NCBI GenBank assembly: GCA_964384235.1 | Contig: CAYLJX010000001.1 | Location: 86,792-150,791, forward strand | DNA: 64,000 bases | From: an uncultured Bdellovibrionales bacterium | GTDB taxonomy: Bacteria; Patescibacteriota; Minisyncoccia; Moranbacterales; UBA1568 | Direction of reading: 5' to 3' | In this document: positions 1-64,000 of the stretch, piece by piece | Layout of the letters: each line of letters begins with the position of its first letter | Position numbering within the stretch: the first letter of the stretch is position 1 | Program-made: the position numbers and the translations under genes | Notes under the pieces: model-generated | The model's database searches: none | What the model was told of the DNA's origin: nothing | The model's input: only the letters and a program-made list of their open reading frames with translations

Positions 1-499
1 CGTGGAGATGCGTGAACATGGTATTTTGTATCATGTATTCTGTATCATGTATTTTCTCCGATACATAATACCAAATACGAGATACATGATACTTTCAAAA
101 ACAAAAGCACCAATCATCATGAAAGGTGCGGCAATGCAAATAGGAAAGGTTTTGTCATAGCGATAGGGTTCCCTCATAGCCCGGAATCAATCCATGGGTT
201 TTGCAGGGAAGGTTTGATACGCTTCCAGTCTACATTTTTTTAAGGAAAATGAAAACCCCAGGCTGCGATGTTTTGCAAACCTGGGGCACCCAACTACTTT
301 GGAAGCATCTCCTCCGAAAGTTTCCACTCGTGGGTGAAGCGAGCGGTCCGACTTTCGAAGTGTCCCTGTTATTCTCCCGGAGACCGAGGAACGTCTTTCC
401 GAGAACCTAGCTGTCCACCTTCATTCGAAGTCCGCCAGGCGACTTTCGAAAAATAATTATAGCATCAGGATTGGTTTTTGTCAATAAGCACGCTGTATT

Positions 500-1312
500 T
501 TGGCTGAAATGAGGTATAATATTGTCATGCAAACGACGACATTCGAAAAAGAGAAGGAACGGATGCTTGCGGGGCATCGGTTCGTGATCGGCGTGGATGA
601 GGTGGGACGAGGACCGCTCGCCGGGCCGGTGGTCGCGTGTGCCGTAACAATCCGGAATTCCCAATTCCTCATTTCTCATTTCCAATGCAGTCCGGAAGAG
701 GAGAAGATGTGGAATCTGATACGGGACTCGAAGACGCTCTCCGAGAAACAACGAGAGAAACTGTTCGACTTTATCCACGAGCATTTCCATGTCGGTATCG
801 GCATCGTGTCGGCGGAGACGATCGATCGGGTGAACATCCTTGAGGCGACGTTTCTGGCGATGAAAGCGGCCGTGTCTGATTTGCTGAAACAAATCAGACA
901 AGAAACAAGAAACAAATTACAAGATACAAATGACTTGCAAGAAACAGAAGGAAAAACAAAAGACGCCCCTGGAGAAAGTTTTTATTGTCTGATCGATGGG
1001 AACCAACTCATTCCAAACTTTTCGTATCCGCAGGAGGCGGTTGTCGGTGGGGACGGGACGGTCAAATCTATCGCGGCAGCTTCGATCGTCGCCAAAGTGA
1101 CGCGCGACCGGATGATGGATGAGTATGAGACACAGTATCCCGGGTACGGCTTTGCCAAGCACAAGGGATACGGCACCAAGATCCATATGGATGCTCTCCG
1201 TCACCTCGGACCATGCCCGATTCATCGGATGTCGTTCAAACCAGTCTCATTGTCGATACCGGAAAACGTGAACAAACGCTTTTCGAATGTTCTGAAGCCG
1301 AAAAGAAGATAA
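500..1312 (+). CDS. rnhB: Ribonuclease HII. Alternative start at 527 (MQTTTF). Contains a ~30-aa AT-rich low-complexity insertion (KQIRQETRNKLQDTNDLQETEGKTKDAPGESF).
   Basis: Translation has the RNase HII N-terminal motif 'VIGVDEVGRGPLAGPVVACAV' and the C-terminal 'AASIVAKVTRDRMMDEYETQYPGYGFAKHKGYGT' block. A terminator hairpin follows at 1403-1430. Confidence 0.85.
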   Translation: MAEMRYNIVMQTTTFEKEKERMLAGHRFVIGVDEVGRGPLAGPVVACAVTIRNSQFLISHFQCSPEEEKMWNLIRDSKTLSEKQREKLFDFIHEHFHVGIGIVSAETIDRVNILEATFLAMKAAVSDLLKQIRQETRNKLQDTNDLQETEGKTKDAPGESFYCLIDGNQLIPNFSYPQEAVVGGDGTVKSIAAASIVAKVTRDRMMDEYETQYPGYGFAKHKGYGTKIHMDALRHLGPCPIHRMSFKPVSLSIPENVNKRFSNVLKPKRR

Positions 1313-1402
1313 GGAGATTCTTAAAATACCTGTCAGGAGAATTTTTTGACGAACTCGGCACTGTCCGAGAAGGCTTCTTCGGTTCGAAAAAATCGGCTTC
1401 TC

Positions 1403-1430
1403 CGCCGTCAATCGGGGGCGGATTTTTTCG
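1403..1430 (+). terminator. Rho-independent terminator after rnhB
   Basis: Hairpin 'ccgccgtcaatcgggggcgg' followed by a TTTTTT run. Confidence 0.55.
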
Positions 1431-1510
1431 GTAACGAAAAGCCTTCGAGTTTGGCGAGTCGGAAAAAAATTACTTCTGATCAGGTATTTTCCCTCTTTGC
1501 TTTTCGAGGC

Positions 1511-1539
1511 TTGCCAAAGAGGGGAAACCCTGTTATAGT
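1511..1539 (+). promoter_or_regulatory. Sigma70-type promoter for rpmF (TTGCCA - 17 bp - TATAGT)
   Basis: 'cTTGCCAaagaggggaaaccctgtTATAGTg' lies about 35 nt upstream of the L32 start codon. Confidence 0.5.
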
Positions 1540-1574
1540 GGCTGTAACGATAATTTCTACTGACAGTCCTGATT

Positions 1575-1775
1575 ATGGCGTTGCCCAAGCAAAGACACAC
1601 CCACCACCGCCGCGACCGCGCGAGAAAGCAGTACGACGTGAACCTCGTGAACACCACCGAGTGCCCCAAGTGCAAGGCCCGCGTGCTCTCGCACCGTGTC
1701 TGCCCGGAATGCGGTACCTACAAGGGTCGCGAGATGGTGAATACCGCTCCCAAACTCAAAGCGGAAAAGAAATAA
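1575..1775 (+). CDS. rpmF: 50S ribosomal protein L32
   Basis: 66 aa 'MALPKQRHTHHRRDRARKQYDV...ECPKCKARVLSHRVCPECGTYKGRE', the classic L32 N-terminus with a CxxC...CxxC zinc ribbon. Confidence 0.9.
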   Translation: MALPKQRHTHHRRDRARKQYDVNLVNTTECPKCKARVLSHRVCPECGTYKGREMVNTAPKLKAEKK

Positions 1776-1840
1776 TTTGACCAACGACTCACGACCAACG
1801 ACAAGAAGATATATTCCTGTCGTACGTTGTAAGTTGTACG

Positions 1841-2419
1841 TTGTCGGTTGAAAACAAAATGGCCAATAGGCATCTTCAAAGATCGGTGGTGATGCAGTCC
1901 CTCTTTGAATGGGACTTCCAAGGGAAGCGCGACGAGATATCGCGCGAGATTCTCAGCCGCAACATCGAGGAATTCGCGCCTGGTATCGAGGACACCATCT
2001 TTGCCGAGCACCTGATGGAAGGAACGCTCCGCGAACGCAAAACCATCGACAAGCTCATCGAGAAGTGCGCTCCCGAGTGGCCGCTCGAGCAGGTGACGGT
2101 CGTGGACCGCAACATCCTCCGTCTCGGCATCTACGAGCTCATGTTCGGCAATTACGACGAGGTCCCGCCCAAGGTCGCCATCAACGAGGCGATCGAACTG
2201 GCCAAGTCGTTCGGGAGCGACTCGACGCCGCGCTTCGTGAACGGCGTCCTCGGGACGATCTATCGCGAGATGGGCGAGCCCATGAAGGACGACGTGTCCG
2301 AGAACCACAAGCGCAACCTGGAAAAGACCGCGCAAGAGAACGCGCCCAAGGAACCGAAGAAGCAAGAAACGAAAGAGAAGAAAACGGTAAAGAAAAGTAC
2401 CAAGAAAGAAAGCGCCTGA
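1841..2419 (+). CDS. nusB: Transcription antitermination factor NusB with a K/E-rich C-terminal tail
   Basis: NusB fold motifs 'LFEWDF...', '[11 protein letters not shown]', '[17 protein letters not shown]...RFVNGVLG'. Confidence 0.85.
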
Positions 2420-2439
2420 GCGCTTTTTTTGAAACCACT

Positions 2440-3141
2440 ATGAAAGGACAGTTGTTCGATCAGGAAAAATTCGAGACGCGGTTCGGGGTGACGGTGCAAA
2501 ATGTCGCCTTGTTTCAGGAGGCGCTCACGCACCGCTCCTACCTCAACGAACACCGCGAGTACACGTTTCCGCACAACGAGCGCTTGGAATTCCTCGGGGA
2601 TGCCGTCTTGGAGCTCGTCGTGACGGAACACCTCTTCCATAATTTCGACAATCCGGAAGGGGAGCTCACGAGTTTCCGCGCGGCCCTCGTGAACGGCGAG
2701 ATGCTCGCGACGATCGGTCGCGACCTCGGTGTGCAGGACTTTCTCCTCATGAGCCGCGGTGAGGCCAGGGACACCGGCCGGGCCCGCTCCTATCTCATCG
2801 CCAACGCCGTCGAAGCCATCATCGGCGCGATCTATCTCGACCAGGGCTACGGACCGGCGGCCGCGTTCATCGAGAAATATATCCTCTCCCGTCTCCCGGA
2901 AGTCCTCGAACAGGAACTCTATACCGATCCCAAGAGTCGCTTCCAGGAAACGGCCCAGGAGAAAGTCGGTGTGACGCCGAGCTATCGCGTACTCAAGGAG
3001 TGGGGACCGGATCATGACCGACACTTCATCGCCGGGGTCTATCTCGACGAGGAAAAGGTGGCCGAAGGTGAAGGTGCTTCCAAACAGGAAGCCCAGCGCG
3101 CCGCGGCCAAAGCCGCTCTGGAGAAAAAAGGCTGGCAATAA
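2440..3141 (+). CDS. rnc: Ribonuclease III
   Basis: 'ALTHRSY', 'NERLEFLGDAVLELVV' (RNase III signature) and the dsRBD 'KSRFQETAQEK...PDHDRHFIAGVYLDEEKVAEGEGASKQEAQRAAAKAAL'. The start is taken at the ATG at 2440; the long upstream ORF frame is an R-rich artefact overlapping nusB. Confidence 0.9.
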   Translation: MKGQLFDQEKFETRFGVTVQNVALFQEALTHRSYLNEHREYTFPHNERLEFLGDAVLELVVTEHLFHNFDNPEGELTSFRAALVNGEMLATIGRDLGVQDFLLMSRGEARDTGRARSYLIANAVEAIIGAIYLDQGYGPAAAFIEKYILSRLPEVLEQELYTDPKSRFQETAQEKVGVTPSYRVLKEWGPDHDRHFIAGVYLDEEKVAEGEGASKQEAQRAAAKAALEKKGWQ

Positions 3142-3175
3142 GACAAGGACTTAGCTTGTAGCTGGTAGCTTGTAG

Positions 3176-3204
3176 AAAGCGGCAAGGACCGCTTTTTCTT
3201 TTGG
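3176..3204 (+). terminator. Rho-independent terminator after rnc
   Basis: 'aaagcggcaaggaccgcttt' hairpin followed by 'ttcttttgg'. Confidence 0.55.
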
Positions 3205-3330
3205 CTTGTTTTCGGGTATACTGGTGGAAACAGTATACGGTATTATGTATGATGTATTAAGGGAACGCCCCGTGTGTTTTTCTGTATTTATACATGATAC
3301 GCAATACATGATACGTGATACCTCTTTAGA

Positions 3331-5628
3331 ATGTATTTAAAGAAAGTCGAAATAACCGGGTTCAAGTCGTTCGCCAACAAGACGGTGTTGGATTTTTTAC
3401 CTGAGTGCGATATCGCGAGCGGTGGCAAGTGTGGTATCACCGCCATCGTCGGGCCGAACGGTTCCGGTAAGTCCAACGTGGCCGACGCCATCCGATGGGC
3501 CATCGGCGAGCAGTCGTCCAAGAACCTGCGCGGCAAGAAGTCCGAGGACGTGATTTTCGCCGGTACCGACAAGAAGACACGACTCGGGAGCGCGTCGGTC
3601 TCCTTGTATTTCGACAACTCCGACAAGCGCATCCCTATCGAGTTCGCCGAAGTTTCCATCACCCGCAAGATCTTCCGAAGCGGCGAGAGCGAGTACCTCA
3701 TCAACGGTTCGCACGTGCGCCTCATGGACATCGCCGATCTCCTGGCCAAGGCTGGTATCGGCAAGGACAGCTACTCGGTCATCACGCAGGGTATGAGCGA
3801 CGCCGTTTTGAACGCGACGCCGACCGAGCGGCGCTCCATCTTCGAGGATGCGGCCGGCGTGAAGCAGTACCAGATCGAGAAGGAACGGGCGCTCAGGAAA
3901 CTCGAGAGTACCCGCGAAAACCTGGTACGTGTCGACAGTCTCATCCTCGAGATCGAACCCCATCTCAAGAACCTCAAACGGCAGGCCGAGAAGGCCTCGC
4001 AGGGCAAGGATGTAGCCGTGAAGCTCAAGGAGAAACAGTTGCTCCTCTATGGTTTCCTCTGGAGCAATTTCCAGAACGAGCGAGGCGCACTCCTCAAGGA
4101 GCGGGACGCTCATGAGAAACGCGTCTTCGACCTGGAAGTGGAAACGAACAATCTGGAGCGCGAAGTGACGCAAGCTTCGGAAAAGATGCAGGATCAGAGC
4201 GGGGAGGAAGCGATCGCAGGGGAGCTCGCGAAACTGCGTGACGAGGCGAATATGCTTCTGCGTGATCGGAGCATCCTTGACGGCAAGATCGAGATCGAAA
4301 AGGAAAAGCAGAAGGAGCAGGAAATCATCCGTGTCATCCCGGTGGATCTCAACTATGTCCGCAAGGCCCTCGAGGAAATCCGATCGAACCAGCAGGAACT
4401 CATCGAACGCATCCAGAGCGCCGAGAAACTTGAGGATCTCCAGGATATCCGCGAGTTCGCCCAGGTTATCAAACAGAAGCTCTTCGATCTCGACGAGAAG
4501 GCGGGTGTCGGCTCCGTCAAGGAAAAGAAGGTGATCGCGCTCCCGGACGATGAGAAGAAAGCGAGCGACGAGCGGCTGGCCGCGTTTGCCAGGGAGAAAG
4601 AAGCGCTGAACAAGCGTCTGGAGGCACTTCAGAAGACGCTCACGGAGAAAGAGCAGTCACTCCAGACCCTGCGTGAGGCCGGCCGGGCGAGTCGTGAGAC
4701 ATTCTTTATCAAGGAAAAAGAATGGCGGCAGAAGGAATACGAGCTCACCCGTCTCAAGGACACGCTGAACGAAGTGAAGGTGCGTCTGGCTCGTGTCGAG
4801 GTGCGTGAGGAGGATCTGGTAGCACTGACGCGGGAAGAACTCTCGATGGACGTGAAGGATCTCACCTATGACGGAACGCCGGTGGAACGGGAACGGCTGG
4901 AACGGGAGATTACGCGGCTCAAGGTAGAAGTCGAGCACATCGGTACCATCGATCCGCTGGTCGTGGAAGAGTACGAAGAGACCAAGACGCGCTATGAGTT
5001 CCTGACGCGCGAGTCGACCGATCTCAAGTCCGCGATGGAATCGCTGAAGTCCGTCATCAAGGAAATGGACCAAAAGATCGACTACGCGTTCAAGGAGGCG
5101 TTCGAAGTGATCCGCAAGCGTTTCGAGGAATATTTCCGGATCATTTTCGGTGGCGGCAAGGCGAGCCTCGAAAAGGTCAAGATCCCGCTTCGTCGTCGCG
5201 GCGAGGAGTTCGACGTGGAGACGGACAACCCGGAAGAGGAAAAACCGGAAGAAGAAAGTGTCCTCGGCATCGAGATCGCGGCCTGCCCTCCAGGCAAGAA
5301 GATCACCAATCTCTCCATGCTCTCGGGAGGGGAGCGGTCGCTCACGTCCTTGGCGCTTCTCTTTGCCATCATTTCGCACAATCCGCCGCCCTTTGCGGTG
5401 CTCGACGAAGTGGAAGCCGCCCTCGACGAAGCCAACTCGCGGCGCTTCAGCTCGATGCTCCGGGAGCTCTCGGCCCATACGCAGTTCATCGCCATCACGC
5501 ACAACCGCGAGACCATGGCCCAGGCCGCGCTCCTCTATGGGGTTACTATGGGCGGTGACGGCGTTTCTCAGCTTCTCTCCGTCCGCCTCGACCAGATCGG
5601 CGAGAAGGGGAAAATTTTGGGAAAATAG
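3331..5628 (+). CDS. smc: SMC-family chromosome segregation ATPase. Unusually short at 765 aa, with no recognisable hinge.
   Basis: N-terminal 'MYLKKVEITGFKSFANKT...GPNGSGKSNVADAIRWAIGEQSSKNLRG', Q-loop 'VITQGMSDAVLNATPTERR', a long coiled coil, and C-terminal signature 'LSGGERSLTSLALLFAI' with Walker B 'FAVLDEVEAALD'. Confidence 0.8.
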   Translation: MYLKKVEITGFKSFANKTVLDFLPECDIASGGKCGITAIVGPNGSGKSNVADAIRWAIGEQSSKNLRGKKSEDVIFAGTDKKTRLGSASVSLYFDNSDKRIPIEFAEVSITRKIFRSGESEYLINGSHVRLMDIADLLAKAGIGKDSYSVITQGMSDAVLNATPTERRSIFEDAAGVKQYQIEKERALRKLESTRENLVRVDSLILEIEPHLKNLKRQAEKASQGKDVAVKLKEKQLLLYGFLWSNFQNERGALLKERDAHEKRVFDLEVETNNLEREVTQASEKMQDQSGEEAIAGELAKLRDEANMLLRDRSILDGKIEIEKEKQKEQEIIRVIPVDLNYVRKALEEIRSNQQELIERIQSAEKLEDLQDIREFAQVIKQKLFDLDEKAGVGSVKEKKVIALPDDEKKASDERLAAFAREKEALNKRLEALQKTLTEKEQSLQTLREAGRASRETFFIKEKEWRQKEYELTRLKDTLNEVKVRLARVEVREEDLVALTREELSMDVKDLTYDGTPVERERLEREITRLKVEVEHIGTIDPLVVEEYEETKTRYEFLTRESTDLKSAMESLKSVIKEMDQKIDYAFKEAFEVIRKRFEEYFRIIFGGGKASLEKVKIPLRRRGEEFDVETDNPEEEKPEEESVLGIEIAACPPGKKITNLSMLSGGERSLTSLALLFAIISHNPPPFAVLDEVEAALDEANSRRFSSMLRELSAHTQFIAITHNRETMAQAALLYGVTMGGDGVSQLLSVRLDQIGEKGKILGK

Positions 5629-5715
5629 TCAGTTAGCGGGTGTACAGTGAATTGACAGCCTTATGGTCACGGCGTATAGTCTTTGCATGTACCTTACATC
5701 GAAGGAGAGTGACAA

Positions 5716-6200
5716 TGACTCAGGGACCTGGAGTTATCAACAAAAAAGAGAGAAGCTTTTCCCGTTTGACGAACTGCCCGTATGACGTCGCTTCGTGGCT
5801 GTTCGTTTCCGATCTCGTTCTCGGGCTCTCGGAAGCGGGTGTCCGTGAACTCTGGGTGCGCGATGAACCTCATCGGAGCGTGAACTGTGCTCTCCACCGT
5901 TTGTGCTGGCATTCTGGCGCCATGGCCCGGTTTTTCACGGGTCGTGGGAATGATCCGGTTAAGGCCTGTGCGTTTCATCTGATCCATCTCGTTCTTGTTC
6001 CGGATCCGATCATGGGTTCTTTCAATGGGTTCTGGGAGAGTGTCATCATGAACCATTTGCCGTGGCGCTCCGAGGGGTACTATGGCATGCCGTATAGCCC
6101 GGTGTTCGCGCAGAGCATTCTTGAAAGAGAGTGTGTGCCAGACTATGCCGAACTCATTCGCCGTTACGCTCGGGTGATCCGGCGTTCACTCTACGGTTGA
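5716..6200 (+). CDS. Hypothetical Cys/His-rich protein (161 aa from MTQGPG; the track ORF begins at 5640)
   Basis: RBS 'gaaggagagtgacaATG'. No recognisable family. A terminator follows at 6222-6258. Confidence 0.4.
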
Positions 6201-6221
6201 AATCACGCAATGCTGCAAAAT

Positions 6222-6258
6222 AGCCCGGGAGAGCGCGTCTCACCCGGGCTCTCTTTTT
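6222..6258 (+). terminator. Rho-independent terminator
   Basis: 'agcccgggagagcgcgtctcacccgggct' hairpin followed by 'ctctttttgcttt'. Confidence 0.6.
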
Positions 6259-6264
6259 GCTTTG

Positions 6265-6293
6265 TTGACATATTTTAACGGATGCGTTACAGT
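6265..6293 (+). promoter_or_regulatory. Sigma70-type promoter for rpsP (TTGACA - 17 bp - TACAGT)
   Basis: 'gTTGACAtattttaacggatgcgtTACAGTg' upstream of the RBS 'aaaggagg'. Confidence 0.55.
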
Positions 6294-6346
6294 GGAACCT
6301 GTATCCTCCAAAGGAGGACAGATTACTCTATTCACGAAAGACCGAT

Positions 6347-6772
6347 ATGTTGATGATCCGTTTCAACCGGGTGGGCAAGAGGAACCGCGCGCATTTCCGC
6401 GTCGTGCTGCAGGAACGCACCAAGGCTCCGGGCAAGCGCCATGTGGAGATTCTCGGAAGCCACGACCCGCACAAGAAGACCACGATTCTCCAGAAGGACC
6501 GCATCCTCTACTGGCTCAGCCAGGGTGTCCAGACCTCCGACGTGGTGCACAACCTCCTTGTGAAGGAAGGTGTCATCGAAGGCAAGAAGCTCGCCAAGAA
6601 GATGCCTCGTCCGGTAAAAAAAGAGGAACCTGTTGCTAAGACTCCGGTTGAAGAAGCAAAGACAGAAGAAGCTCCTGTAGCTGAGGAAGCGAAGACCGAG
6701 GAAACTGTTTCCGAGACTCCGGCCACTGAGGCCCCGACTGAAGAGAAGAAAGAGGAAACGCCGGCTGCGTAG
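6347..6772 (+). CDS. rpsP: 30S ribosomal protein S16 with an E/K/T/A-rich C-terminal extension
   Basis: 'MLMIRFNRVGKRNRAHFRVVLQERTKAPGKRHVEILGSHDPHKK' matches the S16 N-terminus. Confidence 0.9.
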   Translation: MLMIRFNRVGKRNRAHFRVVLQERTKAPGKRHVEILGSHDPHKKTTILQKDRILYWLSQGVQTSDVVHNLLVKEGVIEGKKLAKKMPRPVKKEEPVAKTPVEEAKTEEAPVAEEAKTEETVSETPATEAPTEEKKEETPAA

Positions 6773-6773
6773 A

Positions 6774-6802
6774 TTGACAGAAAGCCGGTTCTCGAGTACA
6801 CT
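6774..6802 (+). promoter_or_regulatory. Sigma70-type promoter for rplJ (TTGACA - 17 bp - TACACT)
   Basis: 'aTTGACAgaaagccggttctcgagTACACTtgaac'. Confidence 0.5.
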
Positions 6803-6809
6803 TGAACAT

Positions 6810-6960
6810 AACAACTTAGTTCCGCAGACATAAGGCATTGCTTCGGCAAAGAAGACCTTACGAGGAAATTTCCGGCGACGCTTGCAAAAGATAGCGTCGG
6901 AAAATATTTCTTCAGAGAGGTCTGTGGTTATCCCACGGATTTTTCTTTTGTAACGATAAC
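6810..6960 (+). promoter_or_regulatory. Putative L10 (rplJ) autoregulatory leader
   Basis: A ~160-nt structured untranslated leader between the promoter and rplJ, with the hairpin 'ccggcgacgcttgcaaaagatagcgtcggaa'. The position is the one expected for an L10 leader; no covariance model was run. Confidence 0.35.
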
Positions 6961-6964
6961 ATTT

Positions 6965-7486
6965 ATGCAGACCAAACAGCAGAAACAAGAGCTCGTCGCC
7001 GAGGTCGTCGAGAAGGTCAAGGGTTCCAAGGCACTCGTCTTCGCCAACTTCAAGGGCGTGACGGTGAAGGATCTGACCGGTATCAGTCGCGAACTGCGCA
7101 AAAGCGGATCGGGTTGGAAGGTGCTCAAGAAGACGCTCCTCAATATCGCCCTCAAGGAAGCCGGTGTGAGCGTGGATGCCCGGGCCCTCGAAGGCCAGGT
7201 CGGTGTCGCGTTCTCCCATGACGAGGTTTCGGCCGCCAAGGTGCTCACCGAGTTCATCAAGGCCAACAAGGAAACGAGCCTTACGATCGAAGGGGGATCA
7301 CTTGGAGAGAAGTCTCTGTCCGAAGCCGAGATCAAGGCCCTCGCCAAGCTCCCGAGCCAGGACGAGATGCGAGCCAAGCTCGTGGGAACGCTCCAGGCGC
7401 CGGTCGCGAGCTTTGTCCGGGTCTTGGGTGGCAACCTCTCCGGTCTGGTGCAGGTGCTGAAGGCGATCGAAGGAAAGAAAGCGTAA
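6965..7486 (+). CDS. rplJ: 50S ribosomal protein L10
   Basis: '...ELVAEVVEKVKGSKALVFANFKGVTVKDLTGISRELRKSGSGWKVLKKTL' resembles the L10 N-terminus, and L7/L12 is immediately downstream. Confidence 0.9.
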   Translation: MQTKQQKQELVAEVVEKVKGSKALVFANFKGVTVKDLTGISRELRKSGSGWKVLKKTLLNIALKEAGVSVDARALEGQVGVAFSHDEVSAAKVLTEFIKANKETSLTIEGGSLGEKSLSEAEIKALAKLPSQDEMRAKLVGTLQAPVASFVRVLGGNLSGLVQVLKAIEGKKA

Positions 7487-7540
7487 AGAAAAATTTCCAA
7501 TTGTCATTAATTATTGTAATTAACCATAACGTTTAAACGT

Positions 7541-7948
7541 ATGTCAGAGGAAAAGAAGGAAGTCGTGGTGCCGGAGAAATTCGAGAAGCTCGTCGCCGAG
7601 ATCGAGAAGATGAGCGTGCTCGACCTGTCCGAGCTCGTCAAGGTGCTCGAGGACAAGTTCGGTGTGTCCGCCGCCGCCCCGGTCATGATGGGTGCGATGC
7701 CGGCCGCCGGAGGCGCCGCTGAGGCCGCCGAGGAGAAGACCGAGTTCGATGTCGAGCTCACCGCCGCCGGTGCGCAGAAGATCAACGTCATCAAGGCGGT
7801 CCGCGAAGTGACCGGTCTTGGTCTCGCTGAGAGCAAGGCGCTCGTCGACGGTGCCCCGAAGGTGGTCAAGGAGAAGGTCGGGAAGGCCGATGCCGAAGCC
7901 ATGAAGAAGAAGCTCGAGGAAGCCGGCGCGTCCGTGACCCTCAAGTAG
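7541..7948 (+). CDS. rplL: 50S ribosomal protein L7/L12
   Basis: 'MSEEKK...[29 protein letters not shown]', an A/G/P hinge, and C-terminal '[34 protein letters not shown]...'. Confidence 0.95.
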
Positions 7949-7968
7949 TCTTTTCTGGAGAATCGTAT

Positions 7969-8009
7969 GATCCCGTCCCTTTCGAGGGGCGGGATCTTCT
8001 AATCTTTTT
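7969..8009 (+). terminator. Rho-independent terminator after rplL
   Basis: 'gatcccgtccctttcgaggggcgggatc' hairpin followed by 'ttctaatcttttt'. Confidence 0.6.
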
Positions 8010-8062
8010 AGAGTGCTTTTTTAGAAACCCTCTTTCGGGAAAGGGGATTTCCAAACGAGCTC

Positions 8063-10150
8063 TTGCGACATATGACGCTCGAATACGTCCTGGCACTTTT
8101 CGTGCTGATGCTCATCTCGATGGGTGTGTTTTTCTTCGCCGGCCGCATCAAGGTGCCGTACACGGTGCTCCTGGTGCTCGTGGGATCGCTCCTGGTGCCG
8201 CTCTCTTCCGTGCCCGGTTTCCGTTTTCTCGGTGAGTTTCAGCTGACACCGGAGCTTCTCTTCTATATTTTCCTGCCCATCCTCATTTTCGAATCCGCCT
8301 ACAACATGCGGATACGGGAACTGCAGGAGAATATCCGTTCCGTCTCCTGGTTCGCGGTCGGCAGCCTCATCCTCTCGACGTTCTTCGTGGCGGGAGGGTT
8401 GTTCTTCGCTCTGCGGCTCATCGGTCTGGAGGTACCGTTCCTGGTGACGCTGCTCTTCGGGGCGCTCATTTCCGCGACCGATCCGGTAGCCGTTCTCGCA
8501 CTCTTCAAAGAGTTCGGGGTGCCGCGGCGGCTCTCGTTCATCTTCGAAGGAGAGAGTCTCTTCAACGACGGAACGTCACTAGCGGCCTTCCTCATCGTTC
8601 TGGAAGTCGTACTCAAGGGCTTCTCCGGAACGGGAACGGTTCTCGAGGGCGTTTTCATGTTTACGACGATGGTGGCGGGAGGCGTCGCGTTCGGTATCCT
8701 CATGGGGTTCCTCTTCGCGAAGCTCATCGAGAAGGCCGAGGGAAACGAGCATGTCGAGATCACGCTGACGCTTCTCGTCGCGCACCTGACATTCATCCTC
8801 TCCGAAGTGCTCTCGCACCATCTAGTGATCGCCGGTCAGGAGATCAAGTTCTCCTCCATCATCGCCACGGTCATGGCTTCCATGGTCATCGGCAATTACG
8901 GGCGTTCCAAACTGTCCGTCAAGACGGCGCACTTCATGGAGCGGTTCTGGGGGTACTTCGCCTTCGTGGCCAACTCCCTTGTCTTCATCACCATGGGACT
9001 CCTGTTCGCGAGCCTGCCGATCGATTTCGTGCCGTTCGTCGCGCCGATCCTGCTCGCGGTCTTCGTGGTGATGGTGGGCCGCGCCGTTTCCATCTATCCG
9101 GTCGCTGCCTGGCTCAACTTTTCCGGGAAGGAGAAGCGGATCCCGACCGCCTGGCAGCACCTCCTCGCCTGGGGGAGCCTGCGCGGGGCGCTCGCCGTCA
9201 CGATGGTGCTTCTCATTCCCGACGACCTGGTCCTGCCCGGCTGGCAGTATGACTTCACCATCAAGGAATTCATCACGGCGATCACCATCGGCTGCATCTA
9301 CTTCACGCTCTTCGTGAAGGCGACCACTATCGGGAGCATGATCAAACGCTACCGGTTGGACGCGCTGACGCCCACGGAACGGGCCGAGTATCACCAGAGC
9401 CGCACGTTCATCTTTTCGTACGCGCTGGAGAAGATCGGCGGTTTCCTCGAGAAGGGGTATGTGCCCGCCACGGTGCATGACCGGCTCGAGCGCGAGCTCA
9501 TGACGAAACGGGACGGGGAATATGCCGCCTGTGAAAAGATGCTCGGTCGGCGGTCGGAGGATTTCGAGCAGGCCCTGCGCATCTACGCGCTCGGCATCGA
9601 ACGCTACATCCTCAGGATGCTCTACCGTTTCGACGAGGTGAGCGAATCCGTCTACAAGAGGATCCTGACGAAGCTCGAGGTCCAGCAGGAACGGGTCGAG
9701 GAAGGCACTCCTCAGGTCCGGTCGCTCGATGAGCATTTCACGCCGGACTGGTTCGAACAGATGACCGGATTCGTCCGTTCCCGGTTGTTTCATCCGTCAG
9801 CGGAAGAATCCCTCAGGGAGCGATACATGTATTATCGGGCGCAGGAGATCATGGCCCGCAAGGCCGTCAAGGAATTAGGGAAGCTCAAGCACCGTTCCCG
9901 GCTGGAGTCGGAGATGTATTGCCGCGTGCTGGACGAGACGGTGGCCGCCTATCAGGCGTTTCATGATGACGCGCGGAAACGGACGGCGGAACTGGTCGCT
10001 GGAAACGGGACCGTCCTTCGGGAAATCGATCAGGAATTCGGACAGAGGAGCGTGAAGAAAGCGCTCGCGGAAGGACTGAACGAACTGACCCGCAAAGAAA
10101 TGCTTCCGTCCAAGCTTGCTGTCCTTTTGGAGGACGAGTTCGCGGGATAG
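8063..10150 (+). CDS. CPA1-family Na+/H+ (cation:proton) antiporter, NhaP-type, with a ~290-aa cytoplasmic C-terminal domain
   Basis: About 400 aa with 10-12 TM helices carrying antiporter motifs ('FEGESLFNDGTSLAAF', 'LSEVLSHHLVIAG'), then a charged soluble tail. Confidence 0.75.
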   Translation: MRHMTLEYVLALFVLMLISMGVFFFAGRIKVPYTVLLVLVGSLLVPLSSVPGFRFLGEFQLTPELLFYIFLPILIFESAYNMRIRELQENIRSVSWFAVGSLILSTFFVAGGLFFALRLIGLEVPFLVTLLFGALISATDPVAVLALFKEFGVPRRLSFIFEGESLFNDGTSLAAFLIVLEVVLKGFSGTGTVLEGVFMFTTMVAGGVAFGILMGFLFAKLIEKAEGNEHVEITLTLLVAHLTFILSEVLSHHLVIAGQEIKFSSIIATVMASMVIGNYGRSKLSVKTAHFMERFWGYFAFVANSLVFITMGLLFASLPIDFVPFVAPILLAVFVVMVGRAVSIYPVAAWLNFSGKEKRIPTAWQHLLAWGSLRGALAVTMVLLIPDDLVLPGWQYDFTIKEFITAITIGCIYFTLFVKATTIGSMIKRYRLDALTPTERAEYHQSRTFIFSYALEKIGGFLEKGYVPATVHDRLERELMTKRDGEYAACEKMLGRRSEDFEQALRIYALGIERYILRMLYRFDEVSESVYKRILTKLEVQQERVEEGTPQVRSLDEHFTPDWFEQMTGFVRSRLFHPSAEESLRERYMYYRAQEIMARKAVKELGKLKHRSRLESEMYCRVLDETVAAYQAFHDDARKRTAELVAGNGTVLREIDQEFGQRSVKKALAEGLNELTRKEMLPSKLAVLLEDEFAG

Positions 10151-10235
10151 GTATCCCTTTCGGGGTCGGACACGAATCTTGGCATCGGGCGTGATTTCCC
10201 GTATACTGTGAGGAGTCAGCGGTTAACGTTTCCTT

Positions 10236-10850
10236 ATGGAATTTTTCGGTATCGACCTGGTGGAGCTCATCAAGCTTGTCGGTCTCGTCGGGCTTTTCGC
10301 GATCGTGTTCGCGGAGACGGGGCTGTTCCTGGGATTTTTTCTCCCGGGAGACAGTCTGCTCTTCGTGGCAGGGTTTCTCGCGGCGGACGGATTCTTTTCA
10401 CTCCCGATTCTTCTTTTGGTGCTCTTCGTGGCGGCGGTGACGGGCAATCTGGTCGGGTACGAGTTCGGCCGGCGCGTGGGGGAGAAGCTCTTCAGCAAGG
10501 AGGATTCCCTTATCTTCAAGAAAGCGCACGCCGTGAAGGCACAGAACTTCTATGAAAAGCACGGTCCCAAGACCATCGTCTTGGCGCGTTTCATGCCGAT
10601 CGTCCGGACCTTCGCTCCGATCGTGGCCGGTGTCGCCAAGATGCGCTTCTCGGTCTTTTTCATGTACAACCTGATCGGAGCGCTGGCCTGGATCATTCTC
10701 TTGGTGCTTCTGGGGTACTCCCTCGGAAATGTCATCGATGTGGACAAGTATCTCCTGCCGATCGTTCTCCTCATCGTGTTCCTGTCTTTTCTCCCGGGGG
10801 TCGTGAGTTATGTCCGCGAGAAGCGCCGGGCAGCCGTTCCGACTGAATAG
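10236..10850 (+). CDS. DedA/SNARE-associated (VTT-domain) membrane protein
   Basis: 'FAETGLFLGFFLPGDSLLFVAGFLAA', 'GYEFGRRVGEKLFSKEDSLIF', 'KAQNFYEKHGPKTIVLARFMPIVRTFAPIVAGV' form the DedA core. Confidence 0.85.
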   Translation: MEFFGIDLVELIKLVGLVGLFAIVFAETGLFLGFFLPGDSLLFVAGFLAADGFFSLPILLLVLFVAAVTGNLVGYEFGRRVGEKLFSKEDSLIFKKAHAVKAQNFYEKHGPKTIVLARFMPIVRTFAPIVAGVAKMRFSVFFMYNLIGALAWIILLVLLGYSLGNVIDVDKYLLPIVLLIVFLSFLPGVVSYVREKRRAAVPTE

Positions 10851-10871
10851 GGACTGAGAATAGGGGATTTT

Positions 10872-10902
10872 TTGACAAAAAAGCCAAAAAGAGTAAGATA
10901 AT
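10872..10902 (+). promoter_or_regulatory. Candidate promoter for the complex-I-like operon (TTGACA ... GATAAT)
   Basis: 'tTTGACAaaaaagccaaaaagagtaaGATAATttt'. The spacer is 19 nt, so this is a weak call. Confidence 0.3.
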
Positions 10903-10968
10903 TTTGTTATAGCGAATATATCGCCAAGGAGGGGGCGGCGATTTTCTGTTGCCGAAATTCCCGGATAT

Positions 10969-11499
10969 ATGTATCAATTGCTCCGAAAAATCTTCGTGAC
11001 CCCCAAGTTAACGATTCCCAAGGAAGAACTGCTCCAGGAAGATGTGGCCGTGATAGGGGAGAAGCTCGAGGCTTCCGTCCGAAAGCTTTTCAAGGGATCG
11101 CTTGCCATCCGCGAGGTGGCGGCCGGATCGAGCAATGCCGAGGAACAGGAACTCACGGCGCTCACCAATCCGTACTATGATATCGAACGTTTCGGCGTCC
11201 ATTTTGTCGCGTCTCCACGGCATGCCGATATGCTCTTCGTCACCGGTCCGGTCTCACGCAACATGGGGGAGGCGCTTAAGCGCACCTATGAGGCGATGCC
11301 GACTCCGAAGTACGTGGTAGCGGTGGGGGACGGCGCCATTGATGCAGGAGTGTACCGTGATTCCTATGCTGTCTACAACAGCGTGGCGGACGTCATTCCG
11401 GTCGATTTCAAGATTCCTGGTGATCCTCCTTCTCCCAAGACGGTCATGGCATCCCTTTTGAAGATCCTGGAAACGATTGATTCCGAAAAAACTCCCTAG
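10969..11499 (+). CDS. NuoB / [NiFe]-hydrogenase-small-subunit-like protein in which all four Fe-S (N2 cluster) cysteine ligands are replaced
   Basis: 'HFVASPRHADMLFVTGPVSRNMGEALKRTYEAMPTPKYVVAVGDGAIDAGVYRDSYAVYNSVADVIPVDFKIPGDPP' aligns to NuoB 'QSDLMVVAGT...[24 protein letters not shown]...[22 protein letters not shown]'. The CC, GAC and GCP cysteines are A/G, D and D here. Confidence 0.7.
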   Translation: MYQLLRKIFVTPKLTIPKEELLQEDVAVIGEKLEASVRKLFKGSLAIREVAAGSSNAEEQELTALTNPYYDIERFGVHFVASPRHADMLFVTGPVSRNMGEALKRTYEAMPTPKYVVAVGDGAIDAGVYRDSYAVYNSVADVIPVDFKIPGDPPSPKTVMASLLKILETIDSEKTP

Positions 11500-11513
11500 C
11501 CTCCTTCCTGCAT

Positions 11514-13571
11514 ATGATGGAATTCCTGCTTTCTTCAACTAGTATCCTTTTTCTGATCAGTCTTTTCCTGATCGGCGGTTTCGGGGCGCTGTTTCTGGAG
11601 CGCTTTTTCGATGACGGCGGCCGGATAGGGGGGATCTTCGCTCATGCGTTCGCGACGGCCGGATCGCTCCTGGGACTCGGGATCGCTTCCTCGGCCCTTC
11701 TGTCCGGACAGGGCATCAGTCTGCAGTTGCCGAGCGTCTTTCCTCTCTTCTCGTTCGCGTTCCGTCTCGACGGGCTTTCGGCGTTTTTCCTGGCGGTCGT
11801 GTCGCTCGTCGCCTTCGCCGCTTCCCTGTACGGTCTCTCGTATCAGAAACATTTCCTGGGTCAGTATCGTCTGGGACGCCTCGGCTTTTTCTACAATATT
11901 TTCGTCGGGAGCCTGATGCTGGTCACGCTTGCCAATCAGGGGCTTTTCTTCCTCTTCGTCTGGGAGATCATGTCGCTCGCGTCGTATTTCCTCGTCGTCT
12001 TCGAACATAAGAAGGATGAGAATATCCGCGCCGGCTTCCTGTACTTCCTCATGACGCACTTCGGGACCGTGTTCATCACGCTTGCGTTCTTCCTCGCGTA
12101 CCAGGCCACCGGATCGTTCCACTTCGATGTCTGGCGCGAATCCTTCGGGACGCTCTCGCCGACGGTGCAGGGACTGATCTATCTCTTCGTGCTCATCGGT
12201 TTCGGGACCAAGGCCGGTATCGTGCCCTTGCATATCTGGCTGCCCGAGGCGCATCCGGCCGCACCGTCCCATGTCTCCGCGCTCATGTCCGGCGTCATGA
12301 TCAAGACCGCGATCTTCATGTTCGTGCGGTTTTTCTTCGATTTCTTCCCGGGAGCATCGTACCAGTGGGGACTCGTCTTTCTGGTGCTCGGCGCCGTCGC
12401 GTCGCTTCTCGGTGTCCTGTACGCGCTTTCGGAGCATGACCTCAAGCGGCTTTTGGCGTATCACAGCGTGGAGAACATCGGTATCATCCTCTTGGGGTTC
12501 GGTGCTGCCGTCACTTTCTTCAGTCTGGGGCTTGAGAGCTTCGCCCTCTTCGCGCTCGCCGCATCGCTCTACCACACGATGAACCATGCCATCTTCAAAG
12601 CACTGCTCTTTTTGGGAGCAGGGTCGGTAGTTTCGGCCACCGGGACGCGTAATATGGAGGAGTACGGCGGACTGATCAAGCTGTTGCCGTTCACGTCGTT
12701 CTTCTTTCTCATCGGGTCGCTCGCCATCTCGGCCTTCCCGCCGTTCAACGGTTTCGCGAGCGAGTGGCTGACATTCCAGGCGCTCTTTGTCGGTATCGGA
12801 TCGGCCAGCATCCTGGTGAAGGCCGTTTTCATCGTCGCTATCGCGAGTCTCGCCTTTACTGGGGGGCTGGCGGCCGCCTGTTTCGTCAAGGCGTTCGGAG
12901 CGACATTCCTGGCCAAAGCGAGGAGTGCGGAGGTATCGCATGCGCATGAGGCAGCCCTTCCGATGCTCTTCGCGATGGGAGTGCTCGCGCTCCTGACGCT
13001 CGTTCTCGGCGTGTTCGCGACGTATGTGATCGCGGCCCTGGTCGCGGTCGTCGCGAGTATCGGACTCATCCAGCCGCAGACGCTCCAGTTCCCGTTCCTT
13101 GAGATCGTCTCGGCCCGGGACAACTTCGCTGACATCCTGCCGTTGGACCGGGTCGGATTCGCGCTGCTTCTCCTGCTGGTCCTCTCGATCGCCGTCGTCT
13201 CGTATCTGACGCGCCGCCGAAAAACCATCATCGGCAAGACGTGGGATTGTGGATATCCTCTCAATCCGCGTATGGAGATCACTGCGACGAGTTTCTCACG
13301 CTCGCTCATCACCATTTTCAAAGGCATCCTCAAGCCGACGAAACAGCATGATGTCGAGTACCATGACGAGAGCATGCGCTATTTCACCAAGGCAGAAGGC
13401 GTGACCCTCGGTTTCACGGACCTCTATCGCAAAGTCCTCTATCGTCCGCTGCACCGTATACTGCTTTTTTCCGCGACGCAGGCGAGACGGATCCAGGGAG
13501 GCAACATCAATGTCTATATCCTCTACGTGTTCGTCACCCTGATCGCGCTCCTTATCTGGTCCGCCCGCTAA
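11514..13571 (+). CDS. NuoL/MrpA/HyfB-like antiporter-type membrane subunit
   Basis: 685 aa, polytopic. 'FFLFVWEIMSLASYFLVVFEH', 'GIVPLHIWLPEAHPAAPSHVSALMSGVMIKTAIF', 'LLAYHSVENIGIILLGFG' are complex-I antiporter-like subunit motifs. Confidence 0.8.
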   Translation: MMEFLLSSTSILFLISLFLIGGFGALFLERFFDDGGRIGGIFAHAFATAGSLLGLGIASSALLSGQGISLQLPSVFPLFSFAFRLDGLSAFFLAVVSLVAFAASLYGLSYQKHFLGQYRLGRLGFFYNIFVGSLMLVTLANQGLFFLFVWEIMSLASYFLVVFEHKKDENIRAGFLYFLMTHFGTVFITLAFFLAYQATGSFHFDVWRESFGTLSPTVQGLIYLFVLIGFGTKAGIVPLHIWLPEAHPAAPSHVSALMSGVMIKTAIFMFVRFFFDFFPGASYQWGLVFLVLGAVASLLGVLYALSEHDLKRLLAYHSVENIGIILLGFGAAVTFFSLGLESFALFALAASLYHTMNHAIFKALLFLGAGSVVSATGTRNMEEYGGLIKLLPFTSFFFLIGSLAISAFPPFNGFASEWLTFQALFVGIGSASILVKAVFIVAIASLAFTGGLAAACFVKAFGATFLAKARSAEVSHAHEAALPMLFAMGVLALLTLVLGVFATYVIAALVAVVASIGLIQPQTLQFPFLEIVSARDNFADILPLDRVGFALLLLLVLSIAVVSYLTRRRKTIIGKTWDCGYPLNPRMEITATSFSRSLITIFKGILKPTKQHDVEYHDESMRYFTKAEGVTLGFTDLYRKVLYRPLHRILLFSATQARRIQGGNINVYILYVFVTLIALLIWSAR

Positions 13572-13586
13572 TTTTCCCGCATCCGT

Positions 13587-14558
13587 ATGAGTATCCTCAT
13601 CTTTCTCCTCCAACTGATCGTCGTGCCGGTTCTCTCACCGCTCTCTATCGGCATCGTCCGCAAGCTGAAGGCCCGGATGCAGAACCGCGTCGGCGCGAGC
13701 GTGTTCCAGCCGTACCGGGACCTGTGGAAACTCTTCCACAAAGACGAAGTCATCTCGGAGGATGCCTCCTGGATCTTCCGTTTTTCGCCGTATCTCATCT
13801 TCGCGGTCGTGCTCCTCATCGGGGCGGGGGTGCCCGTCGTGACGGCGCTCACCCCGTCGATCATCGCCGGGGACGGGGCTTCGGAATGGCTCTCGCTCCT
13901 TTCGGCGGGTGATTTTCTCGTCATCGTGTACCTCTTGGCGCTCGCGACATTCTTCCTGGCGCTTGGTGGGATGGAGACAGGGAGCGGTTTCGGAGGATTC
14001 GGCTCCAGCCGTGAGATGACCATGGCGGCGCTGACCGAGGGAGGACTCCTGTTCTCGCTCCTTTCCGTGTCCGTCGTCGCCCAGACGGGCAATGTCATGA
14101 CGATGGTGGAGAATCTCCAGCTCATGCCGTTTCAGGCCTTCCTGCCGCTTATCGTGGCGTTCTTCGCGTTCTACATCGCGCTCCTTTCCGAAAACGGTCG
14201 CTTCCCGGTGGACAACCCGGCGACCCATCTCGAGCTCACCATGATCCATGAGGCGATGATCCTTGAGTATTCCGGCAAGCGTCTCGCTCTTTTGGAGTGG
14301 GCGAGCTGGAGCAAGTTCCTCATCTTCGTCGTTCTGGGTGTCAACCTGTTCTTTCCGTGGGGGGTGGCGACGAGTCTGGAACCGAAAGTACTGCTTCTTT
14401 CAACGGTTTTCTTTGTGCTCAAGACCCTCGTGCTTTTGGGAAGCGTCGCGTTTCTCGAATCGACCATGGCGAAATTCCGCATTTTCCGCGTTCCGGATCT
14501 CCTGTTCACCTCGTTCGTTCTCGGTGTCATCGCCCTTGGCATCATCATAACCTTTTAG
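13587..14558 (+). CDS. NuoH/HycD/HyfC-like membrane subunit
   Basis: 'RKLKARMQNRVGASVFQPYRDLWKLFHKDEV' resembles the NuoH/HycD N-terminal 'RKxxARxQxRxGP...QPxADxxKLxxKE' motif; about 8 TM helices. Confidence 0.75.
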   Translation: MSILIFLLQLIVVPVLSPLSIGIVRKLKARMQNRVGASVFQPYRDLWKLFHKDEVISEDASWIFRFSPYLIFAVVLLIGAGVPVVTALTPSIIAGDGASEWLSLLSAGDFLVIVYLLALATFFLALGGMETGSGFGGFGSSREMTMAALTEGGLLFSLLSVSVVAQTGNVMTMVENLQLMPFQAFLPLIVAFFAFYIALLSENGRFPVDNPATHLELTMIHEAMILEYSGKRLALLEWASWSKFLIFVVLGVNLFFPWGVATSLEPKVLLLSTVFFVLKTLVLLGSVAFLESTMAKFRIFRVPDLLFTSFVLGVIALGIIITF

Positions 14559-14561
14559 TTT

Positions 14562-15218
14562 ATGGAATTTTCCGCTGAACTTTTCTTCTTTCTCGACCTG
14601 CTCGCGTTTCTCGCGGCGATCTTCATGCACCTCGTGAAGAAGAATGCCAACCTGATCCGGCTCTACGTGGCGCAGTCCCTTGCCGTTTCCGTGCTGCTCC
14701 TGGTCATCGGACTGAGCGAGGGGGAACAGAGTCTCATTTGGATCGCGGTGCTCACGTTCGCCATCAAGAGTGTCGCGGCCCCGGCCTTCTTTTTCCGCCT
14801 CATGCGGCGCTTCGGATCGCAGTTCACCGCGAGCAACTACCTCAATACCCCGCTCACGCTCCTCGTCTTGGCGGCCCTCATTATTCTTGCGTATTCCCGC
14901 GTCTTCCTGCCGCTCGGCACGCTCGTTCCGCAGGCGGTCGGGTATCTTTCTCTCACCCTCTCGATCGTCTTCGTATCGATATTCCTCATGATCAATCGCC
15001 GCGGGGCGTTCGCCCAGATGGTCGGCATCCTGTCACTCGAGAACGGTATCGTACTCCTGGCGGCCCTCATCGGTATACAGCAGCCGCTTGCCCTGGAAAT
15101 CGGCATCATCTTCGACATCGTCATCTGGATGGTCATCGCCAACGTGTTCATCGCCATGATCTATCGCCAGTTCGGTTCGCTCAACATCACCGAGCTTAAA
15201 CGTCTCACGGAAGATTAA
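14562..15218 (+). CDS. HyfE/NuoK-NuoJ-like small membrane subunit
   Basis: 218 aa, about 6 TM helices. Its size and operon position match hydrogenase-4 component E / Mrp-like small subunits. No catalytic motif. Confidence 0.55.
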   Translation: MEFSAELFFFLDLLAFLAAIFMHLVKKNANLIRLYVAQSLAVSVLLLVIGLSEGEQSLIWIAVLTFAIKSVAAPAFFFRLMRRFGSQFTASNYLNTPLTLLVLAALIILAYSRVFLPLGTLVPQAVGYLSLTLSIVFVSIFLMINRRGAFAQMVGILSLENGIVLLAALIGIQQPLALEIGIIFDIVIWMVIANVFIAMIYRQFGSLNITELKRLTED

Positions 15219-15223
15219 ACCCT

Positions 15224-16678
15224 ATGCAGCTCACGTTTCTCATCGCTTTGCCGCTTCTCGTCGTCTGTTTCATCGCGCTCCTGCAGGCGAGGCACGTCCG
15301 TTTCATCGAGGCGGCGGTCGTTCTCTCGGCCTTCGTCGAGTTCGGTCTCGCACTAGTGCTTCTCCCGTCGGTCCTCGCGAACGGGGCGGTGGCAGCCACC
15401 TCTTTCTTTTCGCTGGATGCCTTCGGGGCGTTCCTGTCGCTCATCATCGCGCTCGTCGGATTGTTTGTCAGTCTCTACTCCGTCGGGTACCTGCGGGCGG
15501 AAGTGACCAAGGGGATCATCGGTCTGCGGCGCGTCCGCCAGTACTATCTCCTCCTGGAGCTCTTCCTCTTCGCGATGATGCTCGCGGTCGCGACCATCAA
15601 TCCGGTCGTCATGTGGATCGCCATCGAGGCCACGACGCTCTCCACGGCGTTCCTCATCAGCTTCTACAACAAGCCTTCCGCGACGGAAGCGGCGTGGAAG
15701 TACCTCATCCTCAACTCCCTGGGACTGCTCCTCTCCCTCCTCGGAACGCTCATGTTCCTCGCCCTGCCGGAACTGAAAAGCGGCTCGCTCACCTGGGAGA
15801 ACCTGCGTGCCGCGGCGGGTGATTTCCATCCGCTCGCGGTCAAGGTCGCCTTCGTGTTCATCCTGGTCGGGTACGGGACCAAGGCCGGCCTGGTGCCGTT
15901 CCATACCTGGAAGCCGGATACCTATTCCAAGGCGCCGGCCCCGGTCGTCGCGCTGCTTTCCGGTGTCCTTCTCAACGTGGCGTTTTTCGCGATCATGCGT
16001 TTCAAGGGCGTGACGGATGCGGCGCTCCAGTCCGAATTCGCTGGGGGACTTCTCATCTTCTTCGGAACGCTGTCCGTGGCGCTCGCCGCACTCATCATTT
16101 TCATCCAGAAGAACTACAAGCGGCTCCTCGCCTATTCCAGCATCGAACATGCGGGACTCATCGCGCTCGGCTTCGGCTTCGGCGGTATCGGGACGTTCGC
16201 GGCCCTGCTCCACATGTTGTACCACTCGCTCACCAAGGCACTCCTCTTTTTCGGATCAGGAAACATCTTCCTCAAGTACAGCTCCACCAAGATGAAGAAC
16301 GTGACGGGCGTTCTCCAGGTATTGCCGGCGACGACGGTGCTGTTTTTTGCCGGGTTCATCGCGATCGCCGGACTGCCGCCTTTCGGAATATTCGTGTCCA
16401 AGATGCTCCTGCTTTCGGCTGGTATGGGCGAGCATCCGGTCCTGGTGGGTTTCATCCTGCTTTCCCTGGCGGTCGTCTTCTTCGGTTTCTTCCGGCATCT
16501 CACCGCGCTCCTCTTCGGTGAGCCGGCCCCGGGCATCGAGAAGGGGGAGATGCACATACTGACGCTCTTCCCGGTCTTTCTTCTGGCCGGACTGATCATC
16601 GTCTTGAGTTTCCACTTCCCTGCGGAACTGGAGCTGCTTATCGAGTCCGCGGCGGATAGTCTCTCGATCAAACCCTAA
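15224..16678 (+). CDS. NuoN/NuoM/HyfF-like antiporter-type membrane subunit
   Basis: 'GLVPFHTWKPDTYSKAPAPVVALLSGVLLNVAFFAIMRF', 'LLAYSSIEHAGLIALGFG'. Confidence 0.8.
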   Translation: MQLTFLIALPLLVVCFIALLQARHVRFIEAAVVLSAFVEFGLALVLLPSVLANGAVAATSFFSLDAFGAFLSLIIALVGLFVSLYSVGYLRAEVTKGIIGLRRVRQYYLLLELFLFAMMLAVATINPVVMWIAIEATTLSTAFLISFYNKPSATEAAWKYLILNSLGLLLSLLGTLMFLALPELKSGSLTWENLRAAAGDFHPLAVKVAFVFILVGYGTKAGLVPFHTWKPDTYSKAPAPVVALLSGVLLNVAFFAIMRFKGVTDAALQSEFAGGLLIFFGTLSVALAALIIFIQKNYKRLLAYSSIEHAGLIALGFGFGGIGTFAALLHMLYHSLTKALLFFGSGNIFLKYSSTKMKNVTGVLQVLPATTVLFFAGFIAIAGLPPFGIFVSKMLLLSAGMGEHPVLVGFILLSLAVVFFGFFRHLTALLFGEPAPGIEKGEMHILTLFPVFLLAGLIIVLSFHFPAELELLIESAADSLSIKP

Positions 16679-16683
16679 CGGCC

Positions 16684-18279
16684 ATGCCTATGTCTGAAAT
16701 GACGAACACTTCATTGGAACGCTACGGTCTGGGACGGCACCTCTCCGTTCGGAAAGGAAATCTCTCCCTGTTCGACGTGTCGGCGGAGGATCTGCCGGAA
16801 ACGGTGCAGACGCTCATGCACGAGCACAACCTCCCGCTCAAGACCGTCGTAGCGACCGACGAACGCAAAGAGGGAGGAGTCTTCCGTATCCGGTATGTCT
16901 TCGGTCTCCCCAAGCAGGACGGGTTTCTCGTCCCGGTCCTGTCCGTCGATCCGTACGTGCAGAGCTTTCCGTCGCTGGTCTCCGTCGATCAGGAGTTCGC
17001 CGTCTATGAACAGGAGATACAGACCTTCTTCGGACTGGAACCCCTGGGGCATCCGCGTCCCGGTCGCATCCTGCTCCACGGGGAAAACTTTCCTGCGGAC
17101 TGCCATCCGCTTCGGAAGGACTTCGCTTGGAATACGAATGTCGAGGCACCGAAAGAAAAAATCCTTCCGACATTCAGGAAGTTCGAGGGTGAGGGAGTGT
17201 ATGAGATTCCTGTCGGACCGGTCCATGCCGGGATCATCGAGCCGGGACATTTCCGTTTCAGCGTCTTGGGTGAGGAAATCCTCCGTCTCGAGCCGCGTTT
17301 GGGCTACGTGCACAAGGGGACCGAGAAACTATTTGAGACGCTGCCTCTAGATCAGAAGCTCCGGCTTTCGGAGCGTGTTTCCGGTGACAGTTCCTTCCAT
17401 CACGCGCTCGCTTTCGCCCAGGCGATCGAGACGCTTGCGGGAGTCGCGGTGCCGGATCGGGCCAGATTCCTGCGGACGGTGTACGCCGAACTCGAGCGCC
17501 TCGCCAATCATTTCAATGATCTTGCCTTCATCATGCTCGATACCGGTTTCAGCTTCGGTGGCAGTCAGGGGACGCGCCTGCGGGAACGGGTGATGCGGTG
17601 GAACGAGAGGCTGACCGGGAGCCGGTTCCTGCGAGGAGTGGTCGCTTTCGGCGGCGTGACGAAGGATCTCGATGAAAAAATGATCGATGAGCTGCAGGAC
17701 GATCTCGAACTTTTGGAAAAGGATTTCCAGGAAGTGATCGATGCGACCAAGGAGACCGACTCGCTCCTTAACCGACTCAAAGGGACGGGAACGCTCTCAT
17801 CCCAGGTGGCCCGGGATCACGGGGCGGTGGGTATCGCCGCGCGGGCCGTCGGCGAAGAAACGGACGCCCGGGCCGACTATCCCTATGCCGCCTACGAAGA
17901 GGTTCAGTTCAGTGTCCCGACGGAAGAGAGCGGGGACGTCTATGCCAGATATCGGGTGCGTATCCGTGAGGTACACCAGTCCTTCCGTATCCTCAATCAG
18001 GCGCTTACGCTTCTCACTCACCAGCCGGCACCGATCGTCTCGGGATTGCCCAAATTCCCTGCGTCCTCCATGGCGCTCGGGGTCGTCGAGGGATGGCGTG
18101 GAGATATCGTGTATTTTGTGGCGACGGACGCCGAAGGCAACATCTCGCGTGTCAAAGTGCGCGACCCCTCCTTCCTCAACTGGCAGCTTTTCCCGTACGT
18201 CGTGACCAATGACATGGTGCCGGACTTCCCTTTGATCAACAAGAGTTTTAACCTCTCCTATACCGGAAACGACCTCTAG
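16684..18279 (+). CDS. Fused NuoC-NuoD-like / hydrogenase-large-subunit-like protein without NiFe-binding cysteines
   Basis: The N-terminal third is NuoC-like. Then 'VGPVHAGIIEPGHFRFSVLGEEILRLEPRLGYVHKGTEKLFE' resembles NuoD 'GPQHPAAHGVLRL...HRGTEKL'. Positions that hold RxCGxC and DPCxxC in [NiFe] hydrogenases read 'LGYVHKGTEK' and 'DPSFLNWQ'. Confidence 0.75.
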   Translation: MPMSEMTNTSLERYGLGRHLSVRKGNLSLFDVSAEDLPETVQTLMHEHNLPLKTVVATDERKEGGVFRIRYVFGLPKQDGFLVPVLSVDPYVQSFPSLVSVDQEFAVYEQEIQTFFGLEPLGHPRPGRILLHGENFPADCHPLRKDFAWNTNVEAPKEKILPTFRKFEGEGVYEIPVGPVHAGIIEPGHFRFSVLGEEILRLEPRLGYVHKGTEKLFETLPLDQKLRLSERVSGDSSFHHALAFAQAIETLAGVAVPDRARFLRTVYAELERLANHFNDLAFIMLDTGFSFGGSQGTRLRERVMRWNERLTGSRFLRGVVAFGGVTKDLDEKMIDELQDDLELLEKDFQEVIDATKETDSLLNRLKGTGTLSSQVARDHGAVGIAARAVGEETDARADYPYAAYEEVQFSVPTEESGDVYARYRVRIREVHQSFRILNQALTLLTHQPAPIVSGLPKFPASSMALGVVEGWRGDIVYFVATDAEGNISRVKVRDPSFLNWQLFPYVVTNDMVPDFPLINKSFNLSYTGNDL

Positions 18280-18412
18280 GACGAGGACATATCTCAAATC
18301 CGTTTTTTCTGTCATTCCGGACTTGATCCGGAATCTCTGACGGGCTTTTCAAGATCCTGAAACAAGTTCAGGATGACAAGCATGCATATATTTCGTATTC
18401 TTGAGATGCGAT

Positions 18413-19372
18413 CTAGATATTGATTCCGAAGAAGGAGCGGAGAATATATCCGAAAAGCGATGAGATGCCGACGGCGATAACGATGGTCGCGATGTTGATG
18501 AGGATGCGTTTGCGGGTCTTCATGCCGGAGAGAAAGGCGAGAACGGCGGAAACGACTACGATCGCGAGACCGGCAAAGAGGATCGACAGGAGCGGATCAG
18601 TGGCGCCCAGGAAGACGGGAAGGATCGGAAAGGCAGCCCCGATGAAGTAACTTATCCCGACGATGAGAGCGGTGGAAAGGGGATTTTCGACGGTTTCGCT
18701 GCTCCCGTTTTCGGTTCCCAGGAAGCGTGCTTTGCCACGTTCGAGCGAGCGTACTTCGTTCTCGGAGTTGGAGGCGGCAAAGGCTCCGGCTCCCATGGAG
18801 ATGGCGCCCGCGACCGCGACCGTGAGACCGGCGATCAGGACCGAGGGGGCGTGCTGAAAGGCGGCAAAGAAACCGCTCACCGCGCCAAGGATCTCGACGA
18901 GACCGTCGTTGAATCCCAGGAAGACGCTTCGTACCCGCTCGGGACTGATGTTCTTGCTGGTGTAGCGGCTGACGATCTCGTCTTCGTGGCCGAACTCGTC
19001 TTGGAGGACGTCCCGGACCTTGGATTCGAAGGGTGTGCCCTTGGTCTGTTTCCAAAGGACGAGATATTTCCTGATCCCGTACACCTCGATGGCTTCGAGC
19101 GTGAGGTGGATGCCGGCTTCCCCGAAGATGCGGCAGACGACCAGGAGGACGGACATCTTGATCTTTTGCTTCCAGGTCAAGGTTTTGAGTTTCAGGTCGA
19201 AGTAGTCCTGCCAGAAAGCCAGATGCCGCGTTTCCACGGTCACGAGCGAATCGAGCATCGTTTTTGTGTCCCCCGTGGCGATGAGGGAGAGTTTCTGGTA
19301 GAGCGTCAGGTCGAACAGTTCGTCAAGGACGAGCTGTCGCGCCAGTTTGTGGTCATAATCCGGAGTATCCAT
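18413..19372 (-). CDS. VIT1/CCC1-family Fe/Mn transporter with an N-terminal ferritin/rubrerythrin-like domain
   Basis: From 'MDTPDYDHKLARQLVLDELFDLTLYQKL...' (ferritin-like helices), then 'GFNDGLVEILGAVSGF...' and a glycine-rich TM C-terminal half typical of VIT1. Confidence 0.7.
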   Translation of the reverse strand: MDTPDYDHKLARQLVLDELFDLTLYQKLSLIATGDTKTMLDSLVTVETRHLAFWQDYFDLKLKTLTWKQKIKMSVLLVVCRIFGEAGIHLTLEAIEVYGIRKYLVLWKQTKGTPFESKVRDVLQDEFGHEDEIVSRYTSKNISPERVRSVFLGFNDGLVEILGAVSGFFAAFQHAPSVLIAGLTVAVAGAISMGAGAFAASNSENEVRSLERGKARFLGTENGSSETVENPLSTALIVGISYFIGAAFPILPVFLGATDPLLSILFAGLAIVVVSAVLAFLSGMKTRKRILINIATIVIAVGISSLFGYILRSFFGINI

Positions 19373-19443
19373 AGACAATAAAGAAAAAAGCGGTATCTCC
19401 AGTATACCACTTTCTCCCGGGTTGCCGAGATATTGGGGGGTTG

Positions 19444-20247
19444 TCACATCCAGCGAGTGATGACGAAGACGTAGGCGGCGACGAGGACCCAGAATGACCA
19501 GAGGAAGAAACGTCGGCCCCTGTTCCGCAGGACCTCGTCCTGCATGACTTCCTTGGTGGTGATGCCGAAGCTCTTGAAGATGAAGGTGGATTCGAAGAGA
19601 CGGACGATGACGACCCAGGCGAGGAACATGCCGACATATAATCCGAGTCCCGGTATGTTCGGGCGGGCGAGCTCCGGGGTGGGATTGCCGCCGCCGACTT
19701 TCAGCCACTTCATCCACCCGGCCCACTTCATGTTAAAGACATGGATGATCGTGAGGAGAACGACGAGACGGAGTCCCCAGCGCTGCATGAACCACCAACG
19801 CTTGGCACCGAGAAGCGCTATAGCCTTTTTGAACGAAATGAGGAAGAGAAAGACGAGAAGCGCGATGCCGACGAGTCCCGCGGCGAACTCGAGCGAAGCG
19901 AGTGATACTTTGGAGTGGGGGAACTTGAGCGGGAGGAAGAAGTACGAGACGATCACATGGCCGAGGAGGACGAACGTGGCGACGATGCCGATCTCCTTGC
20001 GAAGGCCGAGCCAGTTGTCGAAGCGATCGAAATAGCGCGCGATCGGCCCGATGAGGAAGACGAGGGAGAGCATCACCGTCCCGGTGCCAGCCAGGGCCTT
20101 GTTGGGGACGTAGAGCACGTCGGCGGTCGGTGGCGCGTCGAAGAAGTAGCCACGCCGGAACAGGAGGTAGAGACTGAAAAACCCGAAAAGGGCGGCCGCG
20201 ATGAGGATCGCGATGAGATAGTCCCGCAGACTCGACGGCTTATGCAT
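19444..20247 (-). CDS. Polytopic membrane protein, possibly with a ferric-reductase-like/MsrQ-like haem-binding TM domain
   Basis: Six or seven TM helices with conserved His in the helices ('LLGHVIVSYFF', 'TIIHVFNMKW'). Lies immediately upstream of the VIT1 gene. The family call is tentative. Confidence 0.35.
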   Translation of the reverse strand: MHKPSSLRDYLIAILIAAALFGFFSLYLLFRRGYFFDAPPTADVLYVPNKALAGTGTVMLSLVFLIGPIARYFDRFDNWLGLRKEIGIVATFVLLGHVIVSYFFLPLKFPHSKVSLASLEFAAGLVGIALLVFLFLISFKKAIALLGAKRWWFMQRWGLRLVVLLTIIHVFNMKWAGWMKWLKVGGGNPTPELARPNIPGLGLYVGMFLAWVVIVRLFESTFIFKSFGITTKEVMQDEVLRNRGRRFFLWSFWVLVAAYVFVITRWM

Positions 20248-20451
20248 AAGTTTTTTGTTTCTTTGTCGGATTAGCTGTATTATATATCAAACACGCTGAA
20301 ACGTATAAAAGTGTCGTTTTGAGTTTGTAAAGTCTGTAAAGTTCATAAAGTCTATAAAGTGTCTGGTCCTTGCTTTACGAACTTTAAAAACTTGATAAAC
20401 TTTATAGACTAGCCTGCCTTTTGAAGGAAAAGACCTTTAGAGAGCCATTTC

Positions 20452-20480
20452 TTGACAAAATACCAGGTCTTTTCTACTAT
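20452..20480 (+). promoter_or_regulatory. Sigma70-type promoter (TTGACA - 17 bp - TACTAT) for the 20540 gene
   Basis: 'cTTGACAaaataccaggtcttttcTACTATgg'. Confidence 0.5.
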
Positions 20481-20539
20481 GGAGGCCTGTACCTTTGAAG
20501 TTTTTCTCACAACCAACTTGCCCTGAGAGGAGAGTGAAG

Positions 20540-20983
20540 ATGTCTGTCAAAGTTACGCAGCGTCCGGAGTACACCGGAAAGTATTCCGCTATCGATGGCA
20601 TGGCTCAGGAAGGAAGAGTTCTGATTCAGAGAGAAGGGGATGACGGGCATCCGGCTTTTCATGCGGGGCCTACATATCCATCCAAGCTTCCTATCCGTTC
20701 CGATGTGCAGAAGCTTCTCGACATGTCGGACGACGACTTCGAGAGGTGGTACAAGGCTCGCCAGCTGGCGATCGTGTCCGAACTCAACAAGTGGAAGCTG
20801 ATCGGAGATGTCCCTCATCTTACATATCCTGCTGAGGATCAGCGGTGGACGTTTGGATCAGCCGTCACCGCCTTCAAGCAAGTTACCGAGACGCTTCAGC
20901 AAGCTTTGAAGCACCTCGAGGTCATCAAGGCCAGGCGGGGAGACATCATCAAGTCCGAGAAAGAGCAACCCGTTCTTCCTTGA
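20540..20983 (+). CDS. Hypothetical protein (147 aa from MSVKVT)
   Basis: RBS 'gagaggagagtgaagATG'; no family recognised. Confidence 0.45.
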   Translation: MSVKVTQRPEYTGKYSAIDGMAQEGRVLIQREGDDGHPAFHAGPTYPSKLPIRSDVQKLLDMSDDDFERWYKARQLAIVSELNKWKLIGDVPHLTYPAEDQRWTFGSAVTAFKQVTETLQQALKHLEVIKARRGDIIKSEKEQPVLP

Positions 20984-21041
20984 ACTGTCGGGCGACAAGA
21001 AACAAGAAGGGTCCGTCTCGGAACACACGAGGCGGACCTTT

Positions 21042-21653
21042 TCAATTTTCCAGTAATTTTGCCAGGGCTCGGATGACCGGTTGCATTTCCATGAGTTCTT
21101 CCTCTTCCGTATGGAGAATGGCGGGCTTCATGGTCGCTTTGGAGTAGTAGAGGGTCCGGATCGACATCCAGAGCGGGACCCCGCCGAATTCCTGGTCGGT
21201 GAGAATGATCCCCCTTTTCGCTTCGGATGTTTTCAGTGTTCCGTCCGGATGAAGCACGGCGAACGCTTCGATCCAGGTGGCATCTACTTTTCCGTCGTGT
21301 TTTCTCGCGACGCTCTTCCAGAATTCCACCAACCGATTGGCGACTTCCTGCGGTGAGAGATCCTTTTCATGCGCATCGCCGAGCGCCATCCGTTTGGGCG
21401 CGTCCATGAATCCCTCTCCTTCGACGAAGAAGCCCGTGTCGTTTCCGATGATCGCTAGGTCGGTGTGCCCGAAGTATGCTCTCACTTTCAGCTCGGCGTT
21501 TGCGGCAAGGGTGGCCCCGTCTTCGACGACGTCTTTTGCCTCGATACCGAGATCCTCCGGCGTATACACCTCGAAGTCCCCGACATGCGCGAGGAGCTTC
21601 CTGTACCGCTCCCTCTTCCCCTCATTGTTCGTCGCCAAAAGGATTTTTTTCAT
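21042..21653 (-). CDS. Ham1/RdgB-like non-canonical NTP pyrophosphatase (tentative)
   Basis: 'KKILLATNNEGKRERYRKLL' resembles the RdgB N-terminal 'VLATxNxGKxxE' motif at the right length (203 aa). The C-terminal motifs are divergent. Confidence 0.4.
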   Translation of the reverse strand: MKKILLATNNEGKRERYRKLLAHVGDFEVYTPEDLGIEAKDVVEDGATLAANAELKVRAYFGHTDLAIIGNDTGFFVEGEGFMDAPKRMALGDAHEKDLSPQEVANRLVEFWKSVARKHDGKVDATWIEAFAVLHPDGTLKTSEAKRGIILTDQEFGGVPLWMSIRTLYYSKATMKPAILHTEEEELMEMQPVIRALAKLLEN

Positions 21654-21654
21654 A

Positions 21655-22116
21655 CTAGTATCCTTTCGGTGGGAGTTTCTTCTTTCCTAACAAGGAAAGA
21701 TTAAGATTAACTATCTTTTCGTTGAGTTCTTGTACGTATTCTAGCAGGTCGTTTCGTTCTGACGGAGAGAGTGTCTCCTGGATATGTTCAAGGGTCTTAT
21801 CGAAGTCGTTTTTGTATTTTTGATTGATGTCTTTCCAAGGAATTCCTTTCAGGAGATTCGCGAGGTTTTCTTTATATTCAAGTACCCCGATTTTCAGGAG
21901 AAAGGCGATGGCGGGATACCCGAGATATCCCTGCCAGTACGACCCGTTGTCATTGGTCATTATGGACTGACTTTCTGGATCGTATTCAACGTCGTAGAAC
22001 TTGTTTCCACTGGAAGAAAAAACTTTTGCGGAGTTTCCCGAGACTTCGACTCTTCCGTCGGCCACAGCTCCCAGAGCTTCATAGATCTTGATAACAGGAG
22101 GTTGCTTCCATTTCAT
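21655..22116 (-). CDS. Hypothetical protein, low-GC gene
   Basis: 153-aa ORF in a ~38% GC stretch. Its stop abuts the start of the downstream gene. Confidence 0.4.
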   Translation of the reverse strand: MKWKQPPVIKIYEALGAVADGRVEVSGNSAKVFSSSGNKFYDVEYDPESQSIMTNDNGSYWQGYLGYPAIAFLLKIGVLEYKENLANLLKGIPWKDINQKYKNDFDKTLEHIQETLSPSERNDLLEYVQELNEKIVNLNLSLLGKKKLPPKGY

Positions 22117-22156
22117 AAAGGAATACTTGCTTGAGGCTTTGGAATGAAGTTGGGAC

Positions 22157-22423
22157 CTATTTTAAAGTAAAGTAGAGAGCGATGATCACTACTATCTGAA
22201 TGAAAATCACGGACAGGAGTCTTTTGGGGTTCGCAAAGGGGAAAAAGGAATACGCTGTTACGGCCAAGAAATACAGGATCATTGCCAATACCGTGACGAT
22301 CAAGAGATTGGGACCTTCGGGATCATCGAACAAGAAAAACAGCGCTCTCGAGCATACGATGGATGTCGCAGCCAAAATGACCAAACGAAACTTCTTTGAG
22401 TCGAGATACGTGTTTCTAATCAT
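22157..22423 (-). CDS. Hypothetical small membrane protein (88 aa, 2 TM), low-GC
   Basis: ORF with two hydrophobic helices beside tRNA-Gln. Confidence 0.3.
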   Translation of the reverse strand: MIRNTYLDSKKFRLVILAATSIVCSRALFFLFDDPEGPNLLIVTVLAMILYFLAVTAYSFFPFANPKRLLSVIFIQIVVIIALYFTLK

Positions 22424-22439
22424 GGCTGGAATTTGTCTG

Positions 22440-22511
22440 CTGGGGAGGTAGGGATCGAACCTACGTATGGAGGCTTCAAAGGCCCCTGCCTTACCACTTG
22501 GCTACTCCCCA
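22440..22511 (-). tRNA. tRNA-Gln (anticodon UUG)
   Basis: Reverse complement 'TGGGGAGTAGCCAAGTGGTAAGGCAGGGGCCTTTGAAGCCTCCATACGTAGGTTCGATCCCTACCTCCCCAG' folds as a 72-nt cloverleaf. Parts: 7-bp acceptor stem, 3-bp D stem GCC/GGC, anticodon loop CTTTGAA, T-loop TTCGATC. It is close to E. coli tRNA-Gln. CCA is not encoded. Confidence 0.85.
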
Positions 22512-22600
22512 AGGTAATTGCTGATTGAAGATTTGAGATTGATGAGTTGGAAAATGATTACGAATCAGAAATTTGCAATCGTAAATCTAAAATCTGCAAT

Positions 22601-24232
22601 TTACGCTTCGTTTACAAGCTTTCCTCCCAACGCTTCGAGGGCTTGGGCGATGAAGGAGTCGGAAGAGGAGGGTGTTTCCTTCGTCGAAGCGCTCTCCAGC
22701 ACGACGCGAAGTCTGGTTCGCGATCCCAAAATCGTATCAAAGGCCTTGCCGAGTGTCAATTGGTTGCCTGGTTCCTCAAGGCGCTCCTTGTGGAAGGGAT
22801 ATTTGACGGCGATGGTCACCGTCCCCGCTTCGGTCGAGACGGGTCGGGCGGTGGAGAGGGCGAGCGTGAGCGAGGCGTTCAGTCGTTTGGCGGTGTCGAG
22901 AATAGCCGCCCAGTTGTTCTGGATGGAACTGAGTTCGATGTCGGATTCTTTGGACCCGTTTGTTTTCTCGCTAAGGGACGAATCTGGATCCTGGATTCCC
23001 GCCTCCGCGGGAATGACAGAGGAAGAGGTTTTCTGTTGGTTGTTTTCTGTTGACTGTTCTTTGGTTTCCGTTGCTGTTTTTGTCTCAACTTTTTTTGGTG
23101 CTTCTGGTTTTCTTTCTCCTGCCTCCTGCCTCCTGCCTCCTGCCTCATTCGACAGTATTTTTACCACCGCTATCTCGATCGGTAGCTCCGGAATGACAGC
23201 GGTCTTCACCTGTGTCTGGGCGACCTGGAAGTGTTCGAGCATGCGCACGATCTCGTTCGGGGAAAAGGATTCGGCGAGTTCGGAGAGGTTTGAAACCTGT
23301 TCATCGGTGAGGTGGTCGAGCTCGAGGGGAGCGTGCTTCGGGTGAGCGGAAACCAAGAGGAGCTCGTGGAGGTAGTGGAGGAGTGCGCCGGAAAAGACGG
23401 CGATGTCGACACCATCCTGGGAGAGCTTGCCGATGAAGGAGAGCGCGCCGGAGAGATCGTTTTGCGCGATGAGACGGAGCAGTCCGGAGAGATTAGCCTT
23501 GGTCGTGGTGCCGAGGACTTCTATCACCTTGGCTTCGGTGATAGGGCTTTCCTCGAGGGCGGCGATCTGGGTGAGGAGGGACTCGGCGTCACGCATGCCG
23601 CCTTCGGCCGTGAGCGCGATCATCTCGAGGGCGCCTTTTTCGATTTTGAGTTTTTCTTCTTTGGCGATTTTTTCGAGCTTTCCGACGATCGATTTGACCG
23701 GGAAACGCGAGAGATCGAAGCGCTGACAACGCGAGACGATGGTATCCGGCACTTTGTGGAGCGCGGTGGTGGCGAGGATAAAGATGACGTGAGTGGGTGG
23801 CTCCTCGAGGGTCTTGAGAAGGGCGTTGAAGGCCCCGATGGAGAGCATATGCACCTCGTCGATGATGTAGATCTTGTGAGAGCCGAGGGTGGGCGGGAGC
23901 GCGACGGTCTCGCGGAGTTCGCGGATATTGTCGACACCGGTATGCGAGGCGGCGTCGATCTCGATGACGTCGAGCGAGCGCCCTTCGTTCATGAGGAGGC
24001 AGTGTTCACATTTTCCGCACGGTTCGAAACCGCGCCGGTCGGAGCAGTTGACGGCCTTGGCGAAGAGACGGGCGAGCGTCGTCTTGCCGGTACCGCGCGG
24101 CCCGGTGAAGAGATAGGCCTGGCCGACCCGGCCGAGCTTCAAGGCGTTCTCGAGAGTCGTGACGATGTGTTTCTGTCCGACGACATCGGCGAACGTCTGC
24201 GGACGGTACTTTCTATACAGGGTCGTGCTCAT
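22601..24232 (-). CDS. dnaX: DNA polymerase III subunit gamma/tau
   Basis: 'LYRKYRPQTFADVVGQKHIVTTLENALKLGRVGQAYLFTGPRGTGKTTLARLFAKAVNC', zinc module 'CGKCEHC', 'IYIIDEVHML'. The start is taken at MSTTLY. Confidence 0.9.
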   Translation of the reverse strand: MSTTLYRKYRPQTFADVVGQKHIVTTLENALKLGRVGQAYLFTGPRGTGKTTLARLFAKAVNCSDRRGFEPCGKCEHCLLMNEGRSLDVIEIDAASHTGVDNIRELRETVALPPTLGSHKIYIIDEVHMLSIGAFNALLKTLEEPPTHVIFILATTALHKVPDTIVSRCQRFDLSRFPVKSIVGKLEKIAKEEKLKIEKGALEMIALTAEGGMRDAESLLTQIAALEESPITEAKVIEVLGTTTKANLSGLLRLIAQNDLSGALSFIGKLSQDGVDIAVFSGALLHYLHELLLVSAHPKHAPLELDHLTDEQVSNLSELAESFSPNEIVRMLEHFQVAQTQVKTAVIPELPIEIAVVKILSNEAGGRRQEAGERKPEAPKKVETKTATETKEQSTENNQQKTSSSVIPAEAGIQDPDSSLSEKTNGSKESDIELSSIQNNWAAILDTAKRLNASLTLALSTARPVSTEAGTVTIAVKYPFHKERLEEPGNQLTLGKAFDTILGSRTRLRVVLESASTKETPSSSDSFIAQALEALGGKLVNEA

Positions 24233-24295
24233 AGGGAGTCTTGGAAAAAGAATTTTTTGGAATGTATTCGTATTATATCTTTTTCCGTCCAATAA

Positions 24296-24331
24296 AAAAA
24301 GCCTGTAGAAACAGGCTTTTCTGTTCGTTTT
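24296..24331 (-). terminator. Rho-independent terminator for the minus-strand gtrA-like gene
   Basis: On the minus strand, 'agcctgtttctacaggct' is followed by 'tttttttt'. Confidence 0.55.
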
Positions 24332-24363
24332 TTTACTACCAGCTACAAGCTAATTCCTAACTC

Positions 24364-24966
24364 CTATTTCTTAAACACGAAGAACTTGTACCCGACGAAG
24401 TTCCAGGTGAGGACGAGGATGGAGGCGGTGAGGCCACCGACGTTGGCCCAGACCTTTTCGTCGACGCCGGTCGGGGCACCGATGACGTTCACGACGAGCG
24501 AGGTGATACCGACGTTTAAGAGGAGACCGACCAGGGAGACGACGAGGAACTGCATGAATTCCTCACCGACGTTCTCGGTGTTCTTGTGCTCGAACGACCA
24601 GAACTTGTTCCAGATGTAGCTGTTGATAATGGCGGCAAGCACCGCAAAGCTCTTGAAGACCGAGATGAGGTAGCCGCTCGAGACGTCGCTCATGTAGATG
24701 AAGAGATTGTAGATGCCGAGGTCGATGACGGTGTTGGTCACGCCGACCAGCCCGAATTTGGAAAGCTGGAAGAAAAAACCGCGAACCTTGGAAAGAAGGT
24801 AGCCGAAAGCGACGCCGAGGGCGGCCAGGAGCGCAAGGAGGGGAGCGAAGAACGCAATCGGTACAGGAAGATTTACTGAGAGATTGGAAAAGATGAACGG
24901 AGCAAGGATCCCGATGAACGCCCCGTTGATGGCCGCGAAGATCAGATCACGTACGGTCAATTTCAT
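24364..24966 (-). CDS. GtrA-family polysaccharide-synthesis membrane protein
   Basis: 'QLSKFGLVGVTNTVIDLGIYNLF' is the GtrA signature. Four or five TM helices. Start taken at MKLTVRDL. Confidence 0.65.
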   Translation of the reverse strand: MKLTVRDLIFAAINGAFIGILAPFIFSNLSVNLPVPIAFFAPLLALLAALGVAFGYLLSKVRGFFFQLSKFGLVGVTNTVIDLGIYNLFIYMSDVSSGYLISVFKSFAVLAAIINSYIWNKFWSFEHKNTENVGEEFMQFLVVSLVGLLLNVGITSLVVNVIGAPTGVDEKVWANVGGLTASILVLTWNFVGYKFFVFKK

Positions 24967-24979
24967 ATCCTCTGTTAAG

Positions 24980-25777
24980 TTATTTGTTTTGGTTAATCTC
25001 CTTTTCGATGTCTTCCATATCTCGTACCCACGCGTCGAGCATGGAAGGACTGTCCGAACCCTGCGAGGCGGTCGGTGTTTCGTGAAGGGTGACGGTTTTC
25101 TTTTCCTCTTCCTCCTCCTCTTCGGAGACACCTTTCAGTCCGTGTTTCCACTGGTTGATGCTTTCGTTCTCTTCGGTCGCTTTGGAGAGGGAGGTCTGCC
25201 AGTCCTGGTGGGCGCCCTTCTGGAGGATGTTCTCGATGGCGGACCAGGAAGCCTCGAGGTCGCGGGGAACCACGACGGCCACTTCGTCTCCGGGGACGGC
25301 CTTGAAGTAGGTGATGGACGCGAGGAGGACGCGGTAGGGTTTGCCGTTCGCGACCACGTAGTAGTTGCCTGATTCGTCCTGGGTGACGATGCCGATGGCA
25401 TGTCGGCGCTCGACCGGTCCGATCTGCTTGTAGAGAAAGGTCCCGTCCTGGGTGATGGTGAGCTTGAGCATGTCGCCCTCGACGAGCTTGGACTTGGAAG
25501 CGTAGTTGGCCGGGACGGGATACTGTTTGCCGTCCGTGCCCATCATGATCTGTCCGTCAAAGGTACCTTCGACCACCGTGCCACCGGTCTCGTCGGTTTC
25601 GAACTTGCGCGGGCGACCGGACTTCTTCTTGCCTTCGAGCTGGAGGAGCATGGCCTTGGCGCTCTGGATGGTCTTCTCGGCATTGAGCACCATGTCGCGC
25701 AGCGCCTGGATCTTCTGGGTGCGCTCCGCTTCGTCATGAACTTCGGAATCAGGTTGGGTGTTGTTGTTCGGTGTCAT
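24980..25777 (-). CDS. Hypothetical protein with an N-terminal coiled coil, an AT-hook-like 'SGRPRK', and an acidic C-terminus
   Basis: 265-aa ORF; no family recognised. Confidence 0.45.
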   Translation of the reverse strand: MTPNNNTQPDSEVHDEAERTQKIQALRDMVLNAEKTIQSAKAMLLQLEGKKKSGRPRKFETDETGGTVVEGTFDGQIMMGTDGKQYPVPANYASKSKLVEGDMLKLTITQDGTFLYKQIGPVERRHAIGIVTQDESGNYYVVANGKPYRVLLASITYFKAVPGDEVAVVVPRDLEASWSAIENILQKGAHQDWQTSLSKATEENESINQWKHGLKGVSEEEEEEEKKTVTLHETPTASQGSDSPSMLDAWVRDMEDIEKEINQNK

Positions 25778-26009
25778 AGTTTTGTGCCTTCCAGGGGAGA
25801 ATTTTGTCCCTTTTGTGGAGAGGCGGTTTGGTTTTTGCTTTTGACGATGTAATTATACGTGATTTTTTTTCGACAAGCAAATGTATCACAAACCGCTCCC
25901 TATTTTTGTCAACGATTTCGCATAGTGTAATACGATATACATTTCTTTTTCGGTGCATATCCACATCTTGGTCAAAAACTCTTCTGCGGTTACAGGAAAA
26001 TCGTGACCC

Positions 26010-26039
26010 TTGACAAAATATCGGTTCGTGCGGTAATAT
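26010..26039 (+). promoter_or_regulatory. Sigma70-type promoter (TTGACA - 17/18 bp - TAATAT)
   Basis: 'cTTGACAaaatatcggttcgtgcggTAATATaac' upstream of the 26065 gene. Confidence 0.5.
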
Positions 26040-26064
26040 AACTTGTTGATAAATTCAATATTTT

Positions 26065-27126
26065 ATGGCACCCGCAACCCCGGAATCATCCGAAAACAAG
26101 CACTTTTCATTCATTGAGGCGCTCGAGGTATTCTTGGAGCGTCTGCCGGCACGTTCCCGCACGATCGTGGAGGCCCGTTTCGGTATCGGTGAGGGGAAGG
26201 ATCAGTCAACCCCCAAGACGCTCGAAGAAATCGGTAAAAGCTATGGCATCACGCGCGAGCGGGTACGCCAGGTTATCGGGAGCGCTCTCTCATCCCTTCG
26301 CAAGGAACAGGGACGTCCTGAGGTCAAAGCCGCCGAAGCCTACATCCAATCGACGCTTGAAAAGAAGAGTGGTATCATGGGAGCGGATGCGCTGCTTGAG
26401 ACGCTTGCCTCCGATGAGAGGGAGCGGGGGGCACTCCTCGTCTTTCTCGAATGTCTCTCCGGCGTGCGGTATGAGAAGCCGGCCAAGGACCGCGAGGCCG
26501 CGTATATGACGGAAGGGTTTTCCCTTACGGCGTGGCAGAAGGTCGCGGACACTGCCAAGAAGATCCTGGCGGAGAAAAAGGAATCACTCGACTCCGTGTC
26601 CCTTTTCGGTTCGTTTCGGAAGAGCGGGGGTTCACTCGACGAGACGGCTTTCTTCGACTACCTCTCCGTTTCCAAGGACGTGAAACGAAACGTCTTCGGT
26701 CAGTGGGGACTCTCGGGCTGGAACGACATCAAACCGCGCGGTACCCGGGAAAAGGCCTACCTCGTCCTCAAGACCAAGAAGAAGCCGCTTCACTTCCGCG
26801 AGATCGCCAGGCTCATCGATGAGTACGGCCTGCACGCCCGTACGCGCAAGAGCCATCCGCAGACCGTCCACAACGAGCTCATCAAGGACAAACGGTTCGT
26901 CCTCGTCGGTCGCGGCATCTACGCGCTCGCCGAGTGGGGATACAAGAAGGGCACGGTCAAGGAAGTCGTCGAAGAGATCCTGCGCGGTGCCAAGGAGCCG
27001 ATGTCCCGTGAGACGATTCTCGATCGCGTGCTCAAGGTCCGCAAGGTCAAGAAGTCGACCGTCATCATCAATCTGAACATGTTTTTCTCCCGGGTCGGCA
27101 AAGACACATATACTATCAGGAAGTAA
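26065..27126 (+). CDS. Sigma-70 region-4-like HTH followed by a HARE-HTH winged-helix domain; putative transcription regulator
   Basis: 'TLEEIGKSYGITRERVRQV' is a sigma70 region 4.2 HTH. The C-terminal 'HFREIARLIDEYGL...HPQTVHNELIKDKRFVLVGRGIYALAEWGY' resembles the HARE-HTH of RNAP delta / RpoE-N. Confidence 0.55.
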   Translation: MAPATPESSENKHFSFIEALEVFLERLPARSRTIVEARFGIGEGKDQSTPKTLEEIGKSYGITRERVRQVIGSALSSLRKEQGRPEVKAAEAYIQSTLEKKSGIMGADALLETLASDERERGALLVFLECLSGVRYEKPAKDREAAYMTEGFSLTAWQKVADTAKKILAEKKESLDSVSLFGSFRKSGGSLDETAFFDYLSVSKDVKRNVFGQWGLSGWNDIKPRGTREKAYLVLKTKKKPLHFREIARLIDEYGLHARTRKSHPQTVHNELIKDKRFVLVGRGIYALAEWGYKKGTVKEVVEEILRGAKEPMSRETILDRVLKVRKVKKSTVIINLNMFFSRVGKDTYTIRK

Positions 27127-27178
27127 CGGGCATTGTTCGGAAAGGGGGTCAAAATACAAAAAATCTTTCAGAAGAAAT

Positions 27179-28474
27179 ATGTTCTCAGGTCTCCTGGACA
27201 TTTTTGCGAAGATGGGAACGATTCTCTCGGCCGTACTGGATGTCTGGTTTCTCATCTTTCCTCCCTTGCTGTATTTTCTTTTCAAGACGCTCTGGATGCA
27301 GTACGTCTGGGGCAAGTATGCCTCGACCCTCAAGTGGGTGATGCTCGAGATCATCCCGCCGCGCGACATAGAGAAGGGGCCGCTCCCGATGGAGTCGATT
27401 TTCGCGGGGCTCGCCGGTGTCGTCAAGAGTTCCAATACCGCCGAAGAGATGATCAAGGGTGAGTTCCCGACATCCTTCAGTCTCGAGATCGTGAGCATGG
27501 AGGGGAAGGTGCGGTTCTTCGTCCGGACGCAGTCCGGTTTCCGCAACCTGGTGGAGGCGCAGTTCTACGCCCACTATCCCGACATCGAGATCGTCGAGGT
27601 ACCGGATTACGTCTTCGATGTTCCCAAGACCGTTCCCAACAAGGAGTGGGACCTTTGGGGCGCGGACCTCGTACTGGTCAAGGATGACCTCTATCCCATC
27701 CGGACGTACAAATATTTCGAGGAATCGGTCACCGGCAAGATGGTCGATCCGCTCGCGAGCGTCCTCGAGACCATGGGCAAGGCCGGCCCGGGTCAGTTCA
27801 TGTGGCTGCAGATGATCACTACGCCCTTCAGTGAGAAGTGGTACAAGACCGGCCAGGTGACCGTCGACGAGTTTCTCGGCAAGGTCAAGGAGAAGCCGGT
27901 CGGTGTCCTCACGCGCCTCCTGCAGGAAATCTGGGATATCATCGGGAATATCGGAAAAGGCATCATGGGCAAGGAAATCGAGTTCACGGCCGGGGCGACC
28001 GCGGAGAAGAAAGAGGAGCAGCCGGTGGAATTCCGTCTCACGCCGGGCGAGAAAGACGTCCTCAAGGCCCTCCAGTCCAATCTTGCCAAGCAGCAGTTCC
28101 GGATGCGCATGCGCTACGTCTATGTGGCCCGCCGCGACGTGTTCAGCAAGCCGTTCGGTGTCTCCGGTTTCTTCGGCGCGCTCAAGCAGTTCAACGACCA
28201 GAACCTCAACAGCTTCAAACCCGAGGACGGCTCCAAGACGGATGCCAAGTATCTCTGGGTCGAAGAGCGCATGCGGTACCGCCAGCGTCGTATCTTCCGT
28301 CGGTACATCACCCGCGACACCGATCCGCAGAGTACCCGCTTTCTCCTGAGTTCGGAGGAGCTCGCCACGATCTTTCATATGCCGGATATGTCGGTGGTCG
28401 CTCCGACCATGGCCCGTGTCATGGCCAAGCGTGGCGGAGCGCCTGCCAATCTCCCGGTTCAAGACTTTGAGTAG
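27179..28474 (+). CDS. Hypothetical membrane-anchored protein (2 N-terminal TM helices plus a large soluble domain), partner of the downstream ATPase
   Basis: 431 aa; hydrophobic segments 'ILSAVLDVWFLIFPPLLYFLF'. No family recognised. A short gap of ~40 nt separates it from the next gene. Confidence 0.5.
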   Translation: MFSGLLDIFAKMGTILSAVLDVWFLIFPPLLYFLFKTLWMQYVWGKYASTLKWVMLEIIPPRDIEKGPLPMESIFAGLAGVVKSSNTAEEMIKGEFPTSFSLEIVSMEGKVRFFVRTQSGFRNLVEAQFYAHYPDIEIVEVPDYVFDVPKTVPNKEWDLWGADLVLVKDDLYPIRTYKYFEESVTGKMVDPLASVLETMGKAGPGQFMWLQMITTPFSEKWYKTGQVTVDEFLGKVKEKPVGVLTRLLQEIWDIIGNIGKGIMGKEIEFTAGATAEKKEEQPVEFRLTPGEKDVLKALQSNLAKQQFRMRMRYVYVARRDVFSKPFGVSGFFGALKQFNDQNLNSFKPEDGSKTDAKYLWVEERMRYRQRRIFRRYITRDTDPQSTRFLLSSEELATIFHMPDMSVVAPTMARVMAKRGGAPANLPVQDFE

Positions 28475-28514
28475 GATATTTGCGGAGTTTCTCGATATTC
28501 AATACCATTAAGGT

Positions 28515-30542
28515 ATGACTACCCAGTCCGATATCACATTTTTCGCCAAGACGAACTTCCGCAATCAGGAGCGGACGTTCGGTATCAAGACCGACGACCG
28601 ACGACGTCATATGTACGTCATCGGCAAGACCGGCATGGGCAAGACCAACCTCCTGGAGAACCTGGCCATCCAGGATATACAGAAGGGACACGGCATCGCC
28701 TTCATCGATCCGCACGGTGACACCGCGGAAAAGCTCATACGGGCGATTCCCGCGAGCCGCATCAACGACGTCATCTATTTCAATCCGGCCGACCAGGACT
28801 TTCCGATCGCCTTCAACGTGATGGAGAAGGTGAGTCCCGAGTACCGCCACCTGGTCGCTTCGGGTCTCGTCGGTGTCTTCAAGAAGCTCTGGGCTGACTC
28901 GTGGGGTCCGCGGCTCGAATACATTCTCCGAAACGCCATCATCGCGCTCCTCGAATACCCGGGTTCGACCCTTCTCGGCGTGACACGCATCCTCGTCGAT
29001 AAGTCCTACCGTGACCGCGTCGTGGAAAAGATCTCCGATCCGGTGGTGCGCTCCTTCTGGGTGGACGAGTTTTCCAAGTGGGACCCGCGCGTCCTTCAGG
29101 AAGTCATCTCGCCGATCCAGAACAAGGTCGGTCAGTTCCTCTCGAGCGCTCTCATCCGCAACATCGTCGGTCAGACGGTGTCGTCCTTCGACGTGCGCAC
29201 GATCATGGACGAGCGCAAGATCCTCATCATGAACCTCTCCAAGGGCCGCATCGGTGAGGACAACAGCGCACTCCTTGGCGCCATGATGATCACCAAGATC
29301 CAGCTCGCAGCCATGGGGCGTGTCGATATGCCGGAGGAGGAACGCAAGGACTTTTACCTCTATGTCGACGAGTTCCAGAACTTCGCGACGGAATCCTTCG
29401 CCAATATCCTCTCCGAGGCCCGCAAGTACCGCCTCAACCTCGTGCTCGCCAACCAGTACATCACGCAGATCGACGAGAAAGTGCGCGATGCCATCTTTGG
29501 AAACGCCGGGACACTCGTATCGTTCCGCGTGGGCGCCATGGACGCCGAAGCGCTCGAGAAGGAGTTCGAGCCGGTCTTCATGATGAACGATATCGTCAAT
29601 CTGCCGAAGTATCAGATCTACCTCAAGCTCATGATCGACGGTATCGCGGGGGACGCCTTCAGTGCGACGACTTTGCCGCCCATCGCGCTCCAGGATGGGG
29701 GTAACGAGGAAAAGATCATCCGGATTTCCCGCGAGCGCTATGCGACATCCAAGGCGGATGTGGAAGAAAAGATCCGCCGCTGGAGCGGCATGCTCACGCC
29801 GGAGGAAAAAGCGGCGCTCATCGAGACGGTGCAGAGTCCTCGTCCGAGACAGGAGGCACCCAGAAGGATGTCCGAAGAAAGTTTCCGGTCACCTCGTCCC
29901 GAGAGGAAAAACGCACCGCAGACTCCGATGACTCCTCGACCTCAGGCTGCTCCGAAGACCGTGCCGGTCGAAAAGCCTCAGGCGGAAGAGCGTGTCGAAA
30001 CAGGTACCCCGAAAGTTCAGCCGGAAGAACCGGCTCGTCCTGAACCAATTGAAGAAAAAACCGTTTCTCAGGAGACCGAGGAAAGAGTCGAAGAGATTTC
30101 CGGACAGGAGACTCATACGCGACCGCTCCCGGAAGAAGGGAAGCAGGAAGAACGACCGATGTACGCGGCGGTCTGCGCTTCCTGCGGGACCGAGATCGAG
30201 GTGCCGTTCAGGCCCGATGGCAAGCGCCCGACCTTCTGCAAGGACTGCCTGCGGGATTACCAGCGCGCCACTGCCAAGGTTCGTCGCGAGGTCGAAACCA
30301 AGCAGGCACCGGTCTCGCAACCTTCTGTCCAGCGATCATCACAACCGACCGATGTTCCTCCTCGTCCCCGCAAACAGGTGGTGAGGAGTACCTACGTGTC
30401 CGATCAGTCTCCCATCTCGCTTTCCCAGGTACAGCACATCGAGCCCAAGAAATTCAAAGCGCTCAAGAAGCGCCCCAGTGTCAATCTTGACGAGATTCGC
30501 GCGCTCCTCGACGATGCGAAGAAGAAGAACGATGCCGAATGA
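28515..30542 (+). CDS. VirD4/TraD/TrwB-like (type IV coupling protein) or HerA/FtsK-fold P-loop ATPase with a C-terminal CxxC...CxxC zinc ribbon
   Basis: Walker A 'VIGKTGMGKTN', 'IAFIDPHGD', 'IYFNP', 'LYVDEFQNFA', 'EARKYRLNLVLANQYITQID', 'GNAGTLVSFRVG'. Then a long linker and 'CASCGTEIEVPFRPDGKRPTFCKDC'. Confidence 0.65.
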   Translation: MTTQSDITFFAKTNFRNQERTFGIKTDDRRRHMYVIGKTGMGKTNLLENLAIQDIQKGHGIAFIDPHGDTAEKLIRAIPASRINDVIYFNPADQDFPIAFNVMEKVSPEYRHLVASGLVGVFKKLWADSWGPRLEYILRNAIIALLEYPGSTLLGVTRILVDKSYRDRVVEKISDPVVRSFWVDEFSKWDPRVLQEVISPIQNKVGQFLSSALIRNIVGQTVSSFDVRTIMDERKILIMNLSKGRIGEDNSALLGAMMITKIQLAAMGRVDMPEEERKDFYLYVDEFQNFATESFANILSEARKYRLNLVLANQYITQIDEKVRDAIFGNAGTLVSFRVGAMDAEALEKEFEPVFMMNDIVNLPKYQIYLKLMIDGIAGDAFSATTLPPIALQDGGNEEKIIRISRERYATSKADVEEKIRRWSGMLTPEEKAALIETVQSPRPRQEAPRRMSEESFRSPRPERKNAPQTPMTPRPQAAPKTVPVEKPQAEERVETGTPKVQPEEPARPEPIEEKTVSQETEERVEEISGQETHTRPLPEEGKQEERPMYAAVCASCGTEIEVPFRPDGKRPTFCKDCLRDYQRATAKVRREVETKQAPVSQPSVQRSSQPTDVPPRPRKQVVRSTYVSDQSPISLSQVQHIEPKKFKALKKRPSVNLDEIRALLDDAKKKNDAE

Positions 30543-30558
30543 CGGCAGGGTAAAAATC

Positions 30559-30568
30559 TGATACACTG
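30559..30568 (+). promoter_or_regulatory. Extended -10 promoter (TGaTACACT). The predicted start site is about at the ATG, giving a leaderless mRNA.
   Basis: The 14-mer 'tctgatacactgaa' is identical to the one at 56907-56920. TACACT is also the -10 of the rplJ promoter. Confidence 0.4.
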
Positions 30569-30574
30569 AACATC

Positions 30575-30685
30575 ATGAGTTTCAAGAAATGGCACAAACG
30601 AGCGTACGCCTTCTGGGTGGTGATTTCCGTTCTGGTAGCGATCTCGATGGTCGCGTTCCTGTTCGCGCCGTTCTTCATGTATTAG
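30575..30685 (+). CDS. Putative 36-aa single-TM small protein (MSFKKWHKRAYAFWVVISVLVAISMVAFLFAPFFMY)
   Basis: ATG 7 nt after the extended -10, with a hydrophobic core. It is under 60 aa, so it is absent from the ORF track. Confidence 0.3.
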   Translation: MSFKKWHKRAYAFWVVISVLVAISMVAFLFAPFFMY

Positions 30686-30692
30686 CGCCCAT

Positions 30693-31115
30693 ATGACTGG
30701 AGGCAAGCTTCTTGTCCGGGGAGTGATCGGAGGAGTGATCGTCCTGGTCGCCTGGGTGGCCTATGCTTCCTCCAAACAGATCGAACGGAACAAGGGTATC
30801 GAGAAGGAAGTGGCCGCGCTCCAGGCCGAAGCCGACAAGATCCGCCGGGAAAACGAGACCCTTTCCGAAAAGATCAGTTATTTTTCCTCATCGTCCTTTC
30901 AGGAACAGGAAGCCAAGAAGAAGCTCGGACTGCGGAAAGCCGATGAAAACGTCGCCGTGATACAGCCCCGGACAGTCGTGGAAGAAGAAAAGAACGAGGA
31001 ACAAACGACCATGGCCGGAGCCTCGTCTGCCGGCACGAGAGACCGGGACCATCTGCCGAATTACCGGAAGTGGTGGGAGAGATTTTTTTCGAATGAACAA
31101 GGAAAAGATATATGA
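30693..31115 (+). CDS. FtsB/DivIC/FtsL-family septum formation initiator
   Basis: N-terminal TM followed by the coiled coil 'KEVAALQAEADKIRRENETLSEKI', the typical architecture. Confidence 0.55.
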   Translation: MTGGKLLVRGVIGGVIVLVAWVAYASSKQIERNKGIEKEVAALQAEADKIRRENETLSEKISYFSSSSFQEQEAKKKLGLRKADENVAVIQPRTVVEEEKNEEQTTMAGASSAGTRDRDHLPNYRKWWERFFSNEQGKDI

Positions 31116-32161
31116 CGGAAACAGCGAAACAAGGAGCGAGGCGGATCAAATGGGGAACGATCGGACTCCTGGGACTTGTCGTCATCGGGGTGCTGTTCAT
31201 CGCGACCCTGGTCATGGTGTACGCGCTGCCGCGGTCGCAGGCTGAGAGCGTCGTGAACCGGTTCCCATACCCTGTCGCGGTCATCGGGTATCGTGAGGCT
31301 GTCACCCATCGGACACTCTCTGCCAATCTCGCGTCGGTCAGGAGTTTTTATGAGAATCAGGATTTTTCCAAGATCGGCATGCGTGTCGATTTCACCACCG
31401 AGGAAGGACAGAAGCGTCTCAAGGTGCGCGAGAAGGAGGTCCTCAACAAGATGATCGAGGACAAGGCGATCATGCTCCTCGCCAAGGAGCGAGGTATCCG
31501 GGTGAGCGACGAGAGCGTCCGTGAGGGGCTCCGGCGCAAGCTCGAAGAGTACGGCAGCGGGGAAGAAGTGAAAAAGAGCCTGGCTCGTCTGTATGGCTGG
31601 ACACTCTCCGATTTCGAGGAAAAAGTGGTCCTGCCGAGTCTCTACGAGGAAAAACTCCGCGAAAGTTTTCTCAAAGAAACTGACAATTCCAAGGCTGAAG
31701 ACAAGATCCGTTCCGCCCAGGAAGCGCTTCGTGGCGGCATGACGTTCGAGGATGTAGCGAAAAAATATTCAGAGGGAAAAACGGCCGATGAGGGAGGGGA
31801 ACTCGGATGGTATCGTCTCGGCGATCTGACACCCGAACTCCAGAAAGCCGTCGCGGCGCAGAAGAGTGGTGTGGCGGGGGATGTCGTGGAAAGCGACCTC
31901 GGTTTCCATATCGTCCTCGTCGAGGAGGTCAAGAAAGAGCAGGACACGTCGCTCTACCGACTGCGCCAGATTTTCATGAAGAAAACGATGTTCGCGGATT
32001 GGCTCTCGGAAAAGATGCGGCAGGTGTCCATCTTCATCCTTTCGCCCGAATACCGCTGGAATGCCGACGAGGCCCGGGCGGAATTCCGTGACAAACAGAT
32101 GATCGAATTCGAAAAGGAACTTTTCGAGAAAGCTCAGGGCGACGCGTCCTTTTTCTTCTAA
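31112..32161 (+). CDS. PpiC-type (parvulin) peptidyl-prolyl isomerase, PrsA/SurA-like, membrane-anchored
   Basis: N-terminal TM; parvulin domain 'GMTFEDVAKKYSEGKTADEGGELGWYRLGDLTPELQKAV...GFHIVLVEEV'. Confidence 0.75.
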   Translation: MTETAKQGARRIKWGTIGLLGLVVIGVLFIATLVMVYALPRSQAESVVNRFPYPVAVIGYREAVTHRTLSANLASVRSFYENQDFSKIGMRVDFTTEEGQKRLKVREKEVLNKMIEDKAIMLLAKERGIRVSDESVREGLRRKLEEYGSGEEVKKSLARLYGWTLSDFEEKVVLPSLYEEKLRESFLKETDNSKAEDKIRSAQEALRGGMTFEDVAKKYSEGKTADEGGELGWYRLGDLTPELQKAVAAQKSGVAGDVVESDLGFHIVLVEEVKKEQDTSLYRLRQIFMKKTMFADWLSEKMRQVSIFILSPEYRWNADEARAEFRDKQMIEFEKELFEKAQGDASFFF

Positions 32162-32212
32162 GCGTCGTATCTGTAGAAGGAGCTGATCATGGAGTTTTCT
32201 TTCTTCTTTTCC

Positions 32213-32393
32213 CTTCGAACGGAAGGCAAAGATTCCTTTTCGGAGTCTTGAAGATCCGAAAGCGGGCATGGTTCCGACTGACAAGGAGGAGAGTGAAGGA
32301 GCTTCAGGAGTGAGGGTGCACGCCTGCCCGCAGTGCTACAGCGTTGCAGGCGGGCCGGGCAACCGAGCGACTCCGAAAAGGGAGACTTTGCCT
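32213..32393 (+). repeat. MITE-like structured repeat, copy 1 (~180 bp; terminal inverted repeats TTTCGGAGTC / GACTCCGAAA)
   Basis: About 85% identical to the reverse complement of 44742-44898. Differs by a 25-30 bp internal indel ('ctgcccgcagtgctacagcgttgcaggcgg'). Confidence 0.6.
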
Positions 32394-32441
32394 GAAGAGA
32401 GTTGTACTAAAACGGGTAATCACTCTTAAAGTATCAATATC

Positions 32442-33728
32442 ATGGAAACACTTGAACCGATGCCGACAACCTCGCAAGAGACACCGAAACAGGAAAAGCG
32501 GATTTCCCGGGGACAGTACTTCGGGATGGTCGCGATCGCCCTCGTTTTCGGGTTCCTCGGAGGACTGATCGCACCCCGTCTTTCAGGGCTGTCCGATTTT
32601 CCCTTTCAACCCAAGAAAAAACAGGAAGTGAGACAGGAGACCGGGACGACTATCACGCCGCCCGTCTCGCTGGTGGCCGAGGATGATGCCGTCGTGAACG
32701 TCGTCGAGAAGAACTCGCCAGCCGTGGTGAGTATCGTCATCACCAAGGACGTGCCGCAGGTGCGCCGGTTCTTCAATACTCCCTTCGGCAACGGCTTCCC
32801 GTTCTTCAGTGATCCCTTTCAGAACGAGGATACTCAGGGAAACGGCAGGGGAGAGACACAGAAGCGGCAGGTCGGTTCCGGTTCAGGCTTCTTCGTTTCT
32901 TCCGACGGTCTCGTTGTGACCAACAAGCACGTGGCCTCCGACACCCAGGCCGATTACACGGTCATCACCACCGACGGCAAGGAATACCCGGCCAAGGTGC
33001 TCGCCCGCGATCCCAACAATGACATCGCCGTGCTCAAGGTGGAGGGCAAAGATTTCCCGGCACTCTCACTCGGTGATTCCGACGTGGTGAGGGTCGGTCA
33101 GACCGCCATCGTCATCGGTAACCCCTTGGGTGAGTTTGCCAACTCCGTTTCGCGCGGCATCATCTCGGGACTCAAGCGCAGTGTCACGGCCGGATCCGGC
33201 TTCGGCGATGAGGAGAAGCTCACCGGTATCATCCAGACGGACGCGGCCATCAATCCCGGCAACTCCGGCGGCCCGCTCCTCAACATTTCCGGGCAGGTCA
33301 TCGGCGTGAACGTCGCCATGGCACAGGGCGCGGAGAACATCGGTTTCGCTCTCCCTATCAATCAGGTCAAGCGCATCGTCGAACAGGTCCGCACCACCGG
33401 CAAGATCACCACGCCGTACATCGGTGTCCGCTATGTCCTCCTCAATGACGAGATCCAGAAGGAAAACAATCTCCCATACAACTACGGTGCGCTGGTGCTT
33501 CGTGGGCAGAATATGACGGACTTCGCGGTCATCCCGGGCTCGCCGGCCGACAAGGCGGGCATCGTCGAGAACGACGTCATCCTCGAGATCGGCGGCACCA
33601 AGGTGGACGAGGAACACCCCCTCGGCAACCTCATCGCCGAGCACAACGTCGGCGACGAGATCACGCTCAAACTCTGGCACAAAGGCGACACGAAGGACGT
33701 CAAAGTGAAACTAGAGGAGAGAAAGTGA
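32442..33728 (+). CDS. HtrA/DegP-family serine protease (S1C) with a PDZ domain, membrane-anchored
   Basis: 'GSGFFVSSDGLVVTNKHV' (His), 'DIAVLKV' (Asp), 'TDAAINPGNSGGPLLN' (Ser), and a C-terminal PDZ 'GSPADKAGIVENDVILEIGG'. Confidence 0.85.
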   Translation: METLEPMPTTSQETPKQEKRISRGQYFGMVAIALVFGFLGGLIAPRLSGLSDFPFQPKKKQEVRQETGTTITPPVSLVAEDDAVVNVVEKNSPAVVSIVITKDVPQVRRFFNTPFGNGFPFFSDPFQNEDTQGNGRGETQKRQVGSGSGFFVSSDGLVVTNKHVASDTQADYTVITTDGKEYPAKVLARDPNNDIAVLKVEGKDFPALSLGDSDVVRVGQTAIVIGNPLGEFANSVSRGIISGLKRSVTAGSGFGDEEKLTGIIQTDAAINPGNSGGPLLNISGQVIGVNVAMAQGAENIGFALPINQVKRIVEQVRTTGKITTPYIGVRYVLLNDEIQKENNLPYNYGALVLRGQNMTDFAVIPGSPADKAGIVENDVILEIGGTKVDEEHPLGNLIAEHNVGDEITLKLWHKGDTKDVKVKLEERK

Positions 33729-33744
33729 CATTGCCTTAGCAATG

Positions 33745-33850
33745 TCATCCCCGCGCAGGCGGGGATCCAGTCTGTTTTGTCGAAGGGTCATCCCGGGCTC
33801 CCGCCCGAACGTATCAGTTCGGTACGGGCGGGCGACCCGGGATCCAGTAT
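33745..33850 (+). terminator. Two tandem terminator-like hairpins after htrA, each ending in 'GGGATCCAGT' followed by a T-rich tail
   Basis: 'atccccgcgcaggcggggatccagtctgttttg' and 'tcccgggctcccgcccg...cgggcgggcgacccgggatccagtattttg'. Confidence 0.45.
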
Positions 33851-33980
33851 TTTGAATCTGAATACTGAATAGTTAAAGAGGCTTGAAGGAACCTCTTTGA
33901 ATTTGTATTGACAATCGTTTCAGCGGGTGTAGGATAGGGCTGTCGTCGCGGGGGTGACGGTTTGATGCAAGGGGGATGGC

Positions 33981-34193
33981 ATGGAACATGAGGAAGCGGA
34001 GTTTTATTTGAAACCGGGACAGAAAGTGGTGGCATACGGCGATCCAAGGCTCTTGGCTCAGGGTATCCAGGAAGGAGAACAGGGCACTGTGAAGGAGGGT
34101 CGGGGTTTGAGCTTCTATGCCGTAAGTTTTCAGCACGGCGAACGCACCGTGGTAGCTTTCTGTTATGCCGGCTGGATACATCCCATCCAGTAG
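33981..34193 (+). CDS. Hypothetical small protein (70 aa)
   Basis: Has its own TTGACA promoter (33908-33936), RBS 'agggggatggcATG', and a terminator at 34224-34258. No family recognised. Confidence 0.35.
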   Translation: MEHEEAEFYLKPGQKVVAYGDPRLLAQGIQEGEQGTVKEGRGLSFYAVSFQHGERTVVAFCYAGWIHPIQ

Positions 34194-34223
34194 CATGACG
34201 GACAACGTGTAAAAGGGTCTGGT

Positions 34224-34258
34224 GATGCGTCTAACGCCAGACCCCTATTTTTTCAGGG
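34224..34258 (+). terminator. Rho-independent terminator
   Basis: 'gggtctggtgatgcgtctaacgccagaccc' followed by 'ctatttttt'. Confidence 0.55.
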
Positions 34259-34277
34259 ATTTCGTGGACGCATACGA

Positions 34278-34304
34278 TTAGCACTCTCATGTTGAGATTG
34301 CTAA
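34278..34304 (+). promoter_or_regulatory. CIRCE element (HrcA operator) upstream of clpB
   Basis: 'TTAGCACTCtcatgttgaGATTGCTAA' against the consensus TTAGCACTC-N9-GAGTGCTAA (one mismatch). Confidence 0.6.
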
Positions 34305-34335
34305 TTTTTTGTTTTTGTGATAAATTGAGTCCATA

Positions 34336-34387
34336 AAGTGGAAAGTCTAAGTGGAAAGTCTAAGTGGAAAGTCTAAGTGGAAAGTCT
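34336..34387 (+). repeat. Four perfect tandem copies of the 13-bp unit 'AAGTGGAAAGTCT'
   Basis: Direct tandem repeat between the CIRCE element and the clpB promoter. It carries the same 'AAAGTC' core as the boxes at 34383-34457 and 20322-20410. Confidence 0.8.
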
Positions 34388-34457
34388 ATAAAGTTTATCA
34401 AGTACTATATACAAAGGACTTTCTTGGCTTTATTGAACTTTACAGACTTTACAAACT
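34383..34457 (+). promoter_or_regulatory. Putative operator: box1 'AGTCTATAAAGTTTATCAAGT' and box2 'GAACTTTACAGACTTTACAAACT' (heptad direct repeats), overlapping the clpB -35/-10 (TTGAAC-18-TATTAA)
   Basis: Both boxes recur with the same order and orientation relative to the minus-strand VIT1 operon, at 20322-20344 and 20390-20410. Confidence 0.45.
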
Positions 34458-34463
34458 ATTAAT

Positions 34464-37115
<2,652 letters not shown>

Positions 37116-37146
37116 ATCAGGAATAATAAGTCCCGAAAAAAAGAAC

Positions 37147-37176
37147 CTCTTCTAAGGTTCTTTTTCGATATGATAT
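37147..37176 (+). terminator. Rho-independent terminator after clpB
   Basis: 'aaagaacctcttctaaggttcttttt'. Confidence 0.55.
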
Positions 37177-37240
37177 AGTAAAAAAGAAGGATTTTTCTTC
37201 GTCATGATTCTCAATTCTTGATTCCTGATTCTTCTCCAAA

Positions 37241-37996
37241 ATGGTCTTCCATTTCACGATATTTTTCTGGAGCGTCGTTTTCTTTCTCGGATTGGAAACG
37301 GTCACCCTGCGGCCGGTCTCCCTTTCGTGGAGCTGGTACCTTTTTTCCGTCTTACCGCTCCTCGTCATTTCCCTCATGGCGAGCCGCCGCCTCACCAAAC
37401 GGTATGCCGACGGATTCATCCCGATGCTTCTTTCACTCTCGGCACCGACGCTTCTGTCACTCATCGATCACCCTACGCAGAGGCAGGTTTTCGTTTTTCT
37501 CGGAGCGCTCATGTACTATTTCGCGCTTCTCGGCATCTACCGGTTGCGTCACAATCCGACGGATCGGACAGGACAATCATTTCTCAACGCCGCCGCCATG
37601 GCCGGCATGCTTTTCTTCTATACCGGCATGTACGGTTTCTTTCTCAACTTCAACTTTCCACTCTGGGGACTGATGGCACTCTACGCGGTCGGCACCATGC
37701 TCACGAGCTATGAGACGTTCATCGGACGAGAAAAGAAGGAACGACACCGCGTGCTCACATACAGCCTGCTCCTGGGACTCATCATGGGGGAGCTCGTCTG
37801 GGTGATAAGTTTCTGGCCGTTCGGATATCTGACGACCGGGACGATCGCGCTCATCCTTTTCTTTCTCGTATGGGACATCGCGTTCGACGCCTTTCGGCAG
37901 TCTCTCTCGCTCAAGAGAGCGCTGTTCCGGATCGGCTTTTTCCTTGGACTGACCCTTCTGCTCTTTTTGAGTTCTCCGTGGAGAATCCTTGTCTGA
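37241..37996 (+). CDS. Hypothetical polytopic membrane protein (start uncertain)
   Basis: About 7 TM helices; no family recognised. Confidence 0.45.
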   Translation: MVFHFTIFFWSVVFFLGLETVTLRPVSLSWSWYLFSVLPLLVISLMASRRLTKRYADGFIPMLLSLSAPTLLSLIDHPTQRQVFVFLGALMYYFALLGIYRLRHNPTDRTGQSFLNAAAMAGMLFFYTGMYGFFLNFNFPLWGLMALYAVGTMLTSYETFIGREKKERHRVLTYSLLLGLIMGELVWVISFWPFGYLTTGTIALILFFLVWDIAFDAFRQSLSLKRALFRIGFFLGLTLLLFLSSPWRILV

Positions 37997-38024
37997 AGAA
38001 GGAAAACGTGATACAAAAGGAATA

Positions 38025-39197
38025 ATGTTTTCCTCTATGTTTCTCAAAAAATGCCTCAAATACGGGCTCATTGCGATAGCTGTTTTCGTTTTGGGTGGGA
38101 TCGGCGGAGTGACCTTTGAACGCTACGCCGTACCGCGTCTGGCGGGCATACCGGAGCTTTCGCAGATGCGTTTCTTCAAGAAGGCGACCGAGAATGTCAC
38201 CATCATCAACAAGACCGAGCAGGTCGTCATCCGCGAGGATGATTCGGTGGAACGGATCGTGTCCCAGCCAGCGACGGCCGTCGTCAATATCGTGACGGAA
38301 AAGAGCGTGACGCCGGCAGCTTCGACCGCTGTCAGGCAGGAGGGCAACACCGAGACCGGCGTCCTCCTTACCAACGACGGGCTCATCGTGACCTATCACC
38401 AGTCCGCGCCGACCGATGCGACACTTCGTTACTCGGTGCTTCTCTTCGACGGTACCAGTCACAAGGCCGAGTATGTCGGTCGTGATCCGCTTACCAATCT
38501 CGCCTTCTTTCGGCTCCTTGACGGAGTGAACGCGCCGGCCATCGCGCTCGCTAATTCCGATGACGCGCGTACCGGCAGGAAACTCATCGCCATCGGCAAT
38601 GCGGCTGGCGAGTACCAGAACCGCCTCTTCGTCGGCATCCTCGAGAATATCGACCGGACATTCAACCTTTCCGGCAAGACGGTGGCCTCGTCGGAGAAGT
38701 GGGAGGGTGTCTTCGATATGAACCTGGACAACCCAGAGGATTTCGTCGGCGGTCCGGCTATCGGTTTCAACGGTGAGATGGTCGGGTTGGTGGGGGAGAT
38801 GGATCTCGATACTGCCAAGCGGTCCTTTCTCATCCCGTCCAATGTCGTCCGTGCCTCTATGGATAGAGTGATCGGCGGTAAGCTCGAGACGCGTCCGGTC
38901 CTCGGGGTGTACTACCGCTCCATCACCAAGGCGTATGCGCTCTCGCAGGGGTTGTCCCGCGACCGGGGCGCGCTCGTCTATTCACCTTCCGGCAAGACGG
39001 GACTCGCGGTCATCGCGGGGTCACCGGCTGATCGGGCCGGACTCCAGTACGGTGATATCGTCATAGCGGTGAACGGTGCCGAGATCAATCTCGACAATCC
39101 GCTCGCGCGTGCCCTGAGCCGTTTCGAGAAGGGTGACACTATGGAACTGACCGTGCTTCGAAACGGGGAAGAAAAGAAAATAACCGTACAACTCTGA
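38025..39197 (+). CDS. HtrA-like pseudo-protease with a PDZ domain and a degenerate catalytic triad (alternative start at 37989)
   Basis: Trypsin fold is recognisable ('VLLTNDGLIVTYHQ', 'LIAIGNAAGE', 'GFNGEMVGLV'). The Ser box reads 'DFVGGP' instead of GNSGGP, and the Asp position reads 'NLAFFRL'. C-terminal PDZ 'GSPADRAGLQYGDIVIAVNG'. RBS 'aaaaggaataATG'. Confidence 0.65.
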   Translation: MFSSMFLKKCLKYGLIAIAVFVLGGIGGVTFERYAVPRLAGIPELSQMRFFKKATENVTIINKTEQVVIREDDSVERIVSQPATAVVNIVTEKSVTPAASTAVRQEGNTETGVLLTNDGLIVTYHQSAPTDATLRYSVLLFDGTSHKAEYVGRDPLTNLAFFRLLDGVNAPAIALANSDDARTGRKLIAIGNAAGEYQNRLFVGILENIDRTFNLSGKTVASSEKWEGVFDMNLDNPEDFVGGPAIGFNGEMVGLVGEMDLDTAKRSFLIPSNVVRASMDRVIGGKLETRPVLGVYYRSITKAYALSQGLSRDRGALVYSPSGKTGLAVIAGSPADRAGLQYGDIVIAVNGAEINLDNPLARALSRFEKGDTMELTVLRNGEEKKITVQL

Positions 39198-39198
39198 T

Positions 39199-40446
39199 AT
39201 GAGACAATCGCAACTGTTCACCAAGACGAAGAAGGAAGCGCCCAAGGACGAAGTATCCAAGAACGCAGAGCTTCTCATCCGGGCCGGTTTCATCCATAAG
39301 GAGATGGCCGGAGTATACGCGTTCCTGCCGCTCGGGCTTCGCGTCCTCAATAACATCATCGGGATCATCCGCGAGGAGATGAACAGGATCGGCGGACAGG
39401 AATTGTTTCTCACGGCGCTCCAGAATCCTGAACTCTGGAAGACGACGAACCGTTGGGATGATACGATTGTCGACAACTGGTTCAAGACGAAGCTGAAGAA
39501 CGATTCGGAACTGGGCTTGGGCTTCACGCACGAGGAACCGATCACGGCTGCCATGAAGTCCTTCATCCAGTCGTACCGTGACCTGCCGTTTTCCGCTTAT
39601 CAGTTCCAGACGAAATTCAGGAACGAGACCCGGGCCAAGTCCGGTATCATGCGCGGACGTGAGTTCATCATGAAAGACCTGTATTCCTTCGCTCGGACGG
39701 AGGAGGAACTGGATGCGTTCTACGATCAGGCAGCCGAGGCCTACAGGAAAGTCTTCGCCCGTGTCGGTCTCGGAGAGAAGACCTATATGACGTTCGCTTC
39801 CGGAGGGGTGTTTTCCAAATACAGTCATGAGTTCCAGACGCTCTGCGAGGCGGGTGAGGATATCATCTACGTCGACGAGGAGAAAGGCATCGCGGTGAAC
39901 AAGGAGGTCTATACCGACGAGGTGCTCGGTGACCTTTCCCTCGACAAGGATAAGCTGGTCGAAAGGAAGTCAGTAGAGGTCGGCAATATTTTCAAGCTGG
40001 GGACGCGGTTTTCCGAACCGTTGGGACTCATGTACAAGGATGAGAACGGCGAATCCAAGCCGGTGGTGATGGGATCGTACGGTATCGGACCGGGGAGGCT
40101 TATGGGGACGATCGCTGAGGTGCTCTCCGACGAGCGCGGTCTTGTGTGGCCGGAGGCGGTCGCACCATATCGCGTGCACCTTCTCTCGCTCAATACGAAC
40201 GAGAAGGCCGAGGAACTCTACAAGGACCTGCAGGCGGCCGGTATCGAGGTGCTCTATGACGATCGCGATACGTCGGCGGGAGAGAAATTCGCCGACAGCG
40301 ATCTCATCGGTATCCCGTACCGCGTCATTGTCGGCAAGCGCTCGATCGAATCCGGTGAGGCGGAGGTGAAACACCGTGCTTCGGGAGATGTCGAAATGGT
40401 TCCCTTTGCGGATCTCGTCTCGTATTTCAAAAAACAATCTTCATGA
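39199..40446 (+). CDS. proS: Proline--tRNA ligase (short form without the INS editing domain)
   Basis: 'MRQSQLFTKTKKEAPKDEVSKNAELLIRAGFIHKEMAGVYAFLPLGLRVLNNI', 'FTHEEPIT', 'QFQTKFRNETRAKSGIMRGREFIMKDLYSF', C-terminal anticodon-binding domain. Confidence 0.9.
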   Translation: MRQSQLFTKTKKEAPKDEVSKNAELLIRAGFIHKEMAGVYAFLPLGLRVLNNIIGIIREEMNRIGGQELFLTALQNPELWKTTNRWDDTIVDNWFKTKLKNDSELGLGFTHEEPITAAMKSFIQSYRDLPFSAYQFQTKFRNETRAKSGIMRGREFIMKDLYSFARTEEELDAFYDQAAEAYRKVFARVGLGEKTYMTFASGGVFSKYSHEFQTLCEAGEDIIYVDEEKGIAVNKEVYTDEVLGDLSLDKDKLVERKSVEVGNIFKLGTRFSEPLGLMYKDENGESKPVVMGSYGIGPGRLMGTIAEVLSDERGLVWPEAVAPYRVHLLSLNTNEKAEELYKDLQAAGIEVLYDDRDTSAGEKFADSDLIGIPYRVIVGKRSIESGEAEVKHRASGDVEMVPFADLVSYFKKQSS

Positions 40447-41144
40447 AGCGGAAAAAAGAGCGCATCATCATCTCGCTCGGAGGGTCGCTCCTTGTGCCGG
40501 AGAGCATCGACCATGATTTTGTCGGGAAGTTCAAGAAGTTCATCCTTGCCCATATCAGGCAGGGGTACCACTTCATTCTCGTGACCGGCGGCGGCAAGAC
40601 GGCCCGCAAGTACATCGAGGCCGCGGCCACCGTGACCAAGATCACCAATGAGGACAAGGATTGGCTCGGTATCCATGCGACGCGCATGAACGCGCACCTG
40701 GTGCGTACCATCTTCCGCGAGTATGCCCATCCGCGGATCAATACTAATCCTCATGACCTCGAGGAGTTCTATTCTGCTCCGGAGCCGATCCTGGTGGCGG
40801 CCGGTTGGCGACCGGGGTTCTCCACGGATTTCGACGCCGTGGTCCTCGGCAAGTATCTCGACGTCAAACGCATCATCAACCTCTCCAATATCGAGCGGGT
40901 GTACGACAAGAATCCGCACGACCACGCCGATGCCAAGCCGTATGATCGGTTGACGTGGAAGCAGTTCCGCAAGATCGTCGGCAACAAGTGGAATCCGGGG
41001 ATGAACTCGCCTTTCGATCCGATCGCGTCGCAGATGGCCGAGGCTGAAGGGATGGAAGTCGCGGTGCTGAACGGCGGCGACCTGAAAAACGTTTCCAACT
41101 ACATCGCCGGAAAAAAATTCGTTGGCACGCTTATCAAGGATTGA
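40443..41144 (+). CDS. pyrH: UMP kinase (amino-acid-kinase family)
   Basis: 'RIIISLGGSLL', 'HFILVTGGGKTARKYI', 'LGIHATRMNAHLV', 'VAAGWRPGFSTD'. Overlaps the proS stop by 4 nt. Confidence 0.7.
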   Translation: MKRKKERIIISLGGSLLVPESIDHDFVGKFKKFILAHIRQGYHFILVTGGGKTARKYIEAAATVTKITNEDKDWLGIHATRMNAHLVRTIFREYAHPRINTNPHDLEEFYSAPEPILVAAGWRPGFSTDFDAVVLGKYLDVKRIINLSNIERVYDKNPHDHADAKPYDRLTWKQFRKIVGNKWNPGMNSPFDPIASQMAEAEGMEVAVLNGGDLKNVSNYIAGKKFVGTLIKD

Positions 41145-41151
41145 CAAGAAT

Positions 41152-42102
41152 ATGGGAGTACGGAAAGTATTGTTGGCGTCGCCTCGGGGATTCTGTGCCG
41201 GTGTGGCCCGGGCAGTCAAGGCGGTGGAGGATACGCTTGTTCTGTTTGGTTCGCCTGTGTATGTGAAACATGAGATCGTGCACAATCGGCATGTGGTGGC
41301 CGATTTGGAGAAAAAAGGTGCGGTCACGATCGAAGACCTCTCCGAGGCGCCCGATGGCGCGGTCGTTGTTTTCTCGGCGCATGGGTCGCCACCTCGGCAC
41401 TACGAGGAAGCCAAGCGTCGTGGCATGCGGCTCATCGATGCGACCTGTCCATTGGTGACCAAGGTACATCTCGAGGTGCAGCGCTTTTTCAAGGACGACT
41501 ACGCTATCGTCTACATCGGGCACAAGGGACACATCGAGGGTATCGGCGTGCGTGCGGAAGCGGTCGGGCATGATATTCCGATCGTAGAAACGGTGGAAGA
41601 CGTGGAAAAGCTCGACATCGGAAGGCCTGAAAAACTCGTGTATCTCACGCAGACAACACTCTCTGTCGATGACACGAGCATCGTCATCGAAGCTCTCAAG
41701 AAAAAATATCCGCAGATCGTCGCACCACCGCTTGAAGATATCTGCTACGCGACGACCAATCGCCAAGGTGCGGTGAAGGAACTGGCTCAAGCGTCGGATC
41801 TTGTTTTAATTCTCGGATCCAAAACGTCTTCCAATTCCACACGCCTCATGGAAACGGCTCGTGCGCAGGGGACGGCCGCACACCTCATCGATGATGCCTC
41901 GCATATCGAGGGGGCTTGGCTCGACGGTGTGGAAACAGTCGGTATTTCCGCTGGAGCGAGCGCCCCGGAACACCTCGTGCAGGGCGTCGTCGAATACTTT
42001 GTCTCCCGCGGCGCGACCCTTGAGGACTTCCTCGTCAAGGATGAGAACATGAAGTTCGCAGAACCGCTGGAGTTGATGAATATTCGAAAGAACGGAATAT
42101 GA
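41152..42102 (+). CDS. ispH: 4-hydroxy-3-methylbut-2-enyl diphosphate reductase (IspH/LytB)
   Basis: 'LLASPRGFCAGVARAVKAVEDTLVLFGSPVYVKHEIVHNRHVV', 'VFSAHGSPP', 'IDATCPLVTKVH'. All three Cys boxes are present. Confidence 0.9.
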   Translation: MGVRKVLLASPRGFCAGVARAVKAVEDTLVLFGSPVYVKHEIVHNRHVVADLEKKGAVTIEDLSEAPDGAVVVFSAHGSPPRHYEEAKRRGMRLIDATCPLVTKVHLEVQRFFKDDYAIVYIGHKGHIEGIGVRAEAVGHDIPIVETVEDVEKLDIGRPEKLVYLTQTTLSVDDTSIVIEALKKKYPQIVAPPLEDICYATTNRQGAVKELAQASDLVLILGSKTSSNSTRLMETARAQGTAAHLIDDASHIEGAWLDGVETVGISAGASAPEHLVQGVVEYFVSRGATLEDFLVKDENMKFAEPLELMNIRKNGI

Positions 42103-43214
42103 AGATCGCGATTCAAGCTTCCGATCTTGATGCGCAGAGGATCGACGGGACGAGGGTGTATCTCAAGGAACTGCTCAGACGGTTCGGGACGTTGTCACCT
42201 GAGACGGATTTTTTCCTCTATCACAAGCATACTTTCAATCCTGTCCTGGAGCCGCCGAAGTTTCAGAATTATGAGGAGCGGGCGATTCCCTTTCCTAAGG
42301 CATGGATGCAGACGAGATTCGCATGGGAGATGTTTCGTACCCGTCCGGACAAACTTTTTCTCCCGATCCAAGCCGCGCCGCTCTTTCTTCCTTCCGGGAC
42401 GGACGTGACGGCGACCATCCATGACCTCGCCTTCAAACGGTATCCTGAGACGTTCCCGAAAGATCATCTCCGGAAACTCAACTTTCTCCTCGATGTCGTC
42501 GTGAAACGTGCAGACAAGCTCATTGCCGTTTCTGAATCGACCAAACGGGACCTTTTGGAATTTTTCCCCAAACTTTCCGAGGATAAGATCCGTGTTATTC
42601 ATCACGGCTTCGATGGCGACTTTTTCGGGAAAAGGCTCTCCTCGGAAGAAATTTCCGAAGAGCTCGAAAGCTACAAGCTACCAGCTACCAGCTATATCCT
42701 TTATGTCGGTGCCCTCCAGCCTCGTAAGAATCTCATCCGTCTCATTGAAGCGTTCAATATTGCCAAGAAGAGCGTACCTGACATGAGGTTGGTTCTTGCT
42801 GGTGAACCGGCTTGGCTCTCGGAGGGTATTCTCCAAGCGAGAGAGAAGAGCCCGTACAAAGACGATATCATTCTGACCGGGAGAGTCTCATTCAAGGATC
42901 TGCGTGCGTTGTATCAGGGTGCGAGATTCTTCGTGTTCCCGTCGCTCTACGAGGGGTTCGGTCTGCCGCTCCTCGAAGCGTTCGCTTCCGGGACACCGGT
43001 CCTCACCGCCGACAACTCAAGTCTCTCCGAAGTGGCCGGCCGCGGCGCGCTCTATTGCGACGCGCAGAGTGTCGAGGACATGGCCGAAAAAATGGAGCGC
43101 CTCTGGAAGGACGAAACGCTCCGAAACGGACTCGTCGAGCGTGGCACGGACCGTCTCAAGGGTTTCTCCTGGGACACATGCGCCAAAGAGACGCTGGAAT
43201 ATATTCTCAGGTAG
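42099..43214 (+). CDS. GT4-family glycosyltransferase
   Basis: 'ILYVGALQPRKNLIRLIEAF', 'FVFPSLYEGFGLPLLEAFASGTPVLTADNSSLSEVAG'. Confidence 0.85.
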   Translation: MKIAIQASDLDAQRIDGTRVYLKELLRRFGTLSPETDFFLYHKHTFNPVLEPPKFQNYEERAIPFPKAWMQTRFAWEMFRTRPDKLFLPIQAAPLFLPSGTDVTATIHDLAFKRYPETFPKDHLRKLNFLLDVVVKRADKLIAVSESTKRDLLEFFPKLSEDKIRVIHHGFDGDFFGKRLSSEEISEELESYKLPATSYILYVGALQPRKNLIRLIEAFNIAKKSVPDMRLVLAGEPAWLSEGILQAREKSPYKDDIILTGRVSFKDLRALYQGARFFVFPSLYEGFGLPLLEAFASGTPVLTADNSSLSEVAGRGALYCDAQSVEDMAEKMERLWKDETLRNGLVERGTDRLKGFSWDTCAKETLEYILR

Positions 43215-43279
43215 TCTTGCAAATTTCTAGTCTCTATGTCACAATATTTCTGCCGCAAGGCATTTTTTGTTTACAGAAT

Positions 43280-44737
43280 ATGGCGAAAGACCAGGTAGTA
43301 ATGAGATTCGATAACGTGTCCTTCGAATATGGGCACAAGAAACCGATCCTTGATGAGGTGAGCTTCAGCGTGCGAAGCGGAGCCAAACTCACCCTCATGG
43401 GACAGAACGGCGCGGGAAAGAGCTCGCTCTTCAAGCTCATCACCAGGGAACAGGAACCGCAGTCCGGCCGCATCTCCATCGACCGTGACGCCACGGTGGC
43501 GATCGCCCGGCAGGTCATTCCGCGTGAAAAACTCACCCTGACCGTAGAAGAGTTCTTCGCTGATCATTTCCCCGGCAAGGAATGGGAACTCCCTCCGGCC
43601 ATCAAGGACGTGCTCGCGGTCGTGCACATGCCCGTGCCGCCTCTGGACAAGAAGATGAACGAGTTTTCCGGCGGCCAGCAGGCGAGACTCCTTCTCGCGT
43701 CGGCGCTCATCCAGGATCCGGACATCCTCCTCCTCGACGAACCGACCAATAACCTCGACTACGAAGGCATCGCGCATCTCACGCAGTTCCTCGTCGACTA
43801 TCACAAGACCGTCATCGTCATCTCGCACGACGCGGAATTCCTCAATGCCTTCACGCAGGGAGTCCTCTACCTTGATGTCTTCACGCACAACATCGAGCAG
43901 TACACCGGTAATTACTACGACGTGGTCGAGGATATCAAACGCCGTATCGAAAAGGAACAGAGCGAGAACGTCCGTTTGGAACGCACCATCAAGGAAAAGA
44001 AAGAGCAAGCCAACGTCTTCGCCAACAAGGGTGGGAAACTGCGTGCCGTGGCCAAGCGCATGCGTGACCTCGCGACTGAGCTCGAAGAGAACAAGGTGGA
44101 CATCCGTCAGGAAGACGCGACGCTCCCGTCCTTCGAGATCGTCTGTCAGGACATCGTCGGGCCGATCGTAGAAATCAAGACCGTATCGCTCATCCTCGAG
44201 ATGGGTCCGGCGGTCAAACAGGTCGGTCTGACACTGAAGCGCAACACACACCTCCTCGTCTCGGGACGAAACGGCATCGGCAAGAGTACGTTCCTCGAGG
44301 CGCTCGCTTCAGGCGATACCGAACGCGCTGCCATCACGCCCGGCGTAAAGGTCGGGTACTACCGGCAGGATTTCTCGACGCTCGACTTCGACAAGACCGT
44401 CGCCGAGACACTTCTCGACGTGACGAAGGACAAGAGCATGGAAACCGTCTATCGGGTAGCGGCGAAGTTTCTCCTGCCGGCGGAGCTCGTCCAGAACCAG
44501 GTCGGGAGCCTCTCGGAAGGACAGAAGGGCCTCCTCATGTTCGCGTATCTGTTTCTCCAGGAACCGGAACTCCTGATCCTCGACGAACCGACCAATCACA
44601 TCAACTTCCGTCACATCCCGGTCATCGCCGAAGCGCTCGATAAGTACAAGGGGACGATGATCTTCGTCTCGCACGTGCCCGATTTCGTCGCGCAAATCCG
44701 CATCGACGAAGTCCTCGACCTCGAGTCCTTATCTTAA
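43280..44737 (+). CDS. ABC-F family ATPase (two ABC domains, no TMD)
   Basis: 'LMGQNGAGKSSLFKLI', 'FSGGQQARLLLASALIQDPDILLLDEPTNNLD', second cassette 'VSGRNGIGKSTFLEAL', 'LSEGQKGLLMFAYLFLQEPELLILDEPTNHI'. Start taken at MAKDQV; the longer track ORF overlaps the upstream GT4. Confidence 0.85.
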   Translation: MAKDQVVMRFDNVSFEYGHKKPILDEVSFSVRSGAKLTLMGQNGAGKSSLFKLITREQEPQSGRISIDRDATVAIARQVIPREKLTLTVEEFFADHFPGKEWELPPAIKDVLAVVHMPVPPLDKKMNEFSGGQQARLLLASALIQDPDILLLDEPTNNLDYEGIAHLTQFLVDYHKTVIVISHDAEFLNAFTQGVLYLDVFTHNIEQYTGNYYDVVEDIKRRIEKEQSENVRLERTIKEKKEQANVFANKGGKLRAVAKRMRDLATELEENKVDIRQEDATLPSFEIVCQDIVGPIVEIKTVSLILEMGPAVKQVGLTLKRNTHLLVSGRNGIGKSTFLEALASGDTERAAITPGVKVGYYRQDFSTLDFDKTVAETLLDVTKDKSMETVYRVAAKFLLPAELVQNQVGSLSEGQKGLLMFAYLFLQEPELLILDEPTNHINFRHIPVIAEALDKYKGTMIFVSHVPDFVAQIRIDEVLDLESLS

Positions 44738-44741
44738 TCTT

Positions 44742-44898
44742 TCTCCCTCGCGGTCAAGTCTTTCCTTTCGGAGTCGCTCGGTTGCCCGGCGTGCAACCTC
44801 ACTCCTGAAGCTCCTTTGTTCTCCCGCCTCTGGCGGAATCCATGCCCGCTTTCGGATCTTCAAGACTCCGAAAGAAAAGCTTGGCCTTCCGGTCGAAA
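44742..44898 (-). repeat. MITE-like structured repeat, copy 2 (inverted relative to copy 1)
   Basis: Its reverse complement aligns over ~155 nt with 32213-32393, including the terminal inverted repeats 'TTTCGGAGTC...GACTCCGAAA'. Confidence 0.6.
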
Positions 44899-45023
44899 CT
44901 AAAGATGTGAAGAAAAAATAAGGAGACTAATGGATCTCGTAATAGGAAAATGGATTTTAGAAAAGAAAAAAGCGCCGGTGGTGTGGATAACCACGGGCGC
45001 TCCAATTGATGGAAAGGAATCGG

Positions 45024-45728
45024 TCAAAAGTTGACCTTCTGAAACTTGATCCCGTCCGGCAGGAACTTGTTACGCAAGGCCTCGCTCAGATGTTCGCGGA
45101 TTTCTTCTTCCTTTTTGTCATAGGCTTCTCGGCTGGACCATGTCAGGCTGACGTCTGATCCCGAGAATTGCCGCCGCACCTCCTCGAGGAAGACTGTCCT
45201 GACTTCGGTGCATACGTCGTCATCTTTCCAGTACTTTGCGTAGGACTTGTAACCGTCCACTCGTTTGAGATGCACCGCCCATGGCCAAGGAGGACCCGAA
45301 AGTTCAAATCGTATCGTCCCGTTGATGTAGAAGTAATAGTTGCTGTTGCATTGCAGTTCGGGTGCCAATCGGGAGACTTTGTTGAACCCATAGATGAGAT
45401 CGATAGCCCCGAAAGGGAGCTCGCGAATCGTGCCATCGTCCAGGCGTGTCGCTGGCACCGTACCGAACATCGCCGGATACGTGATGAGCAGAGGGTGGAA
45501 GAGTCCGACAACGAAGAGAATGACGGTGATGGTCCCGCTGAGGATACCGAACATTTTCCTCTGGATGTCCGAGTACAGATAGTTTCTCTTTTCTTCGTCG
45601 AGTCCGTACTTCTTCGACTCGATTACACGGTCGATCTTGAACGCGAGTACACAGAAGCCGACAAAAACGACGAACCAGATGATGAAGAGGATGAATCCGG
45701 TAAGAGTGAATCCGGTAAGAGTGGACAT
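45024..45728 (-). CDS. Hypothetical membrane-anchored protein, possibly SPFH/band-7-like
   Basis: N-terminal TM with a 15-bp tandem duplication encoding FTLTGFTLTG. The C-terminal soluble domain has weak band-7 resemblance. A perfect sigma70 promoter (TTGACA-17-TATAAT) lies upstream at 45830-45858. Confidence 0.35.
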   Translation of the reverse strand: MSTLTGFTLTGFILFIIWFVVFVGFCVLAFKIDRVIESKKYGLDEEKRNYLYSDIQRKMFGILSGTITVILFVVGLFHPLLITYPAMFGTVPATRLDDGTIRELPFGAIDLIYGFNKVSRLAPELQCNSNYYFYINGTIRFELSGPPWPWAVHLKRVDGYKSYAKYWKDDDVCTEVRTVFLEEVRRQFSGSDVSLTWSSREAYDKKEEEIREHLSEALRNKFLPDGIKFQKVNF

Positions 45729-45829
45729 CGCTTATTTCCCCGGCTTGTTAGGCTTCGCGGCGGGCTCACAAGAAAGGTTGTTAAAGAAGGGCGTTCTTAG
45801 TCGTATAGGATCTGACTAATAAACCGTCC

Positions 45830-45858
45830 ATTATAGCTCTTTTTTGTCATTTTGTCAA
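45830..45858 (-). promoter_or_regulatory. Consensus sigma70 promoter on the minus strand (TTGACA - 17 bp - TATAAT)
   Basis: Minus-strand read 'TTGACAaaatgacaaaaaagagcTATAAT', about 100 nt upstream of the 45728 start. Confidence 0.6.
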
Positions 45859-45912
45859 CAAAAAAATCTCCACAAAGAAGGGAATTCCTTTGAAGAAAGC
45901 CTCTTTTTATTC

Positions 45913-47730
45913 TTAATGGATTTCGTACAAAGTGTTCACCGTCCTGGTTTCGATCTGTTCGGGGAGGCGGAGGGTTGAGGAGTCGGTGGCGGAGAGGAGT
46001 TCGAGGTGTTTGGTTGTGAAGGTGAATGTTCCTTTCATAGTCAAGCGGTCGCCGAAAGCTTCCACGTAGCGTGCCTCGCTTCCCTGTGGCACGAGGAGAT
46101 AGGTGTGTTCGAAGAGCGAGCGGTCGAGCTTGTCCAGATCGGCCGGGTTGAAGAAATAGACGGCGTTCCGGTGGAAGAGAGTTTGAGCTGGACCGGTGAG
46201 CATCGAGAAACCTGATCCCGTCGCGAAGCGGTCGACCAGGATGAGATCGCGCTCGGAAAAGTTCTTGGAAAATTGTTCGATCTGCGGGAGGAGATCACGG
46301 TTCTCGGAAAAGGAAATCGTGCGACTCCAGGCCGGCAGCTGCAGCAGGATGAGGCCGGCAAAGAGCAGGCTGACAAAGAAGGCTCGCTTGCCCCGTGGCC
46401 GCTCAAGGGGGTACGAGTGGTGCTTGGCAAAGAGAAGCGCGATACCGACGACCGCTCCGAAGAGGAAAAGAGGAAAGAGCGTGAAAAGGAATCGGCGGAG
46501 CATCCAGGGATGGTCGAGGGTGATGTTGGGTGAAAAGAGATAGAGGAGAGTCGGGAGGGCGATGAGGAGCGGAAGGAAGAGGGTGCGTTCCCGTTTCTTG
46601 GCGAAGACCAGATACCCGAACGTTCCGGCGACAAAGAGGATGAGAAATCCGTAGAGGAAGAAGAGCGACCCGAGCGTGAAGGTGTTGCCCGAGAGGAACG
46701 AGGCATTGGTCGTCACGACGTCGCTTCCGATGCCATGGACGAACTTGAGAAAGGCCTTGGCGATCATCTTGTAGTAGGGGACGTTGAGGAAAAAATCACG
46801 CAGGAGAAAGAAGCCATATACCGCTGCCGGGAGTACGAGGCTTTTGACAGGATAGGTTTTCCAGATGTTCCGGGCGTAGGGTGAGAAGAACAGGACGAGC
46901 GCTACGAGGGGAAGGAAGAGGAATCCCTCAAAACGGGTGAAGGTGAAGAGTCCTGCCGAGAGCAGGATGCCGGCGTAGGAGACGAATTTTCCTTCCCGGA
47001 GAAACAGGAAGACGTTGTAGAGGAGAAAGAGAAAAAGGAAGAGGCCGAGGTTTTCCGTCAGGGCGAACTTGGCGAACCACTCCGGAAGAAACGAGGTAAG
47101 CGCGACGAGGAGACCGGCGGAAGCGTACCAGGGACTGACGAAGAGCCGGAAGAGCTGGTAGAGCGTGAAAAGCGAGAGGAAGAGGAGAAGGGTGTTGCCG
47201 AGCGTGATGCCGCCGAGACCGAAGAGTGAGACGAAGCTCGCGAGGAATCCGGTATATCCCAAGGGAAACTGCGTGATGAGATCGCCGTCCGTGGTATAGG
47301 CGAAACCGGGGAAATTGAGCGCGGTACCGGAACCGTAGATTTGGAAGAATGCTTCGCTCCCCGCGGTAGAGAAGGCGAGTTGCCCGTGTTCGGAGAGTCG
47401 GAGAGCGGCTTCGGCGATGGAGCCTTGGTCGCGACCGGAGAAGACGGTAGGAGTGGAAAAGGAACCGACCAGGATAGCGTACGCGAGCGTGACGACAAGG
47501 GCGATCCGGACATCGGAAGGGGAATTCGCGAGGAGTTTCCAGAGGATGAAAAGCGCGACCCCGAAAAAGAGCGCCATGCCGACAAAGACGAGCGGAAAGA
47601 GGAAGAGGCTGCCGAGCGTGAGCGAGAGCGCGAACCATCCGAAGATGACAAAGACGAGCCCGAAGAGGACGAAGAGGATATCGGTTCTTTGTTCGAAGGG
47701 AAACCACCGCATATGGTCCCATTGTACCAC
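45913..47730 (-). CDS. GT-C fold membrane glycosyltransferase (ArnT/PMT-like, tentative)
   Basis: About 600 aa, more than 11 TM helices in the N-terminal ~430 aa, then a periplasmic C-terminal domain. General resemblance to 4-amino-arabinose / dolichyl-phosphate-mannose transferases. Confidence 0.45.
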   Translation of the reverse strand: MVQWDHMRWFPFEQRTDILFVLFGLVFVIFGWFALSLTLGSLFLFPLVFVGMALFFGVALFILWKLLANSPSDVRIALVVTLAYAILVGSFSTPTVFSGRDQGSIAEAALRLSEHGQLAFSTAGSEAFFQIYGSGTALNFPGFAYTTDGDLITQFPLGYTGFLASFVSLFGLGGITLGNTLLLFLSLFTLYQLFRLFVSPWYASAGLLVALTSFLPEWFAKFALTENLGLFLFLFLLYNVFLFLREGKFVSYAGILLSAGLFTFTRFEGFLFLPLVALVLFFSPYARNIWKTYPVKSLVLPAAVYGFFLLRDFFLNVPYYKMIAKAFLKFVHGIGSDVVTTNASFLSGNTFTLGSLFFLYGFLILFVAGTFGYLVFAKKRERTLFLPLLIALPTLLYLFSPNITLDHPWMLRRFLFTLFPLFLFGAVVGIALLFAKHHSYPLERPRGKRAFFVSLLFAGLILLQLPAWSRTISFSENRDLLPQIEQFSKNFSERDLILVDRFATGSGFSMLTGPAQTLFHRNAVYFFNPADLDKLDRSLFEHTYLLVPQGSEARYVEAFGDRLTMKGTFTFTTKHLELLSATDSSTLRLPEQIETRTVNTLYEIH

Positions 47731-47807
47731 AGAATCCGTTTGCTCTGGTGGTGAATCTTGTCTACAATGGAGGTGAAAGCCGGCCGGTTGGTCGGTGGTT
47801 TGTCTAT

Positions 47808-50264
47808 ATGATGAGCGAGAATTTTTTCCTTTGGTACTACACGGACGGGATGCGACAGGCGTTCATGCTTGTGAAAAATGCCGTGCGTTTCGTCATTTTC
47901 CGTTTCCATATCGTCCCGCTTCTCTTCACGCTTTTTTCACCGTGGAAGCGCGATATCGAGTTCCGGACATGGCGGGGACTGCACCCGCTCAAGTCCCTGA
48001 GTGCATTGTTCGGAAACTTCATCTCGCGTTTCTTGGGAATGATCGTCCGTCTCGGGGTGATCGCTTTCGGGACGGTCCTGCTGATCGCGACGTGCTGTAT
48101 CGCGGCCACTTTGTTTCTCGCGTACGCGCTCTCGCCGCTTTGTATCAGCATCGGCCTCATCTCGTTTTTCATCAATCCGATCCTGGGGTCCGGACTGCTT
48201 CTTTTCGGGGCGGTCGGATTTCTTATGGCACTCTTCGGGTTCGTCTCCCGGAAACAGACGGAACCACAGACGTACGATGTGACGATCCTCAAGGAGCGAC
48301 GGTGGTTCCAGCGGGTGCTTGCACGGCTCGGTATCGATCGGAAGACACTCGATGCATCGGTCTTGAAGGATACCGAGACTCTGGTGAAATATCTCGAGGG
48401 TCTGGGGATGTCCCGGACGCTCTTCGAACAGGTGGTCCGTATCGAGCGGGAAGCGTTCGAACGTCGCGACCACAAAGGACGCTTTTGGCTGTGGGAGAAT
48501 CTCGAGAAGTATCCGCCTATCGGCAAGGGGTGGGCTTTCGCTTATACTCCTCACTTGGATCGGTATGTGCTCGACCTTTCGGCGGGCGATCCGACGGAGT
48601 ACGGTCGGTACGAACTTGTCGGACGACAGGAGGAATTCCGCGTCGCCAAACTTATCCTGGAACGTCCGGTACAGAACAGTTTCCTCTTGGTCGGCGATCC
48701 GGGACTGGGCAAGAAGACGTTCGTCCATTACCTGGCACGGAAGATCCGGGAGAACGCCATGGCCGGCAGTGTGATCGGTGACGCGCGGGTTCTCCTCTTC
48801 GATCTCGGTCGGGCGGTCGGTGACGCGACGAGCCATGATGTCGATCCGGAACATTACCTCCGACCGCTTTTTCATGAGGCGGCCTACGCTGGAAACGTCA
48901 TCCTCGTCATCGATCAGATCGATCTCTTTCTCGGGGGAGATCCCGTTCATCCGAATCTCGCGCCGCTCTTCTCGGAATATCTGGCATTGCCGACGTTTAG
49001 GGTGATCGGGATGGCGACGACTGAGCGCTATCACGCTCTGGCCAAGACTGACGAACAAGCGCTTAAGTTTCTTGAGACGATCTATCTGCGCGAACCGGAG
49101 CCGGACGAAACGCTGGCGATCCTTCTGGATAACCATGAGCGACTCGAGCGGAAAAGGGTTGTTTTTACTCTTGCGGGGCTGCGATCGATCGTCGAGACGG
49201 CCGGCCGGTATGATTGGGAGGTGCCTTTTCCGGAACGCGCCCTCGACCTGGCTCAGGAAGTCCTCCTGTTTTTCCGTGAACGGCCGGAGCCCTTCGTGAC
49301 ACCGGAAACGGTGAATGCCTTCGTCTCGCTCAAGACGGGCGTGCCGACCGGAGCGATCGGCGGCGACGAGAAGGAAAAGCTCCTTCATCTCGAGGAGCTC
49401 CTGCACGAGCGTATCGTCGGACAGGAAGAGGCGGTGAAACAGGTGGCGGAAGCCATGCGCAAGGCACGAGCCGGCTTCGGGAACGACAAGAAGCCGCTCG
49501 GGAGTTTCTTGTTTCTTGGTCCGACCGGCGTCGGGAAGACCGAGACAGTGAAGGCCTTTGCGGAGAGCTATTTTGGTGACGAGGAGAAGATGATCCGGCT
49601 CGATATGAGCGAGTACCAGAACCCGGGCGCCGTGGAGCAACTCATCGGTTCCCGGGCGCTTGGGTTGCAGGGGACGCTCACTAGTGCCGCCAAGGAACAG
49701 CCGTTCTCGATCTTGCTGCTTGATGAACTCGAGAAGGCCTATCCTAAAGCGCTTGACCTCTTCTTGCAGATCCTGGATGAGGGGTTCGTGACGGACGCCT
49801 TTGGTGAGAGGGTGAGTTTCCGCAATATGATCATCGTCGCCACCTCCAACGCCGGGGCGCCGCTCATCCGGTCGCTCATCGCAGAGAAGGCACCGCTTGC
49901 GGACATGCGCAGACGGGTACTCCAGGAGATCGTGGACAAGAATCTTTTTCGGTTGGAATTCCTCAATCGTTTTGATGGTGTGATCTTCTTCGCGCCGCTT
50001 CAGGAGAATGAACTGAAACAGGTGACAGAACACCAGTTGGAACGGTTCGCCGAGCGTCTGAAAAAGGAAAAGAACATCACGCTCCGGTTCGCGCCCGGCG
50101 TGGTGGACGCGGTGGTGACGCACGGGTATGAGCCGGAGTTCGGGGCCCGTTCCGTCTTCCGGTATATCGAGGATACGATCGAGGACGCGGTCGTCAAGAA
50201 AATCATTGCCGGCGAGATCGCGTCGGGAGGCGAGCTTCTTATTTCCACTGACGAGTTCAATTGA
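47808..50264 (+). CDS. Membrane-anchored two-domain Clp/Hsp100-like AAA+ ATPase (N-terminal 4-TM segment; degenerate D1 Walker B; canonical D2). Alternative GTG start at 47748.
   Basis: TM helices at about residues 20-160. D1 'LLVGDPGLGKKTFVHYLARKI' with 'VILVIDQIDLF'. D2 'HERIVGQEEAVKQVAEAMRKARAGF...GSFLFLGPTGVGKTE', 'ILLLDELEKAYPKALDLFLQILDEGFVTDAFGERVSFRNMIIVATSN'. Confidence 0.7.
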   Translation: MMSENFFLWYYTDGMRQAFMLVKNAVRFVIFRFHIVPLLFTLFSPWKRDIEFRTWRGLHPLKSLSALFGNFISRFLGMIVRLGVIAFGTVLLIATCCIAATLFLAYALSPLCISIGLISFFINPILGSGLLLFGAVGFLMALFGFVSRKQTEPQTYDVTILKERRWFQRVLARLGIDRKTLDASVLKDTETLVKYLEGLGMSRTLFEQVVRIEREAFERRDHKGRFWLWENLEKYPPIGKGWAFAYTPHLDRYVLDLSAGDPTEYGRYELVGRQEEFRVAKLILERPVQNSFLLVGDPGLGKKTFVHYLARKIRENAMAGSVIGDARVLLFDLGRAVGDATSHDVDPEHYLRPLFHEAAYAGNVILVIDQIDLFLGGDPVHPNLAPLFSEYLALPTFRVIGMATTERYHALAKTDEQALKFLETIYLREPEPDETLAILLDNHERLERKRVVFTLAGLRSIVETAGRYDWEVPFPERALDLAQEVLLFFRERPEPFVTPETVNAFVSLKTGVPTGAIGGDEKEKLLHLEELLHERIVGQEEAVKQVAEAMRKARAGFGNDKKPLGSFLFLGPTGVGKTETVKAFAESYFGDEEKMIRLDMSEYQNPGAVEQLIGSRALGLQGTLTSAAKEQPFSILLLDELEKAYPKALDLFLQILDEGFVTDAFGERVSFRNMIIVATSNAGAPLIRSLIAEKAPLADMRRRVLQEIVDKNLFRLEFLNRFDGVIFFAPLQENELKQVTEHQLERFAERLKKEKNITLRFAPGVVDAVVTHGYEPEFGARSVFRYIEDTIEDAVVKKIIAGEIASGGELLISTDEFN

Positions 50265-50309
50265 CGGAGAAGTTACTTCTCTTCTTTTTCTACTCACTAC
50301 TCACTGTTT

Positions 50310-51485
50310 ATGAAGATTTTGGTCATCGCCCCGACTCCGTTCTTTTCCGATCGAGGGACGCATATCCGCATCCTCGAGGAAGCGCTCGCTCTGGAGCGTC
50401 TCGGTCACGAGGTCAAGATCGCGACGTACCATATCGGTTCCGATCTGCCGCAGTCCCTCGGGACGGACATCGAAGTGCGCCGCATCCGACGGCTTCTCTT
50501 CTGGTATCACAAGCTTTCCGCCGGACCGGACTGGCAGAAGATCATCCTCGACCTCCTGCTCATCAAGAAGACGTTTTTCCTCGCGCGTACCTGGAAACCT
50601 GACGTGATGCACGGGCATCTGCACGAGGGCGCGCTCATCGGATGGATCGTGCAGAAAGCCGTTTTTTGGAGAAGGATTCTGCTCCTCGCGGATTTCCATG
50701 GAAGCCTGACTCGTGAGATGGTCTCGCATGCGTATCTCCGGGCGACGGGCCTCAAGAGATTTTTTCAGATGGTCGAGCACTGGATCGATCGTCTGGGTGA
50801 ACGGGCCGTGGCGAGCTCGTGGATGAATGCGGAGGAGATCACTCGTGTCCGAAACCAGAAAGTGACACCGCTTCTTGATGGCGCACGATTGTTCGTCGTG
50901 GCCGATGCTAAGAGGAAACAGATGCTCCGGGAGCGGTATGACATCCCGACCGACAAGACAGTCGTGACATACACCGGTGCCTTCGTCGCGAACAAGGGCG
51001 TGAAGATGCTCGTCGAGGCCATTCCTTCAGCCCTCGAGAAGGATGCACGGTTGCATTTTGTTCTCGCCGGTTTTCCTCAAAACGAACTGGAACCGCTTCT
51101 TGCCGGGAAACCGTGGCGCAACCGTGTGACAGTCGTTTCTCCGCTTTCGTACTTCGCTTTGGGCGATGTGTTGGAGTTTTCCGATATCGGTGTCGATCCG
51201 AAACATGATGATACGGGACAGGCGAGCGGAAAAATGCTTAACTACATGGGGGCGGGGCTGCCGGTCGCGTGTTTCGATACCGTGAACAACCGCGAATACC
51301 TGGGCGAAGGAGGCGTCTATGCCCGTGAGACGACCCCTGAGGGACTGGCAACTGCGATCGTCGAGCTCGCTCAAAACGAAACGCTTCGCCGTGAGAAGGG
51401 TGCTATTGCCCGCGAGCGCGCTACGGATTTCAGTTGGGACAAGACGGGTATGGAGTTGGAAAAAATTTACAAGACGTTGGTATGA
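50310..51485 (+). CDS. GT4-family glycosyltransferase
   Basis: N-terminal 'MKILVIAPTPFFSDRGTHIRILEEALAL', C-terminal 'TYTGAFVANKGVKMLVEA...GAGLPVACFDT'. Confidence 0.8.
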   Translation: MKILVIAPTPFFSDRGTHIRILEEALALERLGHEVKIATYHIGSDLPQSLGTDIEVRRIRRLLFWYHKLSAGPDWQKIILDLLLIKKTFFLARTWKPDVMHGHLHEGALIGWIVQKAVFWRRILLLADFHGSLTREMVSHAYLRATGLKRFFQMVEHWIDRLGERAVASSWMNAEEITRVRNQKVTPLLDGARLFVVADAKRKQMLRERYDIPTDKTVVTYTGAFVANKGVKMLVEAIPSALEKDARLHFVLAGFPQNELEPLLAGKPWRNRVTVVSPLSYFALGDVLEFSDIGVDPKHDDTGQASGKMLNYMGAGLPVACFDTVNNREYLGEGGVYARETTPEGLATAIVELAQNETLRREKGAIARERATDFSWDKTGMELEKIYKTLV

Positions 51486-52708
51486 AATTGCTTCTTATCA
51501 AAATCGGCAAGGCGTGGCATACGCTCCGACGCGAAGGGTTGGTCCGGGGCGGCCGGCGTGTCCTGACCGCGTTTCTCGCGCTCTTCGGACGGGTGAAGCC
51601 GGGCGATATCCTCTTCATCACGGGCGGGGTGGGGGACAGCGCGCGGTATCGATGCCAGCACGTGGCGGAAGAACTCGAACAGCATGGTTTTCGGACGGCG
51701 GTGACGGTGCAGGATAATCCGTTCCTTGCTTCGTATGCCGATCGGTTTTCGATTTTTGTGTTCCATCGAGTTCTCTTTACGCCGAGTGTCGCCAAACTTG
51801 TCGGACGGATCAAGGAGAAACAGAAAACGATCATCTTCGAAACGGACGATCTCGTCTATGACAAGGCGTTCCTTCAGCATATGGACTACTTCAGGCAGAT
51901 GAATACGTTCGAGCGCAAGCTCTACGAGAACGGCGTGGGCGGGGAGATCTTGGCCGATCCGTACGTGGAGGTCTGCACGACATCGACGACGTACCTCGCG
52001 AACAAGCTGCGGGAGAAAGGCAAACGGGTGTATATCGTTCCGAACAAGCTTTCAAAAGAGGACGTTGCAAATGTTGAAAAGATCCTCTCTTCTTGTCATT
52101 CCGACCGTAGTGGAGGAATCTCGAGATCCCTCGGCGATGCTCGGGATGACACGGTAGTGCGCGTCAGCTATCTTTCCGGCACGCCGAGTCACAACAAGGA
52201 TTTCGCGACGATCACGGACGCGCTCGCGACGCTTTTGGAAAAGTATCCGAACCTCCGTCTGGTGCTGGCTGGGCCGCTCGATACCGATGATCGGTTGCAG
52301 CATTTCGCCTCACAGATCGAGCGCCTGCCCTACGTGCCGCGTCGGGAATACTTCGGAAATGTCGCCCGGATGGATATCAATGTCGCACCCCTTGAGATCG
52401 GCAATCCCTTTTGTGAGTCGAAGTCCGAGCTCAAGTTTTTCGAAGCAGGTATCTGCGGCGTGCCGACGGTGGCCGCGGCGACACAGACCTTTCGTGAGGC
52501 GATCCGGGACGGCGAGGACGGGTTCGTCGCGAGCAATACCGAAGAATGGCGAGACAAGATCGAACGATTGATCGTCGATGCTGATTTACGAAAGACAATG
52601 GGGCAGAGAGCCCGCGAAACAGCCTCTGAAAAATACACGACGACAAGCGCGAAGAACGAAGCATACTATGAATATCTAAGATCATCGGTTAACCGGCTAA
52701 AAAGTTAA
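51482..52708 (+). CDS. Glycosyltransferase (GT1/GT4-like C-terminal domain)
   Basis: 'LRLVLAGP', 'INVAPLEIGNPFCESKSELKFFEAGICGVPTVAAATQTFREAIRDGEDGFVA'. The start ATG overlaps the upstream stop (ATGA). Confidence 0.7.
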   Translation: MKLLLIKIGKAWHTLRREGLVRGGRRVLTAFLALFGRVKPGDILFITGGVGDSARYRCQHVAEELEQHGFRTAVTVQDNPFLASYADRFSIFVFHRVLFTPSVAKLVGRIKEKQKTIIFETDDLVYDKAFLQHMDYFRQMNTFERKLYENGVGGEILADPYVEVCTTSTTYLANKLREKGKRVYIVPNKLSKEDVANVEKILSSCHSDRSGGISRSLGDARDDTVVRVSYLSGTPSHNKDFATITDALATLLEKYPNLRLVLAGPLDTDDRLQHFASQIERLPYVPRREYFGNVARMDINVAPLEIGNPFCESKSELKFFEAGICGVPTVAAATQTFREAIRDGEDGFVASNTEEWRDKIERLIVDADLRKTMGQRARETASEKYTTTSAKNEAYYEYLRSSVNRLKS

Positions 52709-52721
52709 CAGGTTAACAGGT

Positions 52722-53117
52722 TTGAATATGAAGATCAACCGATTTGAAGATTTGAATGTATGGAAATCGAGTGTTGGTTTAACAAAGACGATTTATGATC
52801 TTACAGCAAAAGAAAAGTTCTCTAGAGATTTTGGTTTGCGAGATCAGATTCGGAGAGCAGTAGTCTCGATAAGTTCGAACATCGTAGAAGGATTTGAAAG
52901 AAGTAGTAATAATGAGTTTATACGATTTTTAAAAATAGCTAAGGGTTCGGCAGGAGAAGTAAGGAATCAACTTCATATTGCTTATGCGGTAGGATATATG
53001 ACGGAAAAGGAATTCGACGAGGTTTATGAGGAAGTTGAACTGTTGACGAAGCAAATTGGAGCATTCGTGAATTACTTGGAAAGCAAGAGGCTATCCGGAG
53101 AATTCGTAAGAAAATAA
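52722..53117 (+). CDS. Four-helix-bundle protein (23S-rRNA-intervening-sequence protein family), low-GC
   Basis: 131 aa 'FEDLNVWKSSVGLTKTIYDLT...VSISSNIVEGFER...AKGSAGEVRNQLHIA' matches the family signature. Flanked by GTTAAC-rich spacers. Confidence 0.65.
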   Translation: MNMKINRFEDLNVWKSSVGLTKTIYDLTAKEKFSRDFGLRDQIRRAVVSISSNIVEGFERSSNNEFIRFLKIAKGSAGEVRNQLHIAYAVGYMTEKEFDEVYEEVELLTKQIGAFVNYLESKRLSGEFVRK

Positions 53118-53163
53118 AAACCCGTTAGCCTTTTAACTTGTTAACTGATTAACTGAAAATTAT

Positions 53164-54120
53164 ATGAAGGTATTGATAACGGGAGGGGCGGGTTTTATCG
53201 GTACGGCCATCGCCAAGAAACTCATCGATCGCAAGGACAAAGTCGTACTCATCGACAATTTCAACGACTATTACGATCCGCAGTTGAAGCGGGACCGCAT
53301 CAAGAAATTCCTCAAAGGATACGAACATGGGTTCAAGCTGTACAAGGGTGATATCCGCGACCGGAAATTTCTCGACAAGGTCTTCACGACGGAGAAGCCG
53401 GACAAGGTGATCCATCTTGCGGCCATGGCCGGGGTGCGCTATTCCCTGACCAATCCGGCCCTCTATGCCGACGTCAACGTCATGGGAACGACCAACCTCC
53501 TCGACATGGCGGTGAAGTACAAGGTGAAGAACTTCGTCTATGCGTCCTCGTCCTCGGTCTATGGCAACAGCACCAAGGCGAAATTCTCCGAGACGGACAA
53601 CGTCGACCAGCCCATCTCGCCCTACGCCGCGACCAAGAAGGCGACGGAACTCATCGCGCACGTTTACAGCCATATCTACAAGCTTCCGACCACCGGCCTG
53701 CGGTTCTTTACGGTGTACGGTCCGTGGGGCCGCCCGGACATGGGCGTCTTCAAATTCATCGAGAACATCATCCGCGGCAAGGAGATCGAGCTCTTCAACC
53801 GCGGCAAGATGCGGCGAAACTTCACCTATATCGACGACATCGTCTCAGGAACGATCACGGTGCTTGATACGAATCTGTCATGTGATGTCATGAACATCGG
53901 CGGCGATCGGGACGTGGAACTCTCCGAGTACATCGAGGCCGTCGAGAAACATACCGGCAAGAAGGCCAAAAAGAAGATGATGCCGATGCAGGCCGGGGAC
54001 GTGGAACGCACGGTAGCCGACATCCGCAAGCTCCGCAAGCTCGGCTGGAAACCGACCACGCGCGTCGACGAAGGCGTCCGCCAGTTCGTCGCCTGGTACA
54101 AAGAATATTACAAAGTATAG
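53164..54120 (+). CDS. NAD-dependent sugar-nucleotide epimerase/dehydratase (UDP-glucuronate/UDP-glucose 4-epimerase-like SDR)
   Basis: 'MKVLITGGAGFIGTAIAKKL', 'YASSSSVYG', 'YAATKKATELIAHVYSHIYKLPTTGLRFFTVYGPWGRPDM'. Confidence 0.9.
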   Translation: MKVLITGGAGFIGTAIAKKLIDRKDKVVLIDNFNDYYDPQLKRDRIKKFLKGYEHGFKLYKGDIRDRKFLDKVFTTEKPDKVIHLAAMAGVRYSLTNPALYADVNVMGTTNLLDMAVKYKVKNFVYASSSSVYGNSTKAKFSETDNVDQPISPYAATKKATELIAHVYSHIYKLPTTGLRFFTVYGPWGRPDMGVFKFIENIIRGKEIELFNRGKMRRNFTYIDDIVSGTITVLDTNLSCDVMNIGGDRDVELSEYIEAVEKHTGKKAKKKMMPMQAGDVERTVADIRKLRKLGWKPTTRVDEGVRQFVAWYKEYYKV

Positions 54121-54161
54121 GCTTGACATCCTTTCGGGGGGGGGTGTTACCGTAAAACCAT

Positions 54162-54797
54162 ATGATTATGACCAAAAAAATCGTCATTTTAGCTGTGCTT
54201 ACGATCCTTCTCGTTGGAGGTGTTTTATGGTTTGTCATTGTCCGGGAAACGAAGGATGCATCGCCGATCGCACAAGATACTCCTTCATCTAAGGTTGTAC
54301 CTACAGATGATAGGCAGAACATTTTCGAAAAGTATCCTCAACATGTCGAGGTTATTCCTGGAACGGACGAAGCTTGGTACAACATTCCGGAGCTTGGTAT
54401 CCGTATGAAACTCAACAAAGAGTTTGCTGAAGGTTTGATTTATCAGTACATTCATGTAGTCACTAATGATTTGCAAGAAGAATGGGACGCTACGCATTTT
54501 TCGACGAAATCACTAACTGCCATTGATAAAGGATGTTCTCCAGAAGAAGGTAGGCCTTTAGGAACTATCACAAAGACAAAAGGTGATGTTAAGGAATTAG
54601 CAAAGACAGATGTATTCTATTCTTCAAGACTCGATGATATTATCCAGATTGGAGAATATTACTTTATGTGGACGGGCCCGCAAGCAACTTGTTGGGATCC
54701 TAAGAATGATGAAGCGGTACAAAAAGTACGTGGACCTGAGATTTATAAAGCTATTCAGGATGGTGTAAAAACTATCCAATTGATTCCATCAAAATAA
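54162..54797 (+). CDS. Hypothetical membrane-anchored protein, low-GC
   Basis: N-terminal TM 'IVILAVLTILLVGGVLWFVIV'; ~40% GC; no family recognised. Confidence 0.4.
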   Translation: MIMTKKIVILAVLTILLVGGVLWFVIVRETKDASPIAQDTPSSKVVPTDDRQNIFEKYPQHVEVIPGTDEAWYNIPELGIRMKLNKEFAEGLIYQYIHVVTNDLQEEWDATHFSTKSLTAIDKGCSPEEGRPLGTITKTKGDVKELAKTDVFYSSRLDDIIQIGEYYFMWTGPQATCWDPKNDEAVQKVRGPEIYKAIQDGVKTIQLIPSK

Positions 54798-54952
54798 AAG
54801 TTGTAGTTAGGAAATAAAACAAACGGAAAGGAGCTCATTTTTATCGGGGAACACCCTGAGCTAAGTGATTTCCAACCGTTTGTTTTTCTTAGGAAAGGAT
54901 AATCGGTCTGAGTTCGTTCACAAATCTATCAACTCTTTCGAAGGAATGCATC

Positions 54953-56080
54953 ATGTTGCGACTCATCTGTATTTTGCTGTTCTGTTTTGCTTCTGCTGTC
55001 TATGCAGCCGAGGATCCAAACGACACCTACTTGCACCGGACAGACTGTCCAGCAGTTGGGCCGTCAAAACCTACAGATACATCTTCCAACTTCTTCAAGT
55101 GCCAATGCACCTCGTACGTGGCCCATAAGTTGAATGAAAAGTGGGGGAATAGCAACCCGCGCTTCACGAATCAGTACTACGGATTTAGCGCATGGAGCGA
55201 TGCTTGGAAGTGGCTCGGCCGAGCCAGAGACGCCGAAATAGGTGTCACTGGTGGCAGGGACAACTTCACCTGGGATGTGCCAAGCTACAATGCAATTTTT
55301 CCCGGGGATGTAGCCTTATGGGAAGTGCATAGTGGCGGCTATTCGGCCGGGCACGTTGCCTACGTCGAGGCTGCTGGAGCCGATACAAGTGGCAATGGTG
55401 TTGCTTGGGTGACAGTCTCTGAATATAACATCACATCGTTTGAGTTCAGTCGACGCACTCTCTACAAGAGCCAGCATCCTAACCCTCGATTCCCTGACTA
55501 CTTCCTTCACATCGATAAAGACCGTGCTTACTGTCTTGCTAATCCATCCGTCGGTAACTGCCCGAGTCTTATTGCTGGGCAGCAAGTGGCGAACGGACCC
55601 GGAAGCAAAGTAAGTGGTATCGGTGGCAGTTCCGACACCTTCAACCTCAAGCTGGATTACGATATCATCGATCCGGTGACGGGGAATGAGTATCAGGCTG
55701 GGGCGGTCACACTCAAAGCCGGTCAGAACCTCAAGCACCAGGTCAAGGTCAAGGCCGAGAACGGTAACGCGGCAGCACACATGCGTCCCGGGAAGGACAA
55801 GATCGAGATCGACTACTACGTCAGGGTCGGCTTAGGAGAATGGACGTGGTTTCATCGCGGGTACATTACGGCCGACAAACTTACCAATGGCAACACCATT
55901 CAGGAAAGTGCCTATGCGACGCTCCCACAAGGAGCTTCGGAGGTCTCGTTCAAGGTGAAAATCGACGCTGAGGACGAAGCGTATGAATCCAACGAAGGCG
56001 ACAACTGGTCCCGGATCGAGACGTTCCAGGTGTTTGATCCAGCCTGGCTTGTTCCGATCATCAATCTCATTCTCAACTAA
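54953..56080 (+). CDS. Secreted CHAP-domain (cysteine/histidine amidohydrolase-peptidase) protein with a C-terminal beta-rich domain
   Basis: Signal peptide 'MLRLICILLFCFASAVYA'. CHAP Cys box 'FKCQCTSYVAHKL' and His box 'GYSAGHVAYVE'. Confidence 0.6.
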   Translation: MLRLICILLFCFASAVYAAEDPNDTYLHRTDCPAVGPSKPTDTSSNFFKCQCTSYVAHKLNEKWGNSNPRFTNQYYGFSAWSDAWKWLGRARDAEIGVTGGRDNFTWDVPSYNAIFPGDVALWEVHSGGYSAGHVAYVEAAGADTSGNGVAWVTVSEYNITSFEFSRRTLYKSQHPNPRFPDYFLHIDKDRAYCLANPSVGNCPSLIAGQQVANGPGSKVSGIGGSSDTFNLKLDYDIIDPVTGNEYQAGAVTLKAGQNLKHQVKVKAENGNAAAHMRPGKDKIEIDYYVRVGLGEWTWFHRGYITADKLTNGNTIQESAYATLPQGASEVSFKVKIDAEDEAYESNEGDNWSRIETFQVFDPAWLVPIINLILN

Positions 56081-56091
56081 CTGAAGGAGAA

Positions 56092-56433
56092 GTGAACATG
56101 AAAACGAAGACACTTGCAAAGGCTCTCATGGCCATGGTTCTGGTGCCTACGGTGGTCTATGCCTACGACTGGAGTGTTGGTGGTGCGGCGGTCACGATAC
56201 TCGAACCGTCGTACATGCCGGGACATATCGCTTTTCAGATTGACAAGGGCAGTGCCGCTTGTCCGTCTGGGACATGGCTGGTGTATTTCGGTCAAGGATC
56301 GACTACTGAGACGCAACAGCAGAATGCGCGTGTAACGTATGCCACGCTGATGTCGGCTATGCTGTCCGGAAAGAAGGTTAGCATCTACGGGGCGAACAAT
56401 TGCTACACCGACCACGTCCATTTGCTTCCGTGA
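56092..56433 (+). CDS. Small secreted Cys-containing protein (113 aa), paralog A
   Basis: Signal peptide 'MKTKTLAKALMAMVLVPTVVYA'. Shares '...SGKKVSIYG...C' with the next ORF. Confidence 0.5.
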   Translation: MNMKTKTLAKALMAMVLVPTVVYAYDWSVGGAAVTILEPSYMPGHIAFQIDKGSAACPSGTWLVYFGQGSTTETQQQNARVTYATLMSAMLSGKKVSIYGANNCYTDHVHLLP

Positions 56434-56498
56434 CGGACAATCGGATGGTTACCGTTCTGGCTTGTCCCATTGCTGTAAATGAAAGAGAGGAAAGTGGA

Positions 56499-56846
56499 AT
56501 GAGAAAGCTTGCAATGGCAGTGTCGATGCTCTGTAGTGCGATGTTCTGTGGTACGGCTTCCGCCGACCTTCCGGGTGACTGGAGCGGCGCGGTCACTATC
56601 ACCGCGATCAATATGGGTGGCACGGGCGAGTTCGTCATCGTCGCTCCCAATGCCCCCAATCCAGGCAGTTGCGGTGGCTACTACCGGGTGTACTTCAACT
56701 CGACCATGGGCGTTACCACCAACTTCGGACTCGAGATGTTTCACAAGCAGGCGGCATCGGCGCTGGTGAGCGGCAAGAAAGCCTCGATATTCCGAACGAA
56801 CGACACCTACTGCTACGTCGGCTATATCCAACTGAACAGCAACTGA
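56499..56846 (+). CDS. Small secreted Cys-containing protein (115 aa), paralog B
   Basis: RBS 'gagaggaaagtggaATG', signal peptide 'MRKLAMAVSMLCSAMFCGTASA'. Shares 'G.C...Y..VYF...', 'SGKKASIF' and '..C' with paralog A. Confidence 0.5.
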   Translation: MRKLAMAVSMLCSAMFCGTASADLPGDWSGAVTITAINMGGTGEFVIVAPNAPNPGSCGGYYRVYFNSTMGVTTNFGLEMFHKQAASALVSGKKASIFRTNDTYCYVGYIQLNSN

Positions 56847-56862
56847 TGACATCTGATCATCA

Positions 56863-56900
56863 CCGGGAGTCCTTATGCGAGGGCTCCCGTTTTCTTTTTA
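56863..56900 (+). terminator. Rho-independent terminator
   Basis: 'cgggagtccttatgcgagggctcccg' followed by 'ttttcttttt'. Confidence 0.6.
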
Positions 56901-56914
56901 TACAGCCAATTTTC

Positions 56915-56923
56915 TGATACACT
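56915..56923 (+). promoter_or_regulatory. Extended -10 promoter (TGaTACACT) 7 nt before the ATG, giving a leaderless transcript
   Basis: Same 14-mer 'tctgatacactgaa' as at 30557. Confidence 0.4.
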
Positions 56924-56929
56924 GAAGAC

Positions 56930-58045
56930 ATGAAAATCGCGTTGGTGCATGACTATCTGGTGCAGTACGGGGGAGCGGAGCGGGTGCTCGAGGCCTTCAC
57001 CGAACTTTTTCCCTATGCCCCGATCTATACCCTCATCCATGACAAGGACGCCATGCACGGCGCCTTCGAGGACAAGCTGATCTATACGTCCTTCCTCCAG
57101 AACATGCCGCTCGCGCGTCGGAACCACCGTCTCTTCCCACCCCTGATGCCCTTGGCCATCGAACAGTTCGACTTCAGCAAGTATGATGTCGTTCTCTCCG
57201 ATTCGTCGAGCTATGCCAAGGGGATCATCACCCGGCCCGAGACGCTCCATATCTGCTACATGCACACGCCGATGCGCTACGCCTGGGACGACTGCCAGAA
57301 ATACACTTCGGATTTCGGTTTTCCTGCGTTCGTCAAGAAGTTCGTGCCGTTCTTCATGAACCCTATCCGTCTTTGGGACAAGGCGAGCGCCGACCGGGTG
57401 GACCGCTTCCTCGCCAACTCGCAGTTCGTGGCCAAGCGTATCCGAAAGTACTACCGGAAAGACGCCCTTGTGATCCATCCGCCGGTGAACGTCGAGCGTT
57501 TTTATATCGCCAAGCCGGAGGATCGTAAGAATTACTTCCTCATGGTGGGCCGTCTCATCGCCTACAAGCGTCACGACATCGCCATCGAAGCCTTCAATCG
57601 TCTCAAGCTGCCCCTCAAGATCATCGGGCGCGGGCCGGAGTACGATCGATTGAAAAAGATGGCCGGACCGACGATAGAATTTCTCGGGCGTGTGCCTGAA
57701 GAGGATCTGCCGAAACATTATGCCGAGTGCCGGGGTGTAGTCTTTCCTCAGGAGGAAGATTTCGGTATCGTGGCGATCGAGGCGCTGAGCTCGGGGCGGC
57801 CGCTCATCGCCTATCGGGGCGGGGACATCGTCGAGCATATGGAGGAGGGAAAAACCGGGGTATTGTTTGACGAGCAGACTCCCGAGGCGATCATCTCGGC
57901 AGTGGGGCGATTTCAAGACGATGCATATGATCCGGAATATATCCGAACAAAAGCGCTTGCCTTTGACAAAGAGCGTTTCAAGGCTACAATGAAGGACTAT
58001 GTGGAAAAGGCCCTGGAAGAGCATTTAAGACAGAGACTCTCGTAG
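56930..58045 (+). CDS. GT4-family glycosyltransferase
   Basis: 'MKIALVHDYLVQYGGAERVLE', 'FLMVGRLIAYKRHDIAIEAF', 'VVFPQEEDFGIVAIEALSSGRPLIA'. Confidence 0.85.
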   Translation: MKIALVHDYLVQYGGAERVLEAFTELFPYAPIYTLIHDKDAMHGAFEDKLIYTSFLQNMPLARRNHRLFPPLMPLAIEQFDFSKYDVVLSDSSSYAKGIITRPETLHICYMHTPMRYAWDDCQKYTSDFGFPAFVKKFVPFFMNPIRLWDKASADRVDRFLANSQFVAKRIRKYYRKDALVIHPPVNVERFYIAKPEDRKNYFLMVGRLIAYKRHDIAIEAFNRLKLPLKIIGRGPEYDRLKKMAGPTIEFLGRVPEEDLPKHYAECRGVVFPQEEDFGIVAIEALSSGRPLIAYRGGDIVEHMEEGKTGVLFDEQTPEAIISAVGRFQDDAYDPEYIRTKALAFDKERFKATMKDYVEKALEEHLRQRLS

Positions 58046-58048
58046 ATT

Positions 58049-58666
58049 ATGGAACTGAAAGAATTCATCGCTCTCTTTAGGAAGCAGAAAATGCTGTTCA
58101 TCGGTATCGTGCTTTTTGTTCTGGTAGGGGCTTTCGTCTGGCAGCGCAGTCAGCCGGTGTCCTATCAGGCGACGCTCCTTCTCAACGTCGGACGTTCCGG
58201 TGCGCAGGAGACGACCGACTATACGTATGACAGCTTCTATCGTCTCCAGGCCGACGAGCGGTTCGCTGATACGGTGGTCCGGTGGCTGGGGAGTCCGCGG
58301 GTCGTGGAGGATATCTATGCCGAGGCGCGTCTCGATCCCGGATCGATCGGTACCCGCGATCTCAAGAGTGTCTTTCGGGCTGGGAGACTTTCGTCCCAGA
58401 TGATTGAAGTAAACTTCACGGGGAGGAGTGAAAAGACGGTACGCGCCCTCTCAGACTCGTCCGCGACGGTGCTCAACCGCTACGCCGAGAGTCTCAACCG
58501 TGACAATCAGGAAAAGAACTGGTTCGTCATCATCGGAAGCGATCCGGTGATCCGGGATGGTCGGGTCAATCTGTCGCTCTCGCTCCTTGTCGGACTGCTC
58601 GCAGGTTTCTTCATCGCGTTCTGGGCAGTGCTCATCAGACATTACTTTTCTTCAGAAACAGAATGA
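58049..58666 (+). CDS. Wzz/polysaccharide co-polymerase-like (chain-length determinant) protein
   Basis: N- and C-terminal TM helices flank a ~150-aa periplasmic domain. N-terminal 'FIALFRKQKMLFIGIVLFVLVGAF' is typical of Wzz/Cap5A. Lies between two GT4 genes. Confidence 0.5.
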   Translation: MELKEFIALFRKQKMLFIGIVLFVLVGAFVWQRSQPVSYQATLLLNVGRSGAQETTDYTYDSFYRLQADERFADTVVRWLGSPRVVEDIYAEARLDPGSIGTRDLKSVFRAGRLSSQMIEVNFTGRSEKTVRALSDSSATVLNRYAESLNRDNQEKNWFVIIGSDPVIRDGRVNLSLSLLVGLLAGFFIAFWAVLIRHYFSSETE

Positions 58667-59817
58667 GGATCGGAATCGACGTACGGTGTCTGGCGGAGGG
58701 CAAGCGGACGGGAGTGGAGGAATATACACTCAATCTCCTGAGTGAGCTTTTCGAGCACGACCGGGACAACGAGTACATCCTCTTTTTCAACGCGTGGAAG
58801 CGCTCGGTACCCGATTTTTCCTGGGCGACCAGGTATCCCAACGTCACGCTCAAGACGTTTCGCTTTCCCAATAAACTCCTCAATCTGTGTCTGTGGTACC
58901 TTCGTTTCCCGAAACTCGATCGATTGGTCGGAGGAACGGACGTTTTTTTTCTTCCCAATCTCAATTTTTCGGCCGTCTCAAAAAAGACCAAGCTCGTCGT
59001 CACGGCCCATGACCTTTCCTTCGAGCTTTTTCCGGAAACGTTCTCTTGGAAGCAGCGGCTGTGGCACTACCTCGTTAATTTCCGCGGACTGCTGCGTAGA
59101 GCAGATCGGATCATCGCGGTCTCCCGATCGACCAAGGACGATCTCGTGGCTGAGTATGGAATTTCGGAAAAGAAGATAGCGGTCATTCATAGCGGGATCG
59201 GGGAGCAATTCCGGCCGTTCAGCCGCAACGATCCGGCACTGCTTGCCGTCAAGGAAAAGTACCGTCTCCCGTACCGGTTCATCCTGTATCTGGGAACATT
59301 CGAACCGAGAAAAAACATCCTCTCCATCGTGCAGGCCTATGAAGCCCTTCGGTCCGCCAAGCATCCGTCGCTTGAAAAACTGGCTCTCGTCCTAGCCGGT
59401 GGAACGGGATGGAAGGATACCCCGCTTCTTGAGGCGATAGGACAGTCTCCGTACAAAGACAGTATTCTTCTTCCTGGATTCATCGAGGATGAGGATAAGG
59501 CGGCTCTGTACAATCTGGCGGGCGTGTTCGTCTATCCGTCGTTCTACGAGGGTTTCGGATTTCCGCCGCTCGAGGCTCTGGCCTGTGATGTGCCGGTCAT
59601 CACGTCGCACTCGTCATCGCTTCCGGAAGTGGTCGGGGATGCTGGCGTGCTCATCGACCCGTACCAACCGGAGGAACTTCGTCTGGCTTTGGAGAAAGTG
59701 CTTTTGGAAGAAGGGTTTGGTGATCGGCTTCGTGAAAAGGGATCGGAGCGCGTGAAACTCTTTTCTTGGAAAAAAACAGCAGAGTTGACAAAAAACGTGT
59801 TCCATTCTCTCGCATGA
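58663..59817 (+). CDS. GT4-family glycosyltransferase
   Basis: 'ILYLGTFEPRKNILSIVQAYE', 'VFVYPSFYEGFGFPPLEALACDVPVITS'. Confidence 0.85.
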   Translation: MRIGIDVRCLAEGKRTGVEEYTLNLLSELFEHDRDNEYILFFNAWKRSVPDFSWATRYPNVTLKTFRFPNKLLNLCLWYLRFPKLDRLVGGTDVFFLPNLNFSAVSKKTKLVVTAHDLSFELFPETFSWKQRLWHYLVNFRGLLRRADRIIAVSRSTKDDLVAEYGISEKKIAVIHSGIGEQFRPFSRNDPALLAVKEKYRLPYRFILYLGTFEPRKNILSIVQAYEALRSAKHPSLEKLALVLAGGTGWKDTPLLEAIGQSPYKDSILLPGFIEDEDKAALYNLAGVFVYPSFYEGFGFPPLEALACDVPVITSHSSSLPEVVGDAGVLIDPYQPEELRLALEKVLLEEGFGDRLREKGSERVKLFSWKKTAELTKNVFHSLA

Positions 59818-59983
59818 TGGTATATATTGGAAACAGCAAGGAACGGATCAGGTCAAATCTGTTTCCTTAGACGTAAGAAATAAAAAAAAAATAACGGGCA
59901 TCGCCCGATTTTACCGTCACTTCGCTCGGAAACGAAAATAAACTTTCGTTTCGCTCGCTGCGTTCGGTAATAAAACAAATAAT

Positions 59984-61399
59984 ATGACGAAAACAAAAAC
60001 AAAGGAAAAGCGTCTGAGCATGCTCTCGGCGCTGATGATCGTTTTTCTGTCGTTCGGCGCGTTCGTCGCCGCGGCTTCTATCGTGAGTAAGAATCAGTCA
60101 GGGACGACACTTTTCTCGCTTGCAAGCGATGGAGAGGATGATGATGACGATGAAGAGGATGACGATGAGGACGAGGACGATGATGAAGATAAAGACGAGG
60201 ATGAGGACGATGATAAGGCTGAAAAGGAAGCCAAGAAGAAGGCTGAAAAGGAACGCGAGGCTGCCAAGAAAAAATTAGAGAAGGAACGTGAGGCCGCCAA
60301 GAAGAAAGCCGAATGGGAGCGGGAGGCCGCCAAGAAGCAGACTGAGCTTCTGAAAGCGGGTTCTTCTTCGGAAATGGAAGTCGAAGGTGATGAACTTGAA
60401 GACGTGGACGAAGCGGAAGATGAGGATGAGAACGAGGGTGGCGACCACGGTATGTTCAAGGACCGCTTGAAGACGATCGAGAAGCTTCAAAAAAGGATAG
60501 CGGAGGCCGAGAAAGAGATCGCCGAGAAGCAGGCCGAAGGAGTGGACGTATCGGCAGCCCTTGCCCGTCTCGCTTCGGCCAAGGCTGCTGTCACGGGTGT
60601 CGAAGGGGCGTTTGATGCGAGCAATCTCGATGAAGTGAAGCGTTTGAGTCTGGAGGCTCAGAAGCTCGCGCACTTTGCCAAGGAAAAAGATCTCCATGAT
60701 GCCAAGGAAGTGGCCAAGGATACCCAAAAGGTAGGGAAGCGCATCGCTCAGGTCAAGGAGAAACTCGCGAAGCTCAAAGCTCTCGGAGGCGACGCGACTT
60801 CCTTTGACTCGCAGCTTGCGGCGGTGGAACAGTCGTTTGCCGATGCCAAGATGCTCATCAGTCAGGGAGGGACGGATCTCACGAACGGTCTCGCGATGCT
60901 TGAGAGTGCGGAACGGGCGGCCAAGAATCTCAAGGACAACATCGAAAGCGCCATCCTGGCGCTCGGTGGCGAGGATGACGAGTTGGATGACGACCACAAG
61001 AGCGAGGTAGCGTTGTTCGTGGAGCGTCTGCATGAGATCGCGGACATCGAGGAAGGCGGTATCGGGGCACAGGTGCGCGAAGTGGCCAAGGCTCAGAACG
61101 CTTCGGCCGAGAAGGTGAGTGTGCTCATGAACGATACCGAGGAAAGGGGTGATGTGGCGGAATTCGTCCTCGGACCGAATTACGACGATCTGGACGATAT
61201 CAAGGAAGAAATCGCTGCTAATAGCGTGCGCATCGATATCCTCACCCGTGCCGCGGCGCAGGTGGAGGACGCGGACGTGCAGACGATGCTCGCCGAGCAG
61301 GCGGAAGCCCTCCGTCAGGAGAACCTGAAGCTCCAGAACTTCGTCGACTCCAAGACGGAACAAGCGAGCCTCTTCGGTTGGTTCCTCCAGTTGTTCTAA
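59984..61399 (+). CDS. Membrane-anchored/secreted poly-acidic coiled-coil protein (D/E tract, 'EKEREAAKKK' repeats, long alpha-helical region)
   Basis: Signal anchor 'LSMLSALMIVFLSFGAFVAAASIV'. Then about 45 consecutive D/E, three K/E repeats, and ~350 aa with heptad-like periodicity. Confidence 0.55.
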   Translation: MTKTKTKEKRLSMLSALMIVFLSFGAFVAAASIVSKNQSGTTLFSLASDGEDDDDDEEDDDEDEDDDEDKDEDEDDDKAEKEAKKKAEKEREAAKKKLEKEREAAKKKAEWEREAAKKQTELLKAGSSSEMEVEGDELEDVDEAEDEDENEGGDHGMFKDRLKTIEKLQKRIAEAEKEIAEKQAEGVDVSAALARLASAKAAVTGVEGAFDASNLDEVKRLSLEAQKLAHFAKEKDLHDAKEVAKDTQKVGKRIAQVKEKLAKLKALGGDATSFDSQLAAVEQSFADAKMLISQGGTDLTNGLAMLESAERAAKNLKDNIESAILALGGEDDELDDDHKSEVALFVERLHEIADIEEGGIGAQVREVAKAQNASAEKVSVLMNDTEERGDVAEFVLGPNYDDLDDIKEEIAANSVRIDILTRAAAQVEDADVQTMLAEQAEALRQENLKLQNFVDSKTEQASLFGWFLQLF

Positions 61400-61426
61400 G
61401 ACAGAGGACAAAGGCGGAAATTTTCG

Positions 61427-61462
61427 ACCCAGCATCTCACGAGGTGCTGGGTTTCGTTTTTT
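61427..61462 (+). terminator. Rho-independent terminator
   Basis: 'cccagcatctcacgaggtgctggg' followed by 'tttcgttttttt'. Confidence 0.6.
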
Positions 61463-61575
61463 TGTGAAATTTTCTTTTTCGTGTATGCTTGAGAGGCACT
61501 AGGGGGACTCTCGTTTCTTAACAACAAGGGTCTTTTTTTGTTGGTTCAAATCCTTTCTCGGAAGGGGAATAAAAC

Positions 61576-62859
61576 ATGTCTGCAACAGATGCCTTTATCA
61601 GATTTTCACAACCGCTTGACGCATTCGCTGACCGATGCAGGGCGAAGCATGTTTACAACTATCCATACACGCTGGTAGGTACCGCGCTCGGTACCAAAGT
61701 CCGTATCCGTGAGAAACCCGGAGTTTTTACGCCGTACTTCGGTCTAGACTATCTTGGAATCGGCCAGCATCCGGACCTTATCGATGCGTACAGGGAGAGC
61801 ATTTCGGAGTACGGAACAGGCAAGGCTTGTTCTCGGACCGTCACGGAATCGGAAGCGCATCAGGGACTTGAAGGAGACCTGGCGGATTTCAAACGGGCTG
61901 AGAGTTGCGTACTGGCAAATACTGGATATGGTGCCAACGTCATGCTTCTCTCTTTGTTGTTCGGTCCTATGGACGCGCTGGGAGCACGTTTCACGGAAAA
62001 GCGAAAGATCGAGGTGTTTGTCGATCGGCTTTCTCACAAGTCGCTCCTCGACACTTTGACTACGCTTCAGGCGCGGAAGAGCGGCACGATCGAATTGGAA
62101 GTGCGGAAGTACGATCATCTCGATTATGTCGCGCTCGAAGAGCTGATGGAAAAGACGAAGAATGATGATGTCTTTCGTTTTATCGTCGGAGACAGTCTCT
62201 ATTCCATGAACGGCGACTTCGCAGATGTGGAGAAACTGCTTTTACTCGCCAAAAAGTACGATGCTTTTCTCGTGCTCGATAACGCGCACAGCGACGGCGT
62301 GTACGGTCCGGAGGGAAGGGGATGTGTGGAAGCGGCCGGCATCACGGATCCGGAAGACCTGAGACGTATTTTCCAGACCGGAACGCTTTCCAAGGCGTTC
62401 GCAGGTATCGGAGGACATGCCACCATGTTTCCGAGTTTGGCGGAACTCGCCCGCGTCTCGCACAATCCTTATATCTTTTCCGTGGCACTACCGAGTTTCC
62501 AAGTGGCGGCAAAACGGAAGGGGCTTCGGCTTGTCCGTGGACCGATAGGAGATGCCAGACGGAAGAGACTCGTCGAGAGTTCGGAAACGCTACGGAACGA
62601 GTTCAGGACCGCAGGCTTCAATATCCTCGGGTCGCAGTCGCACATCATTCCGGTTGTCATCGGTAAAGGACCGACGTGTCTCTCGGTGCAGGAATATCTC
62701 GTCGATGAGTGGAAATTGCTTCTCCCTGCCATCCGCTTTCCGGCGGTCGGCAGAAACGAGGCGCTTCTCCGGATTTCGTGGTCGGCTCTGCATACGGATG
62801 ACGATCTTGAACGGCTGGTGAACGGACTGAGAAAGGCCCGCGACAAGTTCAGGTTCTGA
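61576..62859 (+). CDS. PLP-dependent alpha-oxoamine synthase family enzyme (BioF/KBL/serine-palmitoyltransferase-like)
   Basis: 'NTGYGANVMLLSLLFGP', 'LVLDNAHSDGVYGPEGRG', PLP-lysine motif 'GTLSKAFAGIGGH'. Confidence 0.75.
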   Translation: MSATDAFIRFSQPLDAFADRCRAKHVYNYPYTLVGTALGTKVRIREKPGVFTPYFGLDYLGIGQHPDLIDAYRESISEYGTGKACSRTVTESEAHQGLEGDLADFKRAESCVLANTGYGANVMLLSLLFGPMDALGARFTEKRKIEVFVDRLSHKSLLDTLTTLQARKSGTIELEVRKYDHLDYVALEELMEKTKNDDVFRFIVGDSLYSMNGDFADVEKLLLLAKKYDAFLVLDNAHSDGVYGPEGRGCVEAAGITDPEDLRRIFQTGTLSKAFAGIGGHATMFPSLAELARVSHNPYIFSVALPSFQVAAKRKGLRLVRGPIGDARRKRLVESSETLRNEFRTAGFNILGSQSHIIPVVIGKGPTCLSVQEYLVDEWKLLLPAIRFPAVGRNEALLRISWSALHTDDDLERLVNGLRKARDKFRF

Positions 62860-62878
62860 CGATCCTGCCTGGTTCTTC

Positions 62879-62936
62879 TGGGATGTGTCGTATTCATGGT
62901 ACAATGTACCTGTTACGCGACACATCCTTTTTGTTT
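62879..62936 (+). terminator. Terminator hairpin (10-bp stem, large loop) followed by a T-run
   Basis: 'ggatgtgtcg...cgacacatcc' followed by 'tttttgttt'. Confidence 0.45.
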
Positions 62937-62947
62937 AGAACCAAAGT

Positions 62948-64000
62948 ATGGAAAAAATCATCCTGGGGGCGGGAGTGCTCAACCTTTTTTTGGGCGTGCT
63001 CGCGTTGCGGCAGGGGGAGCGGACGAAGGAAATCGTCTCCTTTGGTGTCTTCTGTGTCGTTACCGGATTGTGGTGCCTTTCCAATTTTCTCCTTTATCTC
63101 TTTTTCGACGTCCTGTTTCTCAAGCTCGCCTATGCCTTCGGGGCGCTCACGGTGGCATCGCTCCTTTCCTGGTCGTTTTTCTACAATGAACGGCTCAAGC
63201 GCTATTGGATCCATACGGTCATCTATCTGGTCGGTATCGGGGTCGCGGTCTTTTCGATGCTCGACCACTATATCGTCGGGGAAGTCCGCGGCCTGACGGC
63301 GAGCGGCATCGACGCGGACGAAGGACGGTTCTTCAGTGTCTTCAGCGCCTATCTCCTCCTCACGATCATCTGGTCGATCGTCAACGTCTTTCTCATCTAT
63401 CGGCGCGCCGAAGGTGCCAAGAAGCACCAGGCCCGGTACGTGCTCATCGGGATATCCGGCTTCATGCTGGTCACGCTCCTGGTGAGCGGCATCCTCCCGA
63501 GCTTCGGTATCCTCGGCCTCACCAATCTCGACAGTCCGAGTTCGCTCATCTTCGTCATTTTCGCGATGCTCGCCATCGTACGGCACAAGTTCCTGGGTGC
63601 CAAGGTCATCCTGACGCAGATCCTCGCGAGCGTCCTCGTCACGATCTCTCTCATCCAGCTGATCGGTTCCCGGACTTTTTCGGAGACCGTCACCAACGTC
63701 ATCGCCCTCATCGTCGTGTTCGTAGTTGGGGAGTCGCTGGTCCGGAACGTCCTGACCGAAGTCAAACGCAAGGAAGAGTTCCAGGACATGGCGACGCGTC
63801 TGGCCCGGGCCAATGAGGAGCTCCGCCAGCTCGATACCACCAAGTCGGAATTCGTCTCCATCGCCTCGCACCAGCTGCGCACGCCGCTCACGGCCATCAA
63901 GGGATACGTGGCGCTCGCCCTCGAGGGCTCCTACGGTCCCGTGAACGAATCGCTCAAGGACATCCTGCGAAAGATCGGCGACGTCAATACCCGGCTGGCC
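62948..64000 (+). CDS. Sensor histidine kinase (polytopic membrane sensor + HisKA), 3'-partial at the window edge
   Basis: Translating from the ATG at 62948 gives ~7 TM helices, then the coiled coil 'KEEFQDMATRLARANEELRQLDTTKSEFVSIASHQLRTPLTAIKGY' with the H-box. It is unterminated, so it is absent from the ORF track. Confidence 0.8.
   Translation, partial: MEKIILGAGVLNLFLGVLALRQGERTKEIVSFGVFCVVTGLWCLSNFLLYLFFDVLFLKLAYAFGALTVASLLSWSFFYNERLKRYWIHTVIYLVGIGVAVFSMLDHYIVGEVRGLTASGIDADEGRFFSVFSAYLLLTIIWSIVNVFLIYRRAEGAKKHQARYVLIGISGFMLVTLLVSGILPSFGILGLTNLDSPSSLIFVIFAMLAIVRHKFLGAKVILTQILASVLVTISLIQLIGSRTFSETVTNVIALIVVFVVGESLVRNVLTEVKRKEEFQDMATRLARANEELRQLDTTKSEFVSIASHQLRTPLTAIKGYVALALEGSYGPVNESLKDILRKIGDVNTRLA

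What the first reader, a model, noticed from the sequence alone, without database searches (positions are those of the whole stretch)
10969..18279. Six-gene complex-I / energy-converting-hydrogenase-like operon that appears to have lost every redox cofactor site
The operon is NuoB-like, NuoL-like, NuoH-like, HyfE-like, NuoN/M-like, then a NuoC-NuoD fusion. That is the gene set of group-4 hydrogenase / Ehr / Mbh-type membrane modules. There is no NuoI/HycF ferredoxin subunit and no NuoE/F/G input module. The NuoB-like subunit lacks all four N2-cluster cysteines, and the large-subunit homolog lacks both NiFe CxxC pairs. What remains is two Mrp-type antiporter subunits, a NuoH-like channel, a small membrane subunit and a cofactor-less peripheral stub. 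That looks like a non-redox, conformationally coupled ion translocator derived from complex I/hydrogenase, in an organism that otherwise seems to lack an electron transport chain. A complex-I-like module reduced to this cofactor-free six-subunit core looks unusual and could be a new functional class.
Basis: partly seen in the sequence, partly recalled or inferred. Interest (0 to 1): 0.85.

Follow-up and report, generated by a model that had tools for sequence, protein, structure and literature searches.

The report
Iron-sulfur-free Ehr complex of Moranbacteria
This six-gene operon in a tiny "candidate phyla radiation" bacterium encodes a known but uncharacterised relative of respiratory complex I (an Ehr complex) that has lost its last electron-carrying cofactor while keeping its ion-pumping parts intact, so it most likely moves ions without any redox chemistry.

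Summary
Six tightly spaced, co-directional genes (10969-18279) encode NuoB-like, HyfB/NuoL-like, NuoH/HycD-like, HyfE-like, HyfF/NuoN-like and NuoC-NuoD-fusion proteins. The NuoB-like protein has no cysteine at all. The four [4Fe-4S] ligand positions are S55, E58, G122 and D152. The four NiFe ligand positions of the large subunit are S233, S236, S525 and G528.

The operon is not a new kind of system. It is an Ehr (energy-converting hydrogenase-related) complex, and a CPR clade of Ehr large subunits without NiFe cysteines was published in 2020.

I found three things no paper in the held library mentions:
- The window belongs to a monophyletic Ehr sub-family (bootstrap 181/200), with the small-subunit gene first. 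This sub-family has also lost the small-subunit Fe-S cluster and the fused ferredoxin domain that canonical Ehr keep.
- Every proton-pump residue and 97 large-subunit positions stay conserved.
- The cofactor-less small subunit is the best-conserved subunit.

The most frequent neighbours of this sub-family are F-type ATP synthase genes (15/72 loci against 0/64 canonical loci). In Moranbacteria the neighbours are a Na+/H+ exchanger and a DedA protein.

Best reading: a redox-independent ion translocator or gradient converter. The function is inferred, not shown.

The parts
10872..10899 (+). Promoter-like site (TTGACA, 16 nt, TAAGAT) about 70 nt upstream of the first gene
   Evidence: Consensus scan only, 10/12 matches. 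It is not evidence of function.
10969..11499 (+). ehrS-like gene: NuoB/HycG/MbhJ-type small subunit, 176 aa, no cysteine, no ferredoxin domain
   Evidence: Pfam PF01058, E 7.9e-24. The cluster ligand positions are S55, E58, G122 and D152 against MbhJ/HycG. The AF2 model matches NuoB/MbhJ. All 120 nearest 90%-identity clusters lack the Cys ligands.
11514..13571 (+). ehrA-like gene: HyfB/HycC/NuoL-type antiporter-like subunit, 685 aa
   Evidence: NCBIfam hydrogenase-4 subunit B, E 8e-199. Best PDB match is HycC 7z0s_C, E 3e-72. E151, K233, H240, K264, H354 and K362 are conserved across the family.
13587..14558 (+). ehrB-like gene: NuoH/HycD/MbhM-type subunit, 323 aa
   Evidence: Pfam PF00146, E 1.3e-42. 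HycD 7z0s_D, E 9.8e-42. The acidic chain E143, E151, E202, D209, E222, E227, E291 plus R298 is invariant or nearly so.
14562..15218 (+). ehrC-like gene: HyfE-like small membrane subunit, 218 aa
   Evidence: NCBIfam NF008556 (hydrogenase-4 membrane subunit), E 1.7e-18, aligned 11-215 of 216 but below the curated cut-off. There is no Pfam hit. Orthologues carry weak PF00420 (NuoK) hits.
15224..16678 (+). ehrD-like gene: HyfF/NuoN-type antiporter-like subunit, 484 aa
   Evidence: NCBIfam hydrogenase-4 subunit F, E 8e-128. E135, K220, H227, H334 and K338 are invariant. The TM8 position is N251, as in most canonical Ehr.
16684..18279 (+). ehrL-like gene: NuoC-NuoD/HycE-type fused large subunit, 531 aa. 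Public gene calls start at 16690, giving 529 aa.
   Evidence: Pfam PF00329 + PF00346. HycE 7z0s_E, E 1.9e-69. NiFe Cys positions are S233, S236, S525 and G528. The same S-x-x-S/T ... S-x-x-G signature and D235 occur in canonical Ehr. The 100% identical protein P0001 is in public data.
8063..10150 (+). Conserved upstream neighbour: CPA1-type Na+/H+ exchanger, 695 aa. It is not shown to be part of the complex.
   Evidence: Pfam PF00999, E 2.3e-51. The same order, exchanger then DedA then operon, occurs in Moranbacteria relatives L084, L086, L136 and L150.
10236..10850 (+). Conserved upstream neighbour: DedA/VTT-domain membrane protein, 204 aa. It is not shown to be part of the complex.
   Evidence: Pfam PF09335, E 1.1e-20. 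It lies directly upstream of the operon in 7 loci.

Best explanation
The six genes encode a membrane complex of the Ehr (energy-converting hydrogenase-related) family in a Moranbacteria-type CPR bacterium.

It belongs to a derived, monophyletic sub-family. All Ehr have lost the NiFe site. This sub-family has additionally lost the single [4Fe-4S] cluster of the NuoB-like subunit and the ferredoxin-like (NuoI-type) domain fused to it in many canonical Ehr. The small-subunit gene has also moved to the front of the operon. Shown: no Cys-ligated electron path can exist in the complex.

Also shown: the two antiporter-like subunits keep every Glu/Lys/His of the proton-transfer chain. The NuoH-like subunit keeps its acidic channel. 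The former active-site region of the large subunit is unchanged relative to canonical Ehr. The cofactor-less small subunit is the most conserved subunit.

Inferred: the complex translocates ions without redox chemistry. Most likely it is a secondary H+/cation antiporter or ion-gradient converter. It would serve membrane energisation and pH/ion homeostasis in a fermentative cell, together with an H+-type F1Fo ATPase and, in Moranbacteria, a CPA1 Na+/H+ exchanger. The NuoB/NuoCD stub is probably retained as a gate or cap of the NuoH-like channel. Its former cluster pocket has become a conserved carboxylate-rich pocket (AGSSNAEEQEL / VGDGAID / IPGDPP).
For: Identity:
- Family assignments.
- Ligand substitutions against solved MBH and FHL structures.
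- The same six-subunit set in all 80 related genome loci.
- The large subunit carries the same S-x-x-S/T ... S-x-x-G signature as canonical Ehr.

Sub-family:
- The small subunit is CCCC in about 63 canonical loci. It has lost 3-4 Cys in the window and 11 related loci, in 120/120 nearest 90% clusters and in 70 metagenome loci.
- Canonical small subunits often carry an N-terminal Fer4 dicluster domain (PMC6349859 Suppl. Note 4).
- A neighbour-joining tree of concatenated A+B+D+L makes the Fe-S-less loci monophyletic (181/200 bootstraps). Their sister group keeps CCCC and has the small-subunit gene last.

Still functional:
- Pump and channel residues are invariant.
- 97 large-subunit and 53 NuoH-like positions are conserved in both groups, with no clade-specific switch.
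- The small subunit is 54-69% identical across the clade, against 36-63% for subunits A, B, D and L and 27-56% for C.
- The organism still makes Fe-S enzymes: IspH keeps its three Cys ligands.

Ion theme:
- Unbiased clustering of neighbours gives ATP synthase epsilon, beta and gamma as the top three families, then DedA and CPA1.
- atp genes lie next to 15/72 Fe-S-less loci against 0/64 canonical loci (Fisher p = 3.8e-5).
- The order exchanger-DedA-operon is conserved in Moranbacteria.
Against: - No activity, ion specificity or expression data exist. Function is inferred from sequence and synteny alone.
- A plain antiporter (Mrp) needs no NuoB/NuoCD/NuoH module. Here that module is under the strongest constraint. 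This hints at a ligand-binding or chemical step at the old active site that my explanation does not specify.
- The ATP synthase linkage holds for only about 20% of loci, and those loci are not phylogenetically independent.
- The flanking genes of more distant relatives are unrelated.
- The rest of the genome could not be searched for partner subunits.
- The function of canonical Ehr is itself unknown.
Confidence: 0.55

Rival explanations
1. The old active-site pocket at the large-subunit / small-subunit / NuoH-like junction catalyses or binds something non-redox, such as a hydration, decarboxylation or protonation-linked reaction. That event is coupled to ion translocation in either direction. 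The analogy is to ion-gradient-driven CO2 hydration by DAB complexes or by the CupA-bearing cyanobacterial NDH-1.
For: - The ex-active-site residues H181, E186, H189, R191, H210, S233, D235 and H240 are conserved.
- 97 large-subunit positions in all are equally conserved in Fe-S-less and canonical Ehr.
- The small subunit is the most conserved subunit, with a nearly invariant polar/acidic pocket.
This level of constraint is more than a passive cap would be expected to need.
Against: - No catalytic domain, cofactor site or candidate substrate gene is linked to the operon.
- Neighbours are ion-transport and ATP synthase genes, not metabolic enzymes.
- The idea is by analogy only.
Confidence: 0.17
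2. The complex is an accessory or regulator of the F1Fo ATP synthase or of membrane potential, for example a gated proton leak, a sensor, or an assembly or stabilising partner, rather than a stoichiometric antiporter.
For: - The operon sits directly downstream of atpD-atpC on the same strand in L002, L053, L070, L087, L089, L093, L102, L107-L109, L127 and L130.
- In L003 and L146 it lies between atpD and atpC.
Against: - Most Fe-S-less loci, including the window, are not next to atp genes.
- Full conservation of two antiporter-like pump modules argues for real ion transport.
Confidence: 0.1
3. It is still an oxidoreductase. Either a cofactor is held by non-cysteine ligands (Asp/Glu/Ser/His), or an unlinked partner delivers electrons directly to the large subunit.
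For: - The replacement residues are metal-friendly carboxylates (D/E at 2-3 of the 4 positions).
- The rest of the genome was not searchable.
- Canonical Ehr are assumed to be redox-coupled (PMC6349859).
Against: - There are zero Cys in the small subunit and one Cys (C140, in the NuoC part) in the large subunit.
- A cubane with 0-1 Cys ligands has no precedent that I know of (own knowledge).
- The ligand-position residues vary between lineages (SEGD, DCDD, TCDD, DADN, DVDD), unlike a fixed metal site.
- The quinone ligands His38/Tyr87 of Nqo4 align to I185/G234.
- There is no ferredoxin-type ORF in the window.
Confidence: 0.06
4. It is a decaying evolutionary relic with no function.
For: - All cofactors are lost.
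- Some relatives show split genes (L084 D gene, L086 A gene, L087 many genes).
Against: - There are intact ORFs in hundreds of lineages at 55-87% identity.
- Functional residues are invariant.
- The small subunit is the best conserved subunit.
- The split genes also fragment neighbouring atp genes in L087, so they look like sequencing or assembly errors (inference).
Confidence: 0.02

Closest known systems
[quoted passage not shown] Geobacter sulfurreducens EhrA-1/A-2/B/C/D/L/S (GSU0739-0745); function unknown
   Same: - It has the same six subunit types.
- It has the NuoC-NuoD fused large subunit.
- The large subunit lacks all NiFe Cys, with the same S-x-x-S/T ... S-x-x-G replacement and D235.
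- 97 large-subunit positions are shared (PMC7894505).
   Different: - The small subunit has lost all four [4Fe-4S] Cys and has no fused Fer4 (NuoI-like) domain.
- The small-subunit gene is first instead of last.
- Neighbours are ATP synthase, Na+/H+ exchanger and DedA genes rather than formate dehydrogenase-type partners.
CPR clade of Ehr large subunits (Jaffe et al. 2020, BMC Biol, PMC7304191)
   Same: It is almost certainly the same clade. That clade is CPR, monophyletic within Ehr and lacks NiFe Cys, and the authors conclude it 'likely cannot interact with H2'.
   Different: The paper treats only the large subunit. Its main text says nothing on the small subunit's Fe-S ligands, the pump residues or the ATP synthase / antiporter context.
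E. coli hydrogenase-4 / formate hydrogenlyase (Hyf; FHL-1 structure 7Z0S) and group 4f [NiFe]-hydrogenases
   Same: These give the best sequence matches for every subunit: HyfB, HycD, HyfE, HyfF, HycE and HycG.
   Different: There is no NiFe site, no proximal cluster, no HycF/HyfH, no HycB/HyfA and no HyfD.
Pyrococcus furiosus membrane-bound hydrogenase MBH (6CFW)
   Same: MbhJ, MbhL, MbhM and MbhH are structural and sequence homologues of subunits S, L, B and A.
   Different: MBH has NiFe, three clusters (MbhJ, MbhN) and a separate Mrp-like Na+ module. None of these is present here.
Mrp multisubunit cation/proton antiporter (6Z16, 7QRU)
   Same: - It is a redox-free machine built from NuoL/M/N-type subunits with the same Lys/Glu chain.
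- It is the closest functional analogy.
   Different: - Mrp has no NuoH, NuoB or NuoCD homologues.
- Mrp has MrpB/E/F/G, which are absent here.
Respiratory complex I (NDH-1)
   Same: Homologues of NuoB, C, D, H, L and N, and a NuoK-like subunit, are present.
   Different: - There is no N2 cluster.
- The quinone ligands are absent (I185/G234 at the Nqo4 H38/Y87 positions).
- NuoA, I, J, M, E, F and G are not in the operon or window.

Membership tests
Ehr complex | One operon encoding NuoL-like (A), NuoH-like (B), HyfE-like (C), NuoN-like (D), NuoC-NuoD fused large (L) and NuoB-like small (S) subunits | tested here: met
   The same set occurs in all complete related loci.
Ehr complex | Large subunit lacks the four NiFe-ligating cysteines | tested here: met
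   S233, S236, S525 and G528 against HycE.
Ehr complex | Large subunit groups with Ehr sequences rather than with true hydrogenases or NuoD | tested here: met
   It shares the SxxS/T...SxxG signature and D235. It is nested among Ehr loci in the neighbour-joining tree. It shares 97 conserved positions with them. This was a distance tree only, not maximum likelihood.
Ehr complex | Small subunit keeps the proximal [4Fe-4S] ligands, often with a fused 2x[4Fe-4S] domain. This is typical of canonical Ehr in my sample. I could not read the original definition. | tested here: not met
   The window has SEGD at the four positions. About 63 canonical loci have CCCC. A Fer4 domain is present in L011, L023, L062 and L077 and absent here.
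Group 4 [NiFe]-hydrogenase | L1 (RxCGxCxxxH) and L2 (DPCxxCxxH/R) motifs in the large subunit | tested here: not met
   True hydrogenases in the same search (L045, L047, L058, L065, L069, L076, L077) show CCCC.
Group 4 [NiFe]-hydrogenase | Electron relay: proximal cluster in the small subunit plus a HycF/NuoI-type ferredoxin subunit | tested here: not met
   plus the Pfam scans of the window.
Group 4 [NiFe]-hydrogenase | hyp maturation genes in the genome | not testable with these tools
   There are none in the 64-kb window. The rest of the genome is not available.
Respiratory complex I | Cluster N2 ligands in NuoB | tested here: not met
Respiratory complex I | Quinone head-group ligands of NuoD (Thermus Nqo4 His38, Tyr87) | tested here: not met
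   An ungapped HMMER alignment to 2fug_4 places them on I185 and G234.
Respiratory complex I | Full core set including NuoA, I, J, K, M and usually E, F, G | tested here: not met
   They are absent from the operon and the window. Elsewhere in the genome was not testable.
Mrp-type cation/proton antiporter | MrpA/MrpD-type subunits with conserved TM5 Glu, TM7 Lys and TM12 Lys | tested here: met
   A: E151, K233, K264, K362. D: E135, K220, K338.
Mrp-type cation/proton antiporter | MrpB, MrpE, MrpF and MrpG subunits | tested here: not met
   The operon has no further ORFs. No such Pfam or NCBIfam hits were found.
Mrp-type cation/proton antiporter | Na+(K+)/H+ antiport activity | not testable with these tools
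   This needs vesicle or complementation assays.

The most novel reading that the evidence does not exclude
The Fe-S-less clade is a natural redox-free complex-I-like machine. The NuoB/NuoCD/NuoH coupling module is kept under strong selection without any electron input, and the complex works as a new type of ion translocator partnered with the F1Fo ATPase.

A corollary follows from the absence of any compensating change. The large subunit and the NuoH-like subunit show no clade-specific switch when the cluster is lost. The core job of Ehr complexes in general may therefore be ion translocation rather than oxidoreduction, with the canonical Fe-S clusters serving as a dispensable regulatory or structural add-on.
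Probability: 0.3. Interest if true: 0.8.

Novelty: new variant of a known kind. Interest (0 to 1): 0.6.

Why it matters
- **Annotation.** These genes are routinely annotated as NADH-quinone oxidoreductase or Ni,Fe-hydrogenase III subunits. Nuo genes in CPR genomes are counted as "electron transport chain" (e.g. nuoHN in PMC11608272). For this sub-family such an annotation would be wrong, and it would inflate the inferred respiratory or hydrogen metabolism of Patescibacteria.
- **CPR physiology.** How fermentative, ultra-small CPR cells energise their membrane and what their ATP synthase is for are open questions. A conserved ion-translocating complex, often in the atp operon, is a concrete candidate component.
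- **Bioenergetics.** A naturally cofactor-free complex keeps homologues of the whole complex-I coupling junction plus two pump modules. It would be a useful system for asking what that junction does apart from redox chemistry. It also bears on what Ehr complexes do in general.

Tried and rejected
- **Exact look-up of the 531-aa large subunit** found nothing. Public gene calls start six bases downstream at the second Met (529 aa; P0001), which was then located.
- **Conservation of the window's flanks in distant relatives.** The Na+/H+ exchanger, VIT1 and the other flanking genes are not conserved next to the operon beyond Moranbacteria. That linkage is therefore lineage-specific.
- **Is the adjacent ATP synthase Na+-coupled?** The c-subunits in L102 and L130 lack the Na+ motif: no Gln in helix 1, and Glu-Ala rather than Glu-Ser/Thr. 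This uses a motif criterion from my own knowledge. They look H+-type, so a simple "Na+ ATPase plus Na+/H+ converter" story gets no support.
- **dN/dS was not attempted.** The nearest relatives with DNA are 66-74% identical in protein, so synonymous sites are saturated. I used per-subunit identity instead.
- **L016 scored PCCC.** This probably reflects ORF-start or alignment noise. It groups with canonical loci and was treated as canonical.
- **Could the "non-CPR" record titles in the Fe-S-less clade be mis-binned?** L004 has NrfA and ACS/CODH neighbours, so at least some are genuinely non-CPR. I did not test the others.
- **Literature.** I found no paper in the held library describing loss of the small-subunit cluster in Ehr or the ATP synthase link. 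Marreiros et al. 2013 was not held. Coppi 2005 was not looked up. Priority there cannot be excluded.
- **Structure.** Only the small subunit was modelled. Coordinates are not returned, so the geometry of the former cluster pocket could not be inspected. The 57-63 loop is low-confidence.
Full report
**What is in the sequence**

Six co-directional ORFs occupy 10969-18279 on the + strand, separated by only 14, 15, 3, 5 and 5 nt. A consensus-type promoter match (TTGACA-16-TAAGAT) lies about 70 nt upstream.

Pfam and NCBIfam assign the ORFs, in order, as follows:
- NuoB-type small subunit (PF01058).
- HyfB/NuoL-type antiporter-like subunit (NF005086, E 8e-199).
- NuoH/HycD-type subunit (PF00146).
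- HyfE-like membrane protein (NF008556, E 1.7e-18). The alignment is full-length but below the curated cut-off, and there is no Pfam hit.
- HyfF/NuoN-type antiporter-like subunit (NF005044, E 8e-128).
- NuoC-NuoD fusion (PF00329 + PF00346).

**The cofactor sites**

The small subunit aligns to MbhJ of the Pyrococcus membrane-bound hydrogenase (6cfw_J, E 6e-25) and to HycG of E. coli formate hydrogenlyase (7z0s_G). The alignments run through well-conserved flanking motifs. The four cluster cysteines fall on S55, E58, G122 and D152.

The protein contains no cysteine at all. The six proteins together contain four Cys in 2417 residues.

The large subunit aligns over its whole length to HycE (7z0s_E, E 1.9e-69). 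The N-terminal CxxC is S233/S236 (RVSGDSSFHH). The C-terminal CxxC is S525/G528 (NLSYTGNDL). The same alignment series places the complex-I quinone ligands, Nqo4 His38 and Tyr87, on I185 and G234.

An AlphaFold2 model of the small subunit (41-sequence alignment, pLDDT 77.9) matches NuoB/PSST chains and MbhJ (TM 0.80 normalised to 6cfw_J). Its only poorly defined internal stretch is residues 57-63, the loop that normally wraps the cluster.

No ORF in the window carries a ferredoxin CxxCxxCxxxCP motif. Pfam scans of essentially all window ORFs show housekeeping, cell-envelope and protease genes. There is no NuoI/E/F/G and no hyp gene.

The organism has not given up Fe-S proteins. IspH/LytB (41122-42102) keeps its three cluster cysteines.

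**Whose genome, and how common**

The large subunit has a 100% identical public counterpart (P0001). It also has hundreds of 55-74% identical homologues. Those that carry names are named Candidatus Moranbacteria, Moraniibacteriota or Patescibacteria. The small subunit behaves the same way. The window is therefore from a Moranbacteria-type CPR bacterium.

**What family it belongs to**

The Ehr gene set is NuoL-like, NuoH-like, HyfE-like, NuoN-like, a large subunit and a small subunit. It was named in Geobacter sulfurreducens (EhrA/B/C/D/L/S; PMC7894505). [quoted passage not shown]

Jaffe et al. 2020 reported that CPR sequences form a monophyletic clade inside Ehr. They noted that these sequences lack the metal-binding cysteines and "likely cannot interact with H2" (PMC7304191).

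A scan of one genome per prokaryotic species returned 80 loci at 36-62% identity. All of them carry the A-B-C-D-L core. Nearly all large subunits carry the same S-x-x-S/T/E ... S-x-x-G replacement and Asp235 as the window. Seven loci are true CCCC hydrogenases.

The window is thus an Ehr complex. The six-subunit architecture and the NiFe loss are not new.

**What distinguishes this sub-family**

In about 63 canonical Ehr loci the small subunit keeps all four cysteines. These come from Nitrospira, Acidobacteria, Verrucomicrobia, Rokubacteria, Firmicutes, Thaumarchaeota and others. In many of them the small subunit is fused to an N-terminal 2x[4Fe-4S] ferredoxin domain (Pfam). PMC6349859 Suppl. 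Note 4 describes the same NuoB-NuoI fusion.

The window and its nearest relatives have lost three or four of the four cysteines. They have no ferredoxin domain, and the small-subunit gene comes first. These relatives are:
- L001.
- L003 (Daviesbacteria).
- L010 (Saccharibacteria).
- L053 (Magasanikbacteria).
- L050, L070 and L080 (Patescibacteria or unnamed).
- L004, L006 and L009, titled Firestonebacteria, Thermoleophilia and Endomicrobiales.

The loss is general in this sub-family:
- All 120 nearest 90%-identity clusters lack the ligands, 108 of them with SEGD, and 101 have no Cys at all.
- About 25 of the 150 nearest 50%-identity cluster representatives lack at least 3 ligands.
- A metagenome scan found 70 more such loci (DCDD 25, TCDD 18, SEGD 7, DCDN 6, and others). 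All show S-A-B-C-D-L order where the contig allows.

A neighbour-joining tree of concatenated A+B+D+L (69 taxa, 1975 columns) makes the Fe-S-less loci one clade (181/200 bootstraps). It has two sub-clades, each 200/200. Its sister group keeps CCCC and has the small-subunit gene last. The loss is therefore derived and essentially single. L077 is a separate partial case.

**Is it still a working machine?**

Yes, by every sequence criterion I could apply.
- Both antiporter-like subunits keep the TM5 Glu, TM7 Lys, TM11 His and TM12 Lys, and subunit A also keeps the TM8 Lys. These are invariant in the Fe-S-less clade, apart from one substitution at the subunit A TM8 Lys, and nearly so in canonical Ehr.
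- The NuoH-like subunit keeps E143, E151, E202, D209, E222, E227, E291 and R298.
- I compared positions conserved at 90% or more in the Fe-S-less clade with positions conserved at 80% or more in canonical Ehr. The large subunit shares 97 positions and the NuoH-like subunit 53, with not one clade-specific switch. The only consistent switch in the small subunit is Cys to Asp152.
- The cofactor-less small subunit is the most conserved of the six across the clade: 54-69% identity against 36-63% for subunits A, B, D and L and 27-56% for C.
- The region around the former ligands (AGSSNAEEQEL, VGDGAID, IPGDPPSP) is almost invariant among Moranbacteria-type sequences.

A decaying relic is excluded.

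**Context**

In the window's own species and in other Moranbacteria the order is CPA1 Na+/H+ exchanger, then DedA, then the operon. This includes the complete 1.22-Mb genome CP064975.1. One relative keeps only DedA.

In other Patescibacteria and unnamed lineages the operon lies directly downstream of the F-type ATP synthase beta and epsilon genes on the same strand. These loci are L002, L053, L070, L087, L089, L093, L102, L107, L108, L109, L127 and L130. In L003 and L146 it sits between atpD and atpC.

Unbiased clustering of all ORFs within 3.5 kb of 80-odd Fe-S-less operons ranks the recurrent neighbour families as follows:
- ATP synthase epsilon: 11 loci.
- ATP synthase beta: 11 loci.
- ATP synthase gamma: 8 loci.
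- DedA: 7 loci.
- CPA1: 5 loci.

atp genes are next to 15 of 72 Fe-S-less loci and 0 of 64 canonical loci (Fisher p = 3.8e-5). The loci are not phylogenetically independent, so this p-value is indicative only.

Two adjacent c-subunits (L102, L130) lack the Na+-binding motif and look H+-type (the motif criterion is from my own knowledge).

**Mechanism**

Shown: no Cys-ligated electron path exists, and the proton-transfer residues and channel residues are intact.

Inferred: the complex translocates ions without redox chemistry. Most simply it is an H+/cation antiporter or gradient converter. It would act alongside an ATP-driven H+-ATPase and, in Moranbacteria, a CPA1 exchanger.

One point is left unexplained. 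Mrp antiporters work without a NuoB/NuoCD/NuoH junction. Here that junction is the most constrained part. Some ligand-binding, gating or non-redox chemical step at the old active site is therefore a serious rival or refinement.

The large and NuoH-like subunits did not change when the cluster was lost. This raises a bolder possibility: that Ehr complexes in general are ion translocators whose Fe-S clusters are accessory.

**Novelty and limits**

Ehr complexes and the CPR Ehr clade are published. In the held library I found no mention of three things: the loss of the small-subunit cluster and ferredoxin domain, the conservation pattern, and the ATP synthase / exchanger linkage. The founding papers were not read: Marreiros 2013 was not held and Coppi 2005 was not looked up.

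I rate the finding a new variant of a known kind.

The rest of the genome, expression, metal content and transport activity could not be tested here.

Noticed in passing
L002, L053, L070, L087, L089, L093, L102, L107-L109, L127, L130 (same strand); L003, L146, L092 (opposite strand): Fe-S-less Ehr-like operons lie immediately next to F-type ATP synthase gamma/beta/epsilon genes. In L003 and L146 the operon sits between atpD and atpC in the opposite orientation. None of about 64 canonical Ehr loci has atp genes within 10 kb.
   Followed up: yes
L077:8606-12286 (Chloroflexota MAG); also representative P0166: A true NiFe-type large subunit (all four Cys present) is paired with a small subunit in which three of the four aligned proximal-cluster Cys are E, E and D. 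A Cys two residues after the third position remains, and the N-terminal Fer4 domain is intact. This would be a hydrogenase with a degraded proximal cluster, and I cannot explain it.
   Followed up: partly
L044:4772-19841, L074:1-14015 (Nitrospirota); L007 (Fibrobacteria): Two Ehr operons lie in tandem on the same strand. In L044 and L074 both are canonical. In L007 one is of the Fe-S-less clade type (its small-subunit gene is cut off by the contig end) and the second is more divergent.
   Followed up: no
L004 (Firestonebacteria title), L006 (Thermoleophilia), L009 (Endomicrobiales), L007 (Fibrobacteria): Fe-S-less type operons are also found in MAGs titled as non-CPR phyla. L004 is flanked by NrfA-type cytochrome c552 and ACS/CODH genes, so at least this one is not a CPR genome. 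This suggests lateral transfer of the variant.
   Followed up: partly
L084:8548-9995, L086:5648-6904, L087:143-9996: Orthologous operon genes are split into several ORFs in some public assemblies. In L087 the adjacent atp genes are split too. These look like indel errors of the assemblies rather than pseudogenes, but this was not checked.
   Followed up: no
window:41122-42102 (+): IspH/LytB keeps its three [4Fe-4S] cysteine ligands (GFCAG, ATCPLV, ICYATT). The organism therefore still assembles Fe-S clusters.
   Followed up: yes
window:18413-19726 (-) and 19444-20247 (-): A VIT1-family (Fe/Mn transporter) gene is convergent with the operon end. Public gene calls give it 319 aa, while the longest ORF is 437 aa and overlaps the next gene. 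That next gene is a 267-aa multi-pass membrane protein with no Pfam hit. This arrangement is conserved only in the same species (L081-L083).
   Followed up: partly
window:28515-30542 (+): A VirD4/TraG-type coupling-protein homologue (TrwB_AAD_bind, TraG-D_C) carries a C-terminal treble-clef zinc finger.
   Followed up: no
window:45913-47730 (-), 59984-61399 (+), 56873-58024 (-), 27179-28474 (+): Several large ORFs (383-605 aa) have no Pfam family at E <= 1e-5. The orthologue of 27179-28474 is listed with DUF8128 in related loci.
   Followed up: no
window:52722-53117 (+): A gene for a 23S rRNA intervening-sequence protein (PF05635) lies among glycosyltransferase and sugar epimerase genes. There is no rRNA in the window; the only RNA gene found is tRNA-Gln at 22439-22511.
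   Followed up: no
window:10001-16000: The + strand has a strongly negative AT skew (-0.20 to -0.29) across the operon. This is consistent with T-rich codons of hydrophobic membrane proteins.
   Followed up: no

What the first reader, a model, noticed from the sequence alone, without database searches (positions are those of the whole stretch)
10969..11499. NuoB / hydrogenase-small-subunit homolog with its N2 [4Fe-4S] ligands replaced
The conserved block '...[15 protein letters not shown]...YSVV...[14 protein letters not shown]' reads '...PKYVVAVGDGAIDAGVYRDSYAVYNSVADVIPVDFKIPGDPP' here. The CC pair region upstream reads 'AAGSS'. The fold is otherwise well conserved, so the gene looks functional rather than a pseudogene, but it cannot carry the terminal Fe-S cluster that defines the Q/H2 site.
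Basis: seen in the sequence. Interest (0 to 1): 0.7.

Follow-up and report, generated by a model that had tools for sequence, protein, structure and literature searches.

The report
Hydrogenase-like subunit without its iron-sulfur cluster
A small protein that normally holds the last iron-sulfur cluster of respiratory complex I and membrane hydrogenases has lost all four cluster-binding cysteines in this Patescibacteria-like bacterium and its relatives, yet it stays strongly conserved inside a six-gene membrane complex with no redox-cofactor site left, so the complex probably moves ions without electron chemistry.

Summary
ORF 10969-11499 (+) is a 176-aa NuoB/MbhJ/HycG homologue (Pfam PF01058, E 8e-24) with no cysteine. 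The four [4Fe-4S] ligands are replaced by S55, E58, G122 and D152. This is not decay: all 120 closest homologues lack the four-Cys set, dN/dS is 0.11, and the protein evolves no faster relative to the large subunit than its cluster-bearing relatives do.

It is the first gene of a tight six-gene operon (10969-18279) of the Hyf/Hyq/"Ehr" type. The large subunit also lacks the NiFe cysteines. No NuoI/HycF-type ferredoxin subunit was found. The six proteins hold 4 Cys in 2,417 residues. The charged residues of the membrane arm are intact.

Non-CPR Ehr/Hyq relatives keep all four cysteines. The cluster was lost once at the base of a CPR clade and independently in a Methanosarcinales-centred clade. 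The emptied pocket usually carries three carboxylates. In 6 of 22 CPR loci the operon follows the F1Fo ATP synthase operon.

Best reading: a redox-dead, complex-I-like ion translocator. CPR Ehr large subunits lacking NiFe ligands are published; I found no report of the small-subunit cluster loss. This is a new variant of a known kind.

The parts
10872..10899 (+). Promoter-like site TTGACA-16-TAAGAT, about 70 nt upstream of the first gene of the operon
   Evidence: Consensus scan, 10 of 12 matches. This is a pattern match only.
10969..11499 (+). Cysteine-free NuoB/HycG/MbhJ/HyqI-like small subunit (176 aa). Former cluster ligands are S55, E58, G122 and D152, with D121 adjacent.
   Evidence: dN/dS is 0.109.
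11131..11142 (+). Codons 55-58 (S-N-A-E), replacing the CxxC (hydrogenase) or CC (complex I) ligand pair
   Evidence: Read from the sequence and from the alignments to MbhJ and HycG.
11329..11334 (+). Codons 121-122 (D-G), replacing the A/D-C of the third ligand
11422..11424 (+). Codon 152 (D), replacing the Cys of PGCPP, the fourth ligand
   Evidence: It is D in 120 of 120 close homologues.
11514..13571 (+). HyfB/HycC/NuoL-like antiporter-type subunit (685 aa) with E151, K233, H240, H247, K264, H354, H358, K362 and E417 retained
   Evidence: PF00361 at E 3e-55. NCBIfam hydrogenase 4 subunit B at 662 bits. PDB 7z0s_C at E 3e-72. Residue conservation in 22 CPR loci.
13587..14558 (+). HyfC/HycD/NuoH-like subunit (323 aa)
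   Evidence: PF00146 at E 1e-42. PDB 7z0s_D at E 1e-41. Many conserved Glu/Asp/Arg residues in CPR loci.
14562..15218 (+). HyfE-like membrane subunit (218 aa)
   Evidence: NCBIfam NF008556 hydrogenase 4 membrane subunit, E 1.7e-18, below its cut-off. No Pfam hit. K69 and E160 are conserved.
15224..16678 (+). HyfF/NuoN/M-like antiporter-type subunit (484 aa) with E135, K220, H227, H334, K338 and K393 (K/E) retained
   Evidence: PF00361 at E 2e-50. NCBIfam hydrogenase 4 subunit F at 427 bits. Conservation in CPR loci.
16684..18279 (+). Fused NuoC-NuoD / HycE / HyqG-like large subunit (531 aa) without NiFe ligands
   Evidence: PF00329 and PF00346. PDB 7z0s_E at E 2e-69. The NiFe cysteine positions are S233, S236, S525 and G528.
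17374..17403 (+). RVSGDSSFHH (aa 231-240), the former L1 motif RxCGxCxxxH. The SGD core is conserved across all Ehr-type loci examined.
18235..18273 (+). I518-NKSFNLSYTGND(530), the former L2 region. I518 and L524 replace cysteines conserved in rhizobial HyqG (C491, C497).
   Evidence: Sprecher 2012, PMC3357923.

Best explanation
The gene encodes the small peripheral subunit of a six-subunit Hyf/Hyq/'Ehr'-type complex-I-like membrane complex that has lost every recognisable redox-cofactor site.

Shown:
- The small subunit has no cysteine and so cannot ligate a [4Fe-4S] cluster.
- The large subunit lacks all four NiFe cysteines and the cysteines conserved in rhizobial HyqG.
- No NuoI/HycF-type ferredoxin subunit was found in the operon, and no ferredoxin-type Cys motif in the 64-kb window.
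- The genes are under strong purifying selection.
- The membrane arm keeps the Lys/Glu/His residues that carry protons in complex I, MBH and Mrp.

Inferred:
- The complex no longer transfers electrons. It works as a secondary (Mrp-like) cation/proton translocator, or as another device coupled to the ion gradient.
- The NuoB/NuoCD cap is kept as the structural and coupling (gating) module over the NuoH-like channel.
- The emptied cluster pocket is filled by about three carboxylates (here E58, D121, D152). These would replace the buried negative charge of the [4Fe-4S](Cys)4 centre and may act as a protonation- or cation-sensitive switch in place of the redox switch.
- Placement directly behind the F1Fo ATP synthase operon in several CPR lineages suggests a role in managing the ion-motive force in fermentative cells that lack a respiratory chain.
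For: Homology and loss of the ligands.

Clade-wide conservation of the replacements: 120 of 120 close homologues lack the four-Cys set, and the region around the former ligands (GSLAIREVAAGSSNAEEQEL, VVAVGDGAI, IPGDPPSP) is the most conserved part of the protein.

Purifying selection: dN/dS is 0.109 for the small subunit and 0.08-0.11 for the neighbouring subunits at dS 0.7-0.9. The rate ratio of small to large subunit is 0.61 in the CPR clade against 0.57 in cluster-bearing relatives.

Fold retained.

Large subunit: NiFe ligands are S233, S236, S525 and G528. The complex-I quinone ligands H38 and Y87 of Nqo4 align to I185 and G234 (alignment). The HyqG cysteines are lost.

No ferredoxin-type CxxCxxCxxxC ORF occurs in the 64-kb window, no such ORF sits inside the CPR operons, and the six subunits hold only 4 Cys in 2,417 aa.

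Membrane arm intact.

Carboxylate count: 153 of 164 distinct Cys-less sequences, and 19 of 29 distinct residue patterns, have exactly three Asp/Glu among the five pocket positions, in different positional combinations.

ATP synthase linkage: atp genes lie upstream on the same strand in 6 of 22 CPR loci, with atpC abutting the small-subunit gene in L012, L013, L016 and L023. This is seen in 0 of 58 non-CPR loci.

Cluster loss occurred twice independently: NJ bootstrap for a joint clade is 0 of 100. This suggests the cluster is dispensable for whatever this architecture does.
Against: No transport or biochemical data exist for any member, so the function is inferred from sequence and context only.

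The roughly 700-aa peripheral module is expensive. Its former active-site residues (S233, D235, H240, K520, S521, S525, Y526, D530) are at least 90% conserved in CPR loci and shared with cluster-bearing Ehr. This fits a ligand-binding or catalytic site better than a passive cap.

The Mrp subunits thought to form the Na+ path (MrpE/F/G and others) are absent.

The six-subunit relative Hyq of Azorhizobium was reported, from genetic and physiological studies, to have hydrogenase activity despite lacking NiFe cysteines (PMC2650096, PMC3357923). Sequence-based predictions of inactivity in this family have therefore been contested before.

The former ligand positions vary between CPR subclades (S/T/D, E/C/A, G/D, D/N), so any precise switch geometry is unproven.

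ATP synthase adjacency is absent in this window, and the neighbouring Na+/H+ exchanger is syntenic only in close relatives.
Confidence: 0.55

Rival explanations
1. The former cluster pocket has become a binding site for a cation or a mononuclear metal (Na+, K+, Mg2+, Ca2+, Mn2+ or Fe2+), held by the carboxylate triad plus Ser/Thr. Ion binding there is the sensed or transported species, or a catalytic metal.
For: About three Asp/Glu are kept among the five pocket positions in 153 of 164 Cys-less sequences, and S/T/D is kept at position 55. E59, E61 and D121 are invariant. The pocket region is the most conserved part of the protein.
Against: The carboxylates sit at different positions in different subclades (E58+D121+D152, D121+D122+D152, D55+D121+D122). 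That fits charge compensation better than a fixed coordination geometry. D121 is also present in cluster-bearing Ehr. No structural model of the assembled pocket could be made with the tools available.
Confidence: 0.2
2. The complex is an enzyme driven by the ion gradient, or generating it, that carries out non-redox chemistry at the conserved former NiFe pocket of the large subunit. CO2 hydration on NDH-1MS/CupA or DabAB would be the analogy. The small subunit serves only as part of the coupling interface.
For: The pocket residues SGD(S/T)S...H and NKSFNLSY.G.D are conserved across all 80 Ehr-type loci whether or not the cluster is present. The EPGHFR loop is conserved.
Against: No candidate substrate exists, and there are no conserved accessory genes besides the six subunits. 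No Zn- or metal-type His/Cys ligand set is present.
Confidence: 0.15
3. Electron transfer still occurs. A separately encoded ferredoxin, flavoprotein or formate dehydrogenase docks on the complex and delivers electrons directly to an unknown site, as proposed for FDH-Ehr complexes in Margulisbacteria and Saganbacteria.
For: The literature generally assumes that Ehr complexes couple cytoplasmic redox reactions to ion translocation (PMC6349859).
Against: No cluster, flavin or NiFe ligand set remains in either peripheral subunit. No ferredoxin-like subunit is present in the operon. Without the proximal cluster there is no relay to the buried pocket. The HyqG-type cysteines are lost together with the cluster.
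Confidence: 0.07
4. Strain-specific decay, meaning a pseudogene or a non-functional remnant.
For: None beyond the missing cysteines.
Against: The ORF is intact with a conserved start (MYxLLRKI). It has more than 120 homologues at 65-100% identity with the same replacements. dN/dS is 0.11. There is no rate acceleration. It sits in a tight operon with 3-15 nt spacers. Identical genes were found on contigs from independent sequencing runs.
Confidence: 0.01

Closest known systems
[quoted passage not shown] 2020 (PMC7304191)
   Same: A group-4-hydrogenase-like large subunit without NiFe cysteines, clustered with NuoH-like and antiporter-like subunits. Jaffe et al. already report a monophyletic CPR Ehr clade lacking the metal-binding cysteines of the large subunit, and conclude that it probably cannot interact with H2.
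   Different: In what I could read of that paper, only the large subunits of the CPR Ehr were examined. Here the small subunit has also lost the [4Fe-4S] ligands, whereas all 52 non-CPR, non-archaeal-type Ehr loci examined keep CC..C..C. The usual assumption that Ehr couples redox reactions to ion translocation (PMC6349859) cannot apply here.
Hyq 'endo-hydrogenase' HyqBCEFGI of Azorhizobium caulinodans and other alphaproteobacterial diazotrophs (PMC2650096, PMC3357923)
   Same: The same six subunit types: HyqB/C/E/F membrane subunits, the fused NuoCD-like HyqG and the NuoB-like HyqI. HyqG also lacks the NiFe CxxC motifs. The numbering of HyqI C55, C58 and C152 coincides with S55, E58 and D152 here.
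   Different: Sprecher et al. 2012 report that HyqI orthologues conserve four cysteines, which they assign to an N2-type cluster, and that HyqG conserves C258, C491 and C497 (PMC3357923). The window protein has S/E/G/D and M284/I518/L524 at those positions. The gene order differs: small subunit first here, last in hyq. Identity is only about 50%.
E. coli hydrogenase 4 / formate hydrogenlyase (Hyf; Hyc structure 7Z0S)
   Same: These are the best solved-structure matches for four subunits: HycG (1.8e-24), HycC (3e-72), HycD (1e-41) and HycE (2e-69). NCBIfam names the membrane subunits hydrogenase 4 subunits B, E and F.
   Different: There is no NiFe site, no proximal cluster, no HycF/HyfH or HyfA ferredoxin subunit, and no formate dehydrogenase.
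Pyrococcus furiosus MBH subunit MbhJ (6CFW) and MBS
   Same: MbhJ is the best sequence and fold match for the small subunit (E 5.9e-25; TM 0.87, rmsd 2.1 A).
   Different: MbhJ binds a [4Fe-4S] cluster through four Cys. MBS keeps a three-Cys cluster as its catalytic centre (PMC8165549). The protein here has none.
Complex I subunit NuoB/PSST/Nqo6 (cluster N2)
   Same: The same Pfam family and fold. Public pipelines name this protein NuoB.
   Different: There are no tandem cysteines (A57/E58) and no third or fourth ligand. The quinone ligands of the partner subunit are absent (I185, G234). There is no NuoI, E, F or G.
Mrp multisubunit cation/proton antiporter
   Same: It is cofactor-free and built from MrpA/D-type antiporter-like subunits with the same Lys/Glu/His chain. 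This is the proposed functional analogue.
   Different: Mrp has no NuoB/NuoCD/NuoH-like module. The window complex lacks MrpB, E, F and G. It is not a member of the Mrp family.

Membership tests
NuoB / Oxidored_q6 (PF01058) fold family | Profile match above the curated threshold | tested here: met
   PF01058 at 84.3 bits against 27. NF005012 at 121.3 bits against 116.
NuoB / Oxidored_q6 (PF01058) fold family | Flavodoxin-like NuoB fold | tested here: met
   AF2 model with pLDDT 82.6. Foldseek finds MbhJ at TM 0.87 and rmsd 2.1 A, and Aquifex NuoB at rmsd 1.7 A.
NuoB / Oxidored_q6 (PF01058) fold family | Four cysteines ligating the proximal/N2 [4Fe-4S] cluster | tested here: not met
   The positions are S55, E58, G122 and D152, and the protein has zero Cys.
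Group 4 membrane-bound [NiFe]-hydrogenase | L1 (RxCGxCxxxH) and L2 (DPCxxC) NiFe-binding motifs in the large subunit | tested here: not met
   The motifs read RVSGDSSFHH and NLSYTG, giving S233, S236, S525 and G528.
Group 4 membrane-bound [NiFe]-hydrogenase | Fe-S relay: small-subunit cluster plus a 2x[4Fe-4S] HycF/NuoI-like subunit | tested here: not met
   There is no Cys in the small subunit. No CxxCxxCxxxC ORF occurs in the 64-kb window or in the CPR operons.
Group 4 membrane-bound [NiFe]-hydrogenase | Hyp maturation genes in the genome | not testable with these tools
   Only a 64-kb window is available.
[quoted passage not shown] | Group-4-like large subunit lacking the NiFe ligands, clustered with NuoH-like and antiporter-like subunits | tested here: met
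[quoted passage not shown] | Phylogenetic placement among Ehr sequences | tested here: met
In the NJ tree the CPR clade is sister to cluster-bearing Nitrospirae Ehr. This agrees with Jaffe 2020. It is an NJ-level analysis only.
[quoted passage not shown] | Small subunit with a four-Cys [4Fe-4S] site (typical of the family, and not known to be definitional) | tested here: not met
   CC.CC in 52 non-CPR bacterial and archaeal loci. It is absent in 22 CPR loci and 6 archaeal-type loci.
Hyq endo-hydrogenase (HyqBCEFGI) | Six-subunit composition B, C, E, F, G, I | tested here: met
Hyq endo-hydrogenase (HyqBCEFGI) | Conserved HyqI C55/C58/C1xx/C152 and HyqG C258/C491/C497 | tested here: not met
   The window has S55/E58/G122/D152 and M284/I518/L524 (PMC3357923).
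Respiratory complex I (Nuo/Nqo) | Quinone-binding His and Tyr of NuoD (Nqo4 H38, Y87), tandem-Cys N2, NuoI and the N-module | tested here: not met
   The positions are I185 and G234 (alignment) and A57/E58. No further Nuo subunits are present in the operon.
Mrp cation/proton antiporter | MrpA/D-type subunits with the conserved TM5 Glu and TM7/TM8/TM12 Lys/Glu chain | tested here: met
Mrp cation/proton antiporter | Seven-subunit MrpA-G composition without a peripheral arm | tested here: not met
   The operon has six Hyf-type genes, including NuoB-, NuoCD- and NuoH-like subunits.

The most novel reading that the evidence does not exclude
This is a natural, cofactor-free complex-I-type coupling machine. 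The NuoB/NuoCD/NuoH junction is kept because it is the gate of the ion-translocating membrane arm. A buried triad of carboxylates in the former N2 pocket, titrated by pH or by a cation, has replaced the redox switch. Because the pocket of the large subunit is equally conserved in cluster-bearing and cluster-less members, and the cluster was discarded twice independently, the [4Fe-4S] of Ehr/Hyq complexes in general may be regulatory or structural rather than part of a catalytic electron path.
Probability: 0.25. Interest if true: 0.8.

Novelty: new variant of a known kind. Interest (0 to 1): 0.6.

Why it matters
How chemistry at the NuoB/NuoD/NuoH junction drives ion pumping some 100-200 Å away is the central open problem for complex I, MBH and FHL (my own knowledge of the field). 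Here nature has removed every redox centre but has kept the junction, the E-channel-like NuoH homologue and two antiporter-like subunits under strong selection, and it did so twice.

Such a complex would be a minimal system for asking what the peripheral module contributes mechanically, separate from electron transfer.

It also bears on the energy budget of Patescibacteria/CPR, which lack respiratory chains. In several lineages the genes continue the ATP synthase operon.

On the practical side, public pipelines label these proteins 'NADH-quinone oxidoreductase subunit NuoB' or 'Ni,Fe-hydrogenase III small subunit'. Metabolic reconstructions that read them as respiration or H2 metabolism in CPR genomes would be wrong.

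Tried and rejected
1. Strain-specific decay or pseudogene was rejected.

2. I looked for overlooked cysteines or an alignment shift. The protein has none at all.

3. I looked for a NuoI/HycF-like ferredoxin subunit in the operon, in the 64-kb window and in 22 CPR loci. None was found. The only CxxCxxCxxxC ORFs (in L018 and L019) lie outside the six-gene clusters.

4. I tested for a functional link to the neighbouring Na+/H+ exchanger, VTT/DedA and VIT1 genes. The synteny holds only among close relatives (L001-L006, L008), so it is not a family-wide association.

5. I asked whether the CPR and the Methanosarcinales-type Cys-less groups share a single loss. This was rejected at NJ level, with 0 of 100 bootstraps for a joint clade.

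6. Literature: nine full-text searches found no report of a cluster-less small subunit in Ehr or CPR. Marreiros et al. 2013, which surveyed the Ehr complexes, is not held, so I cannot exclude that it mentions this.

7. I did not attempt a model of the small-large subunit pair. The tool predicts one protein at a time from window or database sequences, and it returns no coordinates, so distances within the pocket could not be measured.
Full report
**What is at the coordinates.** ORF 10969-11499 (+) encodes a 176-aa protein.
- It matches Pfam PF01058 (NADH:ubiquinone oxidoreductase 20-kDa subunit) at E 7.9e-24.
- It passes the NCBIfam NuoB subfamily cut-off, 121.3 bits against 116.
- Among solved structures the best matches are MbhJ of the Pyrococcus membrane-bound hydrogenase (6cfw_J, E 5.9e-25) and HycG of E. 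coli formate hydrogenlyase (7z0s_G, E 1.8e-24), followed by complex I PSST/NuoB chains.
- The protein has no cysteine.

**Where the four cluster ligands went.** The printed alignments and a MAFFT alignment with MbhJ and HycG place the ligands as follows:
- C-x-x-C becomes S55 and E58 ('GSSNAEEQEL' against 'GSCNGCDIEI').
- 'GAC' becomes 'GDG', so the third ligand is G122.
- 'PGCPP' becomes 'PGDPP', so the fourth ligand is D152.

On the complex-I register the tandem cysteines correspond to A57 and E58. Only the assignment of the first ligand pair to 'SS' in 'AAGSS' needed adjusting.

**The fold is retained.** An AlphaFold2 model built on 31 homologues has pLDDT 82.6 and pTM 0.76. It superposes on MbhJ (TM 0.87, rmsd 2.1 A) and on Aquifex NuoB (rmsd 1.7 A).

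**This is not decay.**
- A search of 5.8 billion proteins returned thousands of relatives. The 120 best (65-100% identity) are mostly unnamed; the few that carry names are called Moranbacteria, Patescibacteria group or 'Ni,Fe-hydrogenase III small subunit'.
- None of the 120 has the four-Cys set. Position 55 is S in 109, N in 6 and T in 5. Position 58 is E in 114 and C in 6. Position 122 is G in 113, D in 6 and S in 1. Position 152 is D in all 120. Of the 120, 101 have no cysteine at all.
- The segments around the former ligands are the most conserved parts of the family.
- Against an 87%-identical orthologue (L084) dN/dS is 0.109 at dS 0.73, similar to the three neighbouring subunits at 0.08-0.11.
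- The core of the small subunit evolves at 0.61 times the rate of the large subunit in the Cys-less CPR clade, against 0.57 in cluster-bearing relatives. Constraint was therefore not relaxed after the loss.

**Context: a six-gene operon.** The gene opens a tight operon with 3-15 nt spacers, preceded by a promoter-like TTGACA-16-TAAGAT at 10872-10899. In order, the genes are:
- the small subunit;
- a HyfB/HycC/NuoL-like subunit (11514-13571);
- a HyfC/HycD/NuoH-like subunit (13587-14558);
- a HyfE-like subunit (14562-15218);
- a HyfF/NuoN-like subunit (15224-16678);
- a fused NuoC-NuoD/HycE-like large subunit (16684-18279).

**The large subunit has also lost its metal and quinone sites.** It reads RVSGDSSFHH where hydrogenases have RxCGxCxxxH, and NLSYTG where they have DPCxxC. 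All four NiFe ligands are gone: S233, S236, S525 and G528. The complex-I quinone ligands (Nqo4 H38 and Y87) align to I185 and G234.

**No other redox site was found.** No ORF in the whole 64-kb window carries a ferredoxin-type CxxCxxCxxxC motif. The six subunits together hold 4 cysteines in 2,417 residues.

**The membrane arm looks fully functional.** The TM5 Glu, the TM7/TM8 Lys, the TM11-12 His/Lys and the TM12 Glu/Lys of both antiporter-like subunits are conserved in 20-22 of 22 CPR loci. These are E151, K233, H240, H247, K264, H354, H358, K362 and E417 in one subunit, and E135, K220, H227, H334, K338 and K/E393 in the other. One exception is the TM8 position of the HyfF-like subunit, which is Asn (N251) in 18 of 22 loci instead of Lys. 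Many acidic residues of the NuoH-like subunit are conserved as well.

**Where the variant sits among relatives.** A scan of one genome per GTDB species gave 598 confirmed relatives, of which 80 loci were retrieved.
- All 75 large subunits recovered from these loci lack the first two NiFe cysteines. All 70 that are complete at the C-terminus lack all four. They share the SGD(S/T)(S/T) and NKS..SY.G.D motifs, so these are Ehr/Hyq-type clusters.
- The 52 loci from Proteobacteria (including the rhizobial hyq operons), Methylococcales, Nitrospirae, Chloroflexi, Omnitrophota, Saganbacteria and a few archaea keep all four small-subunit cysteines.
- The 22 loci of the CPR type do not. They are labelled Moran-, Magasanik-, Levy-, Falkow- and Kaiserbacteria and Parcubacteria, plus a few MAGs with other labels. 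Their gene order has the small subunit first. Their residue patterns are SE.GD, TC.DD, DA.DD, TA.DD, DC.DN and TE.GD.
- A second Cys-less group has DT.DN or DP.DN, with the small subunit last. It comprises Methanosarcina, other Methanosarcinales, Methanomicrobiales, a Dehalococcoidales MAG and a Moduliflexus MAG.

**Two independent losses.** I built a neighbour-joining tree of the concatenated large and small subunits (668 columns, 74 taxa, 100 bootstraps).
- The CPR group is a clade in 72% of replicates. Its sister is cluster-bearing Nitrospirae.
- The archaeal-type group is a clade in 100% of replicates. Its sisters are cluster-bearing Saganbacteria and Omnitrophota.
- The two groups never form a joint clade (0%). 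The cluster was therefore lost at least twice.

A search of 1.84 billion cluster representatives agrees. Of the 150 best hits, 97 keep CCCC, and about 25-30 distinct 50%-identity clusters lack most or all ligands.

**What replaced the cluster.** Five pocket positions were scored (55, 58, 121, 122, 152). Of 164 distinct Cys-less sequences, 153 carry exactly three Asp/Glu. So do 19 of the 29 distinct residue patterns. The carboxylates sit at different positions in different subclades (E58+D121+D152, D121+D122+D152, D55+D121+D122 and others). I read this as conservation of buried negative charge, since a [4Fe-4S](Cys)4 centre carries -2 or -3 (established chemistry). I do not read it as a fixed metal site. 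That is an inference.

**Correlated cysteine loss in the large subunit.** Several cysteine positions of the large subunit are 100% Cys in the rhizobial loci: window positions M284, V490, I518 and L524. Three of them appear to correspond to HyqG C258, C491 and C497 of Sprecher et al. 2012. Across the 50 cluster-bearing loci with a large subunit in the alignment they are Cys in 36-76%. They are essentially absent from both Cys-less lineages. Redox-relevant cysteines thus disappear from both subunits together.

**Genomic context.** Clustering the flanking ORFs of the 22 CPR loci found only one recurrent neighbour, the F1Fo ATP synthase operon. It lies upstream on the same strand in L009, L012, L013, L016, L018 and L023. 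In four of these, atpC abuts the small-subunit gene. This is not seen in any of the 58 non-CPR loci. In this window the neighbours are a CPA1-type Na+/H+ exchanger and a VTT/DedA protein upstream, and a VIT1 protein downstream. That synteny holds only among close relatives.

**Interpretation.** The following are shown:
- a conserved, selected, cysteine-free NuoB-fold protein;
- a complex with no recognisable Fe-S, NiFe, flavin or quinone site;
- an intact ion-translocation apparatus.

The following are inferred. The complex is redox-dead and acts as a secondary, Mrp-like cation/proton translocator, or as another device coupled to the ion gradient. It would serve ion-motive-force homeostasis in fermentative CPR cells alongside the ATP synthase. 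The peripheral cap is retained as the gate and coupling element, and the carboxylate triad substitutes electrostatically for the cluster.

The main rivals are a genuine cation or metal site in the former pocket, non-redox catalysis at the conserved large-subunit pocket, and electron input from an unidentified partner. The strong conservation of the large-subunit pocket is the main reason I hold the primary mechanism at only moderate confidence. A further caution comes from reports of H2-linked activity for Azorhizobium Hyq despite missing NiFe ligands (PMC2650096, PMC3357923). Sequence-based inactivity calls in this family have been contested before.

**Relation to the literature.**
- Ehr complexes are cited as named and surveyed by Marreiros et al. 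2013 in PMC4758237 and PMC6349859. The original paper is not held.
- Jaffe et al. 2020 (PMC7304191) report a monophyletic CPR Ehr clade whose large subunits lack the metal-binding cysteines, and they infer no interaction with H2. In what I could read of the paper, the small subunits of that clade are not examined.
- Matheus Carnevali et al. 2019 (PMC6349859) assume that Ehr complexes couple cytoplasmic redox reactions to ion translocation.
- Sprecher et al. 2012 state that all HyqI orthologues conserve the four cysteines.

Nine full-text searches found no description of a cluster-less small subunit. The finding is therefore a new variant of a known kind, not a new kind.

**Caveats.**
- The phylogeny is NJ only.
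- Taxon labels of several MAGs in the CPR clade (Bdellovibrionales, Syntrophus, Thermoleophilia, Gammaproteobacteria) conflict with their CPR-like synteny. They may be binning or labelling errors, or real gene transfers.
- No coordinates were available to measure the geometry of the pocket.

Noticed in passing
L029, L031, L032, L034, L040, L046 (e.g. L032 10001-10453, Methanosarcina sp. Mfa9 chromosome): There is a second, independent lineage of Ehr-type clusters with a Cys-less small subunit (patterns DT.DN and DP.DN, small subunit last in the operon). It occurs in Methanosarcina, other Methanosarcinales and Methanomicrobiales, plus a Dehalococcoidales MAG and a Moduliflexus MAG. In the NJ tree it forms a clade with 100% bootstrap support and never joins the CPR clade.
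   Followed up: partly
L009, L012, L013, L016, L018, L023 (e.g. L016 atpC 9552-9992, small subunit from 10001): In 6 of 22 CPR loci the F1Fo ATP synthase operon lies directly upstream of the Cys-less Ehr-like operon on the same strand. In four of these atpC abuts the small-subunit gene. None of the 58 non-CPR loci shows this. No atp genes are present in this window.
   Followed up: partly
window 16684-18279 (M284, V490, I518, L524): Cysteines of the large subunit that are conserved in rhizobial HyqG (C258, C491, C497) and common in cluster-bearing Ehr are absent from both Cys-less lineages. The losses in the two peripheral subunits are therefore correlated.
   Followed up: yes
window 10969-11499 and database homologues (P0017, P0039, P0080): Public annotation calls these cysteine-free proteins 'NADH-quinone oxidoreductase subunit NuoB' or 'Ni,Fe-hydrogenase III small subunit'. 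The NCBIfam NuoB model passes its cut-off (121 bits against 116). This is a likely source of wrong respiration or H2-metabolism calls in CPR genomes.
   Followed up: partly
L004, L005, L010, L011, L019, L024: MAGs labelled Bdellovibrionales, Syntrophus aciditrophicus, Thermoleophilia and Gammaproteobacteria carry CPR-type Cys-less operons. L004 and L005 share the window's S16-L10-L7/L12-Na/H exchanger-VTT synteny. The labels may be binning or taxonomy errors, or the operons may have been transferred.
   Followed up: no
window 8063-10150 and 10236-10850: A 695-aa CPA1-type Na+/H+ exchanger with a long cytoplasmic C-terminal extension (weak CdvA-like coiled-coil hit) and a VTT/DedA membrane protein sit just upstream of the operon. 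The synteny holds only in close relatives.
   Followed up: partly
window 18413-19726 (-): The VIT1-family (Fe/Mn transporter-like) ORF is convergent with the operon. The longest ORF is 437 aa from a GTG, but the gene called on a near-identical contig is 319 aa, so the upstream part of the long ORF is probably not translated.
   Followed up: no
window 28515-30542 (+) and 26065-27126 (+): One ORF is a TraG/VirD4/TrwB-like coupling-protein ATPase with a C-terminal treble-clef zinc finger. Another protein combines sigma-70 region 4 with a HARE-HTH domain. Neither appears related to the finding.
   Followed up: no

Follow-up and report, generated by a model that had tools for sequence, protein, structure and literature searches.

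The window, a 64-kb stretch of a Candidatus Moranbacteria (Patescibacteria/CPR) chromosome, contains three consecutive genes on the (+) strand. They encode, in order, a 353-aa protein with Pfam Sigma70_r4 and HARE-HTH domains (the HTH protein; 26065..27126), a 431-aa protein of the Pfam family DUF8128 (PF26449; 27179..28474) and a 675-aa T4CP-type ATPase (28515..30542; Pfam TrwB_AAD_bind, TraG-D_C and DUF87). The last two open reading frames are present as a sequence-only reading had described them, and the sigma70-r4/HARE-HTH gene that it placed beside them passes both Pfam cutoffs. Within the block the genes are separated by 52 and 40 nt, and neither gap holds a convincing terminator, which is compatible with a single transcript. 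A sigma-70-like promoter candidate, TTGACA-18-TAATAT (26010..26039, (+) strand; 10/12 in a consensus scan, a consensus match only), ends 25 nt 5′ of the HTH gene and likely marks the start of a three-gene operon. The block has the GC content of its flanks, which hold the housekeeping genes DnaX, DivIC, PpiC, HtrA and ClpB, with DivIC directly 3′ of the block; the locus showed no sign of an integrase, repeats or a tRNA border. In agreement with the earlier statement that VirB, Tra, Com and relaxase genes are missing nearby, T4SS, Tra, Com and relaxase families were absent from Pfam scans of the other large open reading frames in the window, and the examined parts of ~1.7 Mb of related loci yielded no T4SS channel, relaxase or competence genes.

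By sequence, the 675-aa protein is a homologue of TrwB/VirD4-type coupling proteins, as had been suggested. Its core (aa 25–433, nt 28587–29813) includes an intact Walker A (GKTGMGKT, aa 37–44, nt 28623–28646) and an intact Walker B (FYLYVDEF, aa 280–287, nt 29352–29375), along with FIDPHGD (aa 63–69), FNP (aa 89–91) and the ARKYRLNLVLANQYITQ block (aa 302–318, nt 29418–29468), all on the (+) strand; every motif quoted by the earlier reading was found. The protein scores 38.7 bits against TrwB_AAD_bind (Pfam cutoff 20.5) and also exceeds the Pfam cutoffs for TraG-D_C, DUF87 and zf_Tbcl_2, with no match to FtsK_SpoIIIE; it does not classify cleanly as a housekeeping FtsK or HerA with a known partner. 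Only TrwB (2e-7) and DotL (2e-5) were detectable among solved relatives in a sequence search of the PDB. With hhalign, 316 columns aligned to TrwB aa 118–482 (probability 96.4%, E 1.2e-9), versus the P-loop part only for TrwK/VirB4. Every curated NCBIfam T4CP equivalog cutoff lies above the protein's score (for example, 53 bits versus 366), and, on the VirB4 side, TIGR00929 gives 18 bits against a cutoff of 643. The absence of an N-terminal TM anchor, also noted earlier, stands: there is no hydrophobic segment, and the open reading frame cannot be extended upstream because no further start codon lies between its own and the preceding stop. Across CPR lineages the core is 55–85% identical. The AlphaFold model of the ATPase is poor (pLDDT 46).

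A low-complexity Glu/Pro/Arg-rich linker (aa 437–546, nt 29823..30152, (+) strand; E24, P19 and R12 of 110 residues) joins the motor to a zinc finger, and its length and sequence differ among orthologues, in which it forms the variable region of the alignment. At ~110 aa, it is shorter than the ~170-aa charged linker first proposed. The finger is a CxxC-x17-CxxC treble clef (aa 547–580, nt 30153..30254, (+) strand), with its cysteines, CASC-x17-CKDC, at aa 554–578 (nt 30174–30248). It matches Pfam zf_Tbcl_2 (1.7e-12, 47.3 bits versus 27) and the NCBIfam CxxC-x17-CxxC model TIGR04272 (1.6e-13, 50.1 bits versus 36), and all four cysteines are invariant across 27 orthologues. Small archaeal proteins carrying a CxxC-x17-CxxC domain bind zinc (PMC12704099). 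The predicted zinc ribbon is present, but it does not end the protein: a C-terminal tail of about 97 aa follows (aa 581–675, nt 30255..30539, (+) strand), ending in the conserved basic motif ISLSQVQHIEPKKFKALKKRPSVNLDEIRALL (aa 634–665, nt 30414–30509). Among Moranbacteria orthologues this motif is conserved as SL.Q.QHI.PKKFK.L..RP.VNL.EVRALI whereas the surrounding tail sequence is not, and it is a candidate docking peptide.

The 431-aa partner had been considered novel and had been assigned two TM helices, and both descriptions need revision. A precomputed Pfam match to PF26449/DUF8128 is attached to exactly this protein, and the family comprises 1,862 representatives of 50%-identity clusters (E ≤ 1e-3). 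Its hydrophobic N-terminal anchor is a single stretch with an internal PP (aa 8–36, nt 27200–27286), which AlphaFold models as one long helix. The predicted fold of the cytoplasmic domain (about aa 50–410) resembles that of the VirB4 N-terminal domain, a likeness that comes from a structure model of moderate confidence (pLDDT 70); at the sequence level DUF8128 resembles neither TrwK nor TrsD, nor any protein of solved structure. The protein also carries a conserved motif, SSEELATIFHMPDMSV (nt 28349–28396), and an invariant APxNLP tail (nt 28433–28456), both on the (+) strand.

In the HTH protein, sigma-70 region 4 occupies aa 24–80 (nt 26134–26304; Sigma70_r4 7.8e-14, 51.4 bits, cutoff 24.1) and HARE-HTH occupies aa 229–291 (nt 26749–26937; 6.1e-14, 52.6 bits, cutoff 25.9), and a second HARE-like stretch is probable. 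The NCBIfam model of the RNAP delta N-domain scores 44.1 bits (cutoff 42), and the best PDB matches are to SigA/RpoD region 4 only. Neither sigma region 2 nor an acidic delta-type tail is present in the protein. Its putative role in the module is that of an adaptor or regulator that binds DNA or RNAP, and it could be a regulator only.

The observation is not due to chance: the DUF8128 protein and the ATPase each have hundreds of homologues at 50–77% identity. The two genes are adjacent in all 80 Moranbacteria species loci, in 6 of 7 distinct loci from distant CPR and in 46/62 diverse CPR metagenome loci, so the upstream open reading frame is conserved beside the ATPase; in about a quarter of the diverse loci, DUF8128 occurs without the ATPase directly after it. 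Directly before DUF8128, an HTH gene is found in 79/80 Moranbacteria loci, 5/7 distant CPR loci and at least 34 of 65 diverse metagenome loci. No other gene accompanies DUF8128 so persistently, and the HTH gene stays in place even at loci without an adjacent ATPase gene. In the examined loci, the surroundings of DUF8128 and the ATPase are always housekeeping genes and never T4SS genes or relaxases. DivIC directly follows the block in 40/80 Moranbacteria loci, or about half; recurrent neighbours in other lineages are Mur ligases, PBP and SecDF.

A second link between the two proteins comes from phages. Positions 30–357 of the family phrog_5156 match the DUF8128 protein and positions 407–817 match the ATPase (8.9e-61). 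In phage G gp156, hhalign places DUF8128 at aa 15–321 (E 2.4e-13) and the ATPase core at aa 376–782 (E 4e-35), an N-to-C order collinear with the CPR gene order. The CPR pair thus matches the two halves of phrog_5156 in the same order and is a split form of one protein. Members of the family, which include phage G gp156, proteins of SPO1-like phages, TP-84 gp48 and 0105phi7-2 gp32, come from Bacillus and Geobacillus phages. They are homologous to both CPR proteins but share only 16–30% identity with them and, unlike the split CPR pair, are fused into one chain of 750–910 aa. The existence of a single polypeptide in phages is strong evidence of joint action as motor and membrane adaptor, and together with the conserved adjacency it bears out the partnership proposed from the sequence. 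In gp156 the DUF8128-like domain starts at about residue 8, leaving no room for an N-terminal anchor, and no Pfam zinc-finger family was found in phage G gp156, TP-84 gp48, the SP8 protein or 0105phi7-2 gp32. Neighbours of gp156 in phage G include the TrbL/VirB6-like gp153 and the VirB4-like gp155; a VirB2/TrbC-pilin-like gene lies directly upstream of the fused homologue in TP-84 and 0105phi7-2, with ParA/RepA genes downstream in the latter; and in SP8 the homologue is preceded by an Alp7A-like actin gene and immediately followed by a Replic_Relax gene. This DNA-transfer context counts in favour of a translocation motor.

On balance, we favour reading the three genes as an operon for a two-piece, membrane-tethered nucleic-acid translocation motor of the T4CP (VirD4/TrwB/TraD) type. 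The DUF8128 protein would be anchored in the cytoplasmic membrane by its single N-terminal hydrophobic segment and would present its VirB4-NTD-like domain on the cytoplasmic side. In T4SS structures, the VirB4 N-terminal domain docks the motor of type IV secretion ATPases on the inner-membrane platform. The ATPase, a soluble TrwB-like P-loop NTPase that presumably forms a hexameric ring, lacks the N-terminal membrane domain of ordinary coupling proteins and would receive its anchor in trans from DUF8128 within a physical complex. Its flexible Pro/Glu-rich linker bears the CxxC-x17-CxxC finger and the conserved basic C-terminal peptide, and these two, with the HTH protein, would most likely choose and pass on the nucleic-acid substrate. 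The zinc finger, sigma region 4 and HARE-HTH are accessory modules of the nucleic-acid type, which supports this reading. The substrate, most likely DNA and possibly RNA, would be threaded through the ring at the membrane by ATP hydrolysis, for import or export, and may enter another channel or the Patescibacterial T4SS, whose genes lie elsewhere on the chromosome. The roles first suggested, DNA uptake, secretion or partitioning, are conjectural. Several observations count against this reading: no gene for a channel that the motor would feed turned up in the window or in the examined parts of the related loci, the VirB4-NTD likeness of DUF8128 comes from a model of moderate confidence with no counterpart in sequence, the ATPase does not follow DUF8128 in about a quarter of the diverse loci, and a T4CP homologue, perhaps not an orthologue, is dispensable for the epibiotic growth of S. 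epibionticum (PMC12102498). Ultra-small Patescibacteria retain the block in their chromosomes, and it seems to be an autonomous motor for nucleic-acid translocation.

The ATPase shares the Walker A and B blocks and the overall profile of TrwB (R388), VirD4, TraD and DotL, and its C-terminal extension, which could bind an adaptor, recalls TraD. In contrast to these coupling proteins, it has no N-terminal transmembrane domain, its anchor being a separate VirB4-NTD-like protein; it carries a C-terminal zinc finger; and its gene is chromosomal, vertically conserved and without relaxase or mating-pair genes nearby. A precedent for a split VirB4 is given by the gene order of pSK41, trsD then trsE. 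Compared with VirB4, including TrsD plus TrsE of pSK41/pGO1 and the Patescibacterial TrsD-like protein plus VirB4, the CPR ATPase is T4CP-like rather than VirB4-like by sequence, and DUF8128 is not encoded with VirB3, VirB6 or VirB2. FtsK/SpoIIIE belong to the same ATPase superfamily but have no BLAST similarity to the CPR ATPase, and the CPR module has its anchor and DNA-binding part on separate proteins. The match to EccE-EccC of type VII secretion is much weaker than that to VirB4, and other ESX components and EccC-type multi-domain ATPases are absent here.

Could the ATPase instead be the coupling protein of a Patescibacterial T4SS encoded away from virB4, recruiting protein effectors rather than nucleic acids for delivery to the host cell, with DUF8128 plugged into the inner-membrane complex and the HTH protein only regulating? 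The T4CP-type signatures fit, as do the VirB4- and VirB6-like genes beside the fused homologue in phage G, and a VirB4-NTD-like DUF8128 could dock on the platform of VirB4. Moreover, t4cp is often unlinked to virB4, and Patescibacterial T4SSs lack relaxases and are apparently specialised for non-conjugative roles (PMC12102498). We nevertheless consider this unlikely. T4CP homologues occur in 2,918/3,035 genomes and VirB4 in only 2,417 (PMC12102498), so many carriers would be without a T4SS machine; the zinc finger and the two HTH-type modules indicate nucleic acid; and the tight, deep HTH–DUF8128 linkage, which also holds at loci without an adjacent ATPase, exceeds what is expected of a mere regulator. 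Quite improbable, in our judgement, is a chromosome-handling translocase acting at division or segregation in analogy to FtsK/SpoIIIE, the HTH protein contributing winged-helix modules that read the sequence. The layout is parallel (anchor, low-complexity linker, motor and DNA-binding module), the core is conserved at a housekeeping level, and division and envelope genes recur nearby, yet the flanking genes vary, making that link loose. The ATPase's relatives are conjugation-type ATPases rather than FtsK_SpoIIIE, and a search of the window with the E. coli FtsK motor gave no hit at E ≤ 1e-6.

The resemblance of Sigma70_r4 to region 4 of primary sigma factors, the HARE-HTH score above the curated RNAP delta-subunit cutoff and the persistence of the HTH gene beside DUF8128 would also suit a motor that the HTH protein brings to RNAP, transcribing or stalled, at the membrane, either to recycle the polymerase or to handle RNA co-transcriptionally. 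This we regard as very improbable: both sigma region 4 and HARE-HTH also count as ordinary HTH domains that bind DNA, sigma region 2 and the delta-type tail are missing, the phage homologues neighbour DNA-transfer and partition genes rather than transcription genes, and no T4CP-type ATPase is known to us to act on RNAP. Cargo of a mobile element, an anti-phage defence module (its ATPase being MADS/HerA-like) or a remnant of a prophage that has been domesticated, as opposed to a core machine of the cell, seems hardly credible. The ATPase does match the PADLOC model mad8 (MADS system; 8e-17) and has weak matches to HerA models; the sigma-r4 part is like MzaA of the MZA system; and both proteins match a phage family. 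Against this, no other MADS or MZA genes are present, neither an integrase nor repeats nor a tRNA border was noted, the block's GC content equals that of its housekeeping flanks, and the ATPase is conserved to a very high degree, unlike defence genes. Synteny is vertical and near-universal, covering 80/80 species of one lineage and other CPR classes, with a fixed chromosomal position in essentially all lineage members.

Parts of this picture have been published: orphan T4CP homologues were described from Patescibacteria in 2025; VirD4-like genes lack linkage to virB4 in ~96% of genomes, and TrsD-like genes adjoin virB4 (PMC12102498). In S. epibionticum, the T4CP homologue, which may not be an orthologue of the 675-aa ATPase, is not essential for epibiotic growth (PMC12102498). 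What appears to be new is the fold of the DUF8128 partner, its fusion with the ATPase in phages and the linkage to the HTH gene.

Three co-directional genes on the forward strand, separated by gaps of only 52 and 40 nt, make up the locus: a 353-aa HTH protein with Sigma70_r4 and HARE-HTH domains (26065–27126), a 431-aa DUF8128 (PF26449) partner (27179–28474) and a 675-aa ATPase of the TrwB/VirD4 type (28515–30542). A promoter-like TTGACA-18-TAATAT site was matched at 26010–26039 on the same strand, and no convincing terminator was found between the three genes. A public 9-kb contig, L177, is identical across the three-gene stretch and carries gene calls with the same boundaries, and an Rfam scan of 24000–32500 returned no RNA family. 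Names of homologues include 'Candidatus Moranbacteria / Moraniibacteriota bacterium'; Moranbacteria lie within the Parcubacteria group of the Patescibacteria.

The ATPase carries an FtsK/HerA-superfamily P-loop domain with Walker A and B motifs and a TrwB-like profile, and every motif quoted in a sequence-only reading of the locus lies where that reading had placed it. The protein exceeds the Pfam cutoffs of TrwB_AAD_bind (38.7 bits; cutoff 20.5) and TraG-D_C (27.2 bits; cutoff 22), and the only solved structures detectable from it, by single sequence or by profile, are the coupling proteins TrwB (2e-7 by phmmer against the PDB) and DotL. With hhalign, its core (aa 25–433) aligns to TrwB aa 118–482 over 316 columns at 96.4% probability, against 24 columns around the P-loop only, at 4% probability, for TrwK/VirB4; the profile alignments continue through the interval from Walker A to Walker B. 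By these profiles, the Patescibacteria (CPR) motor is clearly nearer to VirD4/TrwB than to VirB4. It falls far under all curated NCBIfam equivalog cutoffs for T4CP (SXT_TraD, 53.3 versus 366 bits; TOL TraD, 38.6 versus 647; CD1115, 34.9 versus 250), VirB4 (TIGR00929, 18.2 versus 643), CedB/CedD and HerA. Type IV coupling proteins have an all-alpha domain inserted in their nucleotide-binding domain; for the window ATPase, an AF2 model of the core places helices at aa 108–217, but this model is unreliable (pLDDT 46, 24 close homologues) and was for that reason left out of the fold search.

Outside the core, the ATPase departs from known type IV coupling proteins. VirD4, TrwB and TraD share with it the Walker-bearing P-loop and the TrwB-like profile, but their own chain also includes an N-terminal transmembrane domain. 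The window ATPase has no hydrophobic segment anywhere in its 675 aa and its ORF cannot be extended upstream, in agreement with the earlier claim that an N-terminal membrane anchor is missing. The core is instead followed by a Glu/Pro/Arg-rich linker of ~110 aa, a CxxC-x17-CxxC zinc finger at aa 547–580 with four invariant cysteines of verified spacing (TIGR04272, 50.1 versus cutoff 36; PF23477, zf_Tbcl_2, 47.3 versus 27) and a 97-aa C-terminal tail that ends with a conserved basic motif. Small archaeal proteins with the CxxC-x17-CxxC motif are zinc-binding (PMC12704099). Most Moranbacteria orthologues also keep F-x-P-P-L-A-P-K-R/K in the otherwise variable linker (columns ~625–650 of A3, our alignment of ATPase orthologues), a motif that the window ATPase lacks.

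The partner is assigned through L177, on which the identical 431-aa protein has a precomputed PF26449/DUF8128 match (E ≤ 1e-5); PF26449 is carried by 120 of 120 homologues among the matches listed. Scans against NCBIfam, PADLOC and a Pfam set that did not contain the PF26449 model gave no match. An exhaustive HMMER search puts the family at 1,862 representatives of 50%-identity clusters, and a literature search on PF26449/DUF8128 found no paper. Hydropathy reveals a single N-terminal hydrophobic stretch at aa 8–36, as in most family members, and the AlphaFold model renders this region as one long helix; the two transmembrane helices previously attributed to the protein are therefore unsupported as stated. 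A PDB profile search with the partner, and hhalign of DUF8128 against TrsD, TrwK, TrwM, TrsE and phage G gp155, gave nothing significant. When the AF2 model (pLDDT 70, pTM 0.64) is searched with Foldseek, the seven best PDB matches are TrwK chains (E 1e-4 to 6e-4), and in BFVD the best match is phage G gp156 (1e-16), with the VirB4-like gp155 at 3.6e-7. Judged by its modelled fold, the partner has a VirB4-type N-terminal domain. The locus thus shares this domain type with VirB4 ATPases, whereas the VirB4-family C-terminal ATPase domain is absent from the window ATPase and no VirB3-, VirB6- or VirB2-type family, with which VirB4 is encoded, occurs in the window.

Both proteins align with halves of a single phage protein family, phrog_5156. 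On its 824-position profile, partner aa 55–405 correspond to positions 30–357 (2.3e-11) and ATPase aa 26–432 to positions 407–817 (8.9e-61). The ATPase core retrieves by tblastn 38 phage records, mostly from Bacillus (phage G, SPO1-like) and Geobacillus (TP-84, GBK2), whose fused genes encode 750–910 aa; a tblastn search of phage genomes with the partner gave no match, and its phage link came from profiles and structure. On phage G gp156, hhalign places the DUF8128 profile at aa 15–321 (98%, E 2.4e-13) and the ATPase core at aa 376–782 (E 4e-35), and TP-84 gp48 and the SP8 protein give the same pattern. The domain order in the phages is the gene order in CPR. The 54 unaligned residues of gp156 match in length the last 17 residues of the partner plus the first 29 of the ATPase, so the split would lie in the inter-domain linker. 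As far as sequence comparison can tell, the fused phage proteins show motor and partner to be parts of one whole, and in the window the phrog_5156 family is, by the same alignments, split over two genes. A precedent for such a split exists in pSK41, in which trsD (VirB4-N-domain-like) is followed by trsE (VirB4 ATPase); TrsD-like genes also adjoin virB4 in Patescibacteria (PMC12102498).

The neighbourhoods of the phage homologues are all DNA-transfer or DNA-partition contexts. The 497-kb genome of phage G holds a compact T4SS-like set (798–6362 of locus L087) of gp153 (TrbL/VirB6-like), the small gp154, gp155 (VirB4-like) and gp156, the DUF8128–ATPase fusion, followed by an HNH endonuclease. 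In SP8, an SPO1-like Bacillus phage, the fused gene is preceded at ~1 kb by an actin-like segregation gene of Alp7A type (L092, 2774–3793) and followed directly by a Replic_Relax (replication-relaxation) gene (7460–8284), and in 0105phi7-2 ParA/RepA genes lie downstream. Directly upstream of the fused ATPase, TP-84 gp47 (L088, 4514–4894) and 0105phi7-2 gp30 (L093, 2935–3288) have weak TrbC/VirB2-pilin matches (5.8e-5 and 2.7e-3, respectively), an order that mimics VirB2–VirB4 of T4SS. The annotation of 0105phi7-2 gp32 records an HHpred match of its C-terminal part to the C-terminal domain of TrwK, and the family as a whole therefore sits between VirB4 and VirD4. The pair, a VirB4-type N-domain with a VirD4-type motor, could conceivably be an intermediate form that has survived from between these two families of T4SS ATPases, and the locus informs the relationship between them.

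Lack of conservation of the membrane-protein partner gene beside the ATPase gene would have counted against the sequence-only reading, but the two are widely kept together. The ATPase gene lies directly 3′ of DUF8128 in all 80 species-representative Moranbacteria loci, in 6 of the 7 distinct distant CPR loci for which gene tables exist and in 46 of the 62 loci with room among 80 diverse metagenome loci (33–64% identical to a distant family member). The HTH gene lies directly 5′ in 79/80, 5/7 and at least 34/65 of these sets, the last count being a lower bound since divergence limits detection. Most lineages, though not all, thus keep the two genes as a unit. Around a quarter of the diverse CPR loci (for example L083, L106, L109 and L110) keep the HTH gene 5′ of DUF8128 with no ATPase gene 3′ of it, and at L083 (7001–9426) a BacA gene takes its place; the pairing of HTH gene and DUF8128 thus does not depend entirely on the ATPase and, going by gene order, is in some lineages at least as persistent as ATPase–DUF8128. 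The conservation of the ATPase core is unusually high, at 55–71% identity in Kuenenbacteria-type and other Parcubacteria-type loci and 63–85% to the closest of three CPR queries across the 80 diverse metagenome loci. Conservation within the operon is asymmetric: across CPR lineages the ATPase core (28515–29822) keeps 55–85% identity, versus ~33–36% for DUF8128 and the HTH protein.

The surroundings of the module vary. Outer flanks are kept in only about half of the Moranbacteria loci, and those of distant loci (SecDF, Mur ligases, DUF1361 with a glycosyltransferase, DivIC) are always housekeeping. Besides DivIC and SecDF, a second recurrent neighbourhood places a DUF1361 and Glyco_trans_2_3 pair after the ATPase in three distant CPR loci (L084, 10692–12940; L090, 9512–11766; L091, 6851–9103). 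Two CPR loci encode a SecD with an inserted PpiC-type rotamase (SecD_1st–Rotamase–SecDF_P1_head–SecD_SecF_C; L081, 2327–4375; L089, 1–1878). A 265-aa protein divergent from the operon (24980–25777, minus strand) has no Pfam or NCBIfam match and is kept in 45/80 Moranbacteria loci at 55–84% identity; as called, its ORF shares sequence with the long ORF predicted for a GtrA-like gene (24364–25131).

Coupling proteins are encoded with relaxase and/or mating-pair-formation genes, unlike the ATPase studied here: Pfam scans of the 64-kb window found no T4SS, competence or relaxase families, and relaxase and mating-pair-formation genes are absent from both the window and the annotated neighbourhoods of distant homologues. 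Such orphans are known, since a 2025 survey (PMC12102498) already lists VirD4-type T4CP homologues in 2,918 of 3,035 Patescibacteria genomes (~96%; 5,713 genes), only 148 of the genes lying near virB4; it reports VirB4 in 2,417 genomes, fewer than the T4CP homologue, finds relaxases rare, and notes that the Patescibacteria S. epibionticum homologue is not essential, its authors raising exaptation. Our literature search found no description of the DUF8128 partner, the VirB4-N-domain fold, the phage fusion or the Sigma70_r4/HARE-HTH linkage. A prophage or integrative element does not fit the vertical synteny, the housekeeping flanks and a GC content of the three-gene region equal to that of the flanks. 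For the Ced DNA-import system, CedB and CedD matches cover the P-loop only and lie far below cutoff.

We lean, by a little, towards a membrane-tethered TrwB-type motor that moves a nucleic-acid substrate. From the observed parts list and association we infer complex, ring, substrate and direction: the soluble motor would be anchored to the membrane by DUF8128, the substrate would be chosen by the zinc finger, the tail and the HTH protein, and ATP hydrolysis would move it at the membrane, possibly via a T4SS encoded elsewhere. That the ATPase is an ordinary coupling protein for protein effectors is unlikely; it has the coupling-protein profile described here, but more genomes carry T4CP homologues than carry VirB4. 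FtsK-like chromosome handling would suit the superfamily fold and is improbable, as the ATPase has no FtsK_SpoIIIE motor or gamma-domain match in Pfam or NCBIfam and the E. coli FtsK motor finds no tblastn match at 1e-6 in the window or 168 related loci (~1.7 Mb of CPR sequence), which is the extent of this search. The HerA/NurA reading also fails, with a DUF87 match above the Pfam cutoff that spans only aa 30–71 around the P-loop and no NurA nearby, so the ATPase does not show the clean classification as a housekeeping FtsK or HerA that would have counted against the sequence-only reading.

A motor associated with RNA polymerase (RNAP) would account for an HTH protein that joins sigma region 4 to a delta-subunit-type HARE-HTH domain (aa 229–291; TIGR04567, 44.1 versus cutoff 42), and we consider it very improbable. 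Sigma70_r4 is the only sigma model found; all sigma-factor models align through their own C-terminal end only, far below cutoff, and a sigma-70 family sigma factor requires region 2 as well as region 4. RNAP delta is a small stand-alone protein with an N-terminal HARE-HTH domain and then an acidic C-terminal tail; the HTH protein is larger, with an internal domain and a basic C-terminus. A literature search on HARE-HTH, sigma and CPR found nothing. Least credible of all is a defence system or mobile relic: the ATPase does match mad8 (8e-17), but this is outweighed by vertical, housekeeping-like conservation, and the methyltransferase and other genes of the eight-gene mad1–mad8 MADS operon are absent from the neighbourhood, as are the other genes of MZA.

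Patescibacteria make up a very large share of bacterial diversity and have tiny genomes and a dependence on hosts that extends to nucleotides. To judge from its profiles, the locus encodes an ATPase of coupling-protein type, split in the manner of a two-domain VirB4 and joined by accessory modules of nucleic-acid type, and it is a fixed part of the core genome in this major bacterial radiation. An orphan T4CP homologue gains a membrane-anchored VirB4-N-fold partner, a zinc finger and a conserved HTH protein, turning it into a testable three-component machine with specific genes named for asking how DNA or RNA crosses the membrane. According to a 2026 preprint (10.64898/2026.06.21.733656), how host nucleic acid is taken up has yet to be resolved. 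It is conceivable, and we think quite unlikely, that pair and HTH protein form a Patescibacteria-wide motor dedicated to the uptake or processing of host-derived DNA or RNA; if so, this motor would supply the energy, from a source so far missing, for the nucleic-acid scavenging that nucleotide-auxotrophic epibionts rely on.

By Pfam, housekeeping genes in the window include RNase HII (PF01351), RNase III, an SMC-type ATPase, DNA polymerase III gamma/tau (DnaX-type), DivIC, a PpiC-type rotamase, a class II aminoacyl-tRNA synthetase, LytB and glycosyltransferases. Patescibacteria are usually described as being without respiratory complexes. A forward-strand complex-I/Mrp-like run at 8063–18279 (Na_H_Exchanger, VTT, NuoB-like Oxidored_q6, two Proton_antipo_M, NuoH-like NADHdh and a complex-I subunit of fused 30-kDa/49-kDa type) resembles a module of the Mrp/membrane-bound-hydrogenase kind, an unusual find in a Patescibacterium. 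Also within these 64 kb, in what is a small genome, are two ClpB-type AAA+ chaperone genes (34464–37115 and 47748–50264) and two HtrA-type trypsin/PDZ proteases (32442–33728 and 37989–39197). Finally, a spike in GC skew and AT skew at 46–48 kb arises because the coding strand of the gene at 45913–47730 (minus strand), for a 605-aa Phe/Leu-rich polytopic membrane protein without Pfam match, is pyrimidine-rich.
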